Below the pieces are notes generated by a model that did no database searches, was not told the DNA's origin, and saw only the letters and a list, made by a program, of their open reading frames with translations. Shown in pieces: positions 1 to 64,000 of a stretch of 64,000 nt of DNA. How positions within the stretch are numbered: position 1 is the first letter of the stretch; the number at the start of each line of letters is the position of its first letter. A program made the position numbers and the translations under genes. This DNA is from Rotaria socialis (lineage: Eukaryota). The stretch is taken from NCBI GenBank assembly GCA_905331295.1, contig CAJNYD010000033.1:186001-250000 (forward strand), read 5' to 3'.

Positions 1-292
1 GAAGCAATTAAGAGCAAGAGATAAAAAGAAAAAAAATGACGTATGAAATATTGATTCTCTCTCACGCACGTAGGTATAGAAATAAACATCAGTTATCATT
101 ATTACAATCAAAAAACCAACGTAGACATCGCATCAATTTCTGAAATAAATGAAATCAAAAATAGCACCATCGATATCGTTTTTATTTTATTTTAAGCATA
201 ATAGTATTAAGTTTATTACTAAAAAAAAGTACTATCTAAGTCGTGAAGAAACGTCTTTATTTCTTTTTCTGTCCATAGTATTCCTTGGAAAT

Positions 293-2701
293 TTACAAAA
301 CTTTTCCAGGATTGAGAATATTTAATGGATCAAGTGCTTGTTTAATTGCTTTCATCGTGTTTATTCCTGATGGTCCAAATTCTTCTACTAGTAATTTTTT
401 CTTTCCTAGTCCAATACCATGTTCACCAGTTACTGTGCCATTTACTCGTAATGCTTCTCTAGAAATAAGATGATAGATAATCGAGAGAACAATTCATATT
501 ATACAAAAACATACTTAGCTAAAGCAACACTATATTCATGAACAAGGTCCATATCTTTGGGATTTTTCGGATCGACGATAACAAATACATGAAAATTTCC
601 ATCACCAACATGACCCACAATTGGTCTATTTAAGTAAACTTTAAATTTGCACAAAATAAAAGTATATCATTGAAAAAAATACATACCCTAATAAATTTAA
701 TCGCTTCAATTCATCTTTAGCAAATGTGACAATACCAGGTAGAGCACTGATTGGAACACAAACATCAGTACTGTAGCCCTATAAATAGAAAGAGATTAGT
801 GATGGCCCTAATCTGTTATCCATACGATTGTAGAAGTAACTTCAAGAGATAAATATCATTCCGGTATAAAAATAGATTCGAATAGTGGGTGATTCCCACC
901 AAAATGGTAAATAAAAATCTGCCCCACATTCTATACAGTCCAGGCTGATAAAATAGACTTTGCTCTGAAAGATAAATTTAGCGCTATCGACAAAAAACAT
1001 TCTAAACATACAAATATCATTCTCGAACCTATCTCAAAAGAAAAAAAAAATATTAAACCTAAATTGATCAGCAGAAATAAAATTATCATGTATTGATGCT
1101 CTCATGCAAAAATAAATATGCATACTATGACTTGTATATGCATCGTCTTGCTTTTCATCTATGAATGTAACTTAATAAGATGATTCTTCGATATCGACGT
1201 ACCTTTGAACCTGGCTTGAGAGCTTGAGCGGCATACCATGCACTGTGCCTTGCCTTCCACAATTCGGAACGTTTTTCTGGATCAGTAGCAAAATCAAATT
1301 TGAGACATTCATATGATTTACATGTTTCCTCTACGAGTGTAAAGAATCTATTAGAAAATTCTATTAAAATTTGACAGTTCTGTTCTTACCTGCTATTTGT
1401 CCTTGAGTTTCTATATTACTATTACTACCGTGAAATTCAAGAAATAATGTAGGAGCTACATCAAGGCCCAGTTTTGAAAATCGATTACAAGCATCAACCA
1501 TATTTTCATCGAGAAATTCTATTCGCGCAACAGGCAAACCACTTTGCATTATAGCCACTGTAGCATTCACTGCACCCTGGAAATCTTTAAACGGAGCAAC
1601 AGCAGACAGAACCTAGAGTTGTTAATATGAAGAAAAAACACACCGGGATCTCTTTTCTAGCTAGCATGAAAATGAAATATATACAGCTTCAGGTGTTGCA
1701 TGTAGTTTCAGTGTTGCTTCAGTAATAATACCGAGAGTACCTTCTTGACCAACAAATAAATTAGTGAGATTGTAACCAGCTGACGTTTTTCGACTTCGTC
1801 CTTTGAGTCCAGCTGTTTTTATAATAGTACCGTCAGCTAAAACAACTTCCAAGTTCATTACATTTTCACGCATGGTACCCTAATTGTAGATCGAAATAGA
1901 AATAAGAAAGCAATCTCGTAAGTATTGTCATATATTTACATATCGAACAGCCATTGTTCCTGATGCACTTGTTGCACACATACCACCGAGAGATGCATTT
2001 GCACCGGGATCAATTGGAAACTGAAGACCAGTATCACGAATAAAAGAATTCAATGCATTTCGAGTAACACCAGCTTGAACTATACAATCGAAATCTTCAG
2101 GATTGACTTGTAGAACCCTATCCATGCGACTCAAATTGAGAGTTACACCACCCTGATACAGTGCTGAAAGTTCTTTTTAATTCTCAAAGGAAATGTTTAT
2201 TACTAACTTGAAGCGCAGTTACACCACCTACATAAGAAATGAAAAGCAAAATCAAGTTAAAAATTTTAAGGATAAATTTTTCGTTTTACCTTCTAAACCA
2301 GTACCAGTACCAAATGGTATAATAGGAATACGTTTTGCTGCACAATACTTGACAACTTGTGAAACATGATCAGTGCTTTGTGCGAAAGCAACAACATCAG
2401 GTGCATGACCTCTGTAAATATTATATTTAAATGTTAATTATCGTTATCAAAATACGTAGTATAACATACGCATGGTAGGATTCGTCATGGCTATGTTGTT
2501 CTCGAACAGCTGCAGTATTTGAAACATTATCATTTCCTACAATTTGTTTTAGATCAGCAACTAAAGTCTGGGATGATGCATATCGTTGTGTAAGCTATAT
2601 AGTTAAATATTCCTTTAAACAGTTCATAGTAATTTTCATGTTATTCCTACCGATCGAAAGATATTCGGGATGTGTGTAGTTCGAGCTCTAATAATATTCA
2701 T
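293..2701 (-). CDS. LDHD: FAD-dependent D-lactate dehydrogenase (mitochondrial LDHD/DLD1 family), copy A, multi-exon
   Basis: Spliced reading from ATG at 2701 (MNIIRARTT...) through [67 protein letters not shown] and GEHGIGLGK to LNPGKVL* (TAA 293-295). These are FAD_binding_4 and FAD-oxidase_C motifs, with GT-AG introns. Confidence 0.93.
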
Positions 2702-2854
2702 CTTTATAATGATCTGAAGTAAAATAGAATCAAATTTGTAGAAAGAACAGCTACATTAAATGAGTATAGAAAATACGCTGTTCTACTAAGAAGATAAAAA
2801 GATTGAACAGAAGTGTAGTTATGTTTTTTTAACTGTGTGCTGGAATTAAACAGC

Positions 2855-5800
2855 TTATTTCATGTCTATAACCTTGCCAGGATTAAGAATATTCAATGGA
2901 TCAAGCGCCTTTTTTATGAATTTCATAGTATTGATTCCTTCTAATCCGAATTCATCGATAAGTAATTGTTTTTTACCCAAGCCAATACCATGCTCACCTG
3001 TGATAGTACCGTTCATACGTAATGCTTCTCTTCAAATAAGGTAAAATTAAAAGTAGCATACATTTGAAAAGTTTATACTTGGCTAGAATAATAGAAAACT
3101 CGTGAACACGCTTTATTTCTTCTAAATCTTTTGGATCAATGACCAAAACTACATGAAAATTTCCATCTCCAACATGTCCCAAAATCAATCTATGAAAATA
3201 AAATGATATAGTAGCTGACAATAAATAATTTGGACATACCCTAGTAATTTTAATCTTCGCAATTCGTCTCTGGAAAACGCGATAATACCAGGTAAACTAC
3301 TAATCGGAACACAAACATCAGTACTATAACACTGCAAAATACAAACAAAAATATACAATTTAATACCAAGTAGTGCATTATTTAGCATAAATAATGTAAT
3401 AGAAATTCAGCGTATATAACCTAAGCAATTGATTAAGAAATTTTCATTGTTTCATGCATATGTGTATCCGATGGAAGAAAACAAATCAGTTAACTATACT
3501 TCTCGATATGTATTTGAAAATCAAGTCCAACATATCTCTTATTCGATTATAATATATCAATCATACGGATCATTCATTCTATTTCTTGATTGATTCATTG
3601 CACATTATCAAAAAAAAAGTACTAAAGAATTAATCATTTATCTATTGTGTTCCATAAGCACTTGATTGTTCTCGTCTCATACTAACTTTTGAACCTGGTC
3701 TGAGAGCATGTGCAGCGTACCATACATTATGTCTTGCTTTCCACAAATCATTTCGTCGATCAATATCAGTTGTGAAAATAAATTGAAGGCATTCAAATGA
3801 TTTGCATGTTTCTTCTAGAAAAACAAGACGCAAATATCGAACGACATCAATCATTTTACAAGCAAAATTTTATGAATCAAACACTACACTTGTGAAAGAT
3901 GAAACCAATAAATGCGACATGGTGAATATTCATCTAGATCAGAGCGCCGCGTGGGACGGGATGGGACGAACATTTTTAGAAAGTTTTAAGCAGACAAGAA
4001 AAAATCAAAATCTCTTTCGATATGATTCTATGATATGCATACTACCGCTATCCATTAAAATTAAGATCATTGTTTTAGATGACTTTTAAAAGCTTGTATT
4101 CGTTTTTTAAAAATATTTTTGGTAAGTTGAGCAACATATACCGAAAATATTTTAAACTATGAGAATAAAATTTGAAAGCGGTCACTTACGTCAATAAATA
4201 TAATTTTAATGGATAAAGATAATAAGCATATAATAGCATCGCCTCGAAAGAGGCTTCGATTCTTTCTTGACTGCTTAAAATTTTCTAAAAATGTTCGTCC
4301 CATCCCGTCCCACGCAGAGCTCTGATCTAGATCATTGTTACATTTCATAGTTTAGCTTTATCGATATGAATATTGTTTTAAAAGATGGACAATATAATTC
4401 TCTAAAGGAGTATGCAACATATATTGTTGCATAATGTTTTGCAAAAGTGTCAGAAAAATAATCAGTACTGTGATACTTTACTACAGCGTATCTGTTTTAA
4501 ATAATATTTTCCTTTTGGCAACAGCATTATTTTATTGAAATAGAACCAAAAATATATTGAAGTTTCCTTATTCTACTTGATCTATCTCGCTAAACACCTA
4601 CGTTGAGCTGTGGGTGTCTTTACCTATCGTAAAGCTAATGCCTCTTGAAAATGAAGTCAAATTGAGTTTGATTAGCTCTTTTATCTTTCCATCTGAAATC
4701 TTTATTTGAATAGAGTTTGGGGAAAGTGAAAAAACTCATTCACATAGCCGAAGTTGACACAAGCATTTTGATACCTTCGTTTTAACATAAAGCTTTACAT
4801 GTACTATAATATGATTTTCTTTAAAATTCTTTAGAAAAAATTATGGTTCATTTTTGAAGAAAATAAAATCTTGAATTTTTACAACAGAAAAAACATTTCA
4901 CTGTATCGATGAAACTTAATGAAAATACCTGAAACAATCTTACAATAAAATTTCCTTTTCTTTCACACTTGTTATATCATTACCTGCTGTTTTTCCTTGA
5001 GCTTCAATGTTATTCTTGCTACCGTGAAATTCAAGAAATAATGTAGGAGCTACATCAAGGTCCAGTTTTGAAAATCGATTACAAGCATCAACCATATTTT
5101 CATCGAGAAATTCGATTCGCGCAACAGGCAAACCACTTTGCATTATAGCCACTGTAGCATTCACTGCACCTTGTAAATCTTTAAACGGAGCAACAGCAGA
5201 CAGAACCTAGAGTTGTTAATATGAAGAAAAAACACACCGGAATCTTTTTTCTAGCTAGCATGAAAATGAAATATATACAGCTTCAGGTGTTGCATGTAGT
5301 TTCAGTGTTGCTTCAGTAATAATACCGAGAGTACCTTCTTGACCAACAAATAAATTAGTGAGATTGTAACCAGCTGACGTTTTTCGACTTCGTCCTTTGA
5401 GTCCAGCTGTTTTTATAATAGTACCGTCAGCTAAAACAACTTCCAAGTTCATTACATTTTCACGCATGGTACCCTAATTGTAGATCGAAATAGAAATAAG
5501 AAAGCAATCTCGTAAGTATTGTCATATATTTACATATCGAACAGCCATTGTTCCTGATGCACTTGTTGCACACATACCACCGAGAGATGCATTTGCACCG
5601 GGATCAATTGGAAACTGAAGACCAGTATCACGAATAAAAGAATTCAATGCATTTCGAGTAACACCAGCTTGAACTGTACAATCAAAATCTTCAGGATTGA
5701 CTTGTAGAACCTTATCCATACGACTCAAATCTAGGCATACACCACCCTAACCAAACGACAAAATTTTATTTTTTTTATTAAACGCAAAATTTTATTACGA

Positions 5801-6283
5801 ACTTCCATAGCAGTGACGCCCCCTACATAAGCAGCGAACAACAAATCAAGTTAAATTAAAGATGGATTTTTCGTTTTACCTTCTAAACCAGTACCAGTAC
5901 CAAATGGTATAATAGGAATGCATTTTGCTGCACAATACTTGACAACTTGTGAAACTTCCTTTGTAGTTCTGGTATAAACAACAACGTCAGGGCTGCGACC
6001 TCTACAAACGCAACGATTATAGAATGAGTATCGAACCAGTTATGTTATCATACACATGGTATGATTCATCGTGGTTATGTTGCTCTCGAACAGCTGCACT
6101 GTTTGTGACATTATCAGTTCCCACGATATGTTTCAAATCAGCCGCTAAAGCTTCTGTTGATGCACATCGTCGAATAAGCTAATAAGTACACATAGTGCTC
6201 ATTTTTCATTAAAAGCTTTTACTGAGAAAATAAAAATCTACCTTGTATAGAGAAAATACTTTTTGGCTTTGTTTTATATTCAT
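2855..6283 (-). CDS. LDHD: FAD-dependent D-lactate dehydrogenase, copy B (tandem paralogue), multi-exon
   Basis: ATG at 6283 (MNIKQSQKV...), same motifs and exon layout as copy A, ending NPGKVIDMK* (TAA 2855-2857). Only ~150 bp separate its stop from the start of copy A. Confidence 0.92.
3940..4324. mobile_element. Fold-back MITE, hAT-like, in an intron of D-LDH copy B
   Basis: Long imperfect inverted repeats (CAGAGCGCCGCGTGGGACGGGATGGGACGAACATTTTTAGAAA... / ...TTTCTAAAAATGTTCGTCCCATCCCGTCCCACGCAGAGCTCTG), flanked by ATCTAGAT at 3932-3939 and 4325-4332. Confidence 0.85.
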
Positions 6284-6872
6284 CGATGCACCCCTACTTG
6301 AAGCCGAAAACAAAGAAAGAGAAAACGCTATAGTTTACGGGAAATCAGCGAATCCAATCAAAAGTAAAAATAAAGAAGTACAAACAAAACTATAGAGTAT
6401 GTAAGTTCACAATTACATTATATTTATTTAAACATTTCTATCATCAAAAATTTTATACATTCGTATAATTGTCCATAAGCGTCTCCATGAATTTTCATTT
6501 GATCAGAGTTATATCAATGAATCTGAGAATTCAAACATATCTACAAATCACATGTAAGCTTGTTTTCATTTTAATATTTAATACAACATATAAAAAAAAA
6601 CAGAATAATTGTGATGATAATTATTTGTCAAAACTGGTCGATTTAACTTCTTTTTTTTACAATCAAAGGATGTTGGAAAAATCATTCTTTTCATTTTCTT
6701 CGATATATGAAAGACAGGCACAAACACAAGAAAAAAGAATATTGTTAAAATTGAACACACACACACACGCACGCACACACAGAACTGGATGGATGTATGC
6801 ACAAAAAAAAACTTGATTAAACACCGGTGCAGGATAGGTCAATAGATGACGTGATTTATATAATAAAATAGA

Positions 6873-9800
6873 TTAGTTTTTTCCAGCACCAAATACTTGA
6901 GCTTGTTCTTCTTCATTCAAATTGATTTGAAGCGTTCGTCGTACTAAACGAAAATACTATTGAAAATAGAACGAGAAAAAAACATGAATTGAAAAACGTA
7001 CATGATTGACGTTGAGCATATCGAGCTATTCGGCGTTGTTTTATTGCATCTTTCGATGATGTTAATGTAGCATTTTTAACAAGAGTATCAAGTAATTCAT
7101 CGCTTGTATCAAATCCTTCGTTTTCATTGGATTTAATCGATTGAAGGGTATTTAATGTTGGTGAAGCCGATGCTGGCGATTTTTGTAAATTATTCACTAC
7201 AAATATTCAACATTAATTGTTCTAGTGTGGCGTTGTAAAAAATGAATGTGAACATGGCGGAAGTCTTTCAATGAATAAATGACTTGGAATAAAGACTATG
7301 TGTATTTTGTCAAGTCGAATAAGCTATTACACCATTCTGGTGAGTACCATGATATTCGTGAGAGAAAAAACTTACTTATGTTCGATTTGAAACTATGTAC
7401 ACAGAAAGAACATTAATAGAAAAGTATTGCTAGAGAGGAAAATATAGCGTTTGTTTTGTCTTTATATATCAACAGGTTTTATATTTGTATTTCAGAATAA
7501 AAGTCAATCAAGTGACTTGAATTTTCTTTCTTTTTCCAAAACTGCTTGAGCCTTATATTGTAGACGTCTATGTCTAGATAGGATATGCAATCTAAGCGCT
7601 TTTATTGCAATCAGTACTTCTCGAATTCATAACTTATTTTATTTTACATCAATTCAGATATTCTTGACCTAAAAGTAATTTCTCATCTGGAACAGTACCG
7701 TTACTGTCGCACAGAAAACAAAGCACTGAGGTTCTTTTTCAATATAAATATGGGATTAATGTTCGTTCATTCATCATACTAAATCCGATGAACTGGTGTT
7801 TCAGTGAAGTGTACACCAAGAGAGCGTCTATGAACATATTATTCTTGTAAAAATCTAAACATACCAGATGCTTTTTGTCGTAATCGATGACCAGGCATTG
7901 CTTGACCATCTTTCGATGAGCTTCTAACTGCAGCTGCTAGATCACTTAACATGTCCGGTTGAGCACTTTTTAGATTTGTCTGTTGTCTTGAGCTTTTATC
8001 TGTCATAGGAGATGCCGGCTTGAGAGTATTATAAGTTTGTGGAATAGTAGATGAAGAATATTTTGTTTTTGGTGGTTCACAATAGGAACTAGATTCATCG
8101 TCTGTTCGAAAACCATTTAATAAAACATCTGTCAATGGATTGCCTTTTTCTGAAATAATCTACAGAAAAAAATAAAAAGATATCAAATATAATAGAAAGA
8201 TTGCGTGTAGCAAAAACGGAAATTGTTCAAACCTCAGTTATTAATTTGCCCCTTGTTTTATTTCGTTCACCACGATTTTGTTTCTTTTGTTTTTGTGTTG
8301 TTATACGTTCACGTGTTGTTCGATATTCAAGTGCGAATTCACTAAGAATCTTACAAAATTGTGTAATCTTGGTTTCTTGTATTATACCAAGAGGATAACC
8401 AAGCCAGAGAAGAAATCGTCGAAAACGATTTAATACACGTGTTTGTATAATTTTCAATAGACAAACACGTTCAGCACAATCAGTAAGAAATTCTGCCAGT
8501 CTATGATTCGAAAAAAAAACACCATTTTCAGTTGAATTAAGAAATAAGGACCTATTTAGCAATAAGCGAGATTTTATCTGTGAAGCAACATTTGATCATT
8601 TTGATTCTTTTTTCTGTGTATGTAGAACAAAAAAAGCGTAATCAAATACATACGTGGCATTATAAAATTTACCATGCATCTTAATATCAACTCTGAAAAT
8701 GATCTTTGATATATATTATGTATTTTTTTTTATAAGGGATCACTTCTGGCTCAAGTAAAATATATATTCAAATGCATAAAAAGAAGTATAATAGGGTTTA
8801 TCACTAGGATGCAGACTCGTTGTAGAAAAGAGAAACGATACGTACTTGGTTTTCACTTGTAATGTTTCATGTTTACTAATAGCTTTTAAATGTTCAAACG
8901 CTCCACGACAATCATTTTCTAGTTTAGCTAATTTCAATTCAATTTCATCGAAGTCAATCTAATGTAAAAATGATTTCTACGATAACTAGTGGAACAAAGA
9001 AAACTTTATTACTATACCTTTGAACATCGAGTTATTTCACCCAGTTCTGAATAGAAATCACTTGTATCAGGATATTTTTCAACAACAATATTGCACACAT
9101 GAAATAATAATGAATGTTTTTGAATAGTATCTTTTACTTCAGGAACTTTAGAAAGATAATCAAGTTGAAAACCAGTTGACTAAAATTGAAGATGACGATT
9201 GAATAATTTTTAAATGAAAATATTTCTATTTACCTCAGCTCCATTAAGAAAATTACCAACAGCAAGAAGTACTTCGAGTATACGTCGAAATGTTATATTC
9301 TCTTTCAAGTTTCTCATTCCATTTTTTAAATCCATTAAGGGTTCAGCGATTTCCTATGGAAAAGAAAATATATTCTAATTATTCTATGTTAAATATTCTA
9401 TCGAACCAATTCAATATTATCAAAATCAAGTTTAAATAACCATAGCTTTAAACGAGCTTCCAATTCGACAACAGCTCCAATTGTTAATAGAAAATATTCA
9501 GCATTGCCCAATGGTATATCACTGTTAGCCATTTGTGCTTCTATTATACGATTTTTTTCTTCTTCTGTTGGAAGCATTGTTAATAATTTCTAAATCATAA
9601 ACAAAAATCGTTTAATCTATTAATTTTCAATAAATATAAATTCTACACGATGATAGAATTCGTTGAGTTGTATATGAAAATGTTCCTGTAAACAGTATTA
9701 GAAAGTTTCTGAACAGAAGAGTTCGACAGAGCACACTTTTCTTGTATTTGTATACTCTGGTTGAGAGAAACTTTTCATTCACTCTATAACTAGAGATCAA

Positions 9801-12800
9801 TGACAAATCGATTAAATAATTCTGATATACTCTCTGCTGGTACTAACATGTATATATTTTCCTTTTGATAAAATTACTCTTCGAACCTATTTCGTGATAC
9901 AGTACTTTATTTCTCATTGGGAAACTAAAATTCATCAATGATTTACGTATATCTTTTGTAGCTAGCGTTGTCTGAAACTCGTCAATATTGAGAGAAGATC
10001 GACCGCGAGCTTTCAGATATAACCTAAGAATTCTCGATCAAAAATAAAAGCAATAGAACAACGAAGGAAAACGAAAAGTTTTGACAAGGTTAAAATAGGT
10101 TATCGTAACCCGCTCTCGATACTTCTGTTTGAATAGATCCTTTATGTTGAACACAAAGTTGAAAAGTAATACAAGTCTAATAATAATTCAAAACTATTTA
10201 TATCAAGCAATGTCTTGACACATTATCGGAAAATTTTCGATCATTATTGTGTTTTCATTTTTTGGATTACCATAATAGCTCGAAATCTAACTAAAATGAT
10301 TTCGTTACACGATGAATTTCTTTTCTGAAATATTACATTTAAAACTATCATTAAGAGAAGAAGTTACTTTTGATCGTTCTCTAGCTTTTTATTGATCACA
10401 ATTTAAAGCAGAGCAAAATTCGTCCACCAATAATGAAATCAATATTACTCTTTAGAATTTGAACCGGAAAATCGAGCATATAGATGACGATTCAAGTCAA
10501 GGGGGAAACGGCGGATTGCAGATTTTCGGAGTTTTTTCGGATTGTTCATGGATTGGCAATCCCGAAAATCCACCATTTCATCCTTGGAAATATGAGTATT
10601 TTTGCAATCGCATTATCTTCAGAATAAAACATCCGTTTGAGCTGAAACTTTTAGGATATTCTAAGGACCACGAGGTCTACATATGATAAAAATTTCAGCT
10701 CGAAATTCCTTCATTTACAAGAGGCGATTGCTGGTAAATTTGGGATGTTTTTCGGATTGCTCATGGATTGGCAATCCCGAAAATCCGCCGTTTCCCCCTT
10801 GATTCAAGTACTTTAGTCGCACTTCAAACAATATTAACATTTTATAGGTAAGAAATGCTAATTGATCTGATTTTAACTTAAAAAAAAAATAAAAACGAAA
10901 CACTTCCTTTTTCAAAAAATGTATTACCTCAATGCCTTCTTTATTTATAACACTACTGTCCATTTTCAAAATAGCTGCTTTGATTGTTCGAGCTGTTGGT
11001 AAAACGGTAAGACCAATATTAATTGCATTTGAACGTTTTGGATCGAGTACAGTTATTTCTTTTTTTATATCACCACTTTTCTATAGAATAAAACAACGTA
11101 TTAATATTCTAATTTAATATCGCTACTATGAGAAATTAATTCAAAAGAGAGAGAGAGAGAGAGAGAGAAACAAGAAGCGAATACATAAAGCACACACACA
11201 CACACACAGAGAATAGACAACGAATTTTTATGTAAGACTACCCCAATGTTAGTTATTTACAAACAATAAAGAGGAAAATAGTGACCCAATAGAGATTTAT
11301 TTTTGTTGATTTGACAATGCCAAATACATGTAAACTAATGACATTTCGAAAATTATTGATCAATTTCGAAAGCATTAATCAAGAAAATAAACATAATCAA
11401 AGAATCAAAGCTGACAATTAACACATATGATGTGTCTATGTACTTACTGTTTCCTGTTTAACATAAGAAAGAAAGAAATATTTAAATATACTAGAATATT
11501 AAATAGCTTATTTTATTTTCTCAGATATTTGTTAAGCTTGCTAACTTTGTATTAAAAAGAAATTGCCTACTTCATTTTGGTATGATTACCTTGACTTTAA
11601 CTTCAGCTTGTTTCAATTCGAATAACTTTGATAATTTTTCAGTATCTAATTTGACTTTATTCAATGAAGACCAAAGAGAATCATTCGTTCCAGGTGTCGT
11701 CGAGAGCATCATATTTGGAGCAGCTTCACGCCAATGTAGACGCAATGTTTTTACTGATTTATTATTTGATGACGATGATTCGCCCCATGTATTACCATTG
11801 TTCATGGTAAACGGTGGGGGTGCCATGCCTCGTGGTAGAAATGGAGGCGGAGGAGGTGGAGGAGGGCACCCTATGGGGGGTGGTGGTGGGGGTGGCCCAC
11901 CAGCCATCATTAAAGGAAATGGTGGAGGAGGAGGCGGCGGGGGAGGAGGGCCATTCCCATTCATCATTGATGGAGGTGGAGGTGGAGGTGGTGGTCCTGT
12001 TCGACCAGTAATGATATTCATAATGCTTGTATCATCTTTTTCATCGAGCTCTTCGAAATTCAAGTCTTGAACGCGTAATTTGCGGTCTAACGGTTTGCTG
12101 ATAACATATTCCCATTGAAGATCATGTTCTGTTAGATGTTTCGATAGTAATGAATCGGGAAATTGACCAGGTAGAGTAAAACAAGTTGTTGAGATGTGAG
12201 GTGATTTGCTGGTTGCTGCTTGTAAACCTAAAAATTCGAAGTTTCAGCTTTGAGTTTTTTAATCATAATCACTGACCATCTTTTGCTCGTGTTACTGCAC
12301 CGATAAGTTCTGGTGATGGTATTACTTTCGGATCTTTGACAATTATAGTGGCTTGGCCGTTTGTTAGTGATCCATCGTTCCCATGCATTGTTGACACAGT
12401 AATTTGACGCGCTAATGTTTCAATTGAACTGTGATTATTTGTTGGTTTTTGATTATTAAATGGAGTTGAAACCGATTCATTATTAGCTGATAAACGTGTA
12501 AAAGAGCTGGACGGAACAATATGATTGCCAAGGTTGGTCAATGGTTTTAATGCTAGAAATAAATTTCACAGTAAAAAAAAACGAACTATAAAGATGATGA
12601 TTATTTACTCTGATGATGACTTGAATCATCATTATTTGCTCCCCAACGATTACGAGTACCTTCATTGGGCGCTGTTCGAGGAAGTTCACGATGCAAAATT
12701 TCTGTTTCCCATCGATCTTGCATTCGACGAATAGCTGAGTTATCTGGCAATGGTTTGGGTCTAAATACAGCAACAACAAAAAAAACGATTTTCATTACAC

Positions 12801-15800
12801 GATTGAATAAATACTAAAAAAAACATTTTCTTGTATTTACACTTCTTGTTCTTTTTTTTTAAATGATAAATTTGGTTCAAATGTATACGATGCACTACTT
12901 CGCATACTTTGTCGATTATCAATCATACTTTTAGCTCGTGTTTTTCGCCTGAAAGATAATAATCAATAAATGATGAAAGAATAAAAAGAAAAAGAAGCAT
13001 CCAAGCAAAACAAAAACCTACTGATATTGTACAAGGAGAATGAACAAGGAAGAAGGAAAAAAAACGAAGAAGCGGCAATGTAAAATAAAATAAGCATACT
13101 CATCACTATCACCATCATCATCTATATCGCCATTGAATGATACGGTTGAATCATCTTGTTCATTCGATGACATGATCACATCATTATATTGTGGCAATGT
13201 TGAATCAGTTAAATCCAAATGAATTTGAGAAATCTCTTGATCATTAGTATTATAAATTATTGTAGGTTCTTCTTGATTATCATATGAACAATTTGAATCA
13301 ACGGATGAAACACGACGGGATGACATTCGCTCAAACAAAGATTTTGTGCGAGGTGTGCGCCTATACAATGCAATAAGCATGCAAACATAGGGTTAAGAGA
13401 CAACACACATGCTAGATTATAACAGGACGAAAGCGGGCTTTTTTTTACATTGGCCTTGCATTTTTGAACTTTTGTGTGAAGGGAAAAACAAAACCATTGA
13501 AAAATTACCTCCAGACAAGAGCTTCAAAGATGTTGGAAGATGATAAAGCACTAGCAATTATGAAATTTTTTTTTGTCTGTTATTATTACGATCAGATCTG
13601 GTTGTTGGAGATTAGACAAATATCTCATCGGTGATATAAACGATTATTTTATTGCTAACAGAAAAATTTCGCTCAAGTCAAAAATACGTACGAAATTATG
13701 TTCGATAAACACTAAACGAAATATTTCCTTCTATCAAAAATGTCAGACCAAGAGAAATAATGAATCTGAGCGAGAATACTGAAGAAAGGAACGGAAAACA
13801 TGCTTTCGATAAACGAAATGAATAAGTTCCAATAGAGGGCAAATGCCTGCGAAAGAAATAGAAAGTAATGCTGTACGTGAAGTAGTACAAAGAGTTTGTA
13901 AACAAGTTTTTTTTTTGAAGGATTCTCGTCGAAAGAAAGAATGTGAAAAATGAAGAAGAGTGATGTTTAGTATTTGTAAATTTTTCTATAGCATGGAAGT
14001 TGTTGTGTAGGCATAGATATCTTTTCTGAATGGTGGCGATACAACTGTTTACTATAGATCTACTATGCATACTTTGACTTCTGTGTATTTTTGTTTTGGT
14101 TTATTTTATAAACAGGAAGAAAAGAGAATTGATTTTTGACCTGAAATACATGTTTTCCGCTTGGAATAAGAATTTATCTCACTAATTGATTTCTTGTTCA
14201 CTACTGCTTCAAAAAGAAAGATATCTAGATGAGTACATACCTTATTGATTGTAAAATTGATGAATCATCTTCACCATCTTCACGTCGAAGTGCTGCCTAG
14301 AATTAAAAATTCTAATCAATAGTCGAAAATGATTAATCCAAGGACAAGTATAGTGCAGCGCTTTTCTTTCTCTTCATATATATCAGTGATTCTAAGCTAT
14401 TGTCGAGATTGTATAAATTGTTAAATCTGAAATAGAACCATTTCAATACTAAAACGATTGTCCACAATGTTTAACTATAATTTTTCGTACTAGACTATTC
14501 ACATTTGACTCAGAATCAGCTCATTTCGTGATAGCTTGTAATAGAAAATTGTCGTTTTGCGTAGAATCAAAATTATTGAACTCTTTCTATTTTACTATTA
14601 GTGTTAGAATAGAAATATTGAATGTGACTTTTTGTTTTCATTTTGAACGTACGTCAAAAATTTGAAATTGTTCAACAAGATCTGCTTCTATTGGTTTTCT
14701 ATTGATATAAAACTGTGTACATCTTTGCATTCCTTGCTGTTCTAATGAATCGGTCATATCATAAAATGTATCTTGATCAGGTATTACTGATAGAACTGTG
14801 TTAAATAATGTAATTATTAATAAAACAACTTCCGTTCCGGAATTATCCATTTCGTTTAAGATTTTCATGGCATTCGACCATAATGGACGTTTATCTGATT
14901 GATCAACTTGTGTTACAGCTGATAGAATTAATGAAGCATTTGATTCTGCATATTCAGCAAATACAATTAAAAGTTTTAAACTTGTCTTTACAACAAGTCG
15001 AAACTAGAATCAAAAATAATATTTGAAAGCAAAAGATCTATAAACGATGAAATCGAAGTTAAGCTTCTTATTTTATCAATAGTCAATGTAGATGTCAAGA
15101 GCCTTAGAGTTTATGGAACTTAATATTATTTATTCTTGATAGATCATCGATGCTATGCAATGTTTTCCTCTTGTCTTCAGTTCTTCTTATTTTTCGTTGT
15201 TTTTTAAATATAAGTACTTTTTTCTATTGTATTGAAAGCTATGTAAGAGTATGACAACATACTCTTCTTTTTCATTTTCTTTTACATTGATGACATTATT
15301 CACTTGTATGTACAACAATCAAAGAAGATCAAGGACAAGAAGTTCTTTTTTTCCTGAGCTGTGAAAATAACTATTGATTTCGAATTTTAAACTGTTGAAT
15401 ATTCTTTATGAGTAATAAAAATGGTGTTTTTGACTGGCTCTTAAAGAGTCTTTCTCACGCAGAAAAAAAGTAATGTGTTTGCATACATTATAGAACATAG
15501 TTAATCGATATGCATCTTACAATTGTGTGACGAATTTCATTTGCATCTGAATACTCAGCTGTGTCCTCCCCCTCTCCGTTAGGGTTGTTTTAAATTCTTT
15601 AGAAATAGAGAAGTGACTATTGGTAGTGAAACAAACGTGTTTTTTGTTGACTTTACTTTTTCGATGCTACTACCCTGAGGACAATTATGACTGAATTTTC
15701 GGACGACAATAAAAGTGATCAGAGAACTTTGTACCTCATCTAAATTGACATCGTTTTCTATGCTGATTCCTATACTAAACCTAATTACTCTGATCAAATA

Positions 15801-17292
15801 GCAGTCAAAAGGGCAACTTTTGGCGCTGAAATAAACATTTTGTGCTTGACTTAAATCTCTCGCTTATAAACTAATATGAACACAATAGAGCCAATATTTG
15901 AAACATTGGAAGCCGTATTGAATTACTTTTTAATTCAAAATGAATCGCTTCTATTAAAGATTAATAGAAGGAAGCTTCGCTATGTCCTTCCTCTTAATGT
16001 GCATGAGAGAGTACATCGTTATCGAAGTAGGAAGAGAACAGATCGATATTTTGTCGTCGTCATCTATGTCATTCGATATAAAAATGACAAATTATTGTAA
16101 GAACTGAAGAATCGAGACAAACTGTCCATATGACATAAAATTGCGTAATACTATAAATAAAATATAATATCCAATTTTGAGTCAGCTGTAGACAGTCGAC
16201 ATACAATCTAACGATTCAGGTCGTACAAACTATCAATTCTAGTCGCCTGAGCTGCCTATCGACAAAACTAAGAAAATGAATTTCATCGCATAGAGATCCT
16301 GGTTCTTTCATATTAAAGGAAACTATTCTTTTTGCATACATTTGATTCTACTAATGAATAAAGCCATTGAACAACTTCATTTTGATTTATGACAGCATTC
16401 ATTCCATCAACATATAACATTAATTGGCCAAGTGCTATTCAGTAAAAATGTTCATTTGAAATATTTCAATCAAAAATATTTCATTTCTACCTCGTAAAAT
16501 ATAATTTTGATAGTTTTGATCGGCTGCGCCGCCAATTTTTATTAAACATTGTAAACCTTGATTATTAACAAACTCATGCACAAGATCTTTATCATCCTTA
16601 AAACAACAATAACGAAAAATATAATAAATCGATTTTTTTTTCTTTACTTGAAAAATTTGTTTCAATGAAAAAAGTGATCTTCGTAATTCACGCCCATCTG
16701 AATTCAATAGTTTATCTAGACAGAAAAATATAATTTTATTTAGTGAACAACGTAAAAAATATTTCATTTTTTAAATATCTACCAATGCAAGCTTGAACTC
16801 GAACATTAAGCTGTGTGCGAAGAACAATTGACCATTTAAACCTTAGAAAAATAAAAATGAATACATTTTCGACCATCAGAATATGACAAACAAACCCTTG
16901 TGTAAATGCTTCAATATCTTCACGTTGCTCATCTAGGGTTTGGTCTAATTCAAGGTAAGGTCCAAATTCTGTTTTAGATCCATCTTGGCGGCATAATTCA
17001 AGTGTACTATCAGAAATCTTTAAATATAGGAAAAAATTTGGATTAGCTATACGATCTTTTAAATGAATTCAATTACTTTATGTGGTGCATCGAGAATTTT
17101 ATGTACACTATGTAATTGATTACTTAAAACAGTTGATGTCAAAAATGTGAAGGACGGAGGTCTAGCTGGTTCTGGTAAATTGACACTTGAAAATGGATCG
17201 ATATCATCAAGAAATTGTATTCGACACTGTAATGTTGACGACGATGGATTGCTATTGTCAGTAAAAATCCCTTTTCCTTGTGTTTGCCACAT
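6873..17292 (-). CDS. FHOD: FH1/FH2 formin of the FHOD1/3 subfamily, multi-exon
   Basis: N-terminal [30 protein letters not shown] and [24 protein letters not shown] (FHOD GBD/FH3); poly-Pro FH1 at ~11810-12000; FH2 ([32 protein letters not shown]); C-terminal DAD ([12 protein letters not shown]...RQS/LRRTL); stop at 6873-6875. An in-frame stop lies upstream of ATG 17292. Confidence 0.92.
10498..10801. mobile_element. hAT-like MITE in a formin intron
   Basis: Perfect TIRs CAAGGGGGAAACGGCGGATT / AATCCGCCGTTTCCCCCTTG; 8-bp TSD ATTCAAGT at 10490-10497 and 10802-10809. Confidence 0.9.
11145..11210. repeat. (GA)n and (CA)n microsatellites in a formin intron
   Basis: agagagagagagagagagagag followed by cacacacacacacaca, read directly. 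Confidence 0.9.
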
Positions 17293-18378
17293 ACTGTTCG
17301 ATGCGTTCGAACAAATTTTTGTCACTTGTAACTTTTTACTTTACCATCTACAACATAAAAAAAAAAACATATTTATGACATGACAGATCGCGTCGTTGAA
17401 AATGGTGGAATTTTATTTTTTATGTTTACGATCATGAAGTCTAGTCGGGTAAATAAAACTTTTTTTTATCAATATGTCAAGAGAGAAATGCGCTTTGTAG
17501 AAAGAAAGCTTTTTGTATTTATAATGAATATGGAAGGACCCTTTTTATCCATTTGTTATATGAAGAACAATGAATGTCAACATATATGTATGAATGGACA
17601 AATGAAGGGTAAAAAACTGATGTTCTTGAGGACATGTAAACAGCCTATCTCGGTTATCAGATGGAAACCAACAGTATCATAACGAACTATAGACAGAACT
17701 CCTGAAGGTATCATCATTAAATGATTTTTGTTGTTGTTCTTCTTCTTCTTCCTGAAGAAGAAAAATTCTTACGCAATGAAAGCATACAAAAGTTTCTCTG
17801 TATTGTCTACTATATTCAACAAAATAATGAAACTCAATAGAACAAGAGAAAAAAAGAATACAGCAACGTTCTCTGTACATATTTGCTAGTGAGTCTCTAG
17901 AAAAAAGAAGAAAGAATAGTTATCGTTTACTATTCTTTCGTTACATGTGGACGTCTATCGTCTCACCGCCCCTTGATATTATTGACGACACGCATAAGCT
18001 TCTTAGAGATTGACTTATTTTCTTCGTGTCTATAGACAAAGCGTAAAGAGGCATGAATGATATTATTGTCAACTTCTTCTGATAAGAATGGGATGATAAT
18101 GAGACACAAAAAGCAAAATGATTTGTTCGACGTGACAGCGATGGATAGTAATGAGAAATATAACAAATAATACTATAGAATCTAATGTTGTATACGTTTT
18201 CGATATGAGCAATATTTTTCAAGCAGAAACTTTTTTCTTAATATATACTACGATAAATTACATTTTTATATGAGCTAATCATCTTTCGTCACTCGATCGA
18301 TACCATAAAAGTAGAAAAAACAAAACAAATTGAGATCAATTGCAATATATTTTTTTGCTTTTATACTTAAATTAAAAA

Positions 18379-20922
18379 TCAATTAGACGATGGACAAGAA
18401 CAACAAGGAGAAATAGGAAAAAATGCTGAGCCTGGGTTACTTATAGTGACATGTGGAATGCGATGTATTCGAATGTATTGATCAAGAAATAATCGGTCAT
18501 AACGTTGATGAAGGCCAATAGAATGAAAATTCTTTTTAGTCATCTGTTGATTATTATCGATATTTGACTGTGATAATTGGTTTAATAAGCGTGATAAACG
18601 ATTGCCAATGTTAATAAAAGAGTTCAAACTAAATAAAGAAAATAATTTATTGATTATGTCATTGAATAAAGAATACATTCTATTCTATTCGAGTATTTTT
18701 ACAATGATTTTACTTACGTTACGTTCTTTTGTAATCGATTACGATCATTAGGTGTTATTTTAACAATTAACCGTAAAATTGAATCGTTTGCATGAAAAAT
18801 AATTTCATTATCACAATCAATAAATACATCATAAATGTGTGTTTTGTCTTTAAAAATTATTTCTGTTGTGCAACCAATATAACTTTGTTCATTACTAAGC
18901 ATTGTTAAATCCGTAATATTAACAAAAAACAATGGATTAACAGATTGATTAATTATGTGTGTAAAATAAACTATGATGAAAGTCTTAGCTCGTTAAAGAT
19001 AGAAAAACAAAAGTATCTACCTGCATTGCACAAAGATCCAATTGGTGAACGCGAGTAAAGTAAAATACGTTTACCCAGAAGGATTAACCTTGTAAGTGGA
19101 AAGATAGATGGACCAAATTGTTGAATGAATTCCGCAAATAAATTGTCCTACAAGTAATCAATCAAACGTTGTCGAGTACAACTAATACGATCACTTAGCA
19201 TTGACTTTGTTCTTTGTTCGCAAAGAAACAAGTCGACTCAAGTTATAATCGATATTACGCTAATTTAACAAACAGAGAAATAATTAAAATTTATATTTTC
19301 TTCTCTAGAGAACTTTCTACTTAAGGACAAACATCTTCAAAACTAACATAATCTAATCTTATGTTTTTTCAATAAACAAATTTGTTTTTTCAAATGTAAG
19401 AAATATTACATATATCTATGGCATGACATATCAGTTGTAACACATGTTATGTCGATTATCTTCTAGTGCAATATATAAAACACATTTGATATGTATCGTA
19501 TCATAGAAATAGAAAACACTGATCTAATTTTAACAGATTCTACATGATATCTTACATAAATAGAAACTGGAACAGATGTTGGTTGACCATGTTGTAGAAG
19601 AAGTCGTTTTAAACGATCATAGTCGGCTGATGATTGATTAAGATAAGTTCTAAATATCAATAAGTTGATCATTTCTACTGTTAGACTATATGGACTAACC
19701 ACCTAGCTTCAGTTTGTAAAAATGCAAGATACGACTGTATATGTATCATAGATGAAGTTAAAATACCAACAGATTTAATACGCATACCGCGTTGTGATTG
19801 ATCGACTACTGACAAAGCTGATCCATCATCCTCATCTTTTACAGCATCAACACGTACTATACAAGCCAATCCATATTTACTTTCATGACGAAAATATCTA
19901 AACAAATACTATCATTATCAAAATATGTCAAACGAAATATTCTTTGAAATTTTTATTCTTTTTTATGTCTAAATACTAACGTCGATTCTCATGCGTTCGT
20001 TTTGATTCATCGAGTGAAACAAAATTATTTTTCAAATGTAACCTTTCTTAGAACTTAATTTGCCTAACATGAAGTAGACGCATTCAATGAACTTGAAATT
20101 TTATCTAATGTTATTTGATATTTTCAAGGTAATCATCATGATTCTTGTTCAAGTCAAATTTTCCGATATCATTTTATCTTAGAAATGAGTTCAAGGTCTA
20201 TTTATTTTTATTATACAGTTATTTGAAATTAAAAAAAAACTCCTAAATGAACTTTTTCTTAAACGAGTAGATAATAATTCAGAAAATACATATATTATTT
20301 TCCGTTATCATATAGACTTTCTCTTAAGCAAGGAAAAACATGGCTAATTTGATTTCTAATAGTATATGATTTTTGTAGAAGTTTATATAGAGAGGTAACT
20401 AGCGTTATCTTTTATGATTAAAACCATGGTAACCACGGATGTCCATATGGTTCATAGTGCTCGAACCTACCTAAACTGTATATGGGTCTATCTTTTATAT
20501 TTTATTGTAAAATATCTGTTATTAGTAAAAATAAATTTGCACATCAATGATTGTTGCTTTTCTAGATACTTAACCTTCATAGATATTATAAGTACAAGAT
20601 AATTGCGAACGACAAAAGAAACACAAATCGTTCTTACACAAAATCTTCATGAATATGATGGGATCCACTTGGTAGTGCTTTGTATTCTACACCATTTAAT
20701 GGCATTTGTTCTTTTTCTGGCATTTGAAATTCAATTGTATTACCTTGAATAGTTATATAGAATAGTAGATAAAAAGAAAACTTGAATTAGAGTTTTACCA
20801 TATGTAACGTCAAAAGTAACAACAAAAATTGCTTCAACGTTTGGTTGACTATCTTCTGATGTTATTAATTGCTCATCATCATCGTCACCATTCAATAATG
20901 GTACATCATCATCATCAGTCAT
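18379..20922 (-). CDS. DENND11: DENN domain protein 11 (LCHN/KIAA1147)-like, multi-exon
   Basis: AIFVVTFDVTYGNTIEFQ, GVEYKALPSGSHHIHEDFV-YFRH...YGLAC, QRGMRIKSVGIL, FGPSIFPLTRLILLGKRILLYS, PLFFVNITDL...SYIGCTTEIIFKDK; these match the LCHN/Avl9-like DENN family. Confidence 0.82.
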
Positions 20923-22181
20923 TTAGTTCTCGTGGTTATCTTCAACGAAATAAAAATGAATTTGATAGCACCTGTAAAAACACTTCTAGAATAGAAACAA
21001 ATGATTTTTAATTTTTCATTAATATTCTTTTATTTGTGATGCACGATAATAATATTATTGTATAAATTTTGATTTGCAAACTAAAAAAATAACATCAGGT
21101 AAGCACGAGACCATATTTTTACTGAAAATCAATTGATTAATCATTTAATTGTAGGTAAAAAGAACCAATGAAATACACCTTTACATTTTAACTAACGACA
21201 TCTCCAATGAATTTTTTTCATGCACTTCGATGAACTGCAATAATCAACTATTTTCTTAGTATTATCGTTCATTAACTGAAATCTTCCGTAAATGAATATT
21301 GAAATGTGTATGGTGAGGCTTTCATCTTTACATTAGTACTCAAGGACATGATACATCAATATCTTATCTATTCATATTACTGACATTGAATGATACAGAG
21401 TCCAAACTATCTAATAAGAATCTTTTAGCACGGCCAAGATTTGACTTAGGATTTACGAAGCACGCTTACAGTGAGCTGTGGAAGCTGGCAACAGTGTTTC
21501 AGAACATTCGATAACATCTACGATTATGCACATGAATAATATGGTGTTATTTTAATTCAACTCTCTTCGATGAACACGATAGAAGTACTACTGCATATGC
21601 ATATGAGTAGATATAATTCTTGTTATATTTACCCACAGATGTTATATAATCCTATTTCACTTGATATCGGTATGGAAGCGCCATAATAGTCTACAGCATA
21701 GAGTATTCACGTTATGCATATTGACTTCTTAAATGAAGGATAATTTATGAAGTAGTAAAATAATCGTAGCTTTAAACCAGTACCCACTCCAAAAGCTGAA
21801 AATTTCTGGTTGGTTTGATGTATTATCCTTTGGATATTCTATATAGGATATCACTGTATTCTAAAAAAAAGTAAATGAGAGTGAATAGTTACAAATATAG
21901 TACGAATGATGAGCGAAGGCAAGGGATAGTCGCAATTATATCATCAGTTAAGGTCTCAGGTGATATTTGGGAACTCAAATGCTACAGTCAAGTTACAGAA
22001 TATGATACTCCTCAGGAGAATGCATTGTAACTACTTATTGAGGAAAATATGGATAACGGGTGTAATGGAATTATAAGATCGCTCTGCTTTTGTACTCTTA
22101 GTGTTGTTTTTAATGAAACAATTTTATTGTAGGTATCAGCGAGCAAACTGCGTACACAAGAAACTAGCTGAATAATGTTAA

Positions 22182-23184
22182 TCATTCTTGAATAGTAGCT
22201 GCCCATTTTTCATAGTTTTCTTTTTGCCGTTCCATTTCTCGATTAGTTAATTCCCACACATTAATTTCACTTGTTCTCGCATATGGCACTGGTCCATATT
22301 CTGGTGTCAAAGTTATCCATTTCCTATTCTTCTGTTCGTTCCAAACCATTTCCCACCATTTTTGCATTTGCTCACTTTCTTCCTTTGATTCCCGAGGATC
22401 ATCCACTTGTGCATGCTGAGTTGAGCCGACACGCGCATGAATATGATCAACTCTAGATGCAAATAGACGAAAACGTTCGTCATCAGTAGGATGTTGTAAA
22501 AGACGTTCACACACGACCGGAAAGTGGGAATAGTCAGCAGTTAGACGAAGAGTTGGGAATCGATTGACCATATCAGCAGTAACGAACGGATTGTAGAGTG
22601 CACGACTTCGGTGGGTCTGAAATCAATCAAATTTTAAAAAAAGAAACAAAATTTTTATGTAGGAAAAAAATTTCACGGCAGATCGACTAATATTAAGTAA
22701 GTAAAGAATCTCATAATTTTATTTATAAGTCAGATATGAAGCTCACTTCGTGTGATGATGTGATTTGAGGAAATTTTGCTTGAATTTCTAATGCTTTTTC
22801 AAAATATTCTTCTTTCTGTTTAGTTGACCATGAATCTTGTCCTCCTTGAATATTCACGTGTATAGGTTTGAACTGTATGAGTTCGTTTAATTGTTTTTCT
22901 AGATTAGCCAAATGCTCATCAATGGATAAATCATGCCATACATCCGGTTCAGAAGGATAGAAACTCGTGACAACAGTACCGATTAATTCGAGTTTGTGAT
23001 CATGTAAAGCTTGTTGAAAAACGTTGCTATCATTGTTTGAAAGACGTGCAATATCGCTCAGTGATGCTTCAATACCTGTATAGCCCAGTCGATGAAGTTC
23101 AGCAAAAAGAACATTAATATCGGCCGAAAACTGAGCTTCAATGCCCCAAAGAACACGAAAGATTTTTAATTGAGGTGCAGGCAT
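22182..23184 (-). CDS. Xylose-isomerase-like TIM-barrel sugar-phosphate isomerase/epimerase, bacterial-type; 2 exons (23184-22747, 22616-22182), ~290 aa
   Basis: Motifs GYTGIE, HVNIQGGQDSW, HE/THRSRALYNP, LTADYSHF, HIHARVG, TPEYGPVPY; a single 130-nt GT-AG intron joins the two ORFs in frame. Confidence 0.8.
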
Positions 23185-24037
23185 TGTTTGTGGGTAAGAA
23201 ACAAATTGTAACAGTATTTTATTAATAGATCTGCTATCGAACTAGCAAACACGATAAGAAGAAAAAAGATTGTTATCTTCCAACATTTAACTCAGTTCTT
23301 GAAGATTTCTCTTTTATAAAGGACGTGCAGTATGATTATGCTCGTTGTTTCGAGGCCGAAAGTCAGATTTTACACAATGAAGGATGGATTTTATTAGCTT
23401 TCTAAGTAGCCAACCTCTGTTTTTGAATCATTAATACAAGGCGCGAGTTTTCTATTCGCCCACACTACGATCCTCAAAAGATTAGCATAAAAGTGCTAAA
23501 TCACTTCTGATAATTTCCTCATAAATCATGATGACTAAGATTTTTATCTTCAAATTTTCTTTAGTCTTACAATTCTATTAAGTGAGCACGAAGGTGCATG
23601 TAAGGTGAAAATATGTAGCCAAAGTGTAGTACAGAGACGGCTAATAACCGCACTTACACTCAATAGGAGGTTCTTATTCTACGAGATGTTGATATAGAAC
23701 TTTTGTTGGTTTAATTAAGTGGCTATTAAATCCTGAAAGACTTTATTGAGAGTGCTAGATGAACTCAATAGGATCAAATCGTGATGATCTCGTGTAATTG
23801 AAAAACCTGCAAAAATTCTTTTATATTTATTTTTCCGAAATACTCGACAATTTGCTTACAGTAACTGAGTATTAAAACAGTATCAAATTAACGTTATGAT
23901 GCAAATCAAATTATATGCACTCCATTTGCGGTTCATATTAAAGGTCATTAAAAGCGTCGGTTTTGTTAGTATACTTTATTTTAATTAAATTGGTAAAAAC
24001 GAAAGGAATGTTTTATTTTTATTCCATCTGTCCATAG

Positions 24038-27000
24038 TTAACCATTGTCCTCATCAGATTCGTAATTCTTGTCGTTCCATTTTGGCTCAAAGTCCTTGGG
24101 TAATGCTTCAATATTAGATGGATATAACTTTTCATCATAAGATTCTTCATCAACCATTTTCCTACGAGCATAGTGCGAAACAAGAACATGTCGCACAATC
24201 ATCCAAGCTCGACGCTGTTCAGTTGGTGGAATATCGTTGCTACAAGCGTTCCCTGTGGTAGCGAGTTCATTTAGGTTATTATACCAATCGGGATGGTATT
24301 GACTATAATATTTTTGCAGTGGAGAGACATATTCATCGTCACCAATATACATTCTAGATGTCATCCAATACTGGTAGCAAAGCTTGAGAACTGGTGTGTG
24401 CTTTTTGTAATATGTTCTTCCGAAAAATGCCTCTGCAATATGATGAGGAGTCCCATGAACTACCATGAGCTGTGGTTTTGGTGGATTACAACTGCAACTA
24501 GCAGGTGCACATTCACACTGGTGCCATGGCTTCACTAGCTCTTCCTCATGGGGCTCTGGTCGGCTACACTTTGCACCACAGCCAGGACATCGACTTTGAC
24601 AACCGAGTTGTCGTGATATTCTCATTCTACATCCATTGTAAGCGTTCTTTTTCACATCTCTTGTCAATGCCACCACACGATCAGGAATCTTATCGAAGCT
24701 GTCCAGAAGCGTTTTGAAGCCTTGTTTAAAATTCATAAGACTGTGAATTGGTAGCGATATGATTCCTTTGAATGTAAACATATTGCCAACATTGCTTCCT
24801 AATAAGCCCTTATCAAGTATACTTTTTTCGATCTCATCAGCAATTAAACGGGCATTATTAAGTTGGCTTTGTTGCGCAGTATCATTAACGATATTGAACA
24901 CATCTATAATAAATTGTTCAGCATCCCGCATATACATGTAAATAACAGCTTCAAATTTTGTATTTATCTCACGAAAACTTAGTTCACGAAAATAACGATT
25001 GATATCCAAAACATACTTTAAAATTTTTTCTCCGTTGCCTTGTTCAAAACTTTCTTGATAGGCTTGATTTTGAACGGCATCATGATTAATAAATTGACTC
25101 CTTCCAATCTCTTCGGTTATATCATGCAGGATTTTATCAAGTAATATACGACCAGTTTCGTTAAAAATTTCTTCGCTCATAATGGTGGCCATATTTTTGC
25201 CTTGTTCAAATGAATTGTGCATGTGATCAATTTGAGTTTTCAGATTCTCTCGCCATGTTGCCAAATCATTACGTGCCTTTTCTATATCTTTCTCGTGACG
25301 ATGTTGTTCAGTTTTGATGATTTCTTCGATTAATTTTCTAAGAGCAATAACAGCAACATCCAACAGAAAATGATGTGGTACCAAGTGCTTTCGCTCATTT
25401 ACGATTATCTCGTTATTATAGAAATTTTGAATGTAAGTCAGTGTATGTGAAATGATACACGGATCTGAAGAACGTTGAGCTCGTATCATCTGAGTTATAT
25501 CATCACGCAGTTGAGGAAAGCATCCTTCGACAATCTTTAATAAACGTTTTTTGTGTTTATTATTGTAATGTTTCTCATGAAACCAAGATTCTACTTTACA
25601 ATAAAATAACTCCCATATTCTTTCTTCGTTCTCTTTATTACCATTATTTCCGAAAATATTTACAAGACGGCGCAAGAAAGAAATATTTGAAGGTTGTTTA
25701 GGTTGTGTGTAGCTTATAACACATCGATAGATTTCTTCCAACTCTTGCGAACGTTTTTGAAACTGATTAACGTCTAATGTGTGCAGTAAATTATAAACGC
25801 TCTGTGTGGTTGCGTTTGCAGCTTTTATACTTAAGTCTGAATTGTAAAACTTGATAACTCTCAACTCGATTTGATCTGGTGCCTCCGATTCTGATAGAAT
25901 TCTCTGCGTACATCTTTCAAGCTCCTCTTGATAGACCTTATTTATTCGAACTTGTAATTGTTCCGTGTTCAAATTTATGTTTCTATCGAATTCTTCCTGG
26001 ACAGCGCCGATAAGTCGATGTTGTGCATTCGAAACTCGTACATCATGAATTCTTTTATGTAAGGATTCTTCGAATTCCGCTCGTAACAACCCTTGAATAT
26101 TTAAAATGGGTGGCTCAATCAACTTTGCCACCTTTTCTTTGATTTCTGGTGGAAAGCAGCTGCGTTGCGTTTTTGAATTATAATCATTAGATGCTTCTTC
26201 CATAATATTTCTATGAGTAGTCTGCATCGCTGCGTAGAACTGAGTAGAGAAATGAGTGATATCCAATTGTGAACAATTATTAGGCGTAATTTCTGATAAT
26301 ATTTTAGTGATATGCTGTCTACCTTGATTGTGTATAACTATGATACAGCTTTCTGTAATGCTCCGTGCAATTTCTCGTAGTTCATTCTTCATAGAAAGTT
26401 CATAAAGTGTTTTGCATGCTAGTAAATTAGGGCCTAGATTATCAATTGCATCCCAGTTGCTAACGATCTTCTGGTACAATTGTCGTATATCATGATAGAT
26501 TTGACTACCAGTCTCAAATAAACTCATCGAAATTATCTTTCGTAGTTCATTAATTTTCATAGGAAATGTACGGTTGCGCCAGGTTTGTTCGATCTCCAAA
26601 ATAGAATTGTAATCACTAGAAAATGCATTTGGTAATAAAATAATATTCCGTTCATTGATTTCGAATTCGTCGTCAATCGATGATTTCAGAAATTTACAAT
26701 CATTGTATAAGTTTTCTTTAAACTTAGCAAGTTGTTTAATGAATATATCCATCGCATTAGTATCTGATTGATCACGCAAGATAAATAAGAGTTTTGGCTT
26801 TAGAGGAGATCGAATTTGTAGTTTTGCATAGAAACTCATGCCAACTAGATGCTCCAAATTAGCACTTAATTCACCTTTGTGATTAACAAGTACCATATGT
26901 GAAGTCAGCATTGCCATCGATACCATTTGATTATCAAATATTGAGCCTGACTCTTCAAGTGACAAAAGACCTTCTGTATCGAATATGACGATTGGATGAG

Positions 27001-29825
27001 ACTGCCAACGTACGACACTGAGGTACATACCAATAGTACATCTACCTGCACTGACGCGAAAGTTGCAACCAAACGTAGCATTCATAAGTGAGGATTTAGC
27101 TGAAGATTGTTCTCCAATAACTGTCAGTACGATAGGAGATTTGTTGAACGACTGATGCATGTGATTGAGAGATAACTGTATCAATTTACTGTGACACCGT
27201 AGAGGGCGCCCACGCAGAATGTGAAACGAAAATCCTTTGTACATAAGGTCGACAAACGTTTTGGCTAGTAGTTCTGATAGATTGTTAGACACAAAAAGCT
27301 TAGGAAGGTGCTCATAGAGTGCAAAAATTTCATCGCAAAATAAACCGATTGTCAAATCAATATTTGATAATTGATTTTCAATTTTAATAATTCGATGTTC
27401 ACGTGCTTTGTAATCCTCTTTTGCCAAGATAGTTTGATTGAGTATGTTTTCAACTTCAGCTTCATTACCTTTGTTAACATGTAGTGCACATTGTTCTTCT
27501 AGATGCTTAATACGAGACATAACGATATAAGCACCCTCCTTTTCTGCGTTTAATTGACTAAACAACGGTTTTTCATACTGAGCTCGCCATAATTCTAGAT
27601 ATTTTTCTGCTATCAATAGTTCGATGTATGGATGTTTTACAAGCAGATCAATAAAGAACATGGTATATTGAGGGATTTGATCGATAGATTGATATTGCTT
27701 TCGAATTTCCTCTAGCTGAACATTCAGATCAGCAGATGACTGCTCCCAAAGTTGAGATAATTCTTTTTCACATTTAAGTTTGGCACTTTCCAAATAGGTA
27801 ATAGGCGTAACAAGTTTTAGGTTATCCGTTTTATCGGACAATTTCTTAAATAGAGATTCAAGTGTTTGATGTATTTCAAACATATATAATGATGGTGGCG
27901 GAGCATTACCAGTCGATTTTATTTTTATGAAATGTGCTTGAATCATAAAAATTGATTCAAAATTCGATGGGGCACGTAAGACTGCAAGTGTGGAGCGGAA
28001 AGTTTCCATGAGACTATTTCGTAACAGTTTTAGTCGTCTTTCTTCATTAAATTTTGACTCTCTAATCGATTTACTTAATATAGGCGCTCTGATATAAAAC
28101 GTATTCAACCAATTTTCTTTGGCAAAAGCTTGCTGAAATGTTTCACAGGACGAGTTAGACTTTACGTCATATTTTGAATCAAAAACTACAACGATCGTTG
28201 GTTTCATCCTGGTTTCAGTCGAATAATTCATTGTTTTGAGCAGAAAATCTCGATTTTGTAAATCCGCTTCAGTTACAAAGAGAATCTGCATGGAAGAATA
28301 TTGCTGAATCGCAGTAATTAAATCTTCATTTATTGTAGTCATTGTGCCATGAATATCAAACACAATGTATGAATCAGTTTTTGTGAATGAAGCAAACATA
28401 GCATCAATACAGCTTGATCTAAATTGTAGATTTCCATCTGTATTCAACATCTCGCTTCGAATATTTTCAAATAAATATGGCAGAATACTTGTTTTACCAA
28501 GTCCAATAGATGTCGGACTGCCGAAGTACAATATAATGCGATCACTGGAAAAGCAAAAAGTTTCGGCAAGTGTGTTGAAATTAATTTTAAATTCTAATCC
28601 ATTCGTACCAAGTGTGTAATAAGCCAGTGGAATAGGTAAACCATTTTTACGAATCATATTTCCTAGAAATCTTTGACTATCAGAAGATAAAGATTCTATG
28701 GTACAAATAATTAATATATATTTAGTAATTTGTTCGATAATATCTAGAAATGCATCCATGGAACTATTCGTTCGGACTGCATTCAGACAGGAGGAGAGTG
28801 CATCCATAATATCAAATAGACTATGATAACGCTTCAAACTGTCAAGAATGTAAGATTTTAAAGAGCAAGAATGAGTAATATTGTGAAAAATAATTTCGCT
28901 AGTAATTGCTTCATCAATAATAATATTCAAATCAGAATCGAATCCATCTGATTCTGGTTTTATGCACATATAGCCAAATATTTTCTTGAAAATATCCAAA
29001 GCTCCGGCATTCAATGCATTCTGAATAACTTGGATATGTGTACTAGTCCATGGGTGGAGTAGTTCAGCGATATCAAGTCGAGTAACTTTGTGCTCGTGAA
29101 GTTCCCATTTACATTGAGCTTTTATGCCAGTACGAACTAGTCAAAATAGAATAATATTTTCTATGTTTCAAGTACTTCAATATCTATTACCTGATGAATA
29201 CATCTCGTTGTCCATAAGTTCAGAAAAAGAACTAGACGCGCTCAGATCAACCTAATTAATCACACAAGAAGACTATAATACATGACTCGATTTGCCCCTA
29301 CTTTCTGCAGGTATGTTTTAGAATTTTCAGGCAGATTGATCAGTGTCGATTGAGAAGTAATCAGTTTATTTTCTCTACTTATAAAGAAAGATATCAATTA
29401 AAAAATTTTTTGCTGATGCTAACCGTAGCTTTTTTCGTTCTTTGTTAAATAATAGTCGATCCTTGATGTTAGGTATAAGTTCTTTGATAGTTGTTTCATC
29501 GAAATCTTCGTCCATCAACACACCACCATCTATGGTGTTCTCTGATAAAACCGATACCGCCTCAATGATTATTAGTGTAAAACTTTTCGCAACAGAATAC
29601 TACCTTCAAACGCGGAAGCATACTGTTTCAGACCACACGAGCTTAACCATGTGGCAACATCCGACATTGACCAATTCACTGGATTGTGATTCACTAAATC
29701 TTAATCAAAATATAATTTACTAGAAATAAGGTATACTTTGAAAAATTGGATGTACCACTTATAGAAGAATTTTGTGTGATTGGCTTATCGTTCAGCGACG
29801 GTGTTACATTCATAAATTCATCCAT
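24038..29825 (-). CDS. SAM domain + interferon-induced very large GTPase (VLIG/GVIN1/URGCP)-like protein, ~1,840 aa, 6 exons
   Basis: The ~5.1-kb terminal exon (29136-24038) carries VIGEQSSAKSSLMNATFGCNFRVSAGRCTIG and FDTEGL (VLIG-type G motifs), LLFILRDQ, and a C-terminal GCQSRCPGCGAKC..H Cys/His cluster. Five small upstream exons splice in frame and encode PVNWSMSDVATWLSSCGLKQYASAFEENTIDGGVLMDEDFDETTIKELIPNIKDRLLF (SAM). Confidence 0.85.
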
Positions 29826-30935
29826 GATAAAATGATATTTCGCTACAATCTTTTTTTTTTATCTAAGATAGACAATGTGGACACAAATCTGTCGATTTCT
29901 TGATAATAATTATTCTGTGGCATAGTTTTCTGACAAACGTTTTATGAGCATTCTTTTTTAGATTTTTCTTCGCTCAACCAGTTTTATAAAACTTTTTCTG
30001 TCACTTTAAAATTATGTAAAAATGATTTTAAAATGTTGAAAAGAAATTTACAAAACTAAAACAATCAATAAATAATACAAGATAAGTGCGATAAGTGTTC
30101 TAAAGCTGCCCAATCAGACATAAATTTTCGAGTACTCAACAAAAAGAAGCATATCGTAAAATTAGTGCAGAGTGCCCTGGTAGAAATAGAGTCCTGCGGG
30201 AACGACTTTTCCCCGTATTTTCCCGTAAAGACTTTTGCACGCGAGCATGGGAAAAGGGAACAGCATTATAAATTATCATTCCCGAAAGTTTTTCTATCAG
30301 ATCTATATGAATTGAAATGCATACATATCTACATTGTGGACATATTATATAATCAAGACCTTCATCTTTATAATAAACTTTTGAACAGTCTGTCCAAACT
30401 TCACTTTTAGCATTTGCTGGTTTTGCAAACGAGATTGATGGATCATTGAGTAGCTACCTAGTTCGACTTCGAATATAAATGCAAGAAAAACCACTTTCAT
30501 GTTTTCCCACAACCCCGGCCGAAGATTTCCTTTTTATAAATTATGTCAAGAATCAAGGGGAAAATCGCTTTTTAAGAAATCTTCGGCTGATCCTATCTCC
30601 TAGCTACAAAATACTACGGACCTAAAATTATTTTTCACATACGTCTCAGCAACACATTCCTTCGATGCTACTCGCAGCTTGCTGTGGGAGAGCTTTCGCA
30701 CTGAAACTTTTACGGAAATCGATTTAGGCACTACATATTGAAGATTTCAGATAACTGCATTTCCTTCCCGGTTTTCTTCTCTCCAATATCTAAATATGCA
30801 TCAAACGCTTTTAAAACGACTCATGAAAAATCCTTGAAGACGAAATTTGCAGCACCTAGTTTTAAACGAGAACGCTGAGAATTTGAGACACTGTCTTCGA
30901 AAAACGGAAACACGTGAGATTACTCCAAGTGTGAC

Positions 30936-31422
30936 CAGTAGTGTCACATATCCAGGACTTTGGAGATGCTACCACATCTCCCGTGGGAGATGCCGCATTT
31001 CGCGCGAAAGATGCGCCCAAATCGACTGATCCGACATCGGATCCTCAGTGCCGGAATCCTATGAACTTCCGATGACATACAACGGTTTTTCCTTGGAGTT
31101 CATAGGAATCCGACACTGAGGATCCGACATCGATTCCTCGACCCGGAATCCAACGATAATTCTGTAAGATCTGACAGGATCCGATAAAATCCTATTGGAT
31201 TCCAGTCGGATCGGATGGGTTACGATAGGTGCCTACTGTCGGATTGCCCGACCTGGGTGGGTGTGAGTGTGTGGGATGCGCATCTCTAAAGGAGATCTTA
31301 CATCTCCAGTGGTGAATGACCGCATCTCCCGATTGTGGATATCACGTTTCCAGCGGGAGACGCGGCATCTCCTGTGGGAGATGTGGTAGCATTTCCAAAA
31401 TCTTGGATATGTGACACCACTC
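30936..31422. mobile_element. hAT-like MITE carrying a nested palindromic element (~31016-31257)
   Basis: Imperfect TIRs CAGTAGTGTCACATATCCAGGA...CATCTCCC / GGGAGATG...TCTTGGATATGTGACACCACTC; near-TSD AGTGTGAC (30928-30935) / AGTGTGGC (31423-31430). The inner element has ends CCCAAATCGACTGATCCGACA / TGTCGGATTGCCCGACCTGGG. Confidence 0.75.
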
Positions 31423-31621
31423 AGTGTGGCTGGTAGGAAAGGCGGACAACGTGGGTACATACAAACCCAACATACCAAGTGTGGGTGCCACGAAAGGTGG
31501 TCATACGAGTCTACACACAAACACAACACAGCAAGTGTGGGTGCCAGAAAAGGCATACAAGTGTGGCACACAAACTAACCCACACCGGAATTGTTTAACA
31601 TATAAAAAGGAAATCTAAATC

Positions 31622-31622
31622 N
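31622..31622. other. Single ambiguous base (N), possible contig join
   Basis: Sequence reads cntgcc at 31621-31626, within the repeat-rich interval. Confidence 0.9.
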
Positions 31623-32161
31623 TGCCAATTTGAAGATCTTTATCTTTGGCTTTGGGATGGTTTTTAAATGGGCTTGATTTTTTTGCATTTATTTTCGAAT
31701 TGTGAATAGTTATTCAGATGTCGATTTATATTCGAAGTCGTACTAGGCATCTCACGAAGCACTTACCTGTTTGTAGTTTTATTAGTTTTCGTAGATTTGC
31801 AATTATGGACCAAATATTCGCTGTACTTTGAGGGAGCAGTTAAGGTTCTACTCAAGTCACTGCTTCTTTATGATGAATCTAATTTATGTGAGACTGAATA
31901 GAAAAGCTAACAAAAAATACTAGGATAATGTTGGCGATATTCTTATTTGTCATATTCAAAGGAAACTCTCAGACTGTTAGAATATCTTTCAAATAGTTTG
32001 CTCGATTATTATTTCTTATAAGAAAATCTGACTAGTATACTTACTCTGGCTACATCTGCATGGGTATTTTATTTATAACAAGTGGGTATTTTTTCTTTTA
32101 TTGACTCAAGGTAGCTAGCATATTTTTTCTCCACGAGAACAGAATGCAGATGACTGACGTC

Positions 32162-33286
32162 CAGGGTTGCCACCTCTTCCGCTTTTTGCGGAAAGTTTCC
32201 GCTTTTTTGCTCTTTTTCCGCTCTTTTTCCGCTCTTCCGCTCTTCCGCTTTTTTTCCGCTCTTCCGCTTTTTTTCCGCTTTTTTTCCGCTTTTTCATATA
32301 AAAGACTTTCGTTATTTAATTGAAAACTTAACCATGCAAGAAACTAGATAACGTGATGCTAGACGAAAATTTCTTGGAAAATAATTTTCTAACGTATAAT
32401 TCTATACCATTCTTGAAAAATTTTCGCTTCACATGATAGATTTTCCAATAAATTTTTCTAGTGAAACACATTTCGTGCTCATTTTGGCCTCCACTATGAA
32501 ATACATTCACCTGGATTTGAAATGCCAGTGAAGAAAAGAAAATTTCTTTCAAGTTCTTATTCATTTGTTAATATAATAGATGAAAGCATAGCCACATTCG
32601 ACAGCTGAATGTAAAGAACAACATTATCCTCTTAGACTTGTAAAAAGCGAGCTTTATTTTTTGGATTGTACGTTTTTCGGGCCAATGTTTTAATTTGTGC
32701 CAAAAAGGAGTCGCATTCGGCGGCTATATGTGGAAAGGAATATATATTTTTTGTTCTATTACTCTGAAAAATGAGTTTCAGTTTTTTCGATTGCATCTTT
32801 TCGCATAAACTTTTAAAGTGCTGTGCCAAAAAAGAGCCGCCTTCGGTGGTATATTCTCTGCGAAAAATAGTGAACTGACAGTCGCAATACGGCCATTTCA
32901 CTATCACAAAACGAACATTTTTTGGGACGATACAAACATTTTCTCTGTATGGCACTTTTAGAAAAGATGAGTAGAAAAAGAATTGACAGAAAAAATATAT
33001 TTATTTTTGGACCGGAAATCGTTTATCTTTTCTTCTTGGAGTTTCAGGCCAGGTACGCCCTGATATTTTTTATGAGTTGTCTATTATGTTGTGGAACTGC
33101 GAACAAAGTAGTACTATGAGCAATAAAACAAGGTTACTTAAACTCTTGGAAATGTGAAAGGTCAGCAAAAAGCAGCTTTCCGTTTTTTTTCCGTTTTTTC
33201 TATTTTTGTTTCCGCTATTTTCCGTTATTTCCCGCTCTTTTTGATCAAACTTTCCGCTTTTCTGACCTGATGAGGTGGCAACCCTG
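32162..33286. mobile_element. Non-autonomous hAT-like DNA transposon, 1,125 bp
   Basis: Perfect TIRs CAGGGTTGCCACCTC / GAGGTGGCAACCCTG; perfect 8-bp TSD CTGACGTC (32154-32161, 33287-33294); subterminal TTCCGC repeats at both ends; no transposase ORF. Confidence 0.92.
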
Positions 33287-33944
33287 CTGACGTCAATCAC
33301 TTCAAGTTTCAATAAGAATATAGAATGTATATATGGTTTCTACTTTTTGTTAAAGAAGACAGAAAAAAACATCCAGTTTGAAAGACGAATTGACAAACTT
33401 CAGTTTTATAACAATAAATCAAAATATAATTTCAAGAGGGATATCTCTGTCAGAAGTCTTTAGACAATATATAGCTACACTCTATCAATATTTCATTTTT
33501 TTAAAAATATGTTCATTGATAAAAGAATTATTTAAGTACAGTCATTCTCTGTATGTAGATATAATTATTTACTATATAATCAAATCATATTTCAGTATCA
33601 AATAGTTAAAAGATATTAATAAACATCGATGAACACGATCGTATCTGAAGATTTCACGAAGTCTTTTTCTTCTTTTATCCATGAATGAATCGAATAAAAA
33701 AAGCGCTATGCTGACCATCACAATGTGTTTACTGGCAAACAACCACCAAAAAAGATACTTCTAAACACTCGACGCCTTATTGTGACATAGGTGATAGTGA
33801 ATGAGTGTGCTTGAGCAATAAATAATGTAATTGTGGTAGATATTACATTTATCTGAAAAACTTATTGATCAATAAGACCGAAATCAAATAATAATAACAA
33901 TATAATCTCAAAGTGATGCCAGTCTTCTTTGTCTCTATCCGCAC

Positions 33945-34511
33945 CAGGGTGGCCAGATCTTCTGAAAAATAGGGGAAAATTCTGAATTTTGAACATGTTT
34001 CTGATTTTTTCTGAATTTGGAATATATTGAGATCGCTGCTTTGTCACTGAAATTAGGTACGATTATAACCCATTACTATAATAAATCAATACTGTTTCAT
34101 CGATTTTCTCTATTAATCATCTTTATATTCCTCGTTCGACTTCCAAAAGATACGAAATATGAATAACAATACCGAGATGATGGGATTTAACATTTTTTTT
34201 CTCGTTGAAATTCTTAATCTACGCATAATGTATTTGATTTAGTTTTGCTCGTTTTTGTGAACGAGTTTTAAATTTAAAACGAAGCTCAACATTAAGTATC
34301 TTTTATTGATGTCTTTGTATTAGCTAAGCGATATATTCATTATATTGCCTTTCGTTTTATTGAAATATCTTTGAAATAAAATTCCAGTCAATGAACAGAA
34401 ACGCAGCAGAACTTTGGATGCCAGTATTTTAGCGAAAGATGTACGAATTTGCCAAAAACTGCCATTTTCAGATTAATTTCTGATTTTTCAATTTTTGATT
34501 TGGCCACCCTG
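33945..34511. mobile_element. Non-autonomous hAT-like element, 567 bp
   Basis: TIRs CAGGGTGGCCAGATC / GATTTGGCCACCCTG; perfect 8-bp TSD ATCCGCAC (33937-33944, 34512-34519). Confidence 0.92.
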
Positions 34512-34828
34512 ATCCGCACTCATATCTCTCTGTTTTATCCTTCTAATATTTGTTATAAATTAGATTAACCCATTATAATAGAGTTAAAAGAGAAAAAATG
34601 ATCATCAAATCTTATATATTAGTGATCAATGTTTAAAGTGTGATTAAAGAACAAAAAAAAAGTGCATGAATAGAACACGGTCTCTTATTCTCATTACCCT
34701 AAATCATTGTAGATATAACAAAAATAGAGAAGAATAAATAAACAAGCATAGATTAACCCACGGTGTAACAACAAAACAAAACAAAAAACAATAACGATTA
34801 TAGTTAAAATGAAATAAAAGCACAAAAA

Positions 34829-37450
34829 TCAATTTATGCCTTCAGAATTATCAATAGTCATGGCAGTTGCTCCCTCAGTAACAGTTTCAACAGTAACTGG
34901 TTGTGATGAATCTTTCGAATTAGTATTCTGAAAGTAGAATAAAAACAAATATTAATAAAGATCGCATATCATCAAATGGTCAGGTTTCAGTTCGTCTTAC
35001 TTTTTTTTCTTTACTAGTTTTTTTCTTTGCTTCTTTCGCTTCTTTAGCCAATTGTTGTTCTAATTTTCGACGCTCTTTTTCTTCTTGTTTGCTTTTTTCA
35101 ACAAGCAATGCTTGTTCACGTTCGCGTCTTAGCACTTCAGGATCGCAAAACTTGATTGTCGCTTTATTCGTGCCAGCTATTGAATAGAGGAAAACAATAG
35201 AAATATAATTTTGAAAGAAAATTTCATTTCATACTTCTATCCTCGAGTCGCACGCCTAATTCCGGTAAAACTTCGTTCCTTACATGATCACATAATGCCA
35301 GAATTTCTTTGTTTTTAACTTCAATGGCTTGTGTACGCACAGCATCTCGAAATAGTGCAAATTGTTCTACATATGGCATAGCAATATCTTCGACATTAAC
35401 AGCGGATGCTTGTTGTTCAGTTGATCGAGTAAATCCGATGTCGTCGGTTGATGGTACAGAAGAATTCAAACCAAAAATATCAATTAAACCTGTTATATAA
35501 GCAGCAATATTGCGTAACAGGAGGCGATTAACAGTTGCATTTGTGCGGTTCATATAAATATTTGTTGTTGTTATTAATTGACGTATATTTTCCATTACAG
35601 TTGGTGTATCGATGGAATCACATAAAGCCAAATGTACTTGTTTTTTAATTGCCGAAAAACGTTCATTTAATTGTAAATCATATTCATCATATTTGGTATA
35701 AGCGCTCGAATGATTTAATTGTTTCATTGAACGTAGGTGTGTTTTGATATTCAAGAAAAATTCACTAAGTAATTTTTCATAACTTAAAGTTTTTTCCATG
35801 CCAGAATCACTGTAGTCTAATGTTGATGACCACGAATGTAATAGAAATAATAAACGTATTTGTCTTGATGTATATTTTTCGAGTGCTTGTTGAATGGTAA
35901 CGAAATTCTTTAATGATTTCGACATTTTACATCCGGATATTGTTAAATGACCACTATGTAGAAAATAATTTACCCATGAATCACTATCATAGAAAGCTTC
36001 AGATTGAGCAATTTCATTGTCATGATGAGGAAATTTCAAGTCGATACCACCTGTATGAATATCAAATTGTGCACCTAAAAGATAAAAACAAGTACGAGTC
36101 TATACTATTTTTTTTTCTCATAAAAAAATCTCTTACCTAAGGTAGTACTAGCCATAACACTACATTCAATGTGCCATCCTGGTCGACCAAATCCCCATGG
36201 TGATTGCCAAACTGGTTCACCTATTTTACTTTTTTTCCATAAAACGAAATCGCATTCATTCTTCTTTTCTTTGCTCGTATTTGAAGCTGTTGTTAATGCT
36301 CCTTCTCCTTCAGTTAATGCATCAATATCTCCCATGCGGTCAGGTTCTAATTTTGCATATGCATGTTGTTTATGAAATTTAATTGTATCAAAATAAACCG
36401 ATGAATTCGATTCATACGCATAACCGTTTTCAATTATCTTCTGAATAAATGTTATTATCTCAGGTACATATTCACTTACACGTGTTAAAATATCTGGAGG
36501 TAAAATATTTAAGCGTGACATATCCGAATGAAATTCTGATTCATAATGACGAGCTAATTCAAGAAAAACTTCATTGTCCAATGGATTTGTTGAATGAGAA
36601 TAGCTAAAATCCAAATACGATGAAAGTATATCATGGCAATCAGCATACAATATCTATTTAGAACAACAATGAAAAGTTCGATTTAATTAAAGCTTTTGCA
36701 CTTTATTTACTTTTCTTTTAGCTTCTACATCAGTTACAGCAGCAATATTTTGAAGTGAATTCTCTACGGTAGATATTTGTTTATCATACATAGCTTGTTT
36801 GTCTTTGTCTGTTTCACGTGACCGTACATCTTTGACATGCTAATAAAAGAATAGAAATTAGGATAGATTCATTTCATTTGAAAATTCTATATTCTACTTT
36901 AAGTGCGAGCTGACAATCTTCGAGTACTTTTTCAATTGGAATTGTACTATCATCTTTATATTTCTTAATAAGATATCTTTCACGAGCTCGTTTAATGATC
37001 TTTAAATATAAAAATGAGCATATGGTTTTTTAAACACTAGAAAATTTACTTTATCGTCAATATCAGTTATGTTCATACAATACAAAATATCATAACCAAA
37101 ATAATCAGCCATAACACGTCGAAGTATATCAAATGAAATGTACGATCTGAAAATAGAAAAGGTAGATAAAATAAATAAATCAATCTCATTCGATTACCGA
37201 GCATGACCCATGTGAGATGTGTCATATACAGTTGGTCCACAACTATACCATCGTATTTCATTACCATTTATCGGTACGAAAAGTTCCTAAAAAGAAAACA
37301 AAAAAAATAATTTAATAAAATAGTACACATTATGATTACCTTCTTTTTGGTAAAGCTGTTATAAAGATGAAGTTGTGTTTCTGCTGCTGCTGCTTCAGGA
37401 CGTTTCCATGATGAAGATGATGATGATTTTTGTTGATGTGTTGAGCACAT
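34829..37450 (-). CDS. CARS1: Cysteinyl-tRNA synthetase, cytoplasmic type, multi-exon
   Basis: [23 protein letters not shown] (HIGH motif), [62 protein letters not shown] (KMSKS), [19 protein letters not shown]. Confidence 0.95.
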
Positions 37451-38083
37451 TTTCTATCGATAAAAAAATCCGAATAACAACCGTTTAATTGATATCTAGA
37501 ATTATATAAAGAGAAGAAAACGACTAATGCAATGCTCTAAATGTTGTTGGCCTCATTTCATCATATGTGTATAAGGAGACACACACACACACACACCCAC
37601 ATCTCCATAATCATTAAGCATCCTCCAACGAAAATATAATGTCACTCTCTTCCTTGCTTTTGCGTTCTGCATTCTATGACTGGTTATATCAAGTTTTTTA
37701 GAATCTAAAAATAATCGAGATGGCAGTAGATGTCAATACAAATCTTACACTAAACACATGCAGCAAATTGCTTGAGTTGTAGCAATCGTTAGTTTATTTC
37801 CTATTAAAATCTTATGCTGAAAACGTTTTAAGCGGAAAAAATGAATCGACTGAGAATAACTAGCAAATGATTGTGTCAATTCGTTGGAATTACTTTCACG
37901 TGATTAAGAAATGTCTATAATCGATTTTTCGTGTGATCACCGGTAACTTCATTGGAGATCTCTGCTGCTTTCAATTACATTCTATATTTTATAAACTTAA
38001 ATTGATAACTTTTCAAATTAAATACCTAGACAAAACTCTTGATTTTTCTTAAATTGAAATAAGAATAAAAACAACAACATTTA

Positions 38084-39840
38084 TTATCGTAAAAATTCAT
38101 TTCTTCGAAACGATGGTGCAAATCTTTTCGTTGCTGCATTGTTTATATCTTTCTCTGTAAAACTATAATTTTTTTGATCCAATAATTCGTGAAATACTTC
38201 CAATTGACATCGAGTAAATTCATAACTACGATACCAATTTCCTGAACGTTCCAATTTTTCACCATTTTTATCAAATGTTGTTGGTGGTGGACATCCATAA
38301 TCATCAAATTTAGCTTGATACTTTATTGTTGGATCCTGTCGTGTTTTATGTATACGTTCACATACAAGACATTCAAATTGATGAATAAAATTGCCGCGAA
38401 CACGATCATTATGTATACCCCATTTACGTTCAGACATTGTTCGTGCCAAGAGTGTATCATTTGAAATGATTTGATACAGTTTAAAATGACGATAGGAATC
38501 ATACATAGTATCGTTGACATTTAATTCATGTATAAAACGAGCTAACAGTTCAGGTGTCGTAAAATCAAGCATTGATATTGCTGAATGATTATCAGGAAGA
38601 AAATCCTATTTTGAAAAATAGACAAATACAATAGATTGTGATAAGAGATGTTTCTATCTACTTGAAATTGATCTGATCCATAGACTATTGGTACAGTACC
38701 AACTTTTAATGGACGCCAGAATTTTTCAGTTATATAATCAGTACATATCGCATTTTCAAAGGCCAATGTAAATTTATATTTACTAACAAGTTTTAATATT
38801 TCATCGTGTTCCATAGTTTCAACTGGATTTCTTAAACTACAAGACAAGACGAAGGATGTTTAATATAAAAAGAAAACATTTTTATTCAATATTCTATATG
38901 TACATACTTCTCTGGTAAATCTTTATTATGTAAACAACCTCCATAGGAATCAACTTGAATATATTTCATTAATTCTTTAACATATAAATCCCGATCCGAT
39001 GGTGTACTACAATCCGATTGGATATAGATGATTGGTGCTAAATTTTCAGTCGTTTGTAATTGTGTTTTTTCTTTAACATCAATTAGATATGTTTGATCTA
39101 ATAAATCATCAATGGATGCTAACCACTGAGTTGTTAAAGGTAGATCGGAGTGACGTTTAAATGTTGCTGTATGATTAAACATATTCATTATAGATTCAAA
39201 TGAAAATGCATAATTATTTTTTGGTGATTCTTCATGAATCAATGACCATTGTTCATGGTCATGACGTGGCAACGGTAAATCATATAAACGAAAACTAGTA
39301 CCATAGAAAAGAAATGCAGAAAATTGTTTATTATCACGATATTTTCGTATATTGGATATAAAACATCGTGCTTGATTATTGTTATTACATCGTGTATACG
39401 AGCCTGTGTCATATGTAAATGGTGTCCACCAGACAAGAATAGGTACACTTATATTTGCTGCTGAAAAATATTCGTCTTCTTTGTCTTTAACATCTATTAA
39501 AAATAATTATAACTGAAAAAAAACAATTTATCATGTTGAAAAAGATTTACAATCAGTTAAAATAGATTTATCAAGTCGACCACGAGTTTCTGTAATATAA
39601 ACTGTACCAATAGGTTCCCCATCGTCATCAATATATCGCTTAAGAGAGTGAAAGTATAATGCGGCAAACTTATTCATTCTATGCAAAACTTACCAAATGA
39701 TAGAAGAAAAAATAGATTAAAATTAATAATAGAACCAATAAGATAATATTAAAACTATAATTTATAGAAATAAAACTTATGACAATAGACTAATTAATAG
39801 GACAATAACGAAAACAATACCAACGAACTTGAAATTTCAT
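38084..39840 (-). CDS. Alpha-(1,3)-fucosyltransferase 10/11-like (GT10), type II membrane protein, multi-exon
   Basis: Spliced N-terminus MKFQVRCFNIILLVLLLILIYFFFYHL (TM anchor); WSLIHEESPKNN, FNHTATFKRHSDLPLT, YIQSDCSTPSDRD.YV.ELM, YKFTLAFENAICTDYITEKFWRPL (GT10 motif). Confidence 0.88.
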
Positions 39841-40335
39841 TATAAATATTTCAAATACATGAAAGACACATTTAGGTAGCAGACAATAGAATGTATTATA
39901 AAATCGTTCGAATACCGATTGTTGAGAACTTGGCCAGATGCTTGTAAAAGTATTATGATATTTAATTGGCTCTATGTATTTTATTTTAATAGGAACGAAG
40001 TTCTTATCATTTTGATTCAAAATATCAAAAAGATGAATCTGATATAAAATGTTTGTATTTTGTTTCAATACACTTCCTGTCTTTTCTAAGCATTGACTAA
40101 CAGGTAACAGTAAATCATAGATAATTGTAAATCGACGTCTAACGTTATCTATCGTTAGCTCCAATAACTAGATGATGTAATAGACCATTCATATAAACGT
40201 GGAACCATCTGGATGGACCTGATGCGTATATACATTTTGATTTATTATGTCATTATTAATTTTATTATGAATAATTTATTGAATTAAATCAAACTAAAAC
40301 ATAATATATTAGTTCATTTTTAATAGATTCTAATC

Positions 40336-40908
40336 ATGTGCCTAGACGATGGTTGTGATGATCTTCTCTGCTGTCTGTGCGTGCCATTAGCTGCTCTCTG
40401 CTGTTGTATGTATTCTAAAATGTGAAAACAGAACACAAAAATCTTCTTTTCTTTTTTCTTTTAGGCAAGTGCTGTGTAAATATTTTCAATTGCTGTTTAT
40501 TTTTGACAAAAACTTTTAATTTTTCTAGAAGGATATGATGGGCTCAAATTCGGGTAATAATCAAGCACCAACCGCTGTGTATGTCCTTTTTTTACATGAC
40601 TGATAACAAATCTCTATTGCTTTTAATTTTCATTCAGTTATTATCAACAACCAGCTGGATATGTTCCAACAGGAGGAGTTTATGGACCACAAGGTTATGG
40701 TCCACCTCCTCAAAACCAACCAGTATATTATCCGGGAGGTGCTCAACCTTATTATCCGCCTCCAAATCAGCAACCAGGTTATCCACCACCAAATCAACAA
40801 CCAGGCTATCCACCATACAACCAAGGAAACTATTATCCACCACAACCAGGATATGGTGGCGGTGCACCACCCCCTTACATTAACCAACAACCGAACCCTT
40901 ACAAGTAA
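40336..40908 (+). CDS. Small protein with an N-terminal Cys-rich hydrophobic segment and a Pro/Gly/Tyr/Gln-rich tail; 4 exons
   Basis: MCLDDGCDDLLCCLCVPLAALCC|CKCC|KDMMGSNSGNNQAPTAV|YYQQPAGY...PPPNQQPGYPPPNQQPGYPP...NPYK*; all junctions are GT-AG and in frame, including an 11-nt micro-exon at 40465-40475. Confidence 0.72.
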
Positions 40909-41108
40909 AAATAAAACTAAAACGAATTCGTTGCAATGAATATATGAATGAACAGATACAAATATTTATTCTTATTTTTTCGTTTATGGTTCACTTTTAT
41001 GTACTATATTATATACACTTCACGAATGAAAATAAATACTCAACGAATGCTTTAATTTGTTTTATTTTAACTCTTTCTGTTTTTTCATTGGTTATACAAA
41101 AGGAAAAA

Positions 41109-41606
41109 TTATGAATATGAATAGTTATAGGTTTGTGTTGGTTGTTGCTGTTGTATTGAATAATTCAATGAGCTATCTGTATTCATCATCCATGGTATTG
41201 GTTGAATAGATAAAGTATCAGCTCGTTTAGCTCGAAGACGAGCTTGTCGTCGTCGAAAATCCCCACGAATAAATGCATCGAGTGCAGCTGGATGTATACC
41301 CCAATAGTAACCACGACCATTTTCAGATTTTTGTTGTCGAATAAAGCATTCATTTAGTGATAAATTATGTCTGATAGAATTTCTCCATGCTTTACTTTGT
41401 AATGTTCCATAATAGGGATATTCATTTAAAATCCATTCGTATATGTCGACAAGTAACATTTGATAATTCGACGAAGATAGTATAGCACGAGCAATAAGTG
41501 CAACATAAGATTCTTGAGGTTTAGTTAATGATTTAACTGTTTTATGAGAACAGAAATCTTGACTTGATGGACTTGGACTAAAATAACCGCTGTCTTGTGG
41601 ATTCAT
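41109..41606 (-). CDS. Forkhead-box transcription factor, FoxQ2-like, single coding exon
   Basis: KPQESYVALIARAILSS...WRNSIRHNLSLNECF...NGRGYYWGIHPA...GDFRRR; the IHPA/GDFRRR ending is typical of FoxQ2. Confidence 0.85.
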   Translation of the reverse strand: MNPQDSGYFSPSPSSQDFCSHKTVKSLTKPQESYVALIARAILSSSNYQMLLVDIYEWILNEYPYYGTLQSKAWRNSIRHNLSLNECFIRQQKSENGRGYYWGIHPAALDAFIRGDFRRRQARLRAKRADTLSIQPIPWMMNTDSSLNYSIQQQQPTQTYNYSYS

Positions 41607-41939
41607 TACTCTATGAAAAGAAAACGTTTGAAATAATGTGTGAATCGATATCTTCTTATTTTACCTTGAAATAATAATAATAAAAATGTATTGTATTTCA
41701 CTCTTTTTAATCGTTCATATATAGATTCTCTCTTTCTCTCTTCTGGGATGAATGATGATGATGAATTGTACAAAATTGATTAATGATATCGCTCGATAGG
41801 TAACAGTTTGTATAAGAATTTATGTTGTTCTCGCTTATTACAAATATGAATTGTCGGTAGGGGGTAAGGTGTTATCGACATGCTGATCAATGATCAGCTC
41901 ATATATGATCACTTCCAAGCTGCCGTGTGATTTTTTCTT

Positions 41940-41940
<1 letters not shown>

Positions 41941-41963
<23 letters not shown>
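41941..41963. repeat. (CT)n microsatellite upstream of the AKR start
   Basis: ctctctctctctctctctctct, read directly. Confidence 0.9.
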
Positions 41964-41970
<7 letters not shown>

Positions 41971-42004
41971 TTTAAACATCGGTTTAGATTTTTCTTTATT
42001 CTAG

Positions 42005-43146
42005 ATGGCTTCAAGGTTGATTGCTACAAGTCTTACATCAACAGTTAAACTTAATGATGGTGTAATTATGCCCTTATTTGGACTTGGAGTTTATCAAGTT
42101 GATAATAATTGTATGCGAGATTAATTTTTAAGATTAGAAAATTTGACTTGGAATTTTTTTTTTCAAGGTCCAGATGTAGTTGCTGCAGCTATTAATCAAG
42201 GTTATCAATTAATTGATACAGCTGAATTCTATGCAAATGAAGATGGTGTTGGTAATGGAATAAAACAAAGTGGAATAAAACGTGAAGATATTTTTATCGT
42301 TTCAAAATGGTGGCCATCGTCTGAAGGAGCGAAAGGTGTAATCAAAACTCTTGATACCTGTTTACAAAGGTTTCTTAGAAAACAATCTTTTAGTGTATTT
42401 TTTTCTAAAATATTCTTTGTAGTCTTCAGTCGAGCTATGTTGATTTATATCTTCTTCATGCACCACAAGGTCGCCATTGTGCTGAAGCTTATCGAGCATT
42501 AATTGAAGCAAAAAAGCAAGGAAAGATAAGGTAAGAATAGTTTAATGAGTCATTAGCTTTTCGATTATTTTCAAATATGATAGATCTTTAGGCGTTTCGA
42601 ATTTTGGTGTAGTCCATTTAAAAGCTTTGGCTAAATTAGGTCTTGAGAAACCATCAGTTAATCAAATTGAACTTCATCCATGGCAACAGAAAGAAGATAT
42701 TGTTAATTATTGTCGTGAACATAATATTGTTGTAATGGGCTATTCGCCGTTGGCCAAAGGTCAAAAAATTCAAGATAAAACTATCGGTGGTATTGCAAAC
42801 AAGTAGAATTACTCCTTTAAAAAAAGCATAAGCATAGGAATTATGTATGAAATTTTATTTTAGACTATCAAAAACTCCTGCACAAGTATTAATTCGTTGG
42901 TCTGTTCAACATGGATTTATAACGATTCCTAAGACATCGCAAAAGTCAAGACTTCAATCAAACGCAGATGTATTTGACTGGTCAATTCCCGATGAAGATA
43001 TGAAAGTATTGGTAAGAGAATAAAATTAATCTTATTCTCTATTGATTTAAAGGTGTATATATATATAGGATGCACTTGGTAATACTCCGTGGTCATGTAC
43101 ATGGGATCCAACACATAATAGTTTAAAAGAAGCTGGTCTCGAATGA
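42005..43146 (+). CDS. Aldo-keto reductase (AKR5-like, 2,5-DKG/glyoxal reductase type), 6 exons
   Basis: MPLFGLGVYQ, IDTAEFYANE, IFIVSKWW, DLYLLHAP (D-Y-K-H tetrad intact), SLGVSNF, NQIELHPW, YSPLAKG, IPKTS; stop at 43144-43146. Confidence 0.9.
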
Positions 43147-43898
43147 TTTAAAGCAATCAATGGTTGTGCTTTCTTTTCAAATCATTAAACATTGTATTTT
43201 CTTTTCTTTTGAACTAAAGATTGCAGTGGATTGACAGTGTTTTAATTAAAAATCTAATAGTTTAAATTATTCAATCAGAGATGAATTTATTTTGATAACA
43301 TTGCGTAAGATGCTCTTTTCATTTACAAGGCCAAAAATAAGTTACATCATACTAAAGGTCTTATCTTTTTTTCTTTGTATTCTAATAGTACGCTAAAAGG
43401 GACTTCAGTGAAAGTAACATATTGTTGTTAATATCAACCGGATGCTTCAATGAATTTAGATCAAAGTAATATAATAGAAAAAGTGTCCTATATAGAAAGA
43501 TTAGCATGGTGCTCTCTCTTCAAGATTGATTTTATATCAATTACTTAAGCTCGTTTTCATGATTTTTAGTGATTCATGTAATAGCTTTCAACATACAATG
43601 AGACTTAGAATCACTATCGAAACCTAACTTTTTTAGTCGCAATTTTAAGATAAGAACAAAAAAGCTTTACGCTTATTCGAGGTGTGCGAAGTTTAAAAAT
43701 ATGACAATGAGCCGATATCAATAATTACATTTCAACCAATTGAAATAAATGTAAAGCGCGCCAAATGTTTAGTAGATTCCTACAATACAATAAGATATTT
43801 ATTTTAAGGAAACTTATCTGTTTGTTGACGCAGGTGATGTTCTTTGCTATTCCAATGCATATAAAGACAAAAATTTTGTATAAAAAACTATTATTAAA

Positions 43899-46376
43899 AT
43901 GGGTAGTTCTAAGCATAATTATTCCATTGATCAATGCGACCATAACAATGAAGAAAATGATGTTCATAGCACTAATTGGTGTAACAAATTCAATCAAATA
44001 TGGGAACGTAGCGATTATCTTTTTGGTTTATTACGCTCATCCGATGATTTTTATCGGCAACCGATTAAATTAAGATTGCCCTTGTTATTTTATCTTGGTC
44101 ATTTACCGTGTTTTACTTGGGCACAACTGCAACATTTAGATGGTGTGAATAAAATTATTGATGCTTTATTCGATAAACTTTTTCAACGTGGCGTTGATCC
44201 AAATGTGCTAACAGGTGTTGTGAATCATGGACATTCAAGTAGATTTTCAATTAATGATGAAATAGAGAAAGAATATTGGCGAAGTTTTAGCGTTCAAAGT
44301 GTCGAGGAGTATAAAATCAAAGTACGTTCTGAAATTAAGAATGTTCTCATGAATGGTGATCTTAAATTTGATGACTTGAATGCTTTAAATGTATTGAATA
44401 TTGCTGTAGAACATGAAATGATGCATCAAGAAACATTAATATATTTATTTGCTCAATTACCGATTGAAGCATTTCGATCGGATATCAGCAATGAGAAAGA
44501 TCTTCGACGACTTTGTGATGTTACGTCACCTTTACCAGAAAATCTTTGGATACCATTGCCAGGAGGACAATTATCATTGGGAAAACCATACAGTGAACAA
44601 TTAGCAACATATTCATTTGGTTGGGATAATGAATTTCCTAGTGAACCAACATATGTTCCAAATTTCGAACTACAATCACATCCAGTTCGTATCGGTGATT
44701 TTCTTCAATTTGTCTTAGATAATGGCTATACAACAAAACAATGGTGGGATGACGATGCTTTTGAATGGATTACTGAAACAAAACTATCTCATCCAACATC
44801 ATGGAGTTATGATAATTCGTATCGTGTAAATTTCGTATTACAACGTGATATACCTATTGAAATTGTGCTTGATCATCCTGTTATTGTTAGTCAAATTGAA
44901 GCCAAAGCTTATTGTCGATGGTTATCAAATAAGACTGGTTCGGAAATTGATTTACCAACTGAAATCGAATGGGTTTATGCTATGTGGGATTGGTCAAAAT
45001 GCATACCTTTGGCTTTAGCGAGTGGTACTCATAATGCTAATTTTCGTCATTTACATACAGCACCCATAAATGAGGGAACGAATAAAAGTTTACAATGGCA
45101 AGGATCGGCATTTGAATGGACTTCAAGTATATTTCGACCATTTACAGACTATCGTGGAAGTCTTCCTACTTATCCGGGTTATTCTGCAGATTTTTTTGAT
45201 GACAGTCATTTTGTACTATTGGGTGGTTCGTTTGCTACTGATTTAAAATTAATTCGACGAACATTTCGTAATTGGTATCAAGATAAATATCGATATGTAT
45301 TTGCAACATTCAGATGTGTTAAACGAAATGCACATACTGATCATCCCTTAACAACAGCTGATCATGAAAAAATTGTTAGATTATTAAGTAATTCAAATCA
45401 TCGTACAATTCCATCGGAATATTTCTACGATGCACAAGGTTCAGCTATTTATGAACAAATAACTTCACTGGATGAATATTATCTCTATAATCAAGAATTA
45501 AAATTGTTAGGAAAACGAGCTGATGATATCAGATCGACAATTCTTCAACATTCGAATATTCACAATCGTTCATCACCGTCTAATATTCATATTATTGAAC
45601 TTGGTTGTGGTGATGGTAGTAAAGTTGAAACATGGTTATCACCATGGATAAAATCAAAGGAAAATATTTCGGTTATTTATCATCCTGTTGATATATCAGA
45701 ACATGCCATTGATTCGCTTGTTCAACGGTTACAAAAAACAATGGGCGAAGATATTATTAAAGAACATGTCAATCCTATATGTTCAACATTTGATAAGATG
45801 TATACACATCTTAACAGCAACGAAATGGAAGTACAAGTTGTTATGTTACTCGGCAGTACTATTGGTAATTTCGCTTCGTATGATTCCAATCATATTAAAT
45901 TTGGCGAAAGTTCACCTGCTATGAAACTAGTTCGTTCGGTTCGATCGAATTTGAAAATTGGAGATTGGTTTATTTGTGCATTTGACCTCTGCAAGGCTAC
46001 AAAAACAATGATTCAAGCATATAACGATCCGAAAGGTATTACTGCAGCGTTCAATTATAATCTCTTAATTCGCCTCAATCGTGAATTAAACTTTAATTTT
46101 AAAATCACAAATTTTCTACATTATGCAACATTTAATCCTCTATTACAACAAATGGAAAGTTGGTTGATTAGTACAAAACAACAAACAGTTAGTGATCAGA
46201 ATGGTTTTTCATTGGAATTACAAGCTTATGAAGCCATACAAGTTGAAGTATCTGCAAAATATACTCCTCACGATATTCAAACATTGATAAGTAATAATTC
46301 TTTTAAAATTATCGAATGCTATACAACAGATGATCATTATTTGCCTTATGCTTTGTGTATGGCACAAGCAGTCTAA
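43899..46376 (+). CDS. Intronless ergothioneine-biosynthesis fusion: N-terminal EgtB/Egt1-type Fe(II) sulfoxide synthase (DinB_2 + FGE-like) plus C-terminal EgtD-type histidine N-methyltransferase (Methyltransf_33)
   Basis: 825-aa ORF. EgtB half: RLPLLFYLGHLP, FQRGVDP, EHEMMHQETL, FGWDNE, YPGYSADFFD, LGGSFAT, FRNWYQ. EgtD half: IPSEYFYDAQGSAIYEQITSLDEYY, IIELGCGDGSK, YHPVDIS, LGSTIGNF, AYNDPKGITAAFNYNLLIRLNREL, EVSAKY. Confidence 0.88.
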   Translation: MGSSKHNYSIDQCDHNNEENDVHSTNWCNKFNQIWERSDYLFGLLRSSDDFYRQPIKLRLPLLFYLGHLPCFTWAQLQHLDGVNKIIDALFDKLFQRGVDPNVLTGVVNHGHSSRFSINDEIEKEYWRSFSVQSVEEYKIKVRSEIKNVLMNGDLKFDDLNALNVLNIAVEHEMMHQETLIYLFAQLPIEAFRSDISNEKDLRRLCDVTSPLPENLWIPLPGGQLSLGKPYSEQLATYSFGWDNEFPSEPTYVPNFELQSHPVRIGDFLQFVLDNGYTTKQWWDDDAFEWITETKLSHPTSWSYDNSYRVNFVLQRDIPIEIVLDHPVIVSQIEAKAYCRWLSNKTGSEIDLPTEIEWVYAMWDWSKCIPLALASGTHNANFRHLHTAPINEGTNKSLQWQGSAFEWTSSIFRPFTDYRGSLPTYPGYSADFFDDSHFVLLGGSFATDLKLIRRTFRNWYQDKYRYVFATFRCVKRNAHTDHPLTTADHEKIVRLLSNSNHRTIPSEYFYDAQGSAIYEQITSLDEYYLYNQELKLLGKRADDIRSTILQHSNIHNRSSPSNIHIIELGCGDGSKVETWLSPWIKSKENISVIYHPVDISEHAIDSLVQRLQKTMGEDIIKEHVNPICSTFDKMYTHLNSNEMEVQVVMLLGSTIGNFASYDSNHIKFGESSPAMKLVRSVRSNLKIGDWFICAFDLCKATKTMIQAYNDPKGITAAFNYNLLIRLNRELNFNFKITNFLHYATFNPLLQQMESWLISTKQQTVSDQNGFSLELQAYEAIQVEVSAKYTPHDIQTLISNNSFKIIECYTTDDHYLPYALCMAQAV

Positions 46377-48600
46377 CAGCTCAAATCTATCTCTACATTT
46401 TTATTAGCTTTTTTAGTTTTGCTGCTTTAATCATATTTTATTGTTTTGTTGTTTATTTTCTTGGCAATTTTGTGTTTATAATAGAATTAAAATAAAGATA
46501 ATTGACTTTGTTTTATTGTTTCTCTTTTGAACTTAAATAAATAATCATGGTAGACATAAAATAACGTGAATAAAATTATTGCTAGAAAGAAAATCTAGAA
46601 TTATTTACTCTCAGAGGACATATCAATAATAGAGTTATCACGATAATGAAATCTTGTTTTCAAATCCGACGCGATGAAAATTTACTTTATAAGACACAAA
46701 ATATAGTTTACAAATCTTCAATCTGATACAATTGGGGACACATACGTCTGCTCTCCCAGTGAGTATTAGCAATTTGTATTTTCATTATAATGATTTTTCT
46801 GTATGGTTTTACATTCATTTTCATCATGTTGAAGAAAGGATTGATGCAACATTAGATAATATTGTCTTACGCCTATAACTGAGATTTTGAGTGCAAATAC
46901 TGGAATATAGTCGCCATTCTTCGTATACGTCAAATCCACGTTCAACTCTCAATATCACTAAATTAAGATGATTGGAAAGAAAAATGCTTGTGTTCAATGT
47001 TGTGTGTCATCTTATGAAAAGACAGTCGTTCATCTTTGAATAACTATTTTCAATTTGTTTATATGAAGAAATCAAATTAAGATTATTTGGTAATTTCAAG
47101 ATCATCAAAACGATGACATCATTTTGTACTAATAGGATGACAAGTATTTTAATATTCATAATCGAAGAGATGTAAATAACATTTTCTACGCGAAAACTAT
47201 GAATGGGCAAATGTAATCTTGTATTTTAATTATTTAATACTTACAGCGTAGCTAAAACTTTAGTGAGGTTAAATGATTTTATTTTCATTCTTATTTTACT
47301 AAAACAAAGTATTAACTATATTTTTTTTTGATTATTCCGTACATACGATCCAAATCAACGAATGTTCTTGCTATTATTTTCTGTCGTTAGCGTTGAATAT
47401 TACTGACGGAAAGAACGTATTTTTGCTCTACGTGATATTGTCGTTCTTTGACGCTTTGTTGGAAATAGTTTTTTGGACCTTTATTCAATTTTTCTAATGT
47501 ACTCTGCTCTTGATTTTATGTAAGTACTCGTGTTACAGAAAAAGCAAGGGAGAACAGTACAGATGCTCGTTGCAGGCAAATAATCTTTAACGTAATCTCC
47601 AATATTTGCGTTTCACAAGCTCAAATATTGTAATAAGATATCGCGCTTTTGCTCTTTTATGCGGTGCAATCTATCTTTAAACTATTTCTTTTCGTGTAAT
47701 TTTGAGTGAATAGCTAAAGAAATAAGACTAAAAACAAAGATATTTCTGTTTATATTCATATTATATGAAAACCATATTTGAATATGCATGTATTCGTAAT
47801 GAGACGAAACTTTTTCAAGCATGATTCATGAAAAAATGACTCAATTGAATTATTTCAACATCATCTTCTAACATGTACATTGTTAGGAAAGGCTTGAAAC
47901 TTTAAAAACTCTTGAAAATGTTTTACAAAAATCATTAAAACATCACTTAGCACGTACATAAATGGAAAACTGGTTTTTCGATTTTTCTGTAGAGAAGATA
48001 AAAAGAGTATTTAGATAAGTGAGTGCAACTTTGTCAGCTTTGCAACGACCGTGAATAGGTATGACTGCCAATGATAGTGAAGAAAGAAAGAAAAAATACT
48101 GATACTCATCACATCTGCGTATCGTCAGATCCTATTGGCACAAATTAGCTACTCAGAAAACACTATTTTTTCGCTATGTATTGGTTTATGTGACTTTTCC
48201 GATGTTAACAAGTCCAAATTATACTTTGAATTTTCGTATTCATTTGATGGCTTCAGGATTTTGGTTTTATGTGTTATTTAGAAAAGCAGCCCAGAATCGC
48301 TTTTCATTTTTCTGTAGCAACGAGCAGTATAGCTACAGCAGTAGTTTCTGTACTGGCTAACTGATAAAAATCACTGAATTCTAGTACATCCATTCTATAT
48401 CCGAACTGAATTTCTGTCAACTTCATAGAATATTAAAAAGAATTTACTTTTCAAAACGATAGTTGAGTCTTTATTATAGTTTGTTCTTTGTTTGAAGAAA
48501 AAGTTATCAAATAAACACTGTTATTTACATGAAATGTATATGTATATATCTATTTACAGAAAATAAAACTGACGCGACTAGTGAATGAATGGTCTCTTGT

Positions 48601-50605
48601 TTATTGACACTCTGGTCGATATTGAATGTATTGATTGAGACGATATGGAAGTTCACGTGTAATATCTTCAATTTTACCATTTACTTGATTTAGATAATGA
48701 TTTATTAGACGACGACAAATTGATTTTAAATTTAGTTCATTCGGTAATACAACGATTGAAACCTGTAATTCTCTTCCATCATTATTTTTTGTTGTACAAA
48801 ATGCCATTCGTGATGATGAAACGGAAAAAATTGGCGTCAAATAATTTCTACACATATGCCACGGACATACATGCGATATATGTTGCGTATATATACGATG
48901 AAGTCGTTGGAGACTATTTGATTGATATACATCAAAATAACTGATAGGTAATGTTTGTCCACAATGGCAATGATTATCCGCAAATGTTAATATTGTATAC
49001 ACACTATCACGTGTGTATAAAATTGATAAAAGTTGAAAACCATTATCAATTTGAATACTTTGATTTTTACATACTGACCATGAATGTACATTCATTAAAT
49101 ACAAATATGATCCAGCCAATTGTTGACGTAATTGAATAGCCTGAATTTGTACTTTATTTGAGCCACCGGGTGTCAATGCTGTTGTATTATAATTGATGAG
49201 AGTTGTTTCTGTTTCAGTTGAATAAGTATAAAGAATTAAACAGGATGACCAATAGTTTGGACAAAATTGAAACAATGCTTTGACATCAATTGGAACGATT
49301 CGACGATATAGTTTAGCTTCTTTTCTCACAACTAGACAGAGAAAAAAAGCAGATTTTGAATATTCGATGTCTATTAAGCATTGAAGACTAAAACAAGTTT
49401 TTGTCTTATTTTTTTCACTTCTGTGAGTTTGAAATTGAGAATCAAAAAAATGTTATCATAACGAAATAGGTCAAGGATAAAACGTTGTAATCTTTCTCTA
49501 TGGAGACTTTCCGAAAAATTTCTAATTCAGATAATGAATTTCAACAATTCTATGCTAACGTCGACAAGTGTTGTTGTATTTAATATTAATTTATTATATT
49601 CGATGCTAACATCGAAGCACAATAAGTTGAGTTTTTTGTATTTCAGTACTCTAATCTTAAAAAAGCATAACATTTTTCTATGAGCTAAAAATAATTTTAT
49701 AATGAGTATTTCTTGAACTAATAATTAGTTAATAAACAAAATCAGTTTCATTTCAAATTATATCTTTTATATGGCTGTCACGTATCTCTACCTACATATT
49801 TGTTAATCTAACCAATAGCTATTTCATCTATGTAATTATCAGGATAAATTTCTGTTCGAATGAAAAATCCTTTTTTTTAATACTTTTATAAAAATCCAAT
49901 GCAGCTCTTCCTCCAACCATCGGTACACGTATAATAACTTGTGTTTTATCCATAGACCAAGCAGCGTGAACTTTTTTCGCATCAACTAAACCATTATAAT
50001 CGTCGCCTAATGCGCAAACATAACGATTTAATTTTAAATCAACAATAATAAATTTTGTTTTTTCCAAAACAACTGAATAAATTAATAGCATAATCGTATC
50101 ACTATGATCTAAGCCAGACATTGAACAACCATTAATAAGCCCATGTACAGAATAATTCTGCAATGAACTAATCATTGCTGGTATATGATTATATTCAAAA
50201 TGTTCACGTAATTTTTTAATTTTTGTTGATTGAAAATTTTTCGACGACGATCGATATGCACCATGATAAAGTTTATGTGATAAAGATTCTGAACAAAAAC
50301 CAGGTGCACACACACTGTGCAGTTCGGAAGTACAAATAAATTTATGTCGAGGAAAACCAAATGATTCTATAAAAGACATTGATACCAATTCTATTTTCAA
50401 TTTAGGAAATTTTCATTTTACCAGCAACACCATTCAACCAATCCGAATGTGAACATCGACTAATTTCTTGCCAACCGTTATAATTCATTGTTTTCTTCTT
50501 GATTGAAAATTTATTCTTTATCGATGGTCGCCATGTTGGATTATTATTATTATTTACAGTTGATAATGTTAAATTAGAGTGATCTTTAGAATTATGTATG
50601 CCCAT
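48601..50605 (-). CDS. SOCS-box-containing protein of unknown function, 3 exons
   Basis: In-frame splices ...NGVA|ESFGFP... and ...DFYK|IVRKEAK...; C-terminal LNLKSICRRLINHYL...ELPYRLNQYIQY fits the BC-box/Cul5-box pattern; MGIHNS start fits an N-myristoylation consensus. Confidence 0.7.
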
Positions 50606-51955
50606 ATTAATGTTTGTTTCTGTTTACTGCTTTTGATTAGATTTCTATATTCAAGCTAAAAGAAAGCAAATAAAATGCTATCTTTTAGAATACACTGAAT
50701 AGAATTAAAACACGTATATGATTATTAAGACGACGCAATTAATCGGATGGATACAAACAAAAGAAGCAAAAAGAAGACAGAGCTCATTACTGGGGATTCT
50801 GTTTACCTGAAATATTTGAATAAGAAAAAAGCAATATCTAAGAGAAAACTTTTCTTCATCAAGCAATAGAGCAAAAATACAAAGACCATTTTATGTTGAT
50901 AATTGAATCATTCATTTAGAATCTAAGTCTATCGATCATGATATAACATACAACAAGATAAGTCATCACGTGAAGAGTAATGCGTGTAATTGATTTTATT
51001 ATTTGTATAGTCAATTGATTCTCATCGCATTTTTCCCTACATGCAAATAATCTAGTATGACGATCATTTAGCGTATTACGGTACTTGATCACTAAATCAT
51101 GAAGAAAAATAATGCAATAAATGATTGTTTTCATTTGAATAAAGAGCTCATCATGGTTAACAGACCTCAAATGACGGTTTGACTATATAGAATGTATATA
51201 TTAATGTAGAAATGAGTAGGACTTCACTTCATGCTCCAGACTTTTTCAACAGATAAGAATCCTGTCATTGTAATTTATTGTTTTAGAACTTACACAATAT
51301 TTTAACATGCTCGACTTTTCCTACTGTCGAAATTCTATATAGGAAATAAAAAACGCAAATATATTTTATTTCTATATTTATAGTTTTTACTGACTAACCG
51401 AAAAGCAATGCGACAACGATAAGCCGTATTCATTCAGTTGACGCTCACCTACATACCTTTATCTTTTAAAAAATAGTTCGAGTTCTCTTTCTTTGTCGAG
51501 TATTTCGTTCTTACTATAAATCAATTCAATCGATCATAATACTCTTCTCAGTTTTATTCGTATATAAAAATAGTCATTCCAATGCCGTTTTTCTCTTCGC
51601 AACAGAGATAATATTCCGTTCGAGTCGTTACTATCACCGCCGCCTCCTCTCTTTTTTTTTCTCTCCGTCATTCCATCATCTGACAGATGAATCAACTACT
51701 TCTTTCACTTAATCATATTTTCCTTGTTTCATTTTCTTACAGAACGAGAAAGAATATAGTCGTAATCATCAACATTCGACATTCTTGTTTTTTTCTATTT
51801 TTAGTCTTGCGATGATAAAAGATTAAAGGAAGAAAAAAAGTGAAATATTTCACGAGGTCTGTCTGCTGATCTAAAGTATTCTAGATGATTGTTAGAAAAA
51901 AAATGTAAGGTTATAATAGAAAACAAAAAGACATGTGTTTGCTGAAAACTAAAGG

Positions 51956-53403
<1,448 letters not shown>

Positions 53404-53750
53404 TTTCTTGTATTTTATCTGGAAAACTTTTGAAGATGACGATATGAACACATACGAAATAAAAGAAAAGTACAAAAAATAATAAATGAGTCATTCTCGT
53501 TTTCTGATTCGCTAGCTTTGTGTCCATTGAAACACACGAGTTAATGATAAGAATATATATAGAAACTCTTAAAAAAGCATATAATAAAGGAAAATAAAAA
53601 GTTTCTAATGTTTGGAACACGAATATTCTACGTATGATATATAACCTAGGTGTTTACAAACTCACCATAACAACACAAATGACAATGGTTGTCAGAAAAA
53701 CCTTGTCAATATGATATTTAAATGATTATTCGATTTGTGCTTTATATTCG

Positions 53751-56700
53751 ATGATGACATCTAAAACGGATCGCGCTTCCTTTTCTGGTTCATCTACAGC
53801 TCTACTTGCTATTCCATATTCAGTGACGCCTGGTGAATCGCGTAATTTTGATCTAACTACGTCATCGCATGCTGGTTCAAATGGTCCGAATGCCGACCCA
53901 GCTTATTTATTTAGCCAAGTAGCTTGAATAAAAAATACGATTCTTTTAAGTTAATGAAAATAATTCGCTGTTTCATAGATAAGAAGTACAGAATGGATTC
54001 ATCGTTATGGACTTAAATCCCAAAGATTAACTTTTGATCAAATTCTTCAACAGATTGGATTCAAACGTGTTGAAAGTAAGTATTTTTAATCTACTGACAA
54101 AATTTTAATTGCTTCCGGAAAGCAGATCGAAGTTTAGAATCATTCTTTTAGTGCAAATTTGTGTTCGCCCTTAAGTTCGATATGAAAAACATGAAAGTCA
54201 TAGCAACGATAAGAATGAAAAATATTTTTTCACTATCATTCACCAAGAAGAAGAATAGGTTCTTTTTTGAAAACTTGTTTTGAAGAAAGCGATCTGAAAT
54301 TATGGATGTTTCGTTGTTAGGGGTCGAGGAAAAAAATCTACATGTTAGATTAGCGTCAAGGCGAGAGAAACCTATTAAATGACATGTTATTATTTGAGCT
54401 CATTTACAAATCACATGTTTGGATAACTTCAGATTTAGACTATGCATCAATTCAGCATAAGAGTTTAATCATAAAATGAGATTTTGTCAATATAACTCAA
54501 AACAAGTTTAGCCAACTGCCCAGGGCAAACCATCAAATGTTAAGATCTGATAAGATTTTGCATCTGATCTTATGTGATCGTGTAAAATTGGACAAAGAAT
54601 CGTACCAAATTCGTTGTCTCTGAAATCTTTCATCAAGTCGTAAGATCAGATTCTTGAAAGATCTTACAGTATCGTAAGATATGAATCCAAAATTATAAAA
54701 AATCTTGCGACATAGTGAGGTCTTTCGCGCGTCATATTGTAAGACTTAATGTAAGCTTTCAGAGACGTCGATTTTTTGTACGACCCTATCTGGTTTCGCA
54801 AGATCTTATATATGATTTTTCGACCTGGGATACAAATTAAAATCCGTGGAAATTATTTTTATTGTTTGATTTTTAACGAAAGAAAAAGCAGCATATTGTA
54901 TCTCCCTTACACTTCAATGATTATTCGAGTAAATTCATCAGAACGACTAACAAGTTTAGAACAGTTTTGTCAAGATAGAGATGCTTGTCCATGGATGGAG
55001 CCGTTTTTTGAAACCTTCATTTTTCATAGACTTCGTTTAAACTTTTAACCCTTATGTGGGCATCGCTTAAAAACGATGATCTGTTCTCTGAAGACGTAGA
55101 AAACATTAAAGACATAGTTTGAAACGCAACATTGATATTTTACTTTAATCTCTATAGGAAGTTGTATTACTGTAAAATTTCAAGCATAATAGTTCTCTCA
55201 TTGTTATATTGTAGGTTTCGATCCAGTCAGTGGTAAAACAGTGACAGCTAAATATGCTGGTAATCTTTATCATGAAGTGCAGCACGACAACGGTGATCGA
55301 TATGTGGTATGATAGAACAATAAGCTGATTGTTTTTGTCTTCGTTATTATAGTTGATTTAAATTTCTAGTTGACATGTCGACCTGAGAAATTACGTGAAT
55401 TTCATCATCGTTTAACACGAATGTTAAGTTTATTACGGAAACGTGTATTATTCATAACCAATGGATCACGTCGTCTATTTGGAGTAATCAGTGAGCCAAC
55501 TGTGTGTCTTGTATGCGATTGTAAAACGTTAGATCATCGTGTATTCAATCAATTTCAAGTTTCTCTAACGAATTTATTTAAAGAACAAATCAGTAAAATT
55601 AAAAAATTTAACGTCATTTGGTAAAGAAAGATTATAAATGCCATTGATTTATTTATATTGATGAAAATAATTTAGGATTTCAAATGATAATGAACAATTT
55701 CGAGAACAACCTATCGATGTTAATGCAACGAATATTGATCAAGCAGTAAGTTTGAGTGGTTGGAAGAAAATATTCTATGAAAGAAAAGAGCAGTTATTGA
55801 TAATTATATTTCAATTGAAATGGGAAACGTATTCTTGAGAGTAAGAATACAATCGTTTGTTCTCAAATGAGAGACATTCATTCACTTTCGTACATCAGCC
55901 TTTCGAACTTATTTAAAGTTTTATCATCATCACACAATTAGTAAAAATCAACCGAATTATAGAATTTCACTCTGAAATCGTGTACTTTTCTTGAGATATT
56001 GAATATTGCATAACATCGATGTGTTACAAGGCAAGGTAAGAGAGCTAAGTATGTTTCGATAGTTGATATATGAATAGTAGTATATTAATTCAGCCTAAAA
56101 TTGACAGGACATTGTGAAGTTCTCAAGGCCCATCAGTGAGTAAAATTGAAGATTGAAATTCGATGCTTCGCATTTTCACAGGCGCCATTTTAGAGGTACA
56201 AAAGAAAATGTCTATAAGTTTATAATACTTTGGAAAATATACTGCATGGAAATAAGCTTTTTCTAGATTTCAAATGTTTGATTTTGAAGTTCTACTTGAA
56301 ATGTTTGATCATAACAAAAAAATATTATTATTCAAATTTTTGATATAAAATCTTTTCAGATTTCTCAGGATGATTCATTTTTTAAACCTGATCATTAATG
56401 AGTGTGGAAGCCTTATAAAAACAAGTTATATATAGTTTCATAAATTTGAATATATGATTCTAATCGCTTGCATGATCTCACTTTTAATACTCTCAATGAC
56501 TATTTTGCTGATTTGAATTTGTCAATGGCTCTGTCGATTCGATATAATTTCTATCGACTAATTATTGTTGAATATTAGAATATTTTACGCATATTGGAAG
56601 TAATTTCAACAGTAATGTTATAATAATTAAAATAGTTTCTTTTGAATTAGTCATGAGTTTGTGTATAGCTATTGAAAGGTTACTATTGTCACAATATGGT

Positions 56701-59700
56701 ACTTGAAGCTAATGAATTCATAAGAAAAGTGATCAATTATTATGTCTTTCGTTTTCGTGTTAAATATTGATCTTTACAAGTGACTGCTTTTTTATTCGGC
56801 TAACAGATGAATACCACAAATTATCGTATTACAATGTTAAATTTATCTTTAATTTATTTAGATCGATTGGATTTGTGATCGAAAATGTCCACGAAATAAA
56901 ATATCTATAGGCTCTACGTGCGAAGCCGTTCTTAAAGCATTTGATAATAATGTAAATATATTCTTGTATCTTTTATTTTAGTCTATGTATTGAATTAATT
57001 GATTTAGGTTGAAAGTGTTTATTTGATCAGTGAAGGTGATTCATCAGATTTGGCTCGTGAAATGTTACGCGACAATATAGTTAAAACACGTCTGTCATCA
57101 ACTTCTCCAAAGCCTCTTCATGTTGTTTCATTATATTGTCACAATAATGATACACAGTTATTTTTACGTTCACTTGCACAAAGTGCTGAGGGAAGGTTCG
57201 TATAAGATTAATTAAGAATTATTTTATTTCGATATTATATTATTACTTTATTTTAATGTTGAATAGTTATTTTTGTTATAAAATCAAAAATGAAGTAGCA
57301 GATTTAAAACTTCCATCGAATCTAAGTGATCCAACACGAATAAAATTACAAGGTGATAAATTGCAAATGGGTACAAATGTTTTAGCACCGCTGCCTGAGT
57401 ATCCATTGGATATAACATTGATGTATAAAGAAATAGTTGAATGTCAAAATGTTATCGATCGACTAGAAAAAATTCTTGGATTTATTCGTGATGAAAATCA
57501 AAGTTCAGCTAAATCCATTGAAGGTAAAGACAATTGCTGTTGTGCGATATTTTTTACGATTTGTATTTTAATAAATTTCTTTAGCAACGAAATCTATGGA
57601 TGCATTCAATACATCTGGCGATCATAATTTCCAACGTAGTCTGGTTGTTCAATCATCGGCTTTATTTAGTAATCAAGAAAATGATATGTCATCGGCAGAT
57701 TGGCTGAAAATTCATGGAATAGATGCACAAAAACTTGATTTCTTTTCTGTTCTTCAATCTGCAGCATTTCGGCATTGTGATGGAGTCGTTACTCTACTAA
57801 AGCCACCAGAGGATTCTCGTGAAATAGCTGCTAGTGCACCAGCGGTAAGTTCGCATGATTCAAAGAAAGTCGTTTTGTCTTCATGAGTTTGATTGAAGTC
57901 TAGTTCTATTACGACAGCTAGGGCTTCTAACATTTTGAAATGTAAAAAAACTCGCTCTTAGACAATAAAACAATATGCTTTTCTAATGCATCTAGCTAGT
58001 GTATCCTGATTTTATTTTTCAGACGATATAACTTTTACTTTTTGTAAGACTCAACAGAGATGCAGGAAACAACGCTTTATTCGGTCATAAATTTATGAAC
58101 TTTTTCTTTTAGAACTCTCAAGATAAGTTGATTAACGCAATATATTGTGATCAGTTTGCACATGTCACTTGGCCAGATGGAACTATTCGCCATGTTCATG
58201 TTACACCGGAACTATATCGGTAGAATTTTGATTTGTTAACACCTTTGCTTTTTCTAGTTTCTGTTTTTCATCTCCACAGTGATTATGAAAGACGCATAAA
58301 AACTTTACTTGAAAAACTCAAAGCAAGGTAATTCTAGAGATTTCATAATCTCAGTCTATGAAGCGCTATTTTATTGAAATTTTCTGTTTTAAATTCTTAG
58401 ATTAGCATGGCTAAAGAAAGGCAGTCGTGATGTATTCGGCGCTATTTTGGAAAATAATATCTATATTTTAATTGATACATCACAAAGCATGCAACATCAT
58501 TTAAGTTTTGTTAAAGAGAAACTTCGTTTACTTATACAGGTATGTTTTCAAAAATTCAATCGATTTCTGATAGCAATTATATTTAATTATTTCTAGGATC
58601 AATTGCATGCTAAAGAACGTGTTAATCTAGTTGCATTTAATTCTGCAATTACTCCATGGCGTGATCGCTTAACAAAAATCAACGACACAACAACATATTC
58701 TCAACTTCAACCATGGATCGATGGACTTCACGCTGAAGGCTCAACCAATACCTTAGCTGCGCTTCGTTTTGCACTTGCTGATCCAACGACTGAGGCCATT
58801 TATCTTTTGACTGATGGACGACCTGATCAAGTAACATTTTATTATTAAATTAAAAGTACAAAAATATGCATTGTTAATTTTTCAGAACGAACGACATATC
58901 CTTTCACAAGTTCAATATCGTCAAACAATACCAATACATACAATAGCATTTAATTGTAATGATCAAGCAGCAAATCGATTTCTGATTGATTTAGCTAAAC
59001 AGACAGGCGGACGTTTTCATACATTTAGTTATGGATTTGAGGCACAAGCTGCAATTGAAATACCTGAGGTTTTTATTTAATGCGACAAAACAAAACAATT
59101 CGAACTCTTATTCTTGTCCTTCTAGAGTGAAGATGTTGGCGGTGTTAAAAATGAATTAATACGTGGTGAAAAAGAATTAGAACGGATAGCTGGTCTACGT
59201 GATGAATGTTTGGGTAAAGCATGGTCACAAGAGAATTTACGAGGAAAACTTCCAAAATCTAAAAGTCAACGAATCCATAATAATGACAAGCCGATACCAT
59301 CTCAGCGGAGAAGTCAAAGTACACTTGATATTCCAATTCGACCAAATACTGGTAAGTAAATTCATTTTTCGGTTCACAATTGATCTATTGAAATTGGTAA
59401 TGTAAATACAGTAGATTAGAACCAATCAAAGTTAGAAATTAATCTTTTTTTTATTTGAGTATCTGTACAGAATTCTCGTGTAGAATAGCTATTATCCGAT
59501 TCTAGAAAAAGATGTCTTCCAGTAACAGAAATACGACAAAACAGTTTTTATACTGGACCTTTCGTTTGATATAAATTATTGATGCAGTTTATCCATTGAT
59601 TCTAGAAACAATTGTTGGATGAATGTAGATTGAATTTTAGTTTGAATCTAAAACTTTTCAGTTACTTCTCTCTTTAAGTTTCAATGTGCTTTGCATGTAT

Positions 59701-62004
59701 TAATTTTTCCATATTAGACGACAATTAGTGTTCATTCTATGTCGAAGGACGATTCTTCTTGAAAAACAATATGATCTTCATAGATAGATTCACTTAGTTT
59801 CACTTATGAAGTCGCTTTGATGCATCTTGAGAAAGATTTATTTTATCTGAATCGACTTTTAAATGATTGAACATTTCCAATAACGAAAGAGAATAATCTA
59901 AGTGATTTCATTGCTTATCGATGGCAGTTTACAAAATAAAAATACATATACTACTAGACTTCTAAGCTTCTTCTAGCTTAGTTCATGTAATAATTGCATA
60001 TTTTATTACACCATATAGCCTGACAAGTAAGCATTAACAGCATGACGTTAAAAAAAAGCAGAAATACTTTCATCTCATGTATTTCACTTTGAAAATTCTA
60101 CAAGCTCAAACAATGTGCTTCAAAATGACCTGCTGCGATCTATAAAGGACACAACAAGTTTATGCATATCTTTTCCCTAACATGCTGATAATTACCGTTG
60201 AAAAAATCCCTTGATTCTTTCCTCTAGAACATCAGTAAACTTCTGGAAAGTCGGTTTTGGACTTATATATTACTGACAGTTTTACTATAGATACAGTTTG
60301 GGGTTTAGTATGTGTTCTTGAGTTTATCCACCATAAGCTACGAGAGAGATTTATTGCATGGTTATATTCTCACTAGCTAATGAATGCTTAATTAATTAAT
60401 TGAGATTTAATTAGTCAACTGCTCTGTTTTAATTATTTCTTTTACTGAAATTGTCAATAAAGCCAACGTTTAATTGGTGATGGTTATGTCTCCGATCCAC
60501 TGGCTAGTTGCATAGAGTTAACTCGAAAATTGACGCGAGAAACTTGAGAAACAAAACAATAGTTATATAACAATCTTTGTTCATTTGTAGTGTATAATGG
60601 ATGTTGATGCATATCATGTATCATATTTTTGTTGCCCTGGTAATATCTGTTGACTTATTTTTTTCATATTAGGATAAGTATCACACATGGCAGTATTTTG
60701 TCAAGTTTTAAACATAGCTATATTAAATATCACTTATAGGGTTTGTCTTTTCATTTCATTGGCCGTTCAATACAAATATGAGAGTAGATAAATATGTATA
60801 GATATAGAATCATATCGAACAAATGTGACTTTTTCATATTTGACAGAATAAAATTTTTTGTTCCTAGCATTAGTTCTTTTTTATAAGCTGCAATCAAAAC
60901 TTTTGTTTTAATCGTTTTAAATTAATATTATGTATTGAATTCTTTTTTTTATTGCTCACAGTTTGATACCTGCCTTTCAGGCACTTCGATTGGTTAAATG
61001 CCCTGTTTTATAATGCAGAAAGAAAAAATTAAATTCATTTCTTATCTTAGAAGTGTCTAGAAGAATAATGGAGCTTGAAATTTTCTTACTTAACTTCGAA
61101 ACAAAGTGATGTGTTGAAAAGATTTTTTTTTTCTATAGCTTCAATGTCACTTCGAACTACGAAAAAGAAACGTTCGGTAACAAATAAAAATCGTCAACGA
61201 AGATCTAAGTCAGGTACAGACTCAAGAAAAATATAAAAAAATTCCTGATTTACATAAAATTTTATTGTTTAGCAACTAATCTAACAGCGCATAGTGCTGT
61301 TATTAACTATAACAATGATCAATGGCTTTTACCGGAAACAAAAGAATATTTGAAGGTCAACAATGAGACAGAAGAAATAAAGTCTGATACAGAAAATCAA
61401 GATAAAGTAGAAAGTAAATTGAACCAATATTTTGATATGCACATAAGAATTTGTATCATCTATTTTTTTTCTATTCAGTTGAACGACCTAAAAGAAAACC
61501 GATCCGGTAAATTTATCAAAAAAATTTTTTCTTATGTTGAGCTATTTAAATATTTGTTCTTGTATAGAACTCCTTACAACGAAGTGATATCTTATTTAAA
61601 ACGGAAAAGTTTAGTTGTGCAAGGTTTAACAATCTTCGATGTGCTTTATCCAACATCAGTTACAGTCAAAGATCCACATCATATTCAAGTTATAGATCGT
61701 TATGTACTTGCAAAAGTTTGGGATGATGTAAGTTTTTGTAGTTAATCATCGTTCAACTTTCTCTTTTGACTTTTGTCATTTTAGATATTACCATTAACAT
61801 ACGGATCATATGTTGGTAAACTACGTTTAGTCAATCATTACGCTGTAGATTTAGAAAAATATGAAGTTAAATTAAAAGAACTTATTGATAATTATCATAA
61901 GTAAGATATTTAAATCTATAATTAAATTAGTAAAATTATTTGTCTATATGTAGATTTACTACAGATTTTATTTGGAAACATTTAAGTGATGATGATAAAC
62001 GAAA
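53751..62004 (+). CDS. von Willebrand factor A domain protein, VWA3B-like; 3' end lies beyond the last exon visible here
   Basis: Repeated W(I/L)..(Y/H)G(L/I)..Q.L.F module, GSRRLFGVISE / GSRDVFGAILE, IYILIDTSQSM (MIDAS DxSxS), GSTNTLAAL, AIYLLTDGRPDQ, PIHTIAFNC, LAKQTGGRFH; the last exon seen ends on a GTAAG donor near 62004. Confidence 0.75.
54519..54829. mobile_element. Degenerate MITE-like element in a VWA3B intron
   Basis: Ends CCCAGG... / ...CGACCTGGG with many internal TAAGATC/GATCTTA motifs; the right end matches the nested element at 31016-31257. No clear TSD. Confidence 0.5.
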
Positions 62005-62120
62005 GTAAGTAATCTATTACGTAAGAGGGAAAAGAGAAAAGTTTCTAAACATTTAAAATCGTGATTTTCTCGCTTACACTCCTTAGTAACCTAGGACAAA
62101 TGTTAACAATTGTTGGATAC

Positions 62121-62134
62121 GTTTCCATAGTAAC
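62121..62134. promoter_or_regulatory. Candidate RFX X-box in a VWA3B-like intron
   Basis: GTTTCCATAGTAAC matches the X-box consensus GTHNYYATRRNAAC; a half-site (CTTAGTAAC) and forkhead-like motifs lie nearby. Confidence 0.4.
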
Positions 62135-62709
62135 CTATGTCAACAAACAATAGACTTATTTCTTCAAGTATTAACAACAAGATTAAGATATTTTGATTAT
62201 TTCTTTGAATCATCATTGTCGAAAATTTTTTTTTACTTGTATATTAACTTATAATATAGTCGTGCACTATTGAAGTTATTAATTGAGCAAGAAGCCAGCG
62301 TTAGTATTTTGAAGTTTATCAACATATTTAACAGTGTGCTTAAAAACGCTACAGATATAATGGACGTATATAATCGACTTCTTTATTGATTGAGCCAATT
62401 ATGAGAATGCTAATACGGTTAAATTAAGAAAAATATAATACGACCGATTATGTCTCTGATGATCACATATCCTTGAAAAGCTGCATCCTTTTTTTGATTT
62501 CGCTTTCTTTATTGTTACACTCGGAAGTGCTTACAAATAATGCTTTATGCATTCACAGCTATTAGATTGCACAACCATGCGCGATATAAACATACAAGAA
62601 ACATCATTAAATTATAATAAACCACGTTTTGTAGATAAAATGTAAAAACATAGGAAAAAAATGAAAAATGGAAAAGAAGGACAACGAAAGAAGAGAAAAG
62701 CTAGTAATA

Positions 62710-62893
62710 CCCAGTGAAAAATATTTCGAAAAAAAAACGGAATAGAATGGTTTCATGCGGATATGGAAACCTATCTCCTACGTAGAGAATGCGCTCCTTG
62801 TTTGAGCGAATGCGTTCAGAGTCAGATAGAAATATTCTCAATCTGAAGGGACGCATTCTTTACCGTTCTTTTTTAGTAATATTTTTCACTGGG
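62710..62893. mobile_element. 184-bp MITE
   Basis: Perfect 16-bp TIRs CCCAGTGAAAAATATT / AATATTTTTCACTGGG, with further imperfect symmetry inside; TAATA (or TA) flanks both sides. Confidence 0.85.
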
Positions 62894-63059
62894 TAATACG
62901 AAAAGGAAAAAGAAAAAGAGAAAAAAGGAGGAACACCGATTTAAAGAATGATGTGAGTAACATATCAATTAATCACATGGCAGAACTTCCACACACATAA
63001 AAATTCAAGCCATTAAAGAAGCAGTGATTGATGTCTTTCACGCATAAGTCTAACTCGTT

Positions 63060-64000
63060 TCATTCGAAAAAAGTGTCCCATATGATCATTTTTATTTTTA
63101 TGAAATGTATTCCAATTTGGAATACATCGTTGTAAAAGGGTGAAAGACCTATATCTGATTTTTCAATTTGTTCTAATCGTTTCTTTATATATCTTTTTAC
63201 ACATTCTTCTAATGACTCTCCATTTGTTATTTGAAGAAGATCTGTTGCTCGAGCAAAGGGACAGGAAAGGGTAGAAAGGAAATATCCAGGCAAAATATGG
63301 AAAAGTGAAAGCAAAGAAACATCTTCGTAAAACATCGGTTGAGAGAGTTTTACTACTTTTCATCCATCTTAATTTACTAAACGTTCTTTGAATGTTTTAA
63401 AGTGTTTTGTCTATCGTTGGTTTCAAAGACATCTTATTTGTTCAAGTAAAACCAAGATATTTACATTCTTTAACTATTTCTACTTTTTTACCTTCCATAC
63501 AGATATAAACTACTGAATTTTGTACTTGAGAGTGAAAAACCTGCACTACGAATTTTGAGAAATTAACTGGTTGTTTCCATTCTTGGAGCAATACGCTATT
63601 TTATTACATATTTTTGTTCTTTCTTCTTCTAAAAACTTAATCATCGGCTTAACTCCTCGACATGTAGGTGGGGATATTAGTACGTTGAGATCATCAGCAA
63701 AAATATGACTTGAAAAGGCACTTAAACATGTAACAAGATCACTATGGTAGACAATGAAAAGATAGGGACTTAAACTACTGCCTTGTGGCAAACCAATGCG
63801 AGTTTTAAGTATTTTCGATTTATTCTCTCCAAATATAACATGCACTCGGCGATCATTCAACCACAAAATAATTAATCTCAATAGTCCTAAGGGTATACTC
63901 ATTATAATGAGTTTAACAGCAAGACCTTTATGCCATACTTGACTGTATGCCTTTTGATAGTCAACATAGACTGCTAGTGTTGGAATATTTGGAGTCATAT
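63060..64000 (-). mobile_element. Decayed non-LTR retrotransposon (LINE) reverse-transcriptase fragment, continues beyond the window
   Basis: VYVDYQKAYSQVWH, GLPQGSSLSPYLF, HIFADD, then a frameshift and KYLGFT* (premature stop near 63445); antisense to the host gene. Confidence 0.88.

Follow-up and report, generated by a model that had tools for sequence, protein, structure and literature searches.

Exon chain and N-terminal SAM domain

The window, that is, the whole 64,000-nucleotide stretch of Rotaria socialis DNA that was analysed, carries on its minus strand (29825-24038) a gene of six exons and five introns, whose predicted 1,838-aa product ends in a single stop and is letter-identical to the public R. 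socialis model P0386. The introns, in transcript order, measure 56, 62, 49, 50, and 54 nt; all are GT-AG introns, with phases 1, 1, 2, 0, and 1. Exon 1 (29756..29825) supplies the start codon and a 23-aa leader, with 78% identity to R. magnacalcarata models; exons 2 (29604..29699) and 3 (29424..29541) encode the first and second halves of a SAM domain; exons 4 (29302..29374) and 5 (29191..29251) encode a linker; and exon 6 (24038..29136; 5,099 nt) encodes the entire giant-GTPase core and the stop codon. An alternative acceptor lies 3 nt upstream in exon 4 (exon start 29377) and adds one residue, both forms occurring among public models, and exon 5 contains a Met that serves as the start in some of them. 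These positions bear out the original prediction, which had placed exons at 29825-29756, ~29699-29604, and 29541-29424 and announced two more. Its statement that the five small exons encode the SAM domain holds for exons 2 and 3, but not for the leader in exon 1 or the linker in exons 4 and 5, and its 1,658-aa large part is too short, since the big exon holds ~1,699 codons, with the first ATG lying ~56 codons in and the sequence before it conserved in relatives. An Rfam scan of 20000-34000 returned 0 matches.

The same prediction had also pointed to the in-frame joining of these exons. With introns of 45-70 nt, 584 stop-free GT-AG chains lead from the exon 1 ATG into the large ORF, so an open frame carries no weight on its own, and support for the exon chain rests on homology, through comparison with a relative locus (L001; 52-55% identity to the R. 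socialis gene), rather than on the reading frame. Both SAM introns occupy the same codon position and phase in L001, where the exon 2 donor is kept; exon 3 aligns without gaps over its 118 nt, with 13, 6, and 21 mismatches at codon positions 1, 2, and 3, respectively; and the phase-1 acceptor of exon 6 is found at the same place and in the same phase. No synteny was found between the L001 flanks and the window. We infer from these comparisons that the SAM exons are spliced to exon 6. Two possible RNA runs contain short exon 6 pieces only, with no junctions, and weigh neither way.

The SAM domain (~aa 30-95), encoded by exons 2 and 3 only, was recognized in the whole spliced protein by both Pfam profiles, SAM_1 (PF00536; 29.3 bits, gathering cut-off 23) and SAM_2 (PF07647; 30.9 bits, cut-off 20.5), as had been predicted. 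Exon 2 alone already scores 26.8 bits with SAM_1 and 25.8 bits with SAM_2, above the same cut-offs. A SAM homodimer prediction made without an alignment gave a score of 0.00, which weighs neither way, and a word-based search with SAM gave only two proteins of similar length.

Two G domains in a single-exon core

The core begins with an α/β domain (aa 140-334; 28553..29136, minus strand, as are all features below), delineated from the predicted structure, whose profile finds 51 of the 125 other members of the subfamily and none of 31 GVIN1-type proteins. The first G domain, LG1 (27908..28552), has an extended Walker A motif, G-x7-GK[TS], at 28522-28487 and a DxHG motif at 28357-28346; the G, K, D, and H of these motifs are invariant (54/54 sequences), the LG1 profile matches 75 of the 125 other members, and the fold matches Arl13B (Z 10.9, rmsd 4.2, 188 residues aligned). 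A long helical hairpin (27359..27628, predicted structure) separates LG1 from the second G domain, LG2 (26423..27250), which PF25683 and fold comparison assign to the GBP/atlastin/Sey1 class. LG2 comprises (i) a G1 motif, GEQSSAKS (27115-27092); (ii) a G2 Thr (27037); (iii) a G3 motif, DTEG (26980-26969); and (iv) a G4 motif, RD (26776-26771). Across 54 sequences, GEQSSAKS, RCT, DTEG, and RDQ are near invariant, and in 52 of them an Ala occupies the P-loop position of the usual Gly, so LG2 activity is not assured. The URGCP_GTPase profile (PF25683) scores 75.6-75.9 bits (cut-off 55), in keeping with the original claim of a giant VLIG-type GTPase core within one exon; GVIN1-type proteins score 290-640 bits. 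One very large core exon is usual for GVIN genes.

The predicted structure (pLDDT 86) contains two stretches, model residues 197-411 and 631-906, that both match G-domain folds. Foldseek followed by alignment placed LG2 among GBP, atlastin, Sey1, RNF112, and SMG9 (Z 14-20), with Sey1p (Z 20.4, rmsd 3.0, 239 residues aligned), GBP2 (Z 19.0), and SMG9 (Z 19-20) among the matches. Downstream of LG2, the same prediction shows an all-helical stalk (~aa 1046-1630; 24665..26422), followed by a Cys/His module (24284..24601) that its residues suggest is likely zinc-binding and that is common to GVIN1-type proteins; C1652, C1656, C1659, H1700, H1705, and C1726 are invariant in 60 of 60 sequences, and the CxxxCPxC motif is also present in lamprey and frog relatives. 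A fold search with the C-terminal half gave no match at E 0.001. The protein contains no transmembrane anchor (top 19-residue hydropathy, 1.53) and no CaaX end (the C terminus being SDEDNG). In the Pfam profile scan, GBP (PF02263) gave no match and RHD3_GTPase (PF05879) stayed at 25.4 bits, under its cut-off of 42.4; NCBIfam assigned 0 families to the protein, and PF26772 is absent from the precomputed matches of P0002.

The original prediction regarded the protein as a VLIG/GVIN member. As a GVIN1 orthologue, this identity did not survive: the URGCP domain PF25496 gave no match in the R. socialis protein at E 0.1 or 0.05, and it scores 177-378 bits in all 14 GVIN1-type proteins scanned. In the G-domain tree, a branch of 1.5 substitutions/site (SH-aLRT 100, FastTree 1.0) leads to 10 GVIN1/URGCP-type sequences, and among the matches listed, identity to GVIN1 is 25-33% and spans little beyond LG2. 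Judged by its sequence, the R. socialis gene is not a GVIN1 orthologue and belongs to a separate subfamily with the P-loop GEQSSAKS. We also considered whether vertebrate GVIN1 itself starts with a SAM-like domain, for which a profile comparison lent no support (probability <1%); an Atlas search on that question had SAM clusters only at ranks 3-5 (scores 0.82-0.85), which are leads only.

An expanded bdelloid subfamily with exchanged front-end modules

In a wider search, 101 of 119 new subfamily matches had the AKS P-loop, and AKS-type proteins also occur in homoscleromorph sponges, dinoflagellates, and Perkinsus. No SAM domain was found in these sponge and protist proteins, many of which are DNA-level gene calls blind to spliced N-terminal exons; two AKS-type members instead have weak CARD-like or B-box matches. 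A single bdelloid clade takes in 60 sequences (FastTree 0.999); its closest relatives are four environmental proteins (SH-aLRT 99.8), and support for the deeper branches falls to 55.9. Among 100 matches listed, at least eight clusters are labelled A. steineri and at least five R. sordida. The N-terminal modules of the bdelloid proteins include SAM, LIM plus SAM, caspase plus SAM, caspase alone, and PDZ, and the 30 SAM-bearing proteins among the 236 examined are all bdelloid. Both caspase-like domains that were examined whole keep GHG and DCCR, and the LIM-SAM cassette is also found on an unrelated WD40 protein. On these sequence comparisons, the R. socialis gene belongs to an expanded bdelloid subfamily with exchanged front-end modules.

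The SAM-GTPase fusion is common to Rotaria, Adineta, and Didymodactylos. Because the SAM domain spans two exons and three bdelloid genera share it, the fusion is old, and not a recent product of the exon shuffling originally envisaged. The note's author had known of no characterized SAM-VLIG; the fused architecture is already automatically annotated in NCBI/UniRef gene models from six bdelloid species, but a literature search found no paper on SAM-VLIG or rotifer VLIGs. The supplements of PMC11258130 that were searched (12 of 16, plus part of file 13) contained no matches, and passages from PMC12107551 and PMC12220480 were not relevant.

The stalk is the most polymorphic region, with 78 of 585 sites variable versus 13 of 506 in SAM, LG1, and LG2 together (~5-fold; Fisher p 2e-11), in counts that are pooled over isolates and in which some differences may be between paralogues or homeologues. 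Eleven sites vary in both Rotaria species, where region-matched shuffles predict 4.5-4.9 (p 0.003-0.005). In the helical hairpin, seven of the eight codon differences between two haplotypes are non-synonymous. Relaxed selection would account for a non-synonymous share of 12/17 codons, with a neutral expectation of 0.79, just as well as diversifying selection would.

Candidate functions and comparison with known systems

We favour, at a probability of roughly one half, the reading that this predicted soluble giant GTPase would serve in cell-autonomous defence as a GVIN1-like scaffold, coupled to partners through its SAM domain. By analogy with GBP and atlastin, and as modelled for GVIN1, GTP binding would drive dimerization through the G domains, and the dimers would assemble into a coat or polymer where a surface is foreign or damaged, with the variable stalk and hairpin facing the target or a pathogen inhibitor. 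Because such clustering would concentrate the N-terminal modules, SAM could recruit other proteins that carry a SAM domain, including the caspase-SAM paralogues, whose proteases may be activated by proximity; SAM would likely be an exchangeable coupling module in the predicted scaffold. Human GVIN1, which coats cytosolic bacteria, is reported to have the order N-terminal domain, LG, helical linker, LG, and C-terminal domain (bioRxiv 10.1101/2025.03.24.645074), and the rotifer protein has the same domain order. This order and the expanded, module-swapping family make the originally proposed invertebrate cell-autonomous defence role plausible; the protease modules and the concentration of polymorphism in the stalk also speak for it. 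Against it stand the occurrence of the subfamily in dinoflagellates and Perkinsus, the distance of the protein from GVIN1, and the Ala in the LG2 P-loop.

A bolder form of the defence reading, which we regard as unlikely, would make the bdelloid family NLR-like sensors, in which pathogens are recognized by the variable stalks, the heads are brought together as GTP drives assembly, and the caspase-SAM paralogues are reached through contacts between SAM domains, a GTPase-based analogue of the inflammasome in an animal without interferon. Also unlikely is a housekeeping or stress role in remodelling membranes or organelles in the manner of Sey1 and atlastin, for instance in post-desiccation repair, with the N-terminal modules setting location only. 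Sey1p being the top structural match of LG2, the weak RHD3_GTPase match, and the age of a subfamily found in protists fit such a role, but that Pfam match lies below its cut-off, a transmembrane hairpin is missing, and it would be odd for housekeeping fusogens to form an expanded family, to carry protease modules, or to have so variable a stalk. We consider it rather improbable that the protein is a non-immune, nucleotide-regulated signalling scaffold, its G domains paired internally like SMG8-SMG9 and its SAM, PDZ, or LIM modules tied to developmental or cytoskeletal partners; SMG9 does match LG2 as well as GBP2 does, these modules are generic signalling modules, and LG1 retains its motifs, yet the variable stalk, the sites varying in both species, and the caspase-like modules would go unexplained.

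A main transcript in which the big exon lacks the SAM exons, these forming instead a separate small gene or minor isoform while the GTPase starts at the exon 5 Met, seems to us very improbable. Some public models (P0388, P0392, P0404, and P0230) do begin in exon 5, omit exons 3-5, or encode short SAM-only proteins, and the whole SAM domain is present in six of eight near-full R. socialis models but in only three of eight from R. magnacalcarata. Exons 4 and 5 are poorly conserved beyond Rotaria (7-25% identity), and the L001 linker exons are not uniquely placeable, but the same two exons are 86% identical in R. magnacalcarata. Moreover, the exon 3 donor and exon 6 acceptor are conserved in L001, the SAM exons lie on the same strand 0.7-0.8 kb upstream of the big exon in both genomes, and fused models exist in six species.

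To our knowledge, no family of immune GTPases is less well understood than the GVIN-type giant GTPases. It took until a 2025 preprint for a function of human GVIN1 to be reported, and co-factors have yet to be assigned to it; the rotifer fusions of SAM, PDZ, LIM, or caspase-like modules to a related core hint at what such co-factors do. The rotifer genes are also candidate immune genes of bdelloids, whose means of resisting fungal pathogens while living without sex have yet to be explained. RNA-seq from infected animals is publicly available for two Adineta species and bears directly on the reading as a defence scaffold; should the genes prove unresponsive to infection, the architecture would be an ordinary domain-fusion curiosity.

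Among known systems, GVIN1, VLIG-1, and URGCP (PF25683, PF25496, PF26772) resemble the rotifer protein in size and in having a core encoded by one exon, a helical linker between two G domains, the motifs GxQSxxKS / T / DxEG / RD, and a Cys/His tail. The differences are (i) in LG1, where the rotifer protein keeps GK[TS] and DxHG but GVIN1-type proteins have SKS (8/8 checked) and NL[RH]G[DN] (8/8 checked); (ii) in the LG2 P-loop, with AKS instead of the GVIN1-type GKS; and (iii) at the N terminus, where a Pfam-grade SAM domain distinguishes the rotifer protein from GVIN1/URGCP. GBP1/GBP2, atlastin, Sey1/RHD3, RNF112, and SMG9 share the LG2 fold, but with one G domain per chain, and the rotifer protein has neither the transmembrane hairpin nor the CaaX end of the GBP/atlastin/Sey1 group; its LG2 presumably also lacks the P-loop arginine of GBP1 and atlastin. 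In NLR/STAND and SAMD9-type sensors, a nucleotide-binding core assembles and N-terminal signalling or protease modules are swapped; these are alike in logic only, as the rotifer core is a GBP/Sey1-class GTPase and not a STAND ATPase.

Gene structure and the SAM domain

The SAM-VLIG observation is real, and automatic annotation has already placed the gene in the databases. The window consists of AT-rich animal DNA in which introns are short; the gene lies on its minus strand, with an ATG at 29825 and six exons (29825-29756, 29699-29604, 29541-29424, 29374-29302, 29251-29191, and 29136-24038) separated by five introns, all GT-AG, of 56, 62, 49, 50, and 54 nt. The predicted product, 1,838 aa with one stop, is identical to P0386, a public Rotaria socialis protein model possibly built on the same DNA and hence not independent support for the exon structure; given this identity, the most likely source of the window is this bdelloid rotifer. 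The small exons do join in frame, as originally noted, but this carries no weight, because 584 stop-free GT-AG chains connect this ATG with the large ORF.

Homology, unlike in-frame joining, is informative. The SAM domain attributed to the small exons proved genuine, with exon 2 alone passing the Pfam cut-offs for both SAM_1 and SAM_2, but only exons 2 and 3 encode it. At L001, a related gene (52-55% identity) and the sole metagenome locus recovered from 86 candidate stretches, SAM exons lie 0.8 kb upstream of the big exon, both SAM introns share codon position and phase with the window gene, and the big exon begins with the identical phase-1 acceptor. Exon 3 aligns with L001 without gaps, with mismatches at codon positions 1/2/3 numbering 13/6/21. 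In R. magnacalcarata, identity is 95% for SAM versus 83-84% for the stalk (the helical region C-terminal of the second G domain) and the first core domain. Intron 3 (minus strand) has tandem acceptors 3 nt apart (29375-29380), and public models take either, yielding 1,838 or 1,839 aa.

Nested inverted repeats (30452-31752, 30937-31421, and 32162-33286; arms of 29, 69, and 18 nt) start some 630 nt upstream of the ATG and look like non-autonomous DNA transposons; the sole N of the window is at 31622. The adjacent downstream gene (22182-23241, minus) gave a weak xylose-isomerase-like TIM-barrel match (E 0.044). Cysteine-tRNA ligase pieces occupy intron-poor long ORFs at 35224-36653 (minus), and two further minus-strand stretches, 38084-39506 and 41109-41660, hold exons of a GT10 fucosyltransferase and a gene with a forkhead domain. 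A single long ORF at 43884-46376 (plus) combines an OvoA/EgtB-like sulfoxide synthase (DinB_2 and FGE-sulfatase) with an EgtD-like histidine methyltransferase, all NCBIfam scores being below cut-off; it is possibly a horizontally gained ergothioneine or ovothiol enzyme.

Family placement and the GTPase core

The predicted VLIG/GVIN identity held for the broad VLIG family (PF25683, 75.6 bits against a cut-off of 55), with which an Atlas search was consistent, but not for the GVIN1/URGCP subfamily: PF25496 had no match in the window protein, versus 14 of 14 scanned GVIN1-type proteins. A long branch of 1.5 substitutions/site (SH-aLRT 100 with 71 sequences; FastTree 1.0 with 208) divides GVIN1/URGCP from the AKS-type group, in trees built on the second G domain (LG2) only and retaining the 208 of 222 candidates with a G1 match. 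By these sequence criteria, the protein belongs to the broad family and not to GVIN1/URGCP. Other named AKS-type members come from the sponges Corticium and Oscarella, from several dinoflagellates, and from Perkinsus.

For residues 1-950 of the big ORF, AlphaFold2 with 54 sequences (pLDDT 86, pTM 0.86) predicts, in order, an alpha/beta domain, the first G domain (LG1), a long helical hairpin, and LG2. Modeled LG1 resembles Arl13B (Z 10.9, rmsd 4.2, 188 aligned); modeled LG2 has a fold of the Sey1/SMG9/GBP/atlastin class (Z 17-20) and carries GEQSSAKS, RCT, DTEG, and RDQ motifs. A search of the protein sequence for a transmembrane segment and CaaX found neither. The C-terminal 820 residues were modeled as a helical stalk plus a Cys/His module (pLDDT 84.5), with zero Foldseek matches at E 0.001.

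Bdelloid expansion and N-terminal modules

The fusion appears in NCBI/UniRef models from six bdelloid species. The literature searched, subscription papers and some supplements aside, describes neither SAM-VLIG proteins nor VLIGs of rotifers nor the AKS-type subfamily. The SAM profile matches 30 of 236 VLIG-motif proteins, every one labeled bdelloid, in a survey that included 31 GVIN1-type proteins and whose DNA-level gene calls miss spliced exons. One clade holds 60 sequences (FastTree 0.999), about half counted as bdelloid by tree position; in the smaller tree it is 25/25 (SH-aLRT 99.7). Among 28 proteins scanned for modules, 26 from this clade, SAM occurs in P0002, P0009, P0013, P0027, and P0031 (half a SAM in P0003), LIM plus SAM in P0030 and P0040, caspase plus SAM in P0033, caspase alone in P0052, and PDZ in P0054, P0056, P0057, and P0059, these fusions being gene models likewise and equally uncertain. 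Both caspase-like domains retain GHG and DCCR.

The members that carry a SAM group together in a single subclade (39 leaves, FastTree 0.89; 17 leaves, SH-aLRT 96.5), although their smallest clade, of 16 leaves, has SH-aLRT 34.8. Because the subclade spans Rotaria, Adineta, and Didymodactylos, the fusion is old. Module shuffling is supported by a related SAM on another VLIG of D. carnosus, which is very distant (P0331/P0372; 25% identity with the core, long branch), and by a LIM-SAM cassette on an A. ricciae WD40 protein. P0421, a 3,593-aa R. sordida model with caspase-VLIG and SAM-VLIG in one chain, is probably two tandem paralogues fused by annotation; if so, the two genes adjoin in the genome. 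Two non-bdelloid AKS-type members, P0118 and P0125, have weak CARD-like matches, one with a B-box, and module swapping may reach beyond rotifers. Four long GVIN1-type proteins (P0072, P0073, P0074, and P0089) show weak SAM-like features at the N terminus and, at about aa 300-350, a motif resembling the MACPF signature; GVIN1 and MACPF reportedly both appear in one paper.

Proposed function and comparison with GVIN1

Variable sites are concentrated in the stalk (78/585, versus 13/506 in SAM, LG1, and LG2; p 2e-11) among nine R. socialis and eight R. magnacalcarata sequences, in which paralogues are possibly mixed. Eleven sites vary in both species (4.5-4.9 expected; p 0.003-0.005), with no residue pair common to the two sets that would mark trans-species polymorphism. 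In DNA runs that are possibly the source of the window, two haplotypes diverge at two patches, and 12 of the 17 codons that differ are non-synonymous. This variation would suit an arms race, and relaxed constraint too.

Sequence and models show the domains and motifs, how the family is structured, and where it varies; as to function, we favor, at even odds (roughly 0.5), a GVIN1-like defense scaffold, in which putative nucleotide activity would let GTP drive dimerization and then coat formation, the variable stalk would face the target, and SAM would couple assembly to candidate partners, e.g., caspase-SAM paralogues; any link to infection is likewise putative. Nucleation of assembly by SAM, as originally proposed, is possible, but coupling seems more likely than a requirement for assembly, because PDZ or a protease takes the place of SAM in paralogues. 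Rotifers are not known to have interferon.

A membrane-remodeling GTPase is an unlikely reading, and a scaffold outside immunity is slightly less probable again. Public models disagree on the N terminus, a whole SAM being present in 6/8 near-full R. socialis and 3/8 R. magnacalcarata models; we nevertheless infer splicing of the SAM exons to the big exon and consider its absence very improbable.

The defense scaffold reading draws on GVIN1, from which the rotifer protein differs in motifs: LG1 has invariant G-x7-GK[TS] and DxHG, whereas the eight GVIN1-type proteins checked have SKS and NL[RH]G[DN]. The domain order reported for human GVIN1 (bioRxiv 10.1101/2025.03.24.645074) equals that of the rotifer core.

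What the first reader, a model, noticed from the sequence alone, without database searches (positions are those of the whole stretch)
43899..46376. Animal-genome ergothioneine biosynthesis gene: EgtB-EgtD fusion in reverse order to fungal Egt1
Seen: an intact intronless 825-aa ORF between ordinary intron-containing genes, with host-like AT content. It retains the three Fe-binding His (LGH at ~44100; HEMMH at 44412-44426), the YPGYSADFFD and RNWYQ motifs, and a full SAM-binding EgtD-type domain (~45350-46373). Established: ergothioneine is made by bacteria and fungi, and animals are considered to obtain it from diet. Fungal Egt1 has the methyltransferase first and the sulfoxide synthase second. 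Animal OvoA shares the order seen here but has a different methyltransferase family and different motifs. Inference: a horizontally acquired bifunctional enzyme making hercynine and then hercynylcysteine sulfoxide, giving de novo ergothioneine (or selenoneine) as an antioxidant relevant to desiccation/radiation tolerance. No C-S lyase (Egt2/EgtE) is visible in the window.
Basis: partly seen in the sequence, partly recalled or inferred. Interest (0 to 1): 0.92.

Follow-up and report, generated by a model that had tools for sequence, protein, structure and literature searches.

The report
Rotifer gene for making ergothioneine
Bdelloid rotifers carry and express a two-in-one enzyme gene, likely picked up from a microbe, that is predicted to make the antioxidant ergothioneine, which animals are thought to get only from food.

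Summary
Observation confirmed. 43899-46376 (+) is an intact, intronless 825-aa ORF: a non-heme-iron sulfoxide synthase followed by an EgtD-type methyltransferase. It is a real host gene. One polyadenylated RNA contig covers 43890-46515, a 12.6-kb DNA contig joins it to its neighbours, and orthologues occur in Rotaria and Adineta with dN/dS 0.26-0.44. The active site matches the hercynine-binding EgtB-IV motif at 9 of 10 residues and fails OvoA's histidine-binding and SenA's selenosugar residues. EgtD's histidine-binding residues are kept. Best reading, activity untested: it makes hercynine, then hercynylcysteine sulfoxide, and a host PLP enzyme releases ergothioneine (about 70%). Corrections: the B-then-D order is not unique, since protists share it (Plasmodiophora, Pyxidicula, Flabellula, Mantamonas), some with a PLP domain fused in front. 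Their methyltransferase groups with the bdelloid one, apart from fungal Egt1 (100/99). The donor is unresolved, no lyase was found, and no desiccation link was tested. Ten paper searches found no report of this gene, but Gerdol 2019 could not be read.

The parts
43860..43865 (+). TATAAA, 30 bases before the 5' end of the RNA contig; likely core promoter (a second TATAAA at 43879)
   Evidence: Sequence. The contig starts at 43890; contigs cannot prove a start site.
43890..46515 (+). Unspliced polyadenylated transcript of the gene
   Evidence: Run X8, one 2645-nt contig, 0 gaps, 3 other letters, followed by 18 A that are not in the genome. X8 shows spliced joints at neighbouring genes and no cover in the flanking intergenic bins.
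43899..46376 (+). 825-aa ORF: sulfoxide synthase (EgtB, type-III-like) fused N-terminally to an EgtD-type histidine methyltransferase
43980..45329 (+). Sulfoxide synthase domain (aa 28-477; DinB-like helices plus FGE fold)
   Evidence: phmmer to OvoA 8KHQ E 2e-45 and to EgtB-IV 8VIG E 3e-44. Foldseek TM 0.77 normalised to 8VIG.
44073..44102 (+). R59, Y65 (cysteine-binding R62/Y68 of OvoA-Th2) and H68 (first iron ligand)
   Evidence: Alignment; roles from PMC10696552 passages; columns.
44187..44216 (+). Lid loop RGVDPNVLTG; its G-x-D-P-x3-T-G form is shared with protist B-D fusions
   Evidence: 21 of 26 bdelloid, 7 of 16 other B-D fusions, 2 of 63 D-B fusions, 5 of 60 stand-alone, 0 of 16 bacterial-genome, 0 of 8 OvoA.
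44412..44432 (+). H172-x3-H176-x-E178 iron-binding motif
   Evidence: HX3HXE described in PMC8433421 passages.
45171..45182 (+). Catalytic Y425 (equivalent of OvoA-Th2 Y406) and Y428 (F in OvoA)
45270..45278 (+). N458-W459-Y460, the hercynine-binding motif (NWF in EgtB-IV, (Y/F)AF in OvoA)
   Evidence: Motifs from PMC11030361 passages.
45366..46358 (+). EgtD-type SAM methyltransferase domain (aa 490-820)
   Evidence: Methyltransf_33; Foldseek TM 0.87-0.88 to EgtD 4PIP/4PIO. EgtD Y39, Y56, T163, N166, Y206, T213, N217, E282, S284 and K286 are kept; F47 is Y and M252 is S (numbering read alignments, columns).
46491..46496 (+). AATAAA polyadenylation signal, ending 19 bases before the poly(A) site
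42300..43252 (+). Upstream neighbour: spliced aldo-keto reductase gene (3' part); context only
   Evidence: Four GT-AG joints in runs X12 and X14; Pfam Aldo_ket_red.
48595..48822 (-). Downstream neighbour exon, conserved next to the orthologue in an independent metagenome contig; context only
   Evidence: L140 4246-4473 matches at 87% aa identity in the same orientation.

Best explanation
This is an expressed bdelloid rotifer gene, likely acquired horizontally before Rotaria and Adineta split, whose two-domain product is predicted to carry out the first two steps of ergothioneine synthesis. Inferred mechanism: the C-terminal EgtD-type domain would methylate the alpha-amine of histidine three times with SAM to give hercynine. 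The N-terminal domain would bind Fe(II) through H68/H172/H176, hold cysteine with R59/Y65 and hercynine with N458/W459, and use O2 and Y425 to join sulfur to imidazole C2, giving hercynylcysteine sulfoxide. An unlinked host PLP enzyme, or free PLP, would then release ergothioneine. The donor was probably a microbial eukaryote of the lineage that fuses these domains in the same order. Shown: ORF, transcript, genomic linkage, conservation, residues. Inferred: substrates, product, last step, donor.
For: Host gene: polyadenylated unspliced RNA contig; a second organism's RNA-like run X12 covers the orthologue at about 95%; a 12.6-kb DNA contig spans 41979-52500; A. vaga orthologue on a 13.9-Mb contig; downstream synteny in L140; dN/dS 0.26-0.44 in 10 of 10 domain comparisons; bdelloid clade 100/100 in both trees. 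Chemistry: 9 of the 10 specified residues of the EgtB-IV composite motif are met, against 7 of 11 for OvoA, with all four OvoA misses in the histidine-binding part. 20 of 24 full-length bdelloid-clade clusters keep R59, Y65, the His triad, Y425, N458 and W459. Even OvoA switches to C2 (ergothioneine-type) coupling when given hercynine, and the fused methyltransferase would supply it. A dedicated lyase is not strictly needed: S. pombe lacking egt2 still makes some ergothioneine, and A. fumigatus egtA alone suffices in S. cerevisiae. Origin: the methyltransferase lies in a 100/99 group with 8 of 8 protist-type B-D fusions and 11 stand-alone EgtDs, apart from fungal and acidobacterial ones; AU p 0.045 against grouping with fungi.
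Against: No enzyme assay and no metabolite data. All NCBIfam scores are below cut-off: OvoA N-term 239/400, EgtD 217/291, EgtB 193/360, SenA 183/420. OvoA is the top-scoring model, top PDB sequence hit and top Foldseek hit (whole-chain TM 0.5, rmsd 17). EgtD M252 is Ser here, and M252/E282 are the positions engineered to change EgtD specificity (4PIP title). No solved type-III enzyme was among the PDB hits. The sulfoxide-synthase backbone is unresolved: AU p 0.29 with OvoA and 0.18 with fungi; the methyltransferase with acidobacterial EgtD gives p 0.11. No lyase was found and no genome was available. 4 of 24 clusters have lost catalytic residues.
Confidence: 0.7

Rival explanations
1. The enzyme works but the pathway stops short or ends elsewhere: the animal makes mainly hercynine (a betaine osmolyte) or accumulates the sulfoxide, or the methyltransferase takes another amino acid.
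For: No lyase found. Second copies in R. sordida and R. sp. Silwood2 (P0019, P0013) lost an iron ligand but keep the full methyltransferase motif. M252 is Ser.
Against: Both domains of this copy are under similar purifying selection. E282, N217 and T213 are kept, and Ser at 252 is shared by 10 of 18 other B-D fusions and 17 of 19 stand-alone EgtDs of the same group. Cleavage can be non-specific.
Confidence: 0.14
2. It is an OvoA-like enzyme making a 5-thiohistidine (ovothiol-type) product, possibly N-alpha-methylated like ovothiol B or C.
For: OvoA is the best family and structure hit; the AU test does not reject a sister relation; bdelloids are reported to hold a horizontally acquired OvoA (PMC8433421 passages).
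Against: 13 of 14 OvoA proteins could be read at the motif: 11 have YAF and 2 FHF, none NW; 14 of 14 have F where this protein has Y428. The C-terminal domain matches none of 14 OvoA methyltransferase domains (best E 0.013). The gene lies outside the OvoA clade. The reported bdelloid OvoA is said to come from Gammaproteobacteria, so it is likely another gene.
Confidence: 0.07
3. Its main product is selenoneine.
For: S. pombe Egt1 also makes selenoneine when selenium is supplied.
Against: The SenA motif xNEH--HRHxHYYN(F/Y)(F/Y)R is not met: L60, Y65 and D100 stand where SenA has N, E and H; SenA model 183/420.
Confidence: 0.03
4. Same chemistry, different origin: an independent fusion of a bacterial egtB-egtD operon, or an ancient eukaryotic gene kept only in bdelloids. 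This competes with the donor claim, not with the function.
For: 74 of 80 bacterial loci have egtB directly before egtD; bacterial B-D fusions exist (L112, L113; Atlas clusters). 11 unnamed stand-alone EgtDs sit in the same methyltransferase group. Related genes occur in fungi, amoebae, Rhizaria, Mantamonas and a sponge transcriptome.
Against: 0 of those 80 loci is fused and their EgtD falls on the other side of a 100/99 split. The lid-loop form is shared with protist fusions and with 0 of 16 bacterial-genome copies. The gene is intronless among intron-rich neighbours, and no other named animal is among the 120 rows listed in each.
Confidence: 0.35
5. Contaminant or misassembly.
For: Intronless; no long reads were laid.
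Against: Contig linkage, poly(A) tail, host-like GC3, orthologues in two genera, synteny.
Confidence: 0.01

Closest known systems
Fungal Egt1 (N. crassa Egt1, S. pombe Egt1, A. fumigatus EgtA; type III sulfoxide synthase)
   Same: One polypeptide with an EgtD-type methyltransferase and a cysteine-using sulfoxide synthase; the same R/Y/His-triad/Tyr/N-aromatic residues as the D-B fusions collected here.
   Different: Opposite domain order; methyltransferase only 23-25% identical and not sister; different lid loop. The named fungal enzymes themselves were not in my alignments; P0104 (Blastocladiella) and its clade stood in.
Cyanobacterial EgtB-IV (PDB 8VIG, 8VIH)
   Same: OvoA-like scaffold with a hercynine-binding NW motif; 9 of 10 motif residues; TM 0.77.
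   Different: Stand-alone enzyme, 24-26% identity, NWF rather than NWY; no EgtB-IV sequence was in my trees.
OvoA (PDB 8KHQ; animal and bacterial ovothiol synthase)
   Same: Sulfoxide synthase first, methyltransferase second; R62/Y68/His triad/Y406 equivalents kept.
   Different: Histidine-binding (Y/F)AF and F409 absent; unrelated methyltransferase family.
Mycobacterial EgtD (PDB 4PIO, 7SCF) and EgtB-I (4X8B)
   Same: EgtD fold and ten substrate-pocket residues kept; NW motif shared with EgtB-I.
   Different: Fused; F47Y and M252S; lacks the EgtB-I xSDH/RR motif for gamma-glutamylcysteine.
Uncharacterised protist EgtB-EgtD and PLP-EgtB-EgtD fusions (Plasmodiophora CEO98147.1/XXQ33320.1, Pyxidicula, Flabellula, Mantamonas, unnamed P0242/P0243/P0029)
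   Same: Same order, lid loop, Ser at EgtD 252; best whole-protein hits outside bdelloids; 28-37% identity per full domain.
   Different: Several carry an N-terminal ACC-synthase-like PLP domain that the bdelloid gene lacks; none has been assayed as far as my searches show.

Membership tests
[quoted passage not shown] | DinB-like plus FGE fold, three-His iron triad, catalytic Tyr | tested here: met
   H68/H172/H176 and Y425; fold matches. The Pfam DinB_2 model itself was not hit.
Ergothioneine sulfoxide synthase, EgtB-IV motif RxYH--DxHxHYxNWFx | Composite motif, 10 specified residues | tested here: inconclusive
   9 of 10 met; Y460 for F (F in several orthologues). My mapping of motif positions to residues is read from alignments; the paper's figure was not visible.
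Type III / fungal Egt1 | Lacks the RXXR motif, uses cysteine | tested here: inconclusive
   The EgtB-I motif is absent and cysteine-binding R59/Y65 are present; substrate use not assayed.
Type III / fungal Egt1 | Methyltransferase N-terminal to the sulfoxide synthase, in the fungal clade | tested here: not met
   Order reversed; outside the fungal clade in both trees; AU p 0.045 for the methyltransferase, 0.18 for the synthase.
OvoA | Histidine-binding F and (Y/F)AF residues | tested here: not met
   Y428 and N458-W459-Y460.
OvoA | C-terminal N-pi methyltransferase; TIGR04344 above 400 bits | tested here: not met
   Methyltransf_33 instead; no match to 14 of 14 OvoA C-domains; 239 bits.
SenA / OvsA | xNEH--HRH selenosugar-binding motif; NF041186 above 420 bits | tested here: not met
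EgtB-I and EgtB-II | xSDH...RR (I) or xSHHYYRR (II) motif | tested here: not met
   against 3 EgtB-I and 25 EgtB-II-like rows that did show xSDH or mostly xSHH.
EgtD histidine N-alpha-trimethylase | Methyltransf_33 fold, SAM motif, histidine-binding Y56, N166, Y206, T213, E282, S284 | tested here: met
EgtD histidine N-alpha-trimethylase | TIGR03438 cut-off of 290.9 bits and Met252 | tested here: not met
   217 bits; Ser754. Protist relatives also score just below the cut-off.
Complete aerobic ergothioneine pathway | PLP C-S lyase (EgtE, Egt2 or OvoB-like) in the genome | tested here: inconclusive
   None in the window or six bdelloid-like loci; one database search blank; no genome held.
Complete aerobic ergothioneine pathway | Measured formation of hercynine, the C2 sulfoxide and ergothioneine | not testable with these tools
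   Needs enzyme assay and LC-MS.

The most novel reading that the evidence does not exclude
Bdelloid rotifers are animals that make their own ergothioneine, through a protist-derived EgtB-EgtD fusion fixed early in the class. They would finish the pathway with a resident PLP enzyme, and together with their reported OvoA would hold both thiohistidine antioxidants as part of their desiccation and radiation defence. The donor lineage has an undescribed three-in-one lyase-synthase-methyltransferase.
Probability: 0.5. Interest if true: 0.88.

Novelty: new variant of a known kind. Interest (0 to 1): 0.74.

Why it matters
Reviews state that ergothioneine is not synthesised by plants or animals (PMC7653990, abstract start in the listing). 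A conserved, expressed synthase in a whole animal group would be an exception. It would give a way to ask what ergothioneine does for an animal by knocking out synthesis rather than diet or transporter, in a group whose radiation and desiccation tolerance is attributed partly to antioxidant protection (my own knowledge). It also points to an overlooked protist family, including PLP-EgtB-EgtD proteins that may hold the whole pathway in one chain. The surprise is tempered: bdelloids carry thousands of foreign genes (abstract in the listing), an OvoA transfer into them is already reported, and the chemistry is of a known kind.

Tried and rejected
No whole genome is held, so no genome-wide search for a lyase, OvoA or transporter was possible. 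Gerdol et al. 2019 is not held. Viral contigs: no relative with the alignment and no locus with P0267. Search for a split-off PLP domain with P0242 aa 20-405 among shorter proteins: 1 unnamed hit among 6023 candidates; this word-based search is weak and shows no absence. The run search listed no holder on record as RNA; RNA status of X8, X10, X11, X12 and X14 is inferred from spliced joints and the poly(A) end. Small-share runs were not used except X12 and X14, which were laid. AU tests that did not reject: synthase with OvoA (p 0.29), synthase with fungi (p 0.18), methyltransferase with acidobacteria (p 0.11); the groups were named after I had seen the FastTree results. The grouping of the bdelloid synthase with P0242/P0267/P0282/P0283 (92/91) is not starred and involves rows of odd composition, so I do not rely on it. 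59 of 74 bacterial egtB-egtD pairs lie in one frame; I treat this as a ranking artefact of tblastn. tblastx E-values are inflated by summed segments; only the 87% L140 match was used. Earlier scan findings: none. Supplement searches for ergothioneine terms were blank: PMC3499245 (9 files), PMC10809525 (1 short file), PMC12220480 (1 file), PMC11258130 (one search left 4 of 16 files unsearched, with other terms, left 1). These tables may list the gene under a bare identifier.
Full report
Observation. The ORF is as described: 43899-46376 (+), 825 aa. Pfam gives FGE-sulfatase at aa 217-475 and Methyltransf_33 at aa 490-820, but no DinB_2 hit. NCBIfam models for OvoA, EgtD, EgtB and SenA all match below their cut-offs. 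The AlphaFold model from a 21-row alignment has mean pLDDT 78.6. It matches EgtB-IV (TM 0.77) and EgtD (TM 0.87-0.88), while the top E-value goes to two-domain OvoA with a poor global fit.

Host. The protein's 90% cluster has 18 members; of the 15 listed, the 14 with names are Rotaria socialis or R. magnacalcarata, so the window is a Rotaria bdelloid (inference). In one search (294 hits among 6058 candidates, 120 listed) the top 28 rows are 56-93% identical. Nine are named: R. magnacalcarata, R. sordida, R. sp. Silwood1 and 2, Adineta vaga, A. ricciae and A. steineri; 19 are unnamed metagenome or Logan proteins. Identity then drops to about 35%. No other named animal is among the rows listed.

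It is a host gene and is expressed. In run X9 one 12,639-base DNA contig spans 41979-52500. Run X8 behaves as RNA: it skips the introns of the cysteinyl-tRNA synthetase gene and is empty between genes. Its one contig on this gene covers 43890-46515 without a gap and ends in 18 A absent from the genome. AATAAA lies at 46491 and TATAAA at 43860. Run X12, from another organism and study, covers the orthologue from 44271 to 46498 in four pieces and shows the spliced upstream aldo-keto reductase. Metagenome contig L140 (74% orthologue) keeps the same downstream neighbour; the other five bdelloid-like loci (L141-L145) showed no convincing match to the window's flanks. dN/dS is 0.26-0.44 in 10 of 10 domain-by-pair comparisons.

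Sulfoxide synthase. PMC11030361 (passages) classifies these enzymes by a composite motif and reports that hercynine-accepting members have an aromatic residue where histidine-accepting OvoA and OvsA have Ala. [quoted passage not shown] The window protein reads R59, Y65, H68, D100, H172, H176, Y425, N458, W459, Y460: 9 of 10 for EgtB-IV, 7 of 11 for OvoA. OvoA-Th2 uses R62 and Y68 for cysteine, H71/H162/H166 for metal and Y406 for coupling (PMC10696552 passages); all have counterparts. Of 14 OvoA proteins above the family cut-off, 13 could be read at the motif and none has NW. The residue set is that of fungal-type D-B fusions and of acidobacterial relatives, so I call it type-III-like. 20 of 24 full-length clusters in the bdelloid clade keep the whole set.

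Methyltransferase. EgtD binds histidine with Y39, Y56, N166, Y206, T213, E282 and S284 (PMC8593015 passages). Counting along the alignments, all are kept, with T163, N217 and K286 (the label 'Y55' in that output is EgtD Y56). F47 is Tyr and M252 is Ser, the latter shared with most protist fusions. The domain does not match OvoA's methyltransferase.

Last step. No lyase was found in the window or related loci, and no genome could be searched. This is a gap but not fatal. S. pombe egt2 deletion leaves residual ergothioneine, attributed to PLP or unrelated PLP enzymes (PMC4020840 passages), and A. fumigatus egtA alone yields ergothioneine in S. cerevisiae (PMC9502471 passages). In bacteria egtE and ovoB sit beside only 6.2% and 4.4% of these genes (PMC13674229, part 1 of 5).

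Origin. The best whole-protein relatives among 1.84 billion representatives are B-then-D fusions. Named ones come from Plasmodiophora, Pyxidicula, Flabellula and Mantamonas; Rhizamoeba has PLP-EgtB. P0030, P0242 and P0243 carry an N-terminal PLP domain, and that of P0243 is closest to ACC synthases in the PDB. In the methyltransferase tree (52 of 131 rows) bdelloids, 8 of 8 protist-type fusions and 11 unnamed stand-alone EgtDs form one side of a 100/99 split, away from fungal, other D-B and acidobacterial sequences. AU p is 0.045 against fungi and 0.11 against acidobacteria. In the synthase tree (63 of 471 rows) bdelloids are one clade (100/100) outside the OvoA and fungal clades, on an unresolved backbone; AU p is 0.29 and 0.18. 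The lid-loop form is shared with protist fusions. Among 80 bacterial loci none is fused and 74 have egtB before egtD, while other bacteria do have B-D fusions. A microbial-eukaryote donor is the best reading (about 60%), not a shown one. One acquisition before Rotaria and Adineta diverged follows from monophyly.

Literature. Ten searches listed no paper on ergothioneine synthesis in rotifers. PMC8433421 (passages) cites Gerdol et al. 2019 for a bdelloid OvoA from Gammaproteobacteria; that paper could not be read and might mention this gene. I also saw passages only of PMC13342648, PMC12071650, PMC9103826 and PMC13547098. Main-text term searches of PMC10809525 and PMC11258130 were blank, as were the supplement searches listed under Tried and rejected. 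The supplement of PMC11030361 was listed but not read. Most subscription papers are outside the library.

Verdict. A real, expressed, conserved bdelloid gene, probably an ergothioneine synthase (0.7). It is not a member of OvoA, SenA, EgtB-I, EgtB-II or the fungal Egt1 clade, but it is predicted to work like Egt1. New variant of a known kind; interest 0.74.

Noticed in passing
P0030, P0227 (Plasmodiophora brassicae), P0242, P0243; P0261 (Rhizamoeba), P0304; P0267, P0282: Fusions of a PLP domain (ACC-synthase-like in P0243) with EgtB, with or without EgtD, in orders PLP-B-D, PLP-B and D-PLP-B: candidate single-chain ergothioneine pathways with a new type of C-S lyase. Plasmodiophora has a PLP-B-D and a B-D gene with consecutive accession numbers.
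   Followed up: partly
P0013/P0232-P0234 (R. sp. Silwood2), P0019 (R. sordida), P0024: Second bdelloid copies have lost an iron ligand (H172Q in 4 of 4 cluster members; H176Y) yet keep the methyltransferase motif, beside an intact first copy in the same species: possible narrowing to hercynine synthesis. P0024 is decayed in both domains.
   Followed up: partly
P0028, P0235-P0237 (Adineta steineri): The protein ends at 487 aa, right after the sulfoxide synthase domain, in 4 of 8 cluster members (the rest are shorter): a split gene, a truncation or an annotation artefact.
   Followed up: no
P0280 (EukProt, Oscarella pearsei): A stand-alone type-III-like EgtB with an RNWFQ motif in a sponge transcriptome; a second animal case or a symbiont sequence. 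No EgtD domain.
   Followed up: no
L001-L080: Acidobacteria widely carry a type-III-like egtB directly before egtD (74 of 80 loci kept), although type III is described as fungal in PMC11030361.
   Followed up: partly
window 22182-23241 (-): Two ORFs without Pfam hits that read like exons of a sugar-isomerase-type barrel protein (recalled resemblance); possibly another foreign gene.
   Followed up: no
window 24038-28969 (-): Single-exon 1643-aa URGCP-like very large GTPase.
   Followed up: no
window 296-5746 (-): Two tandem FAD-linked oxidase genes (FAD_binding_4 plus FAD-oxidase_C).
   Followed up: no
window 33945-34513: High-copy repeat, depth about 20-40 times the flanks in DNA runs.
   Followed up: no
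window 63546-63998 (-): Reverse transcriptase fragment at the window edge.
   Followed up: no
window 48601-52250 (-): Transcribed genes without Pfam hits; the exon at 48595-48822 is 87% conserved in L140.
   Followed up: no
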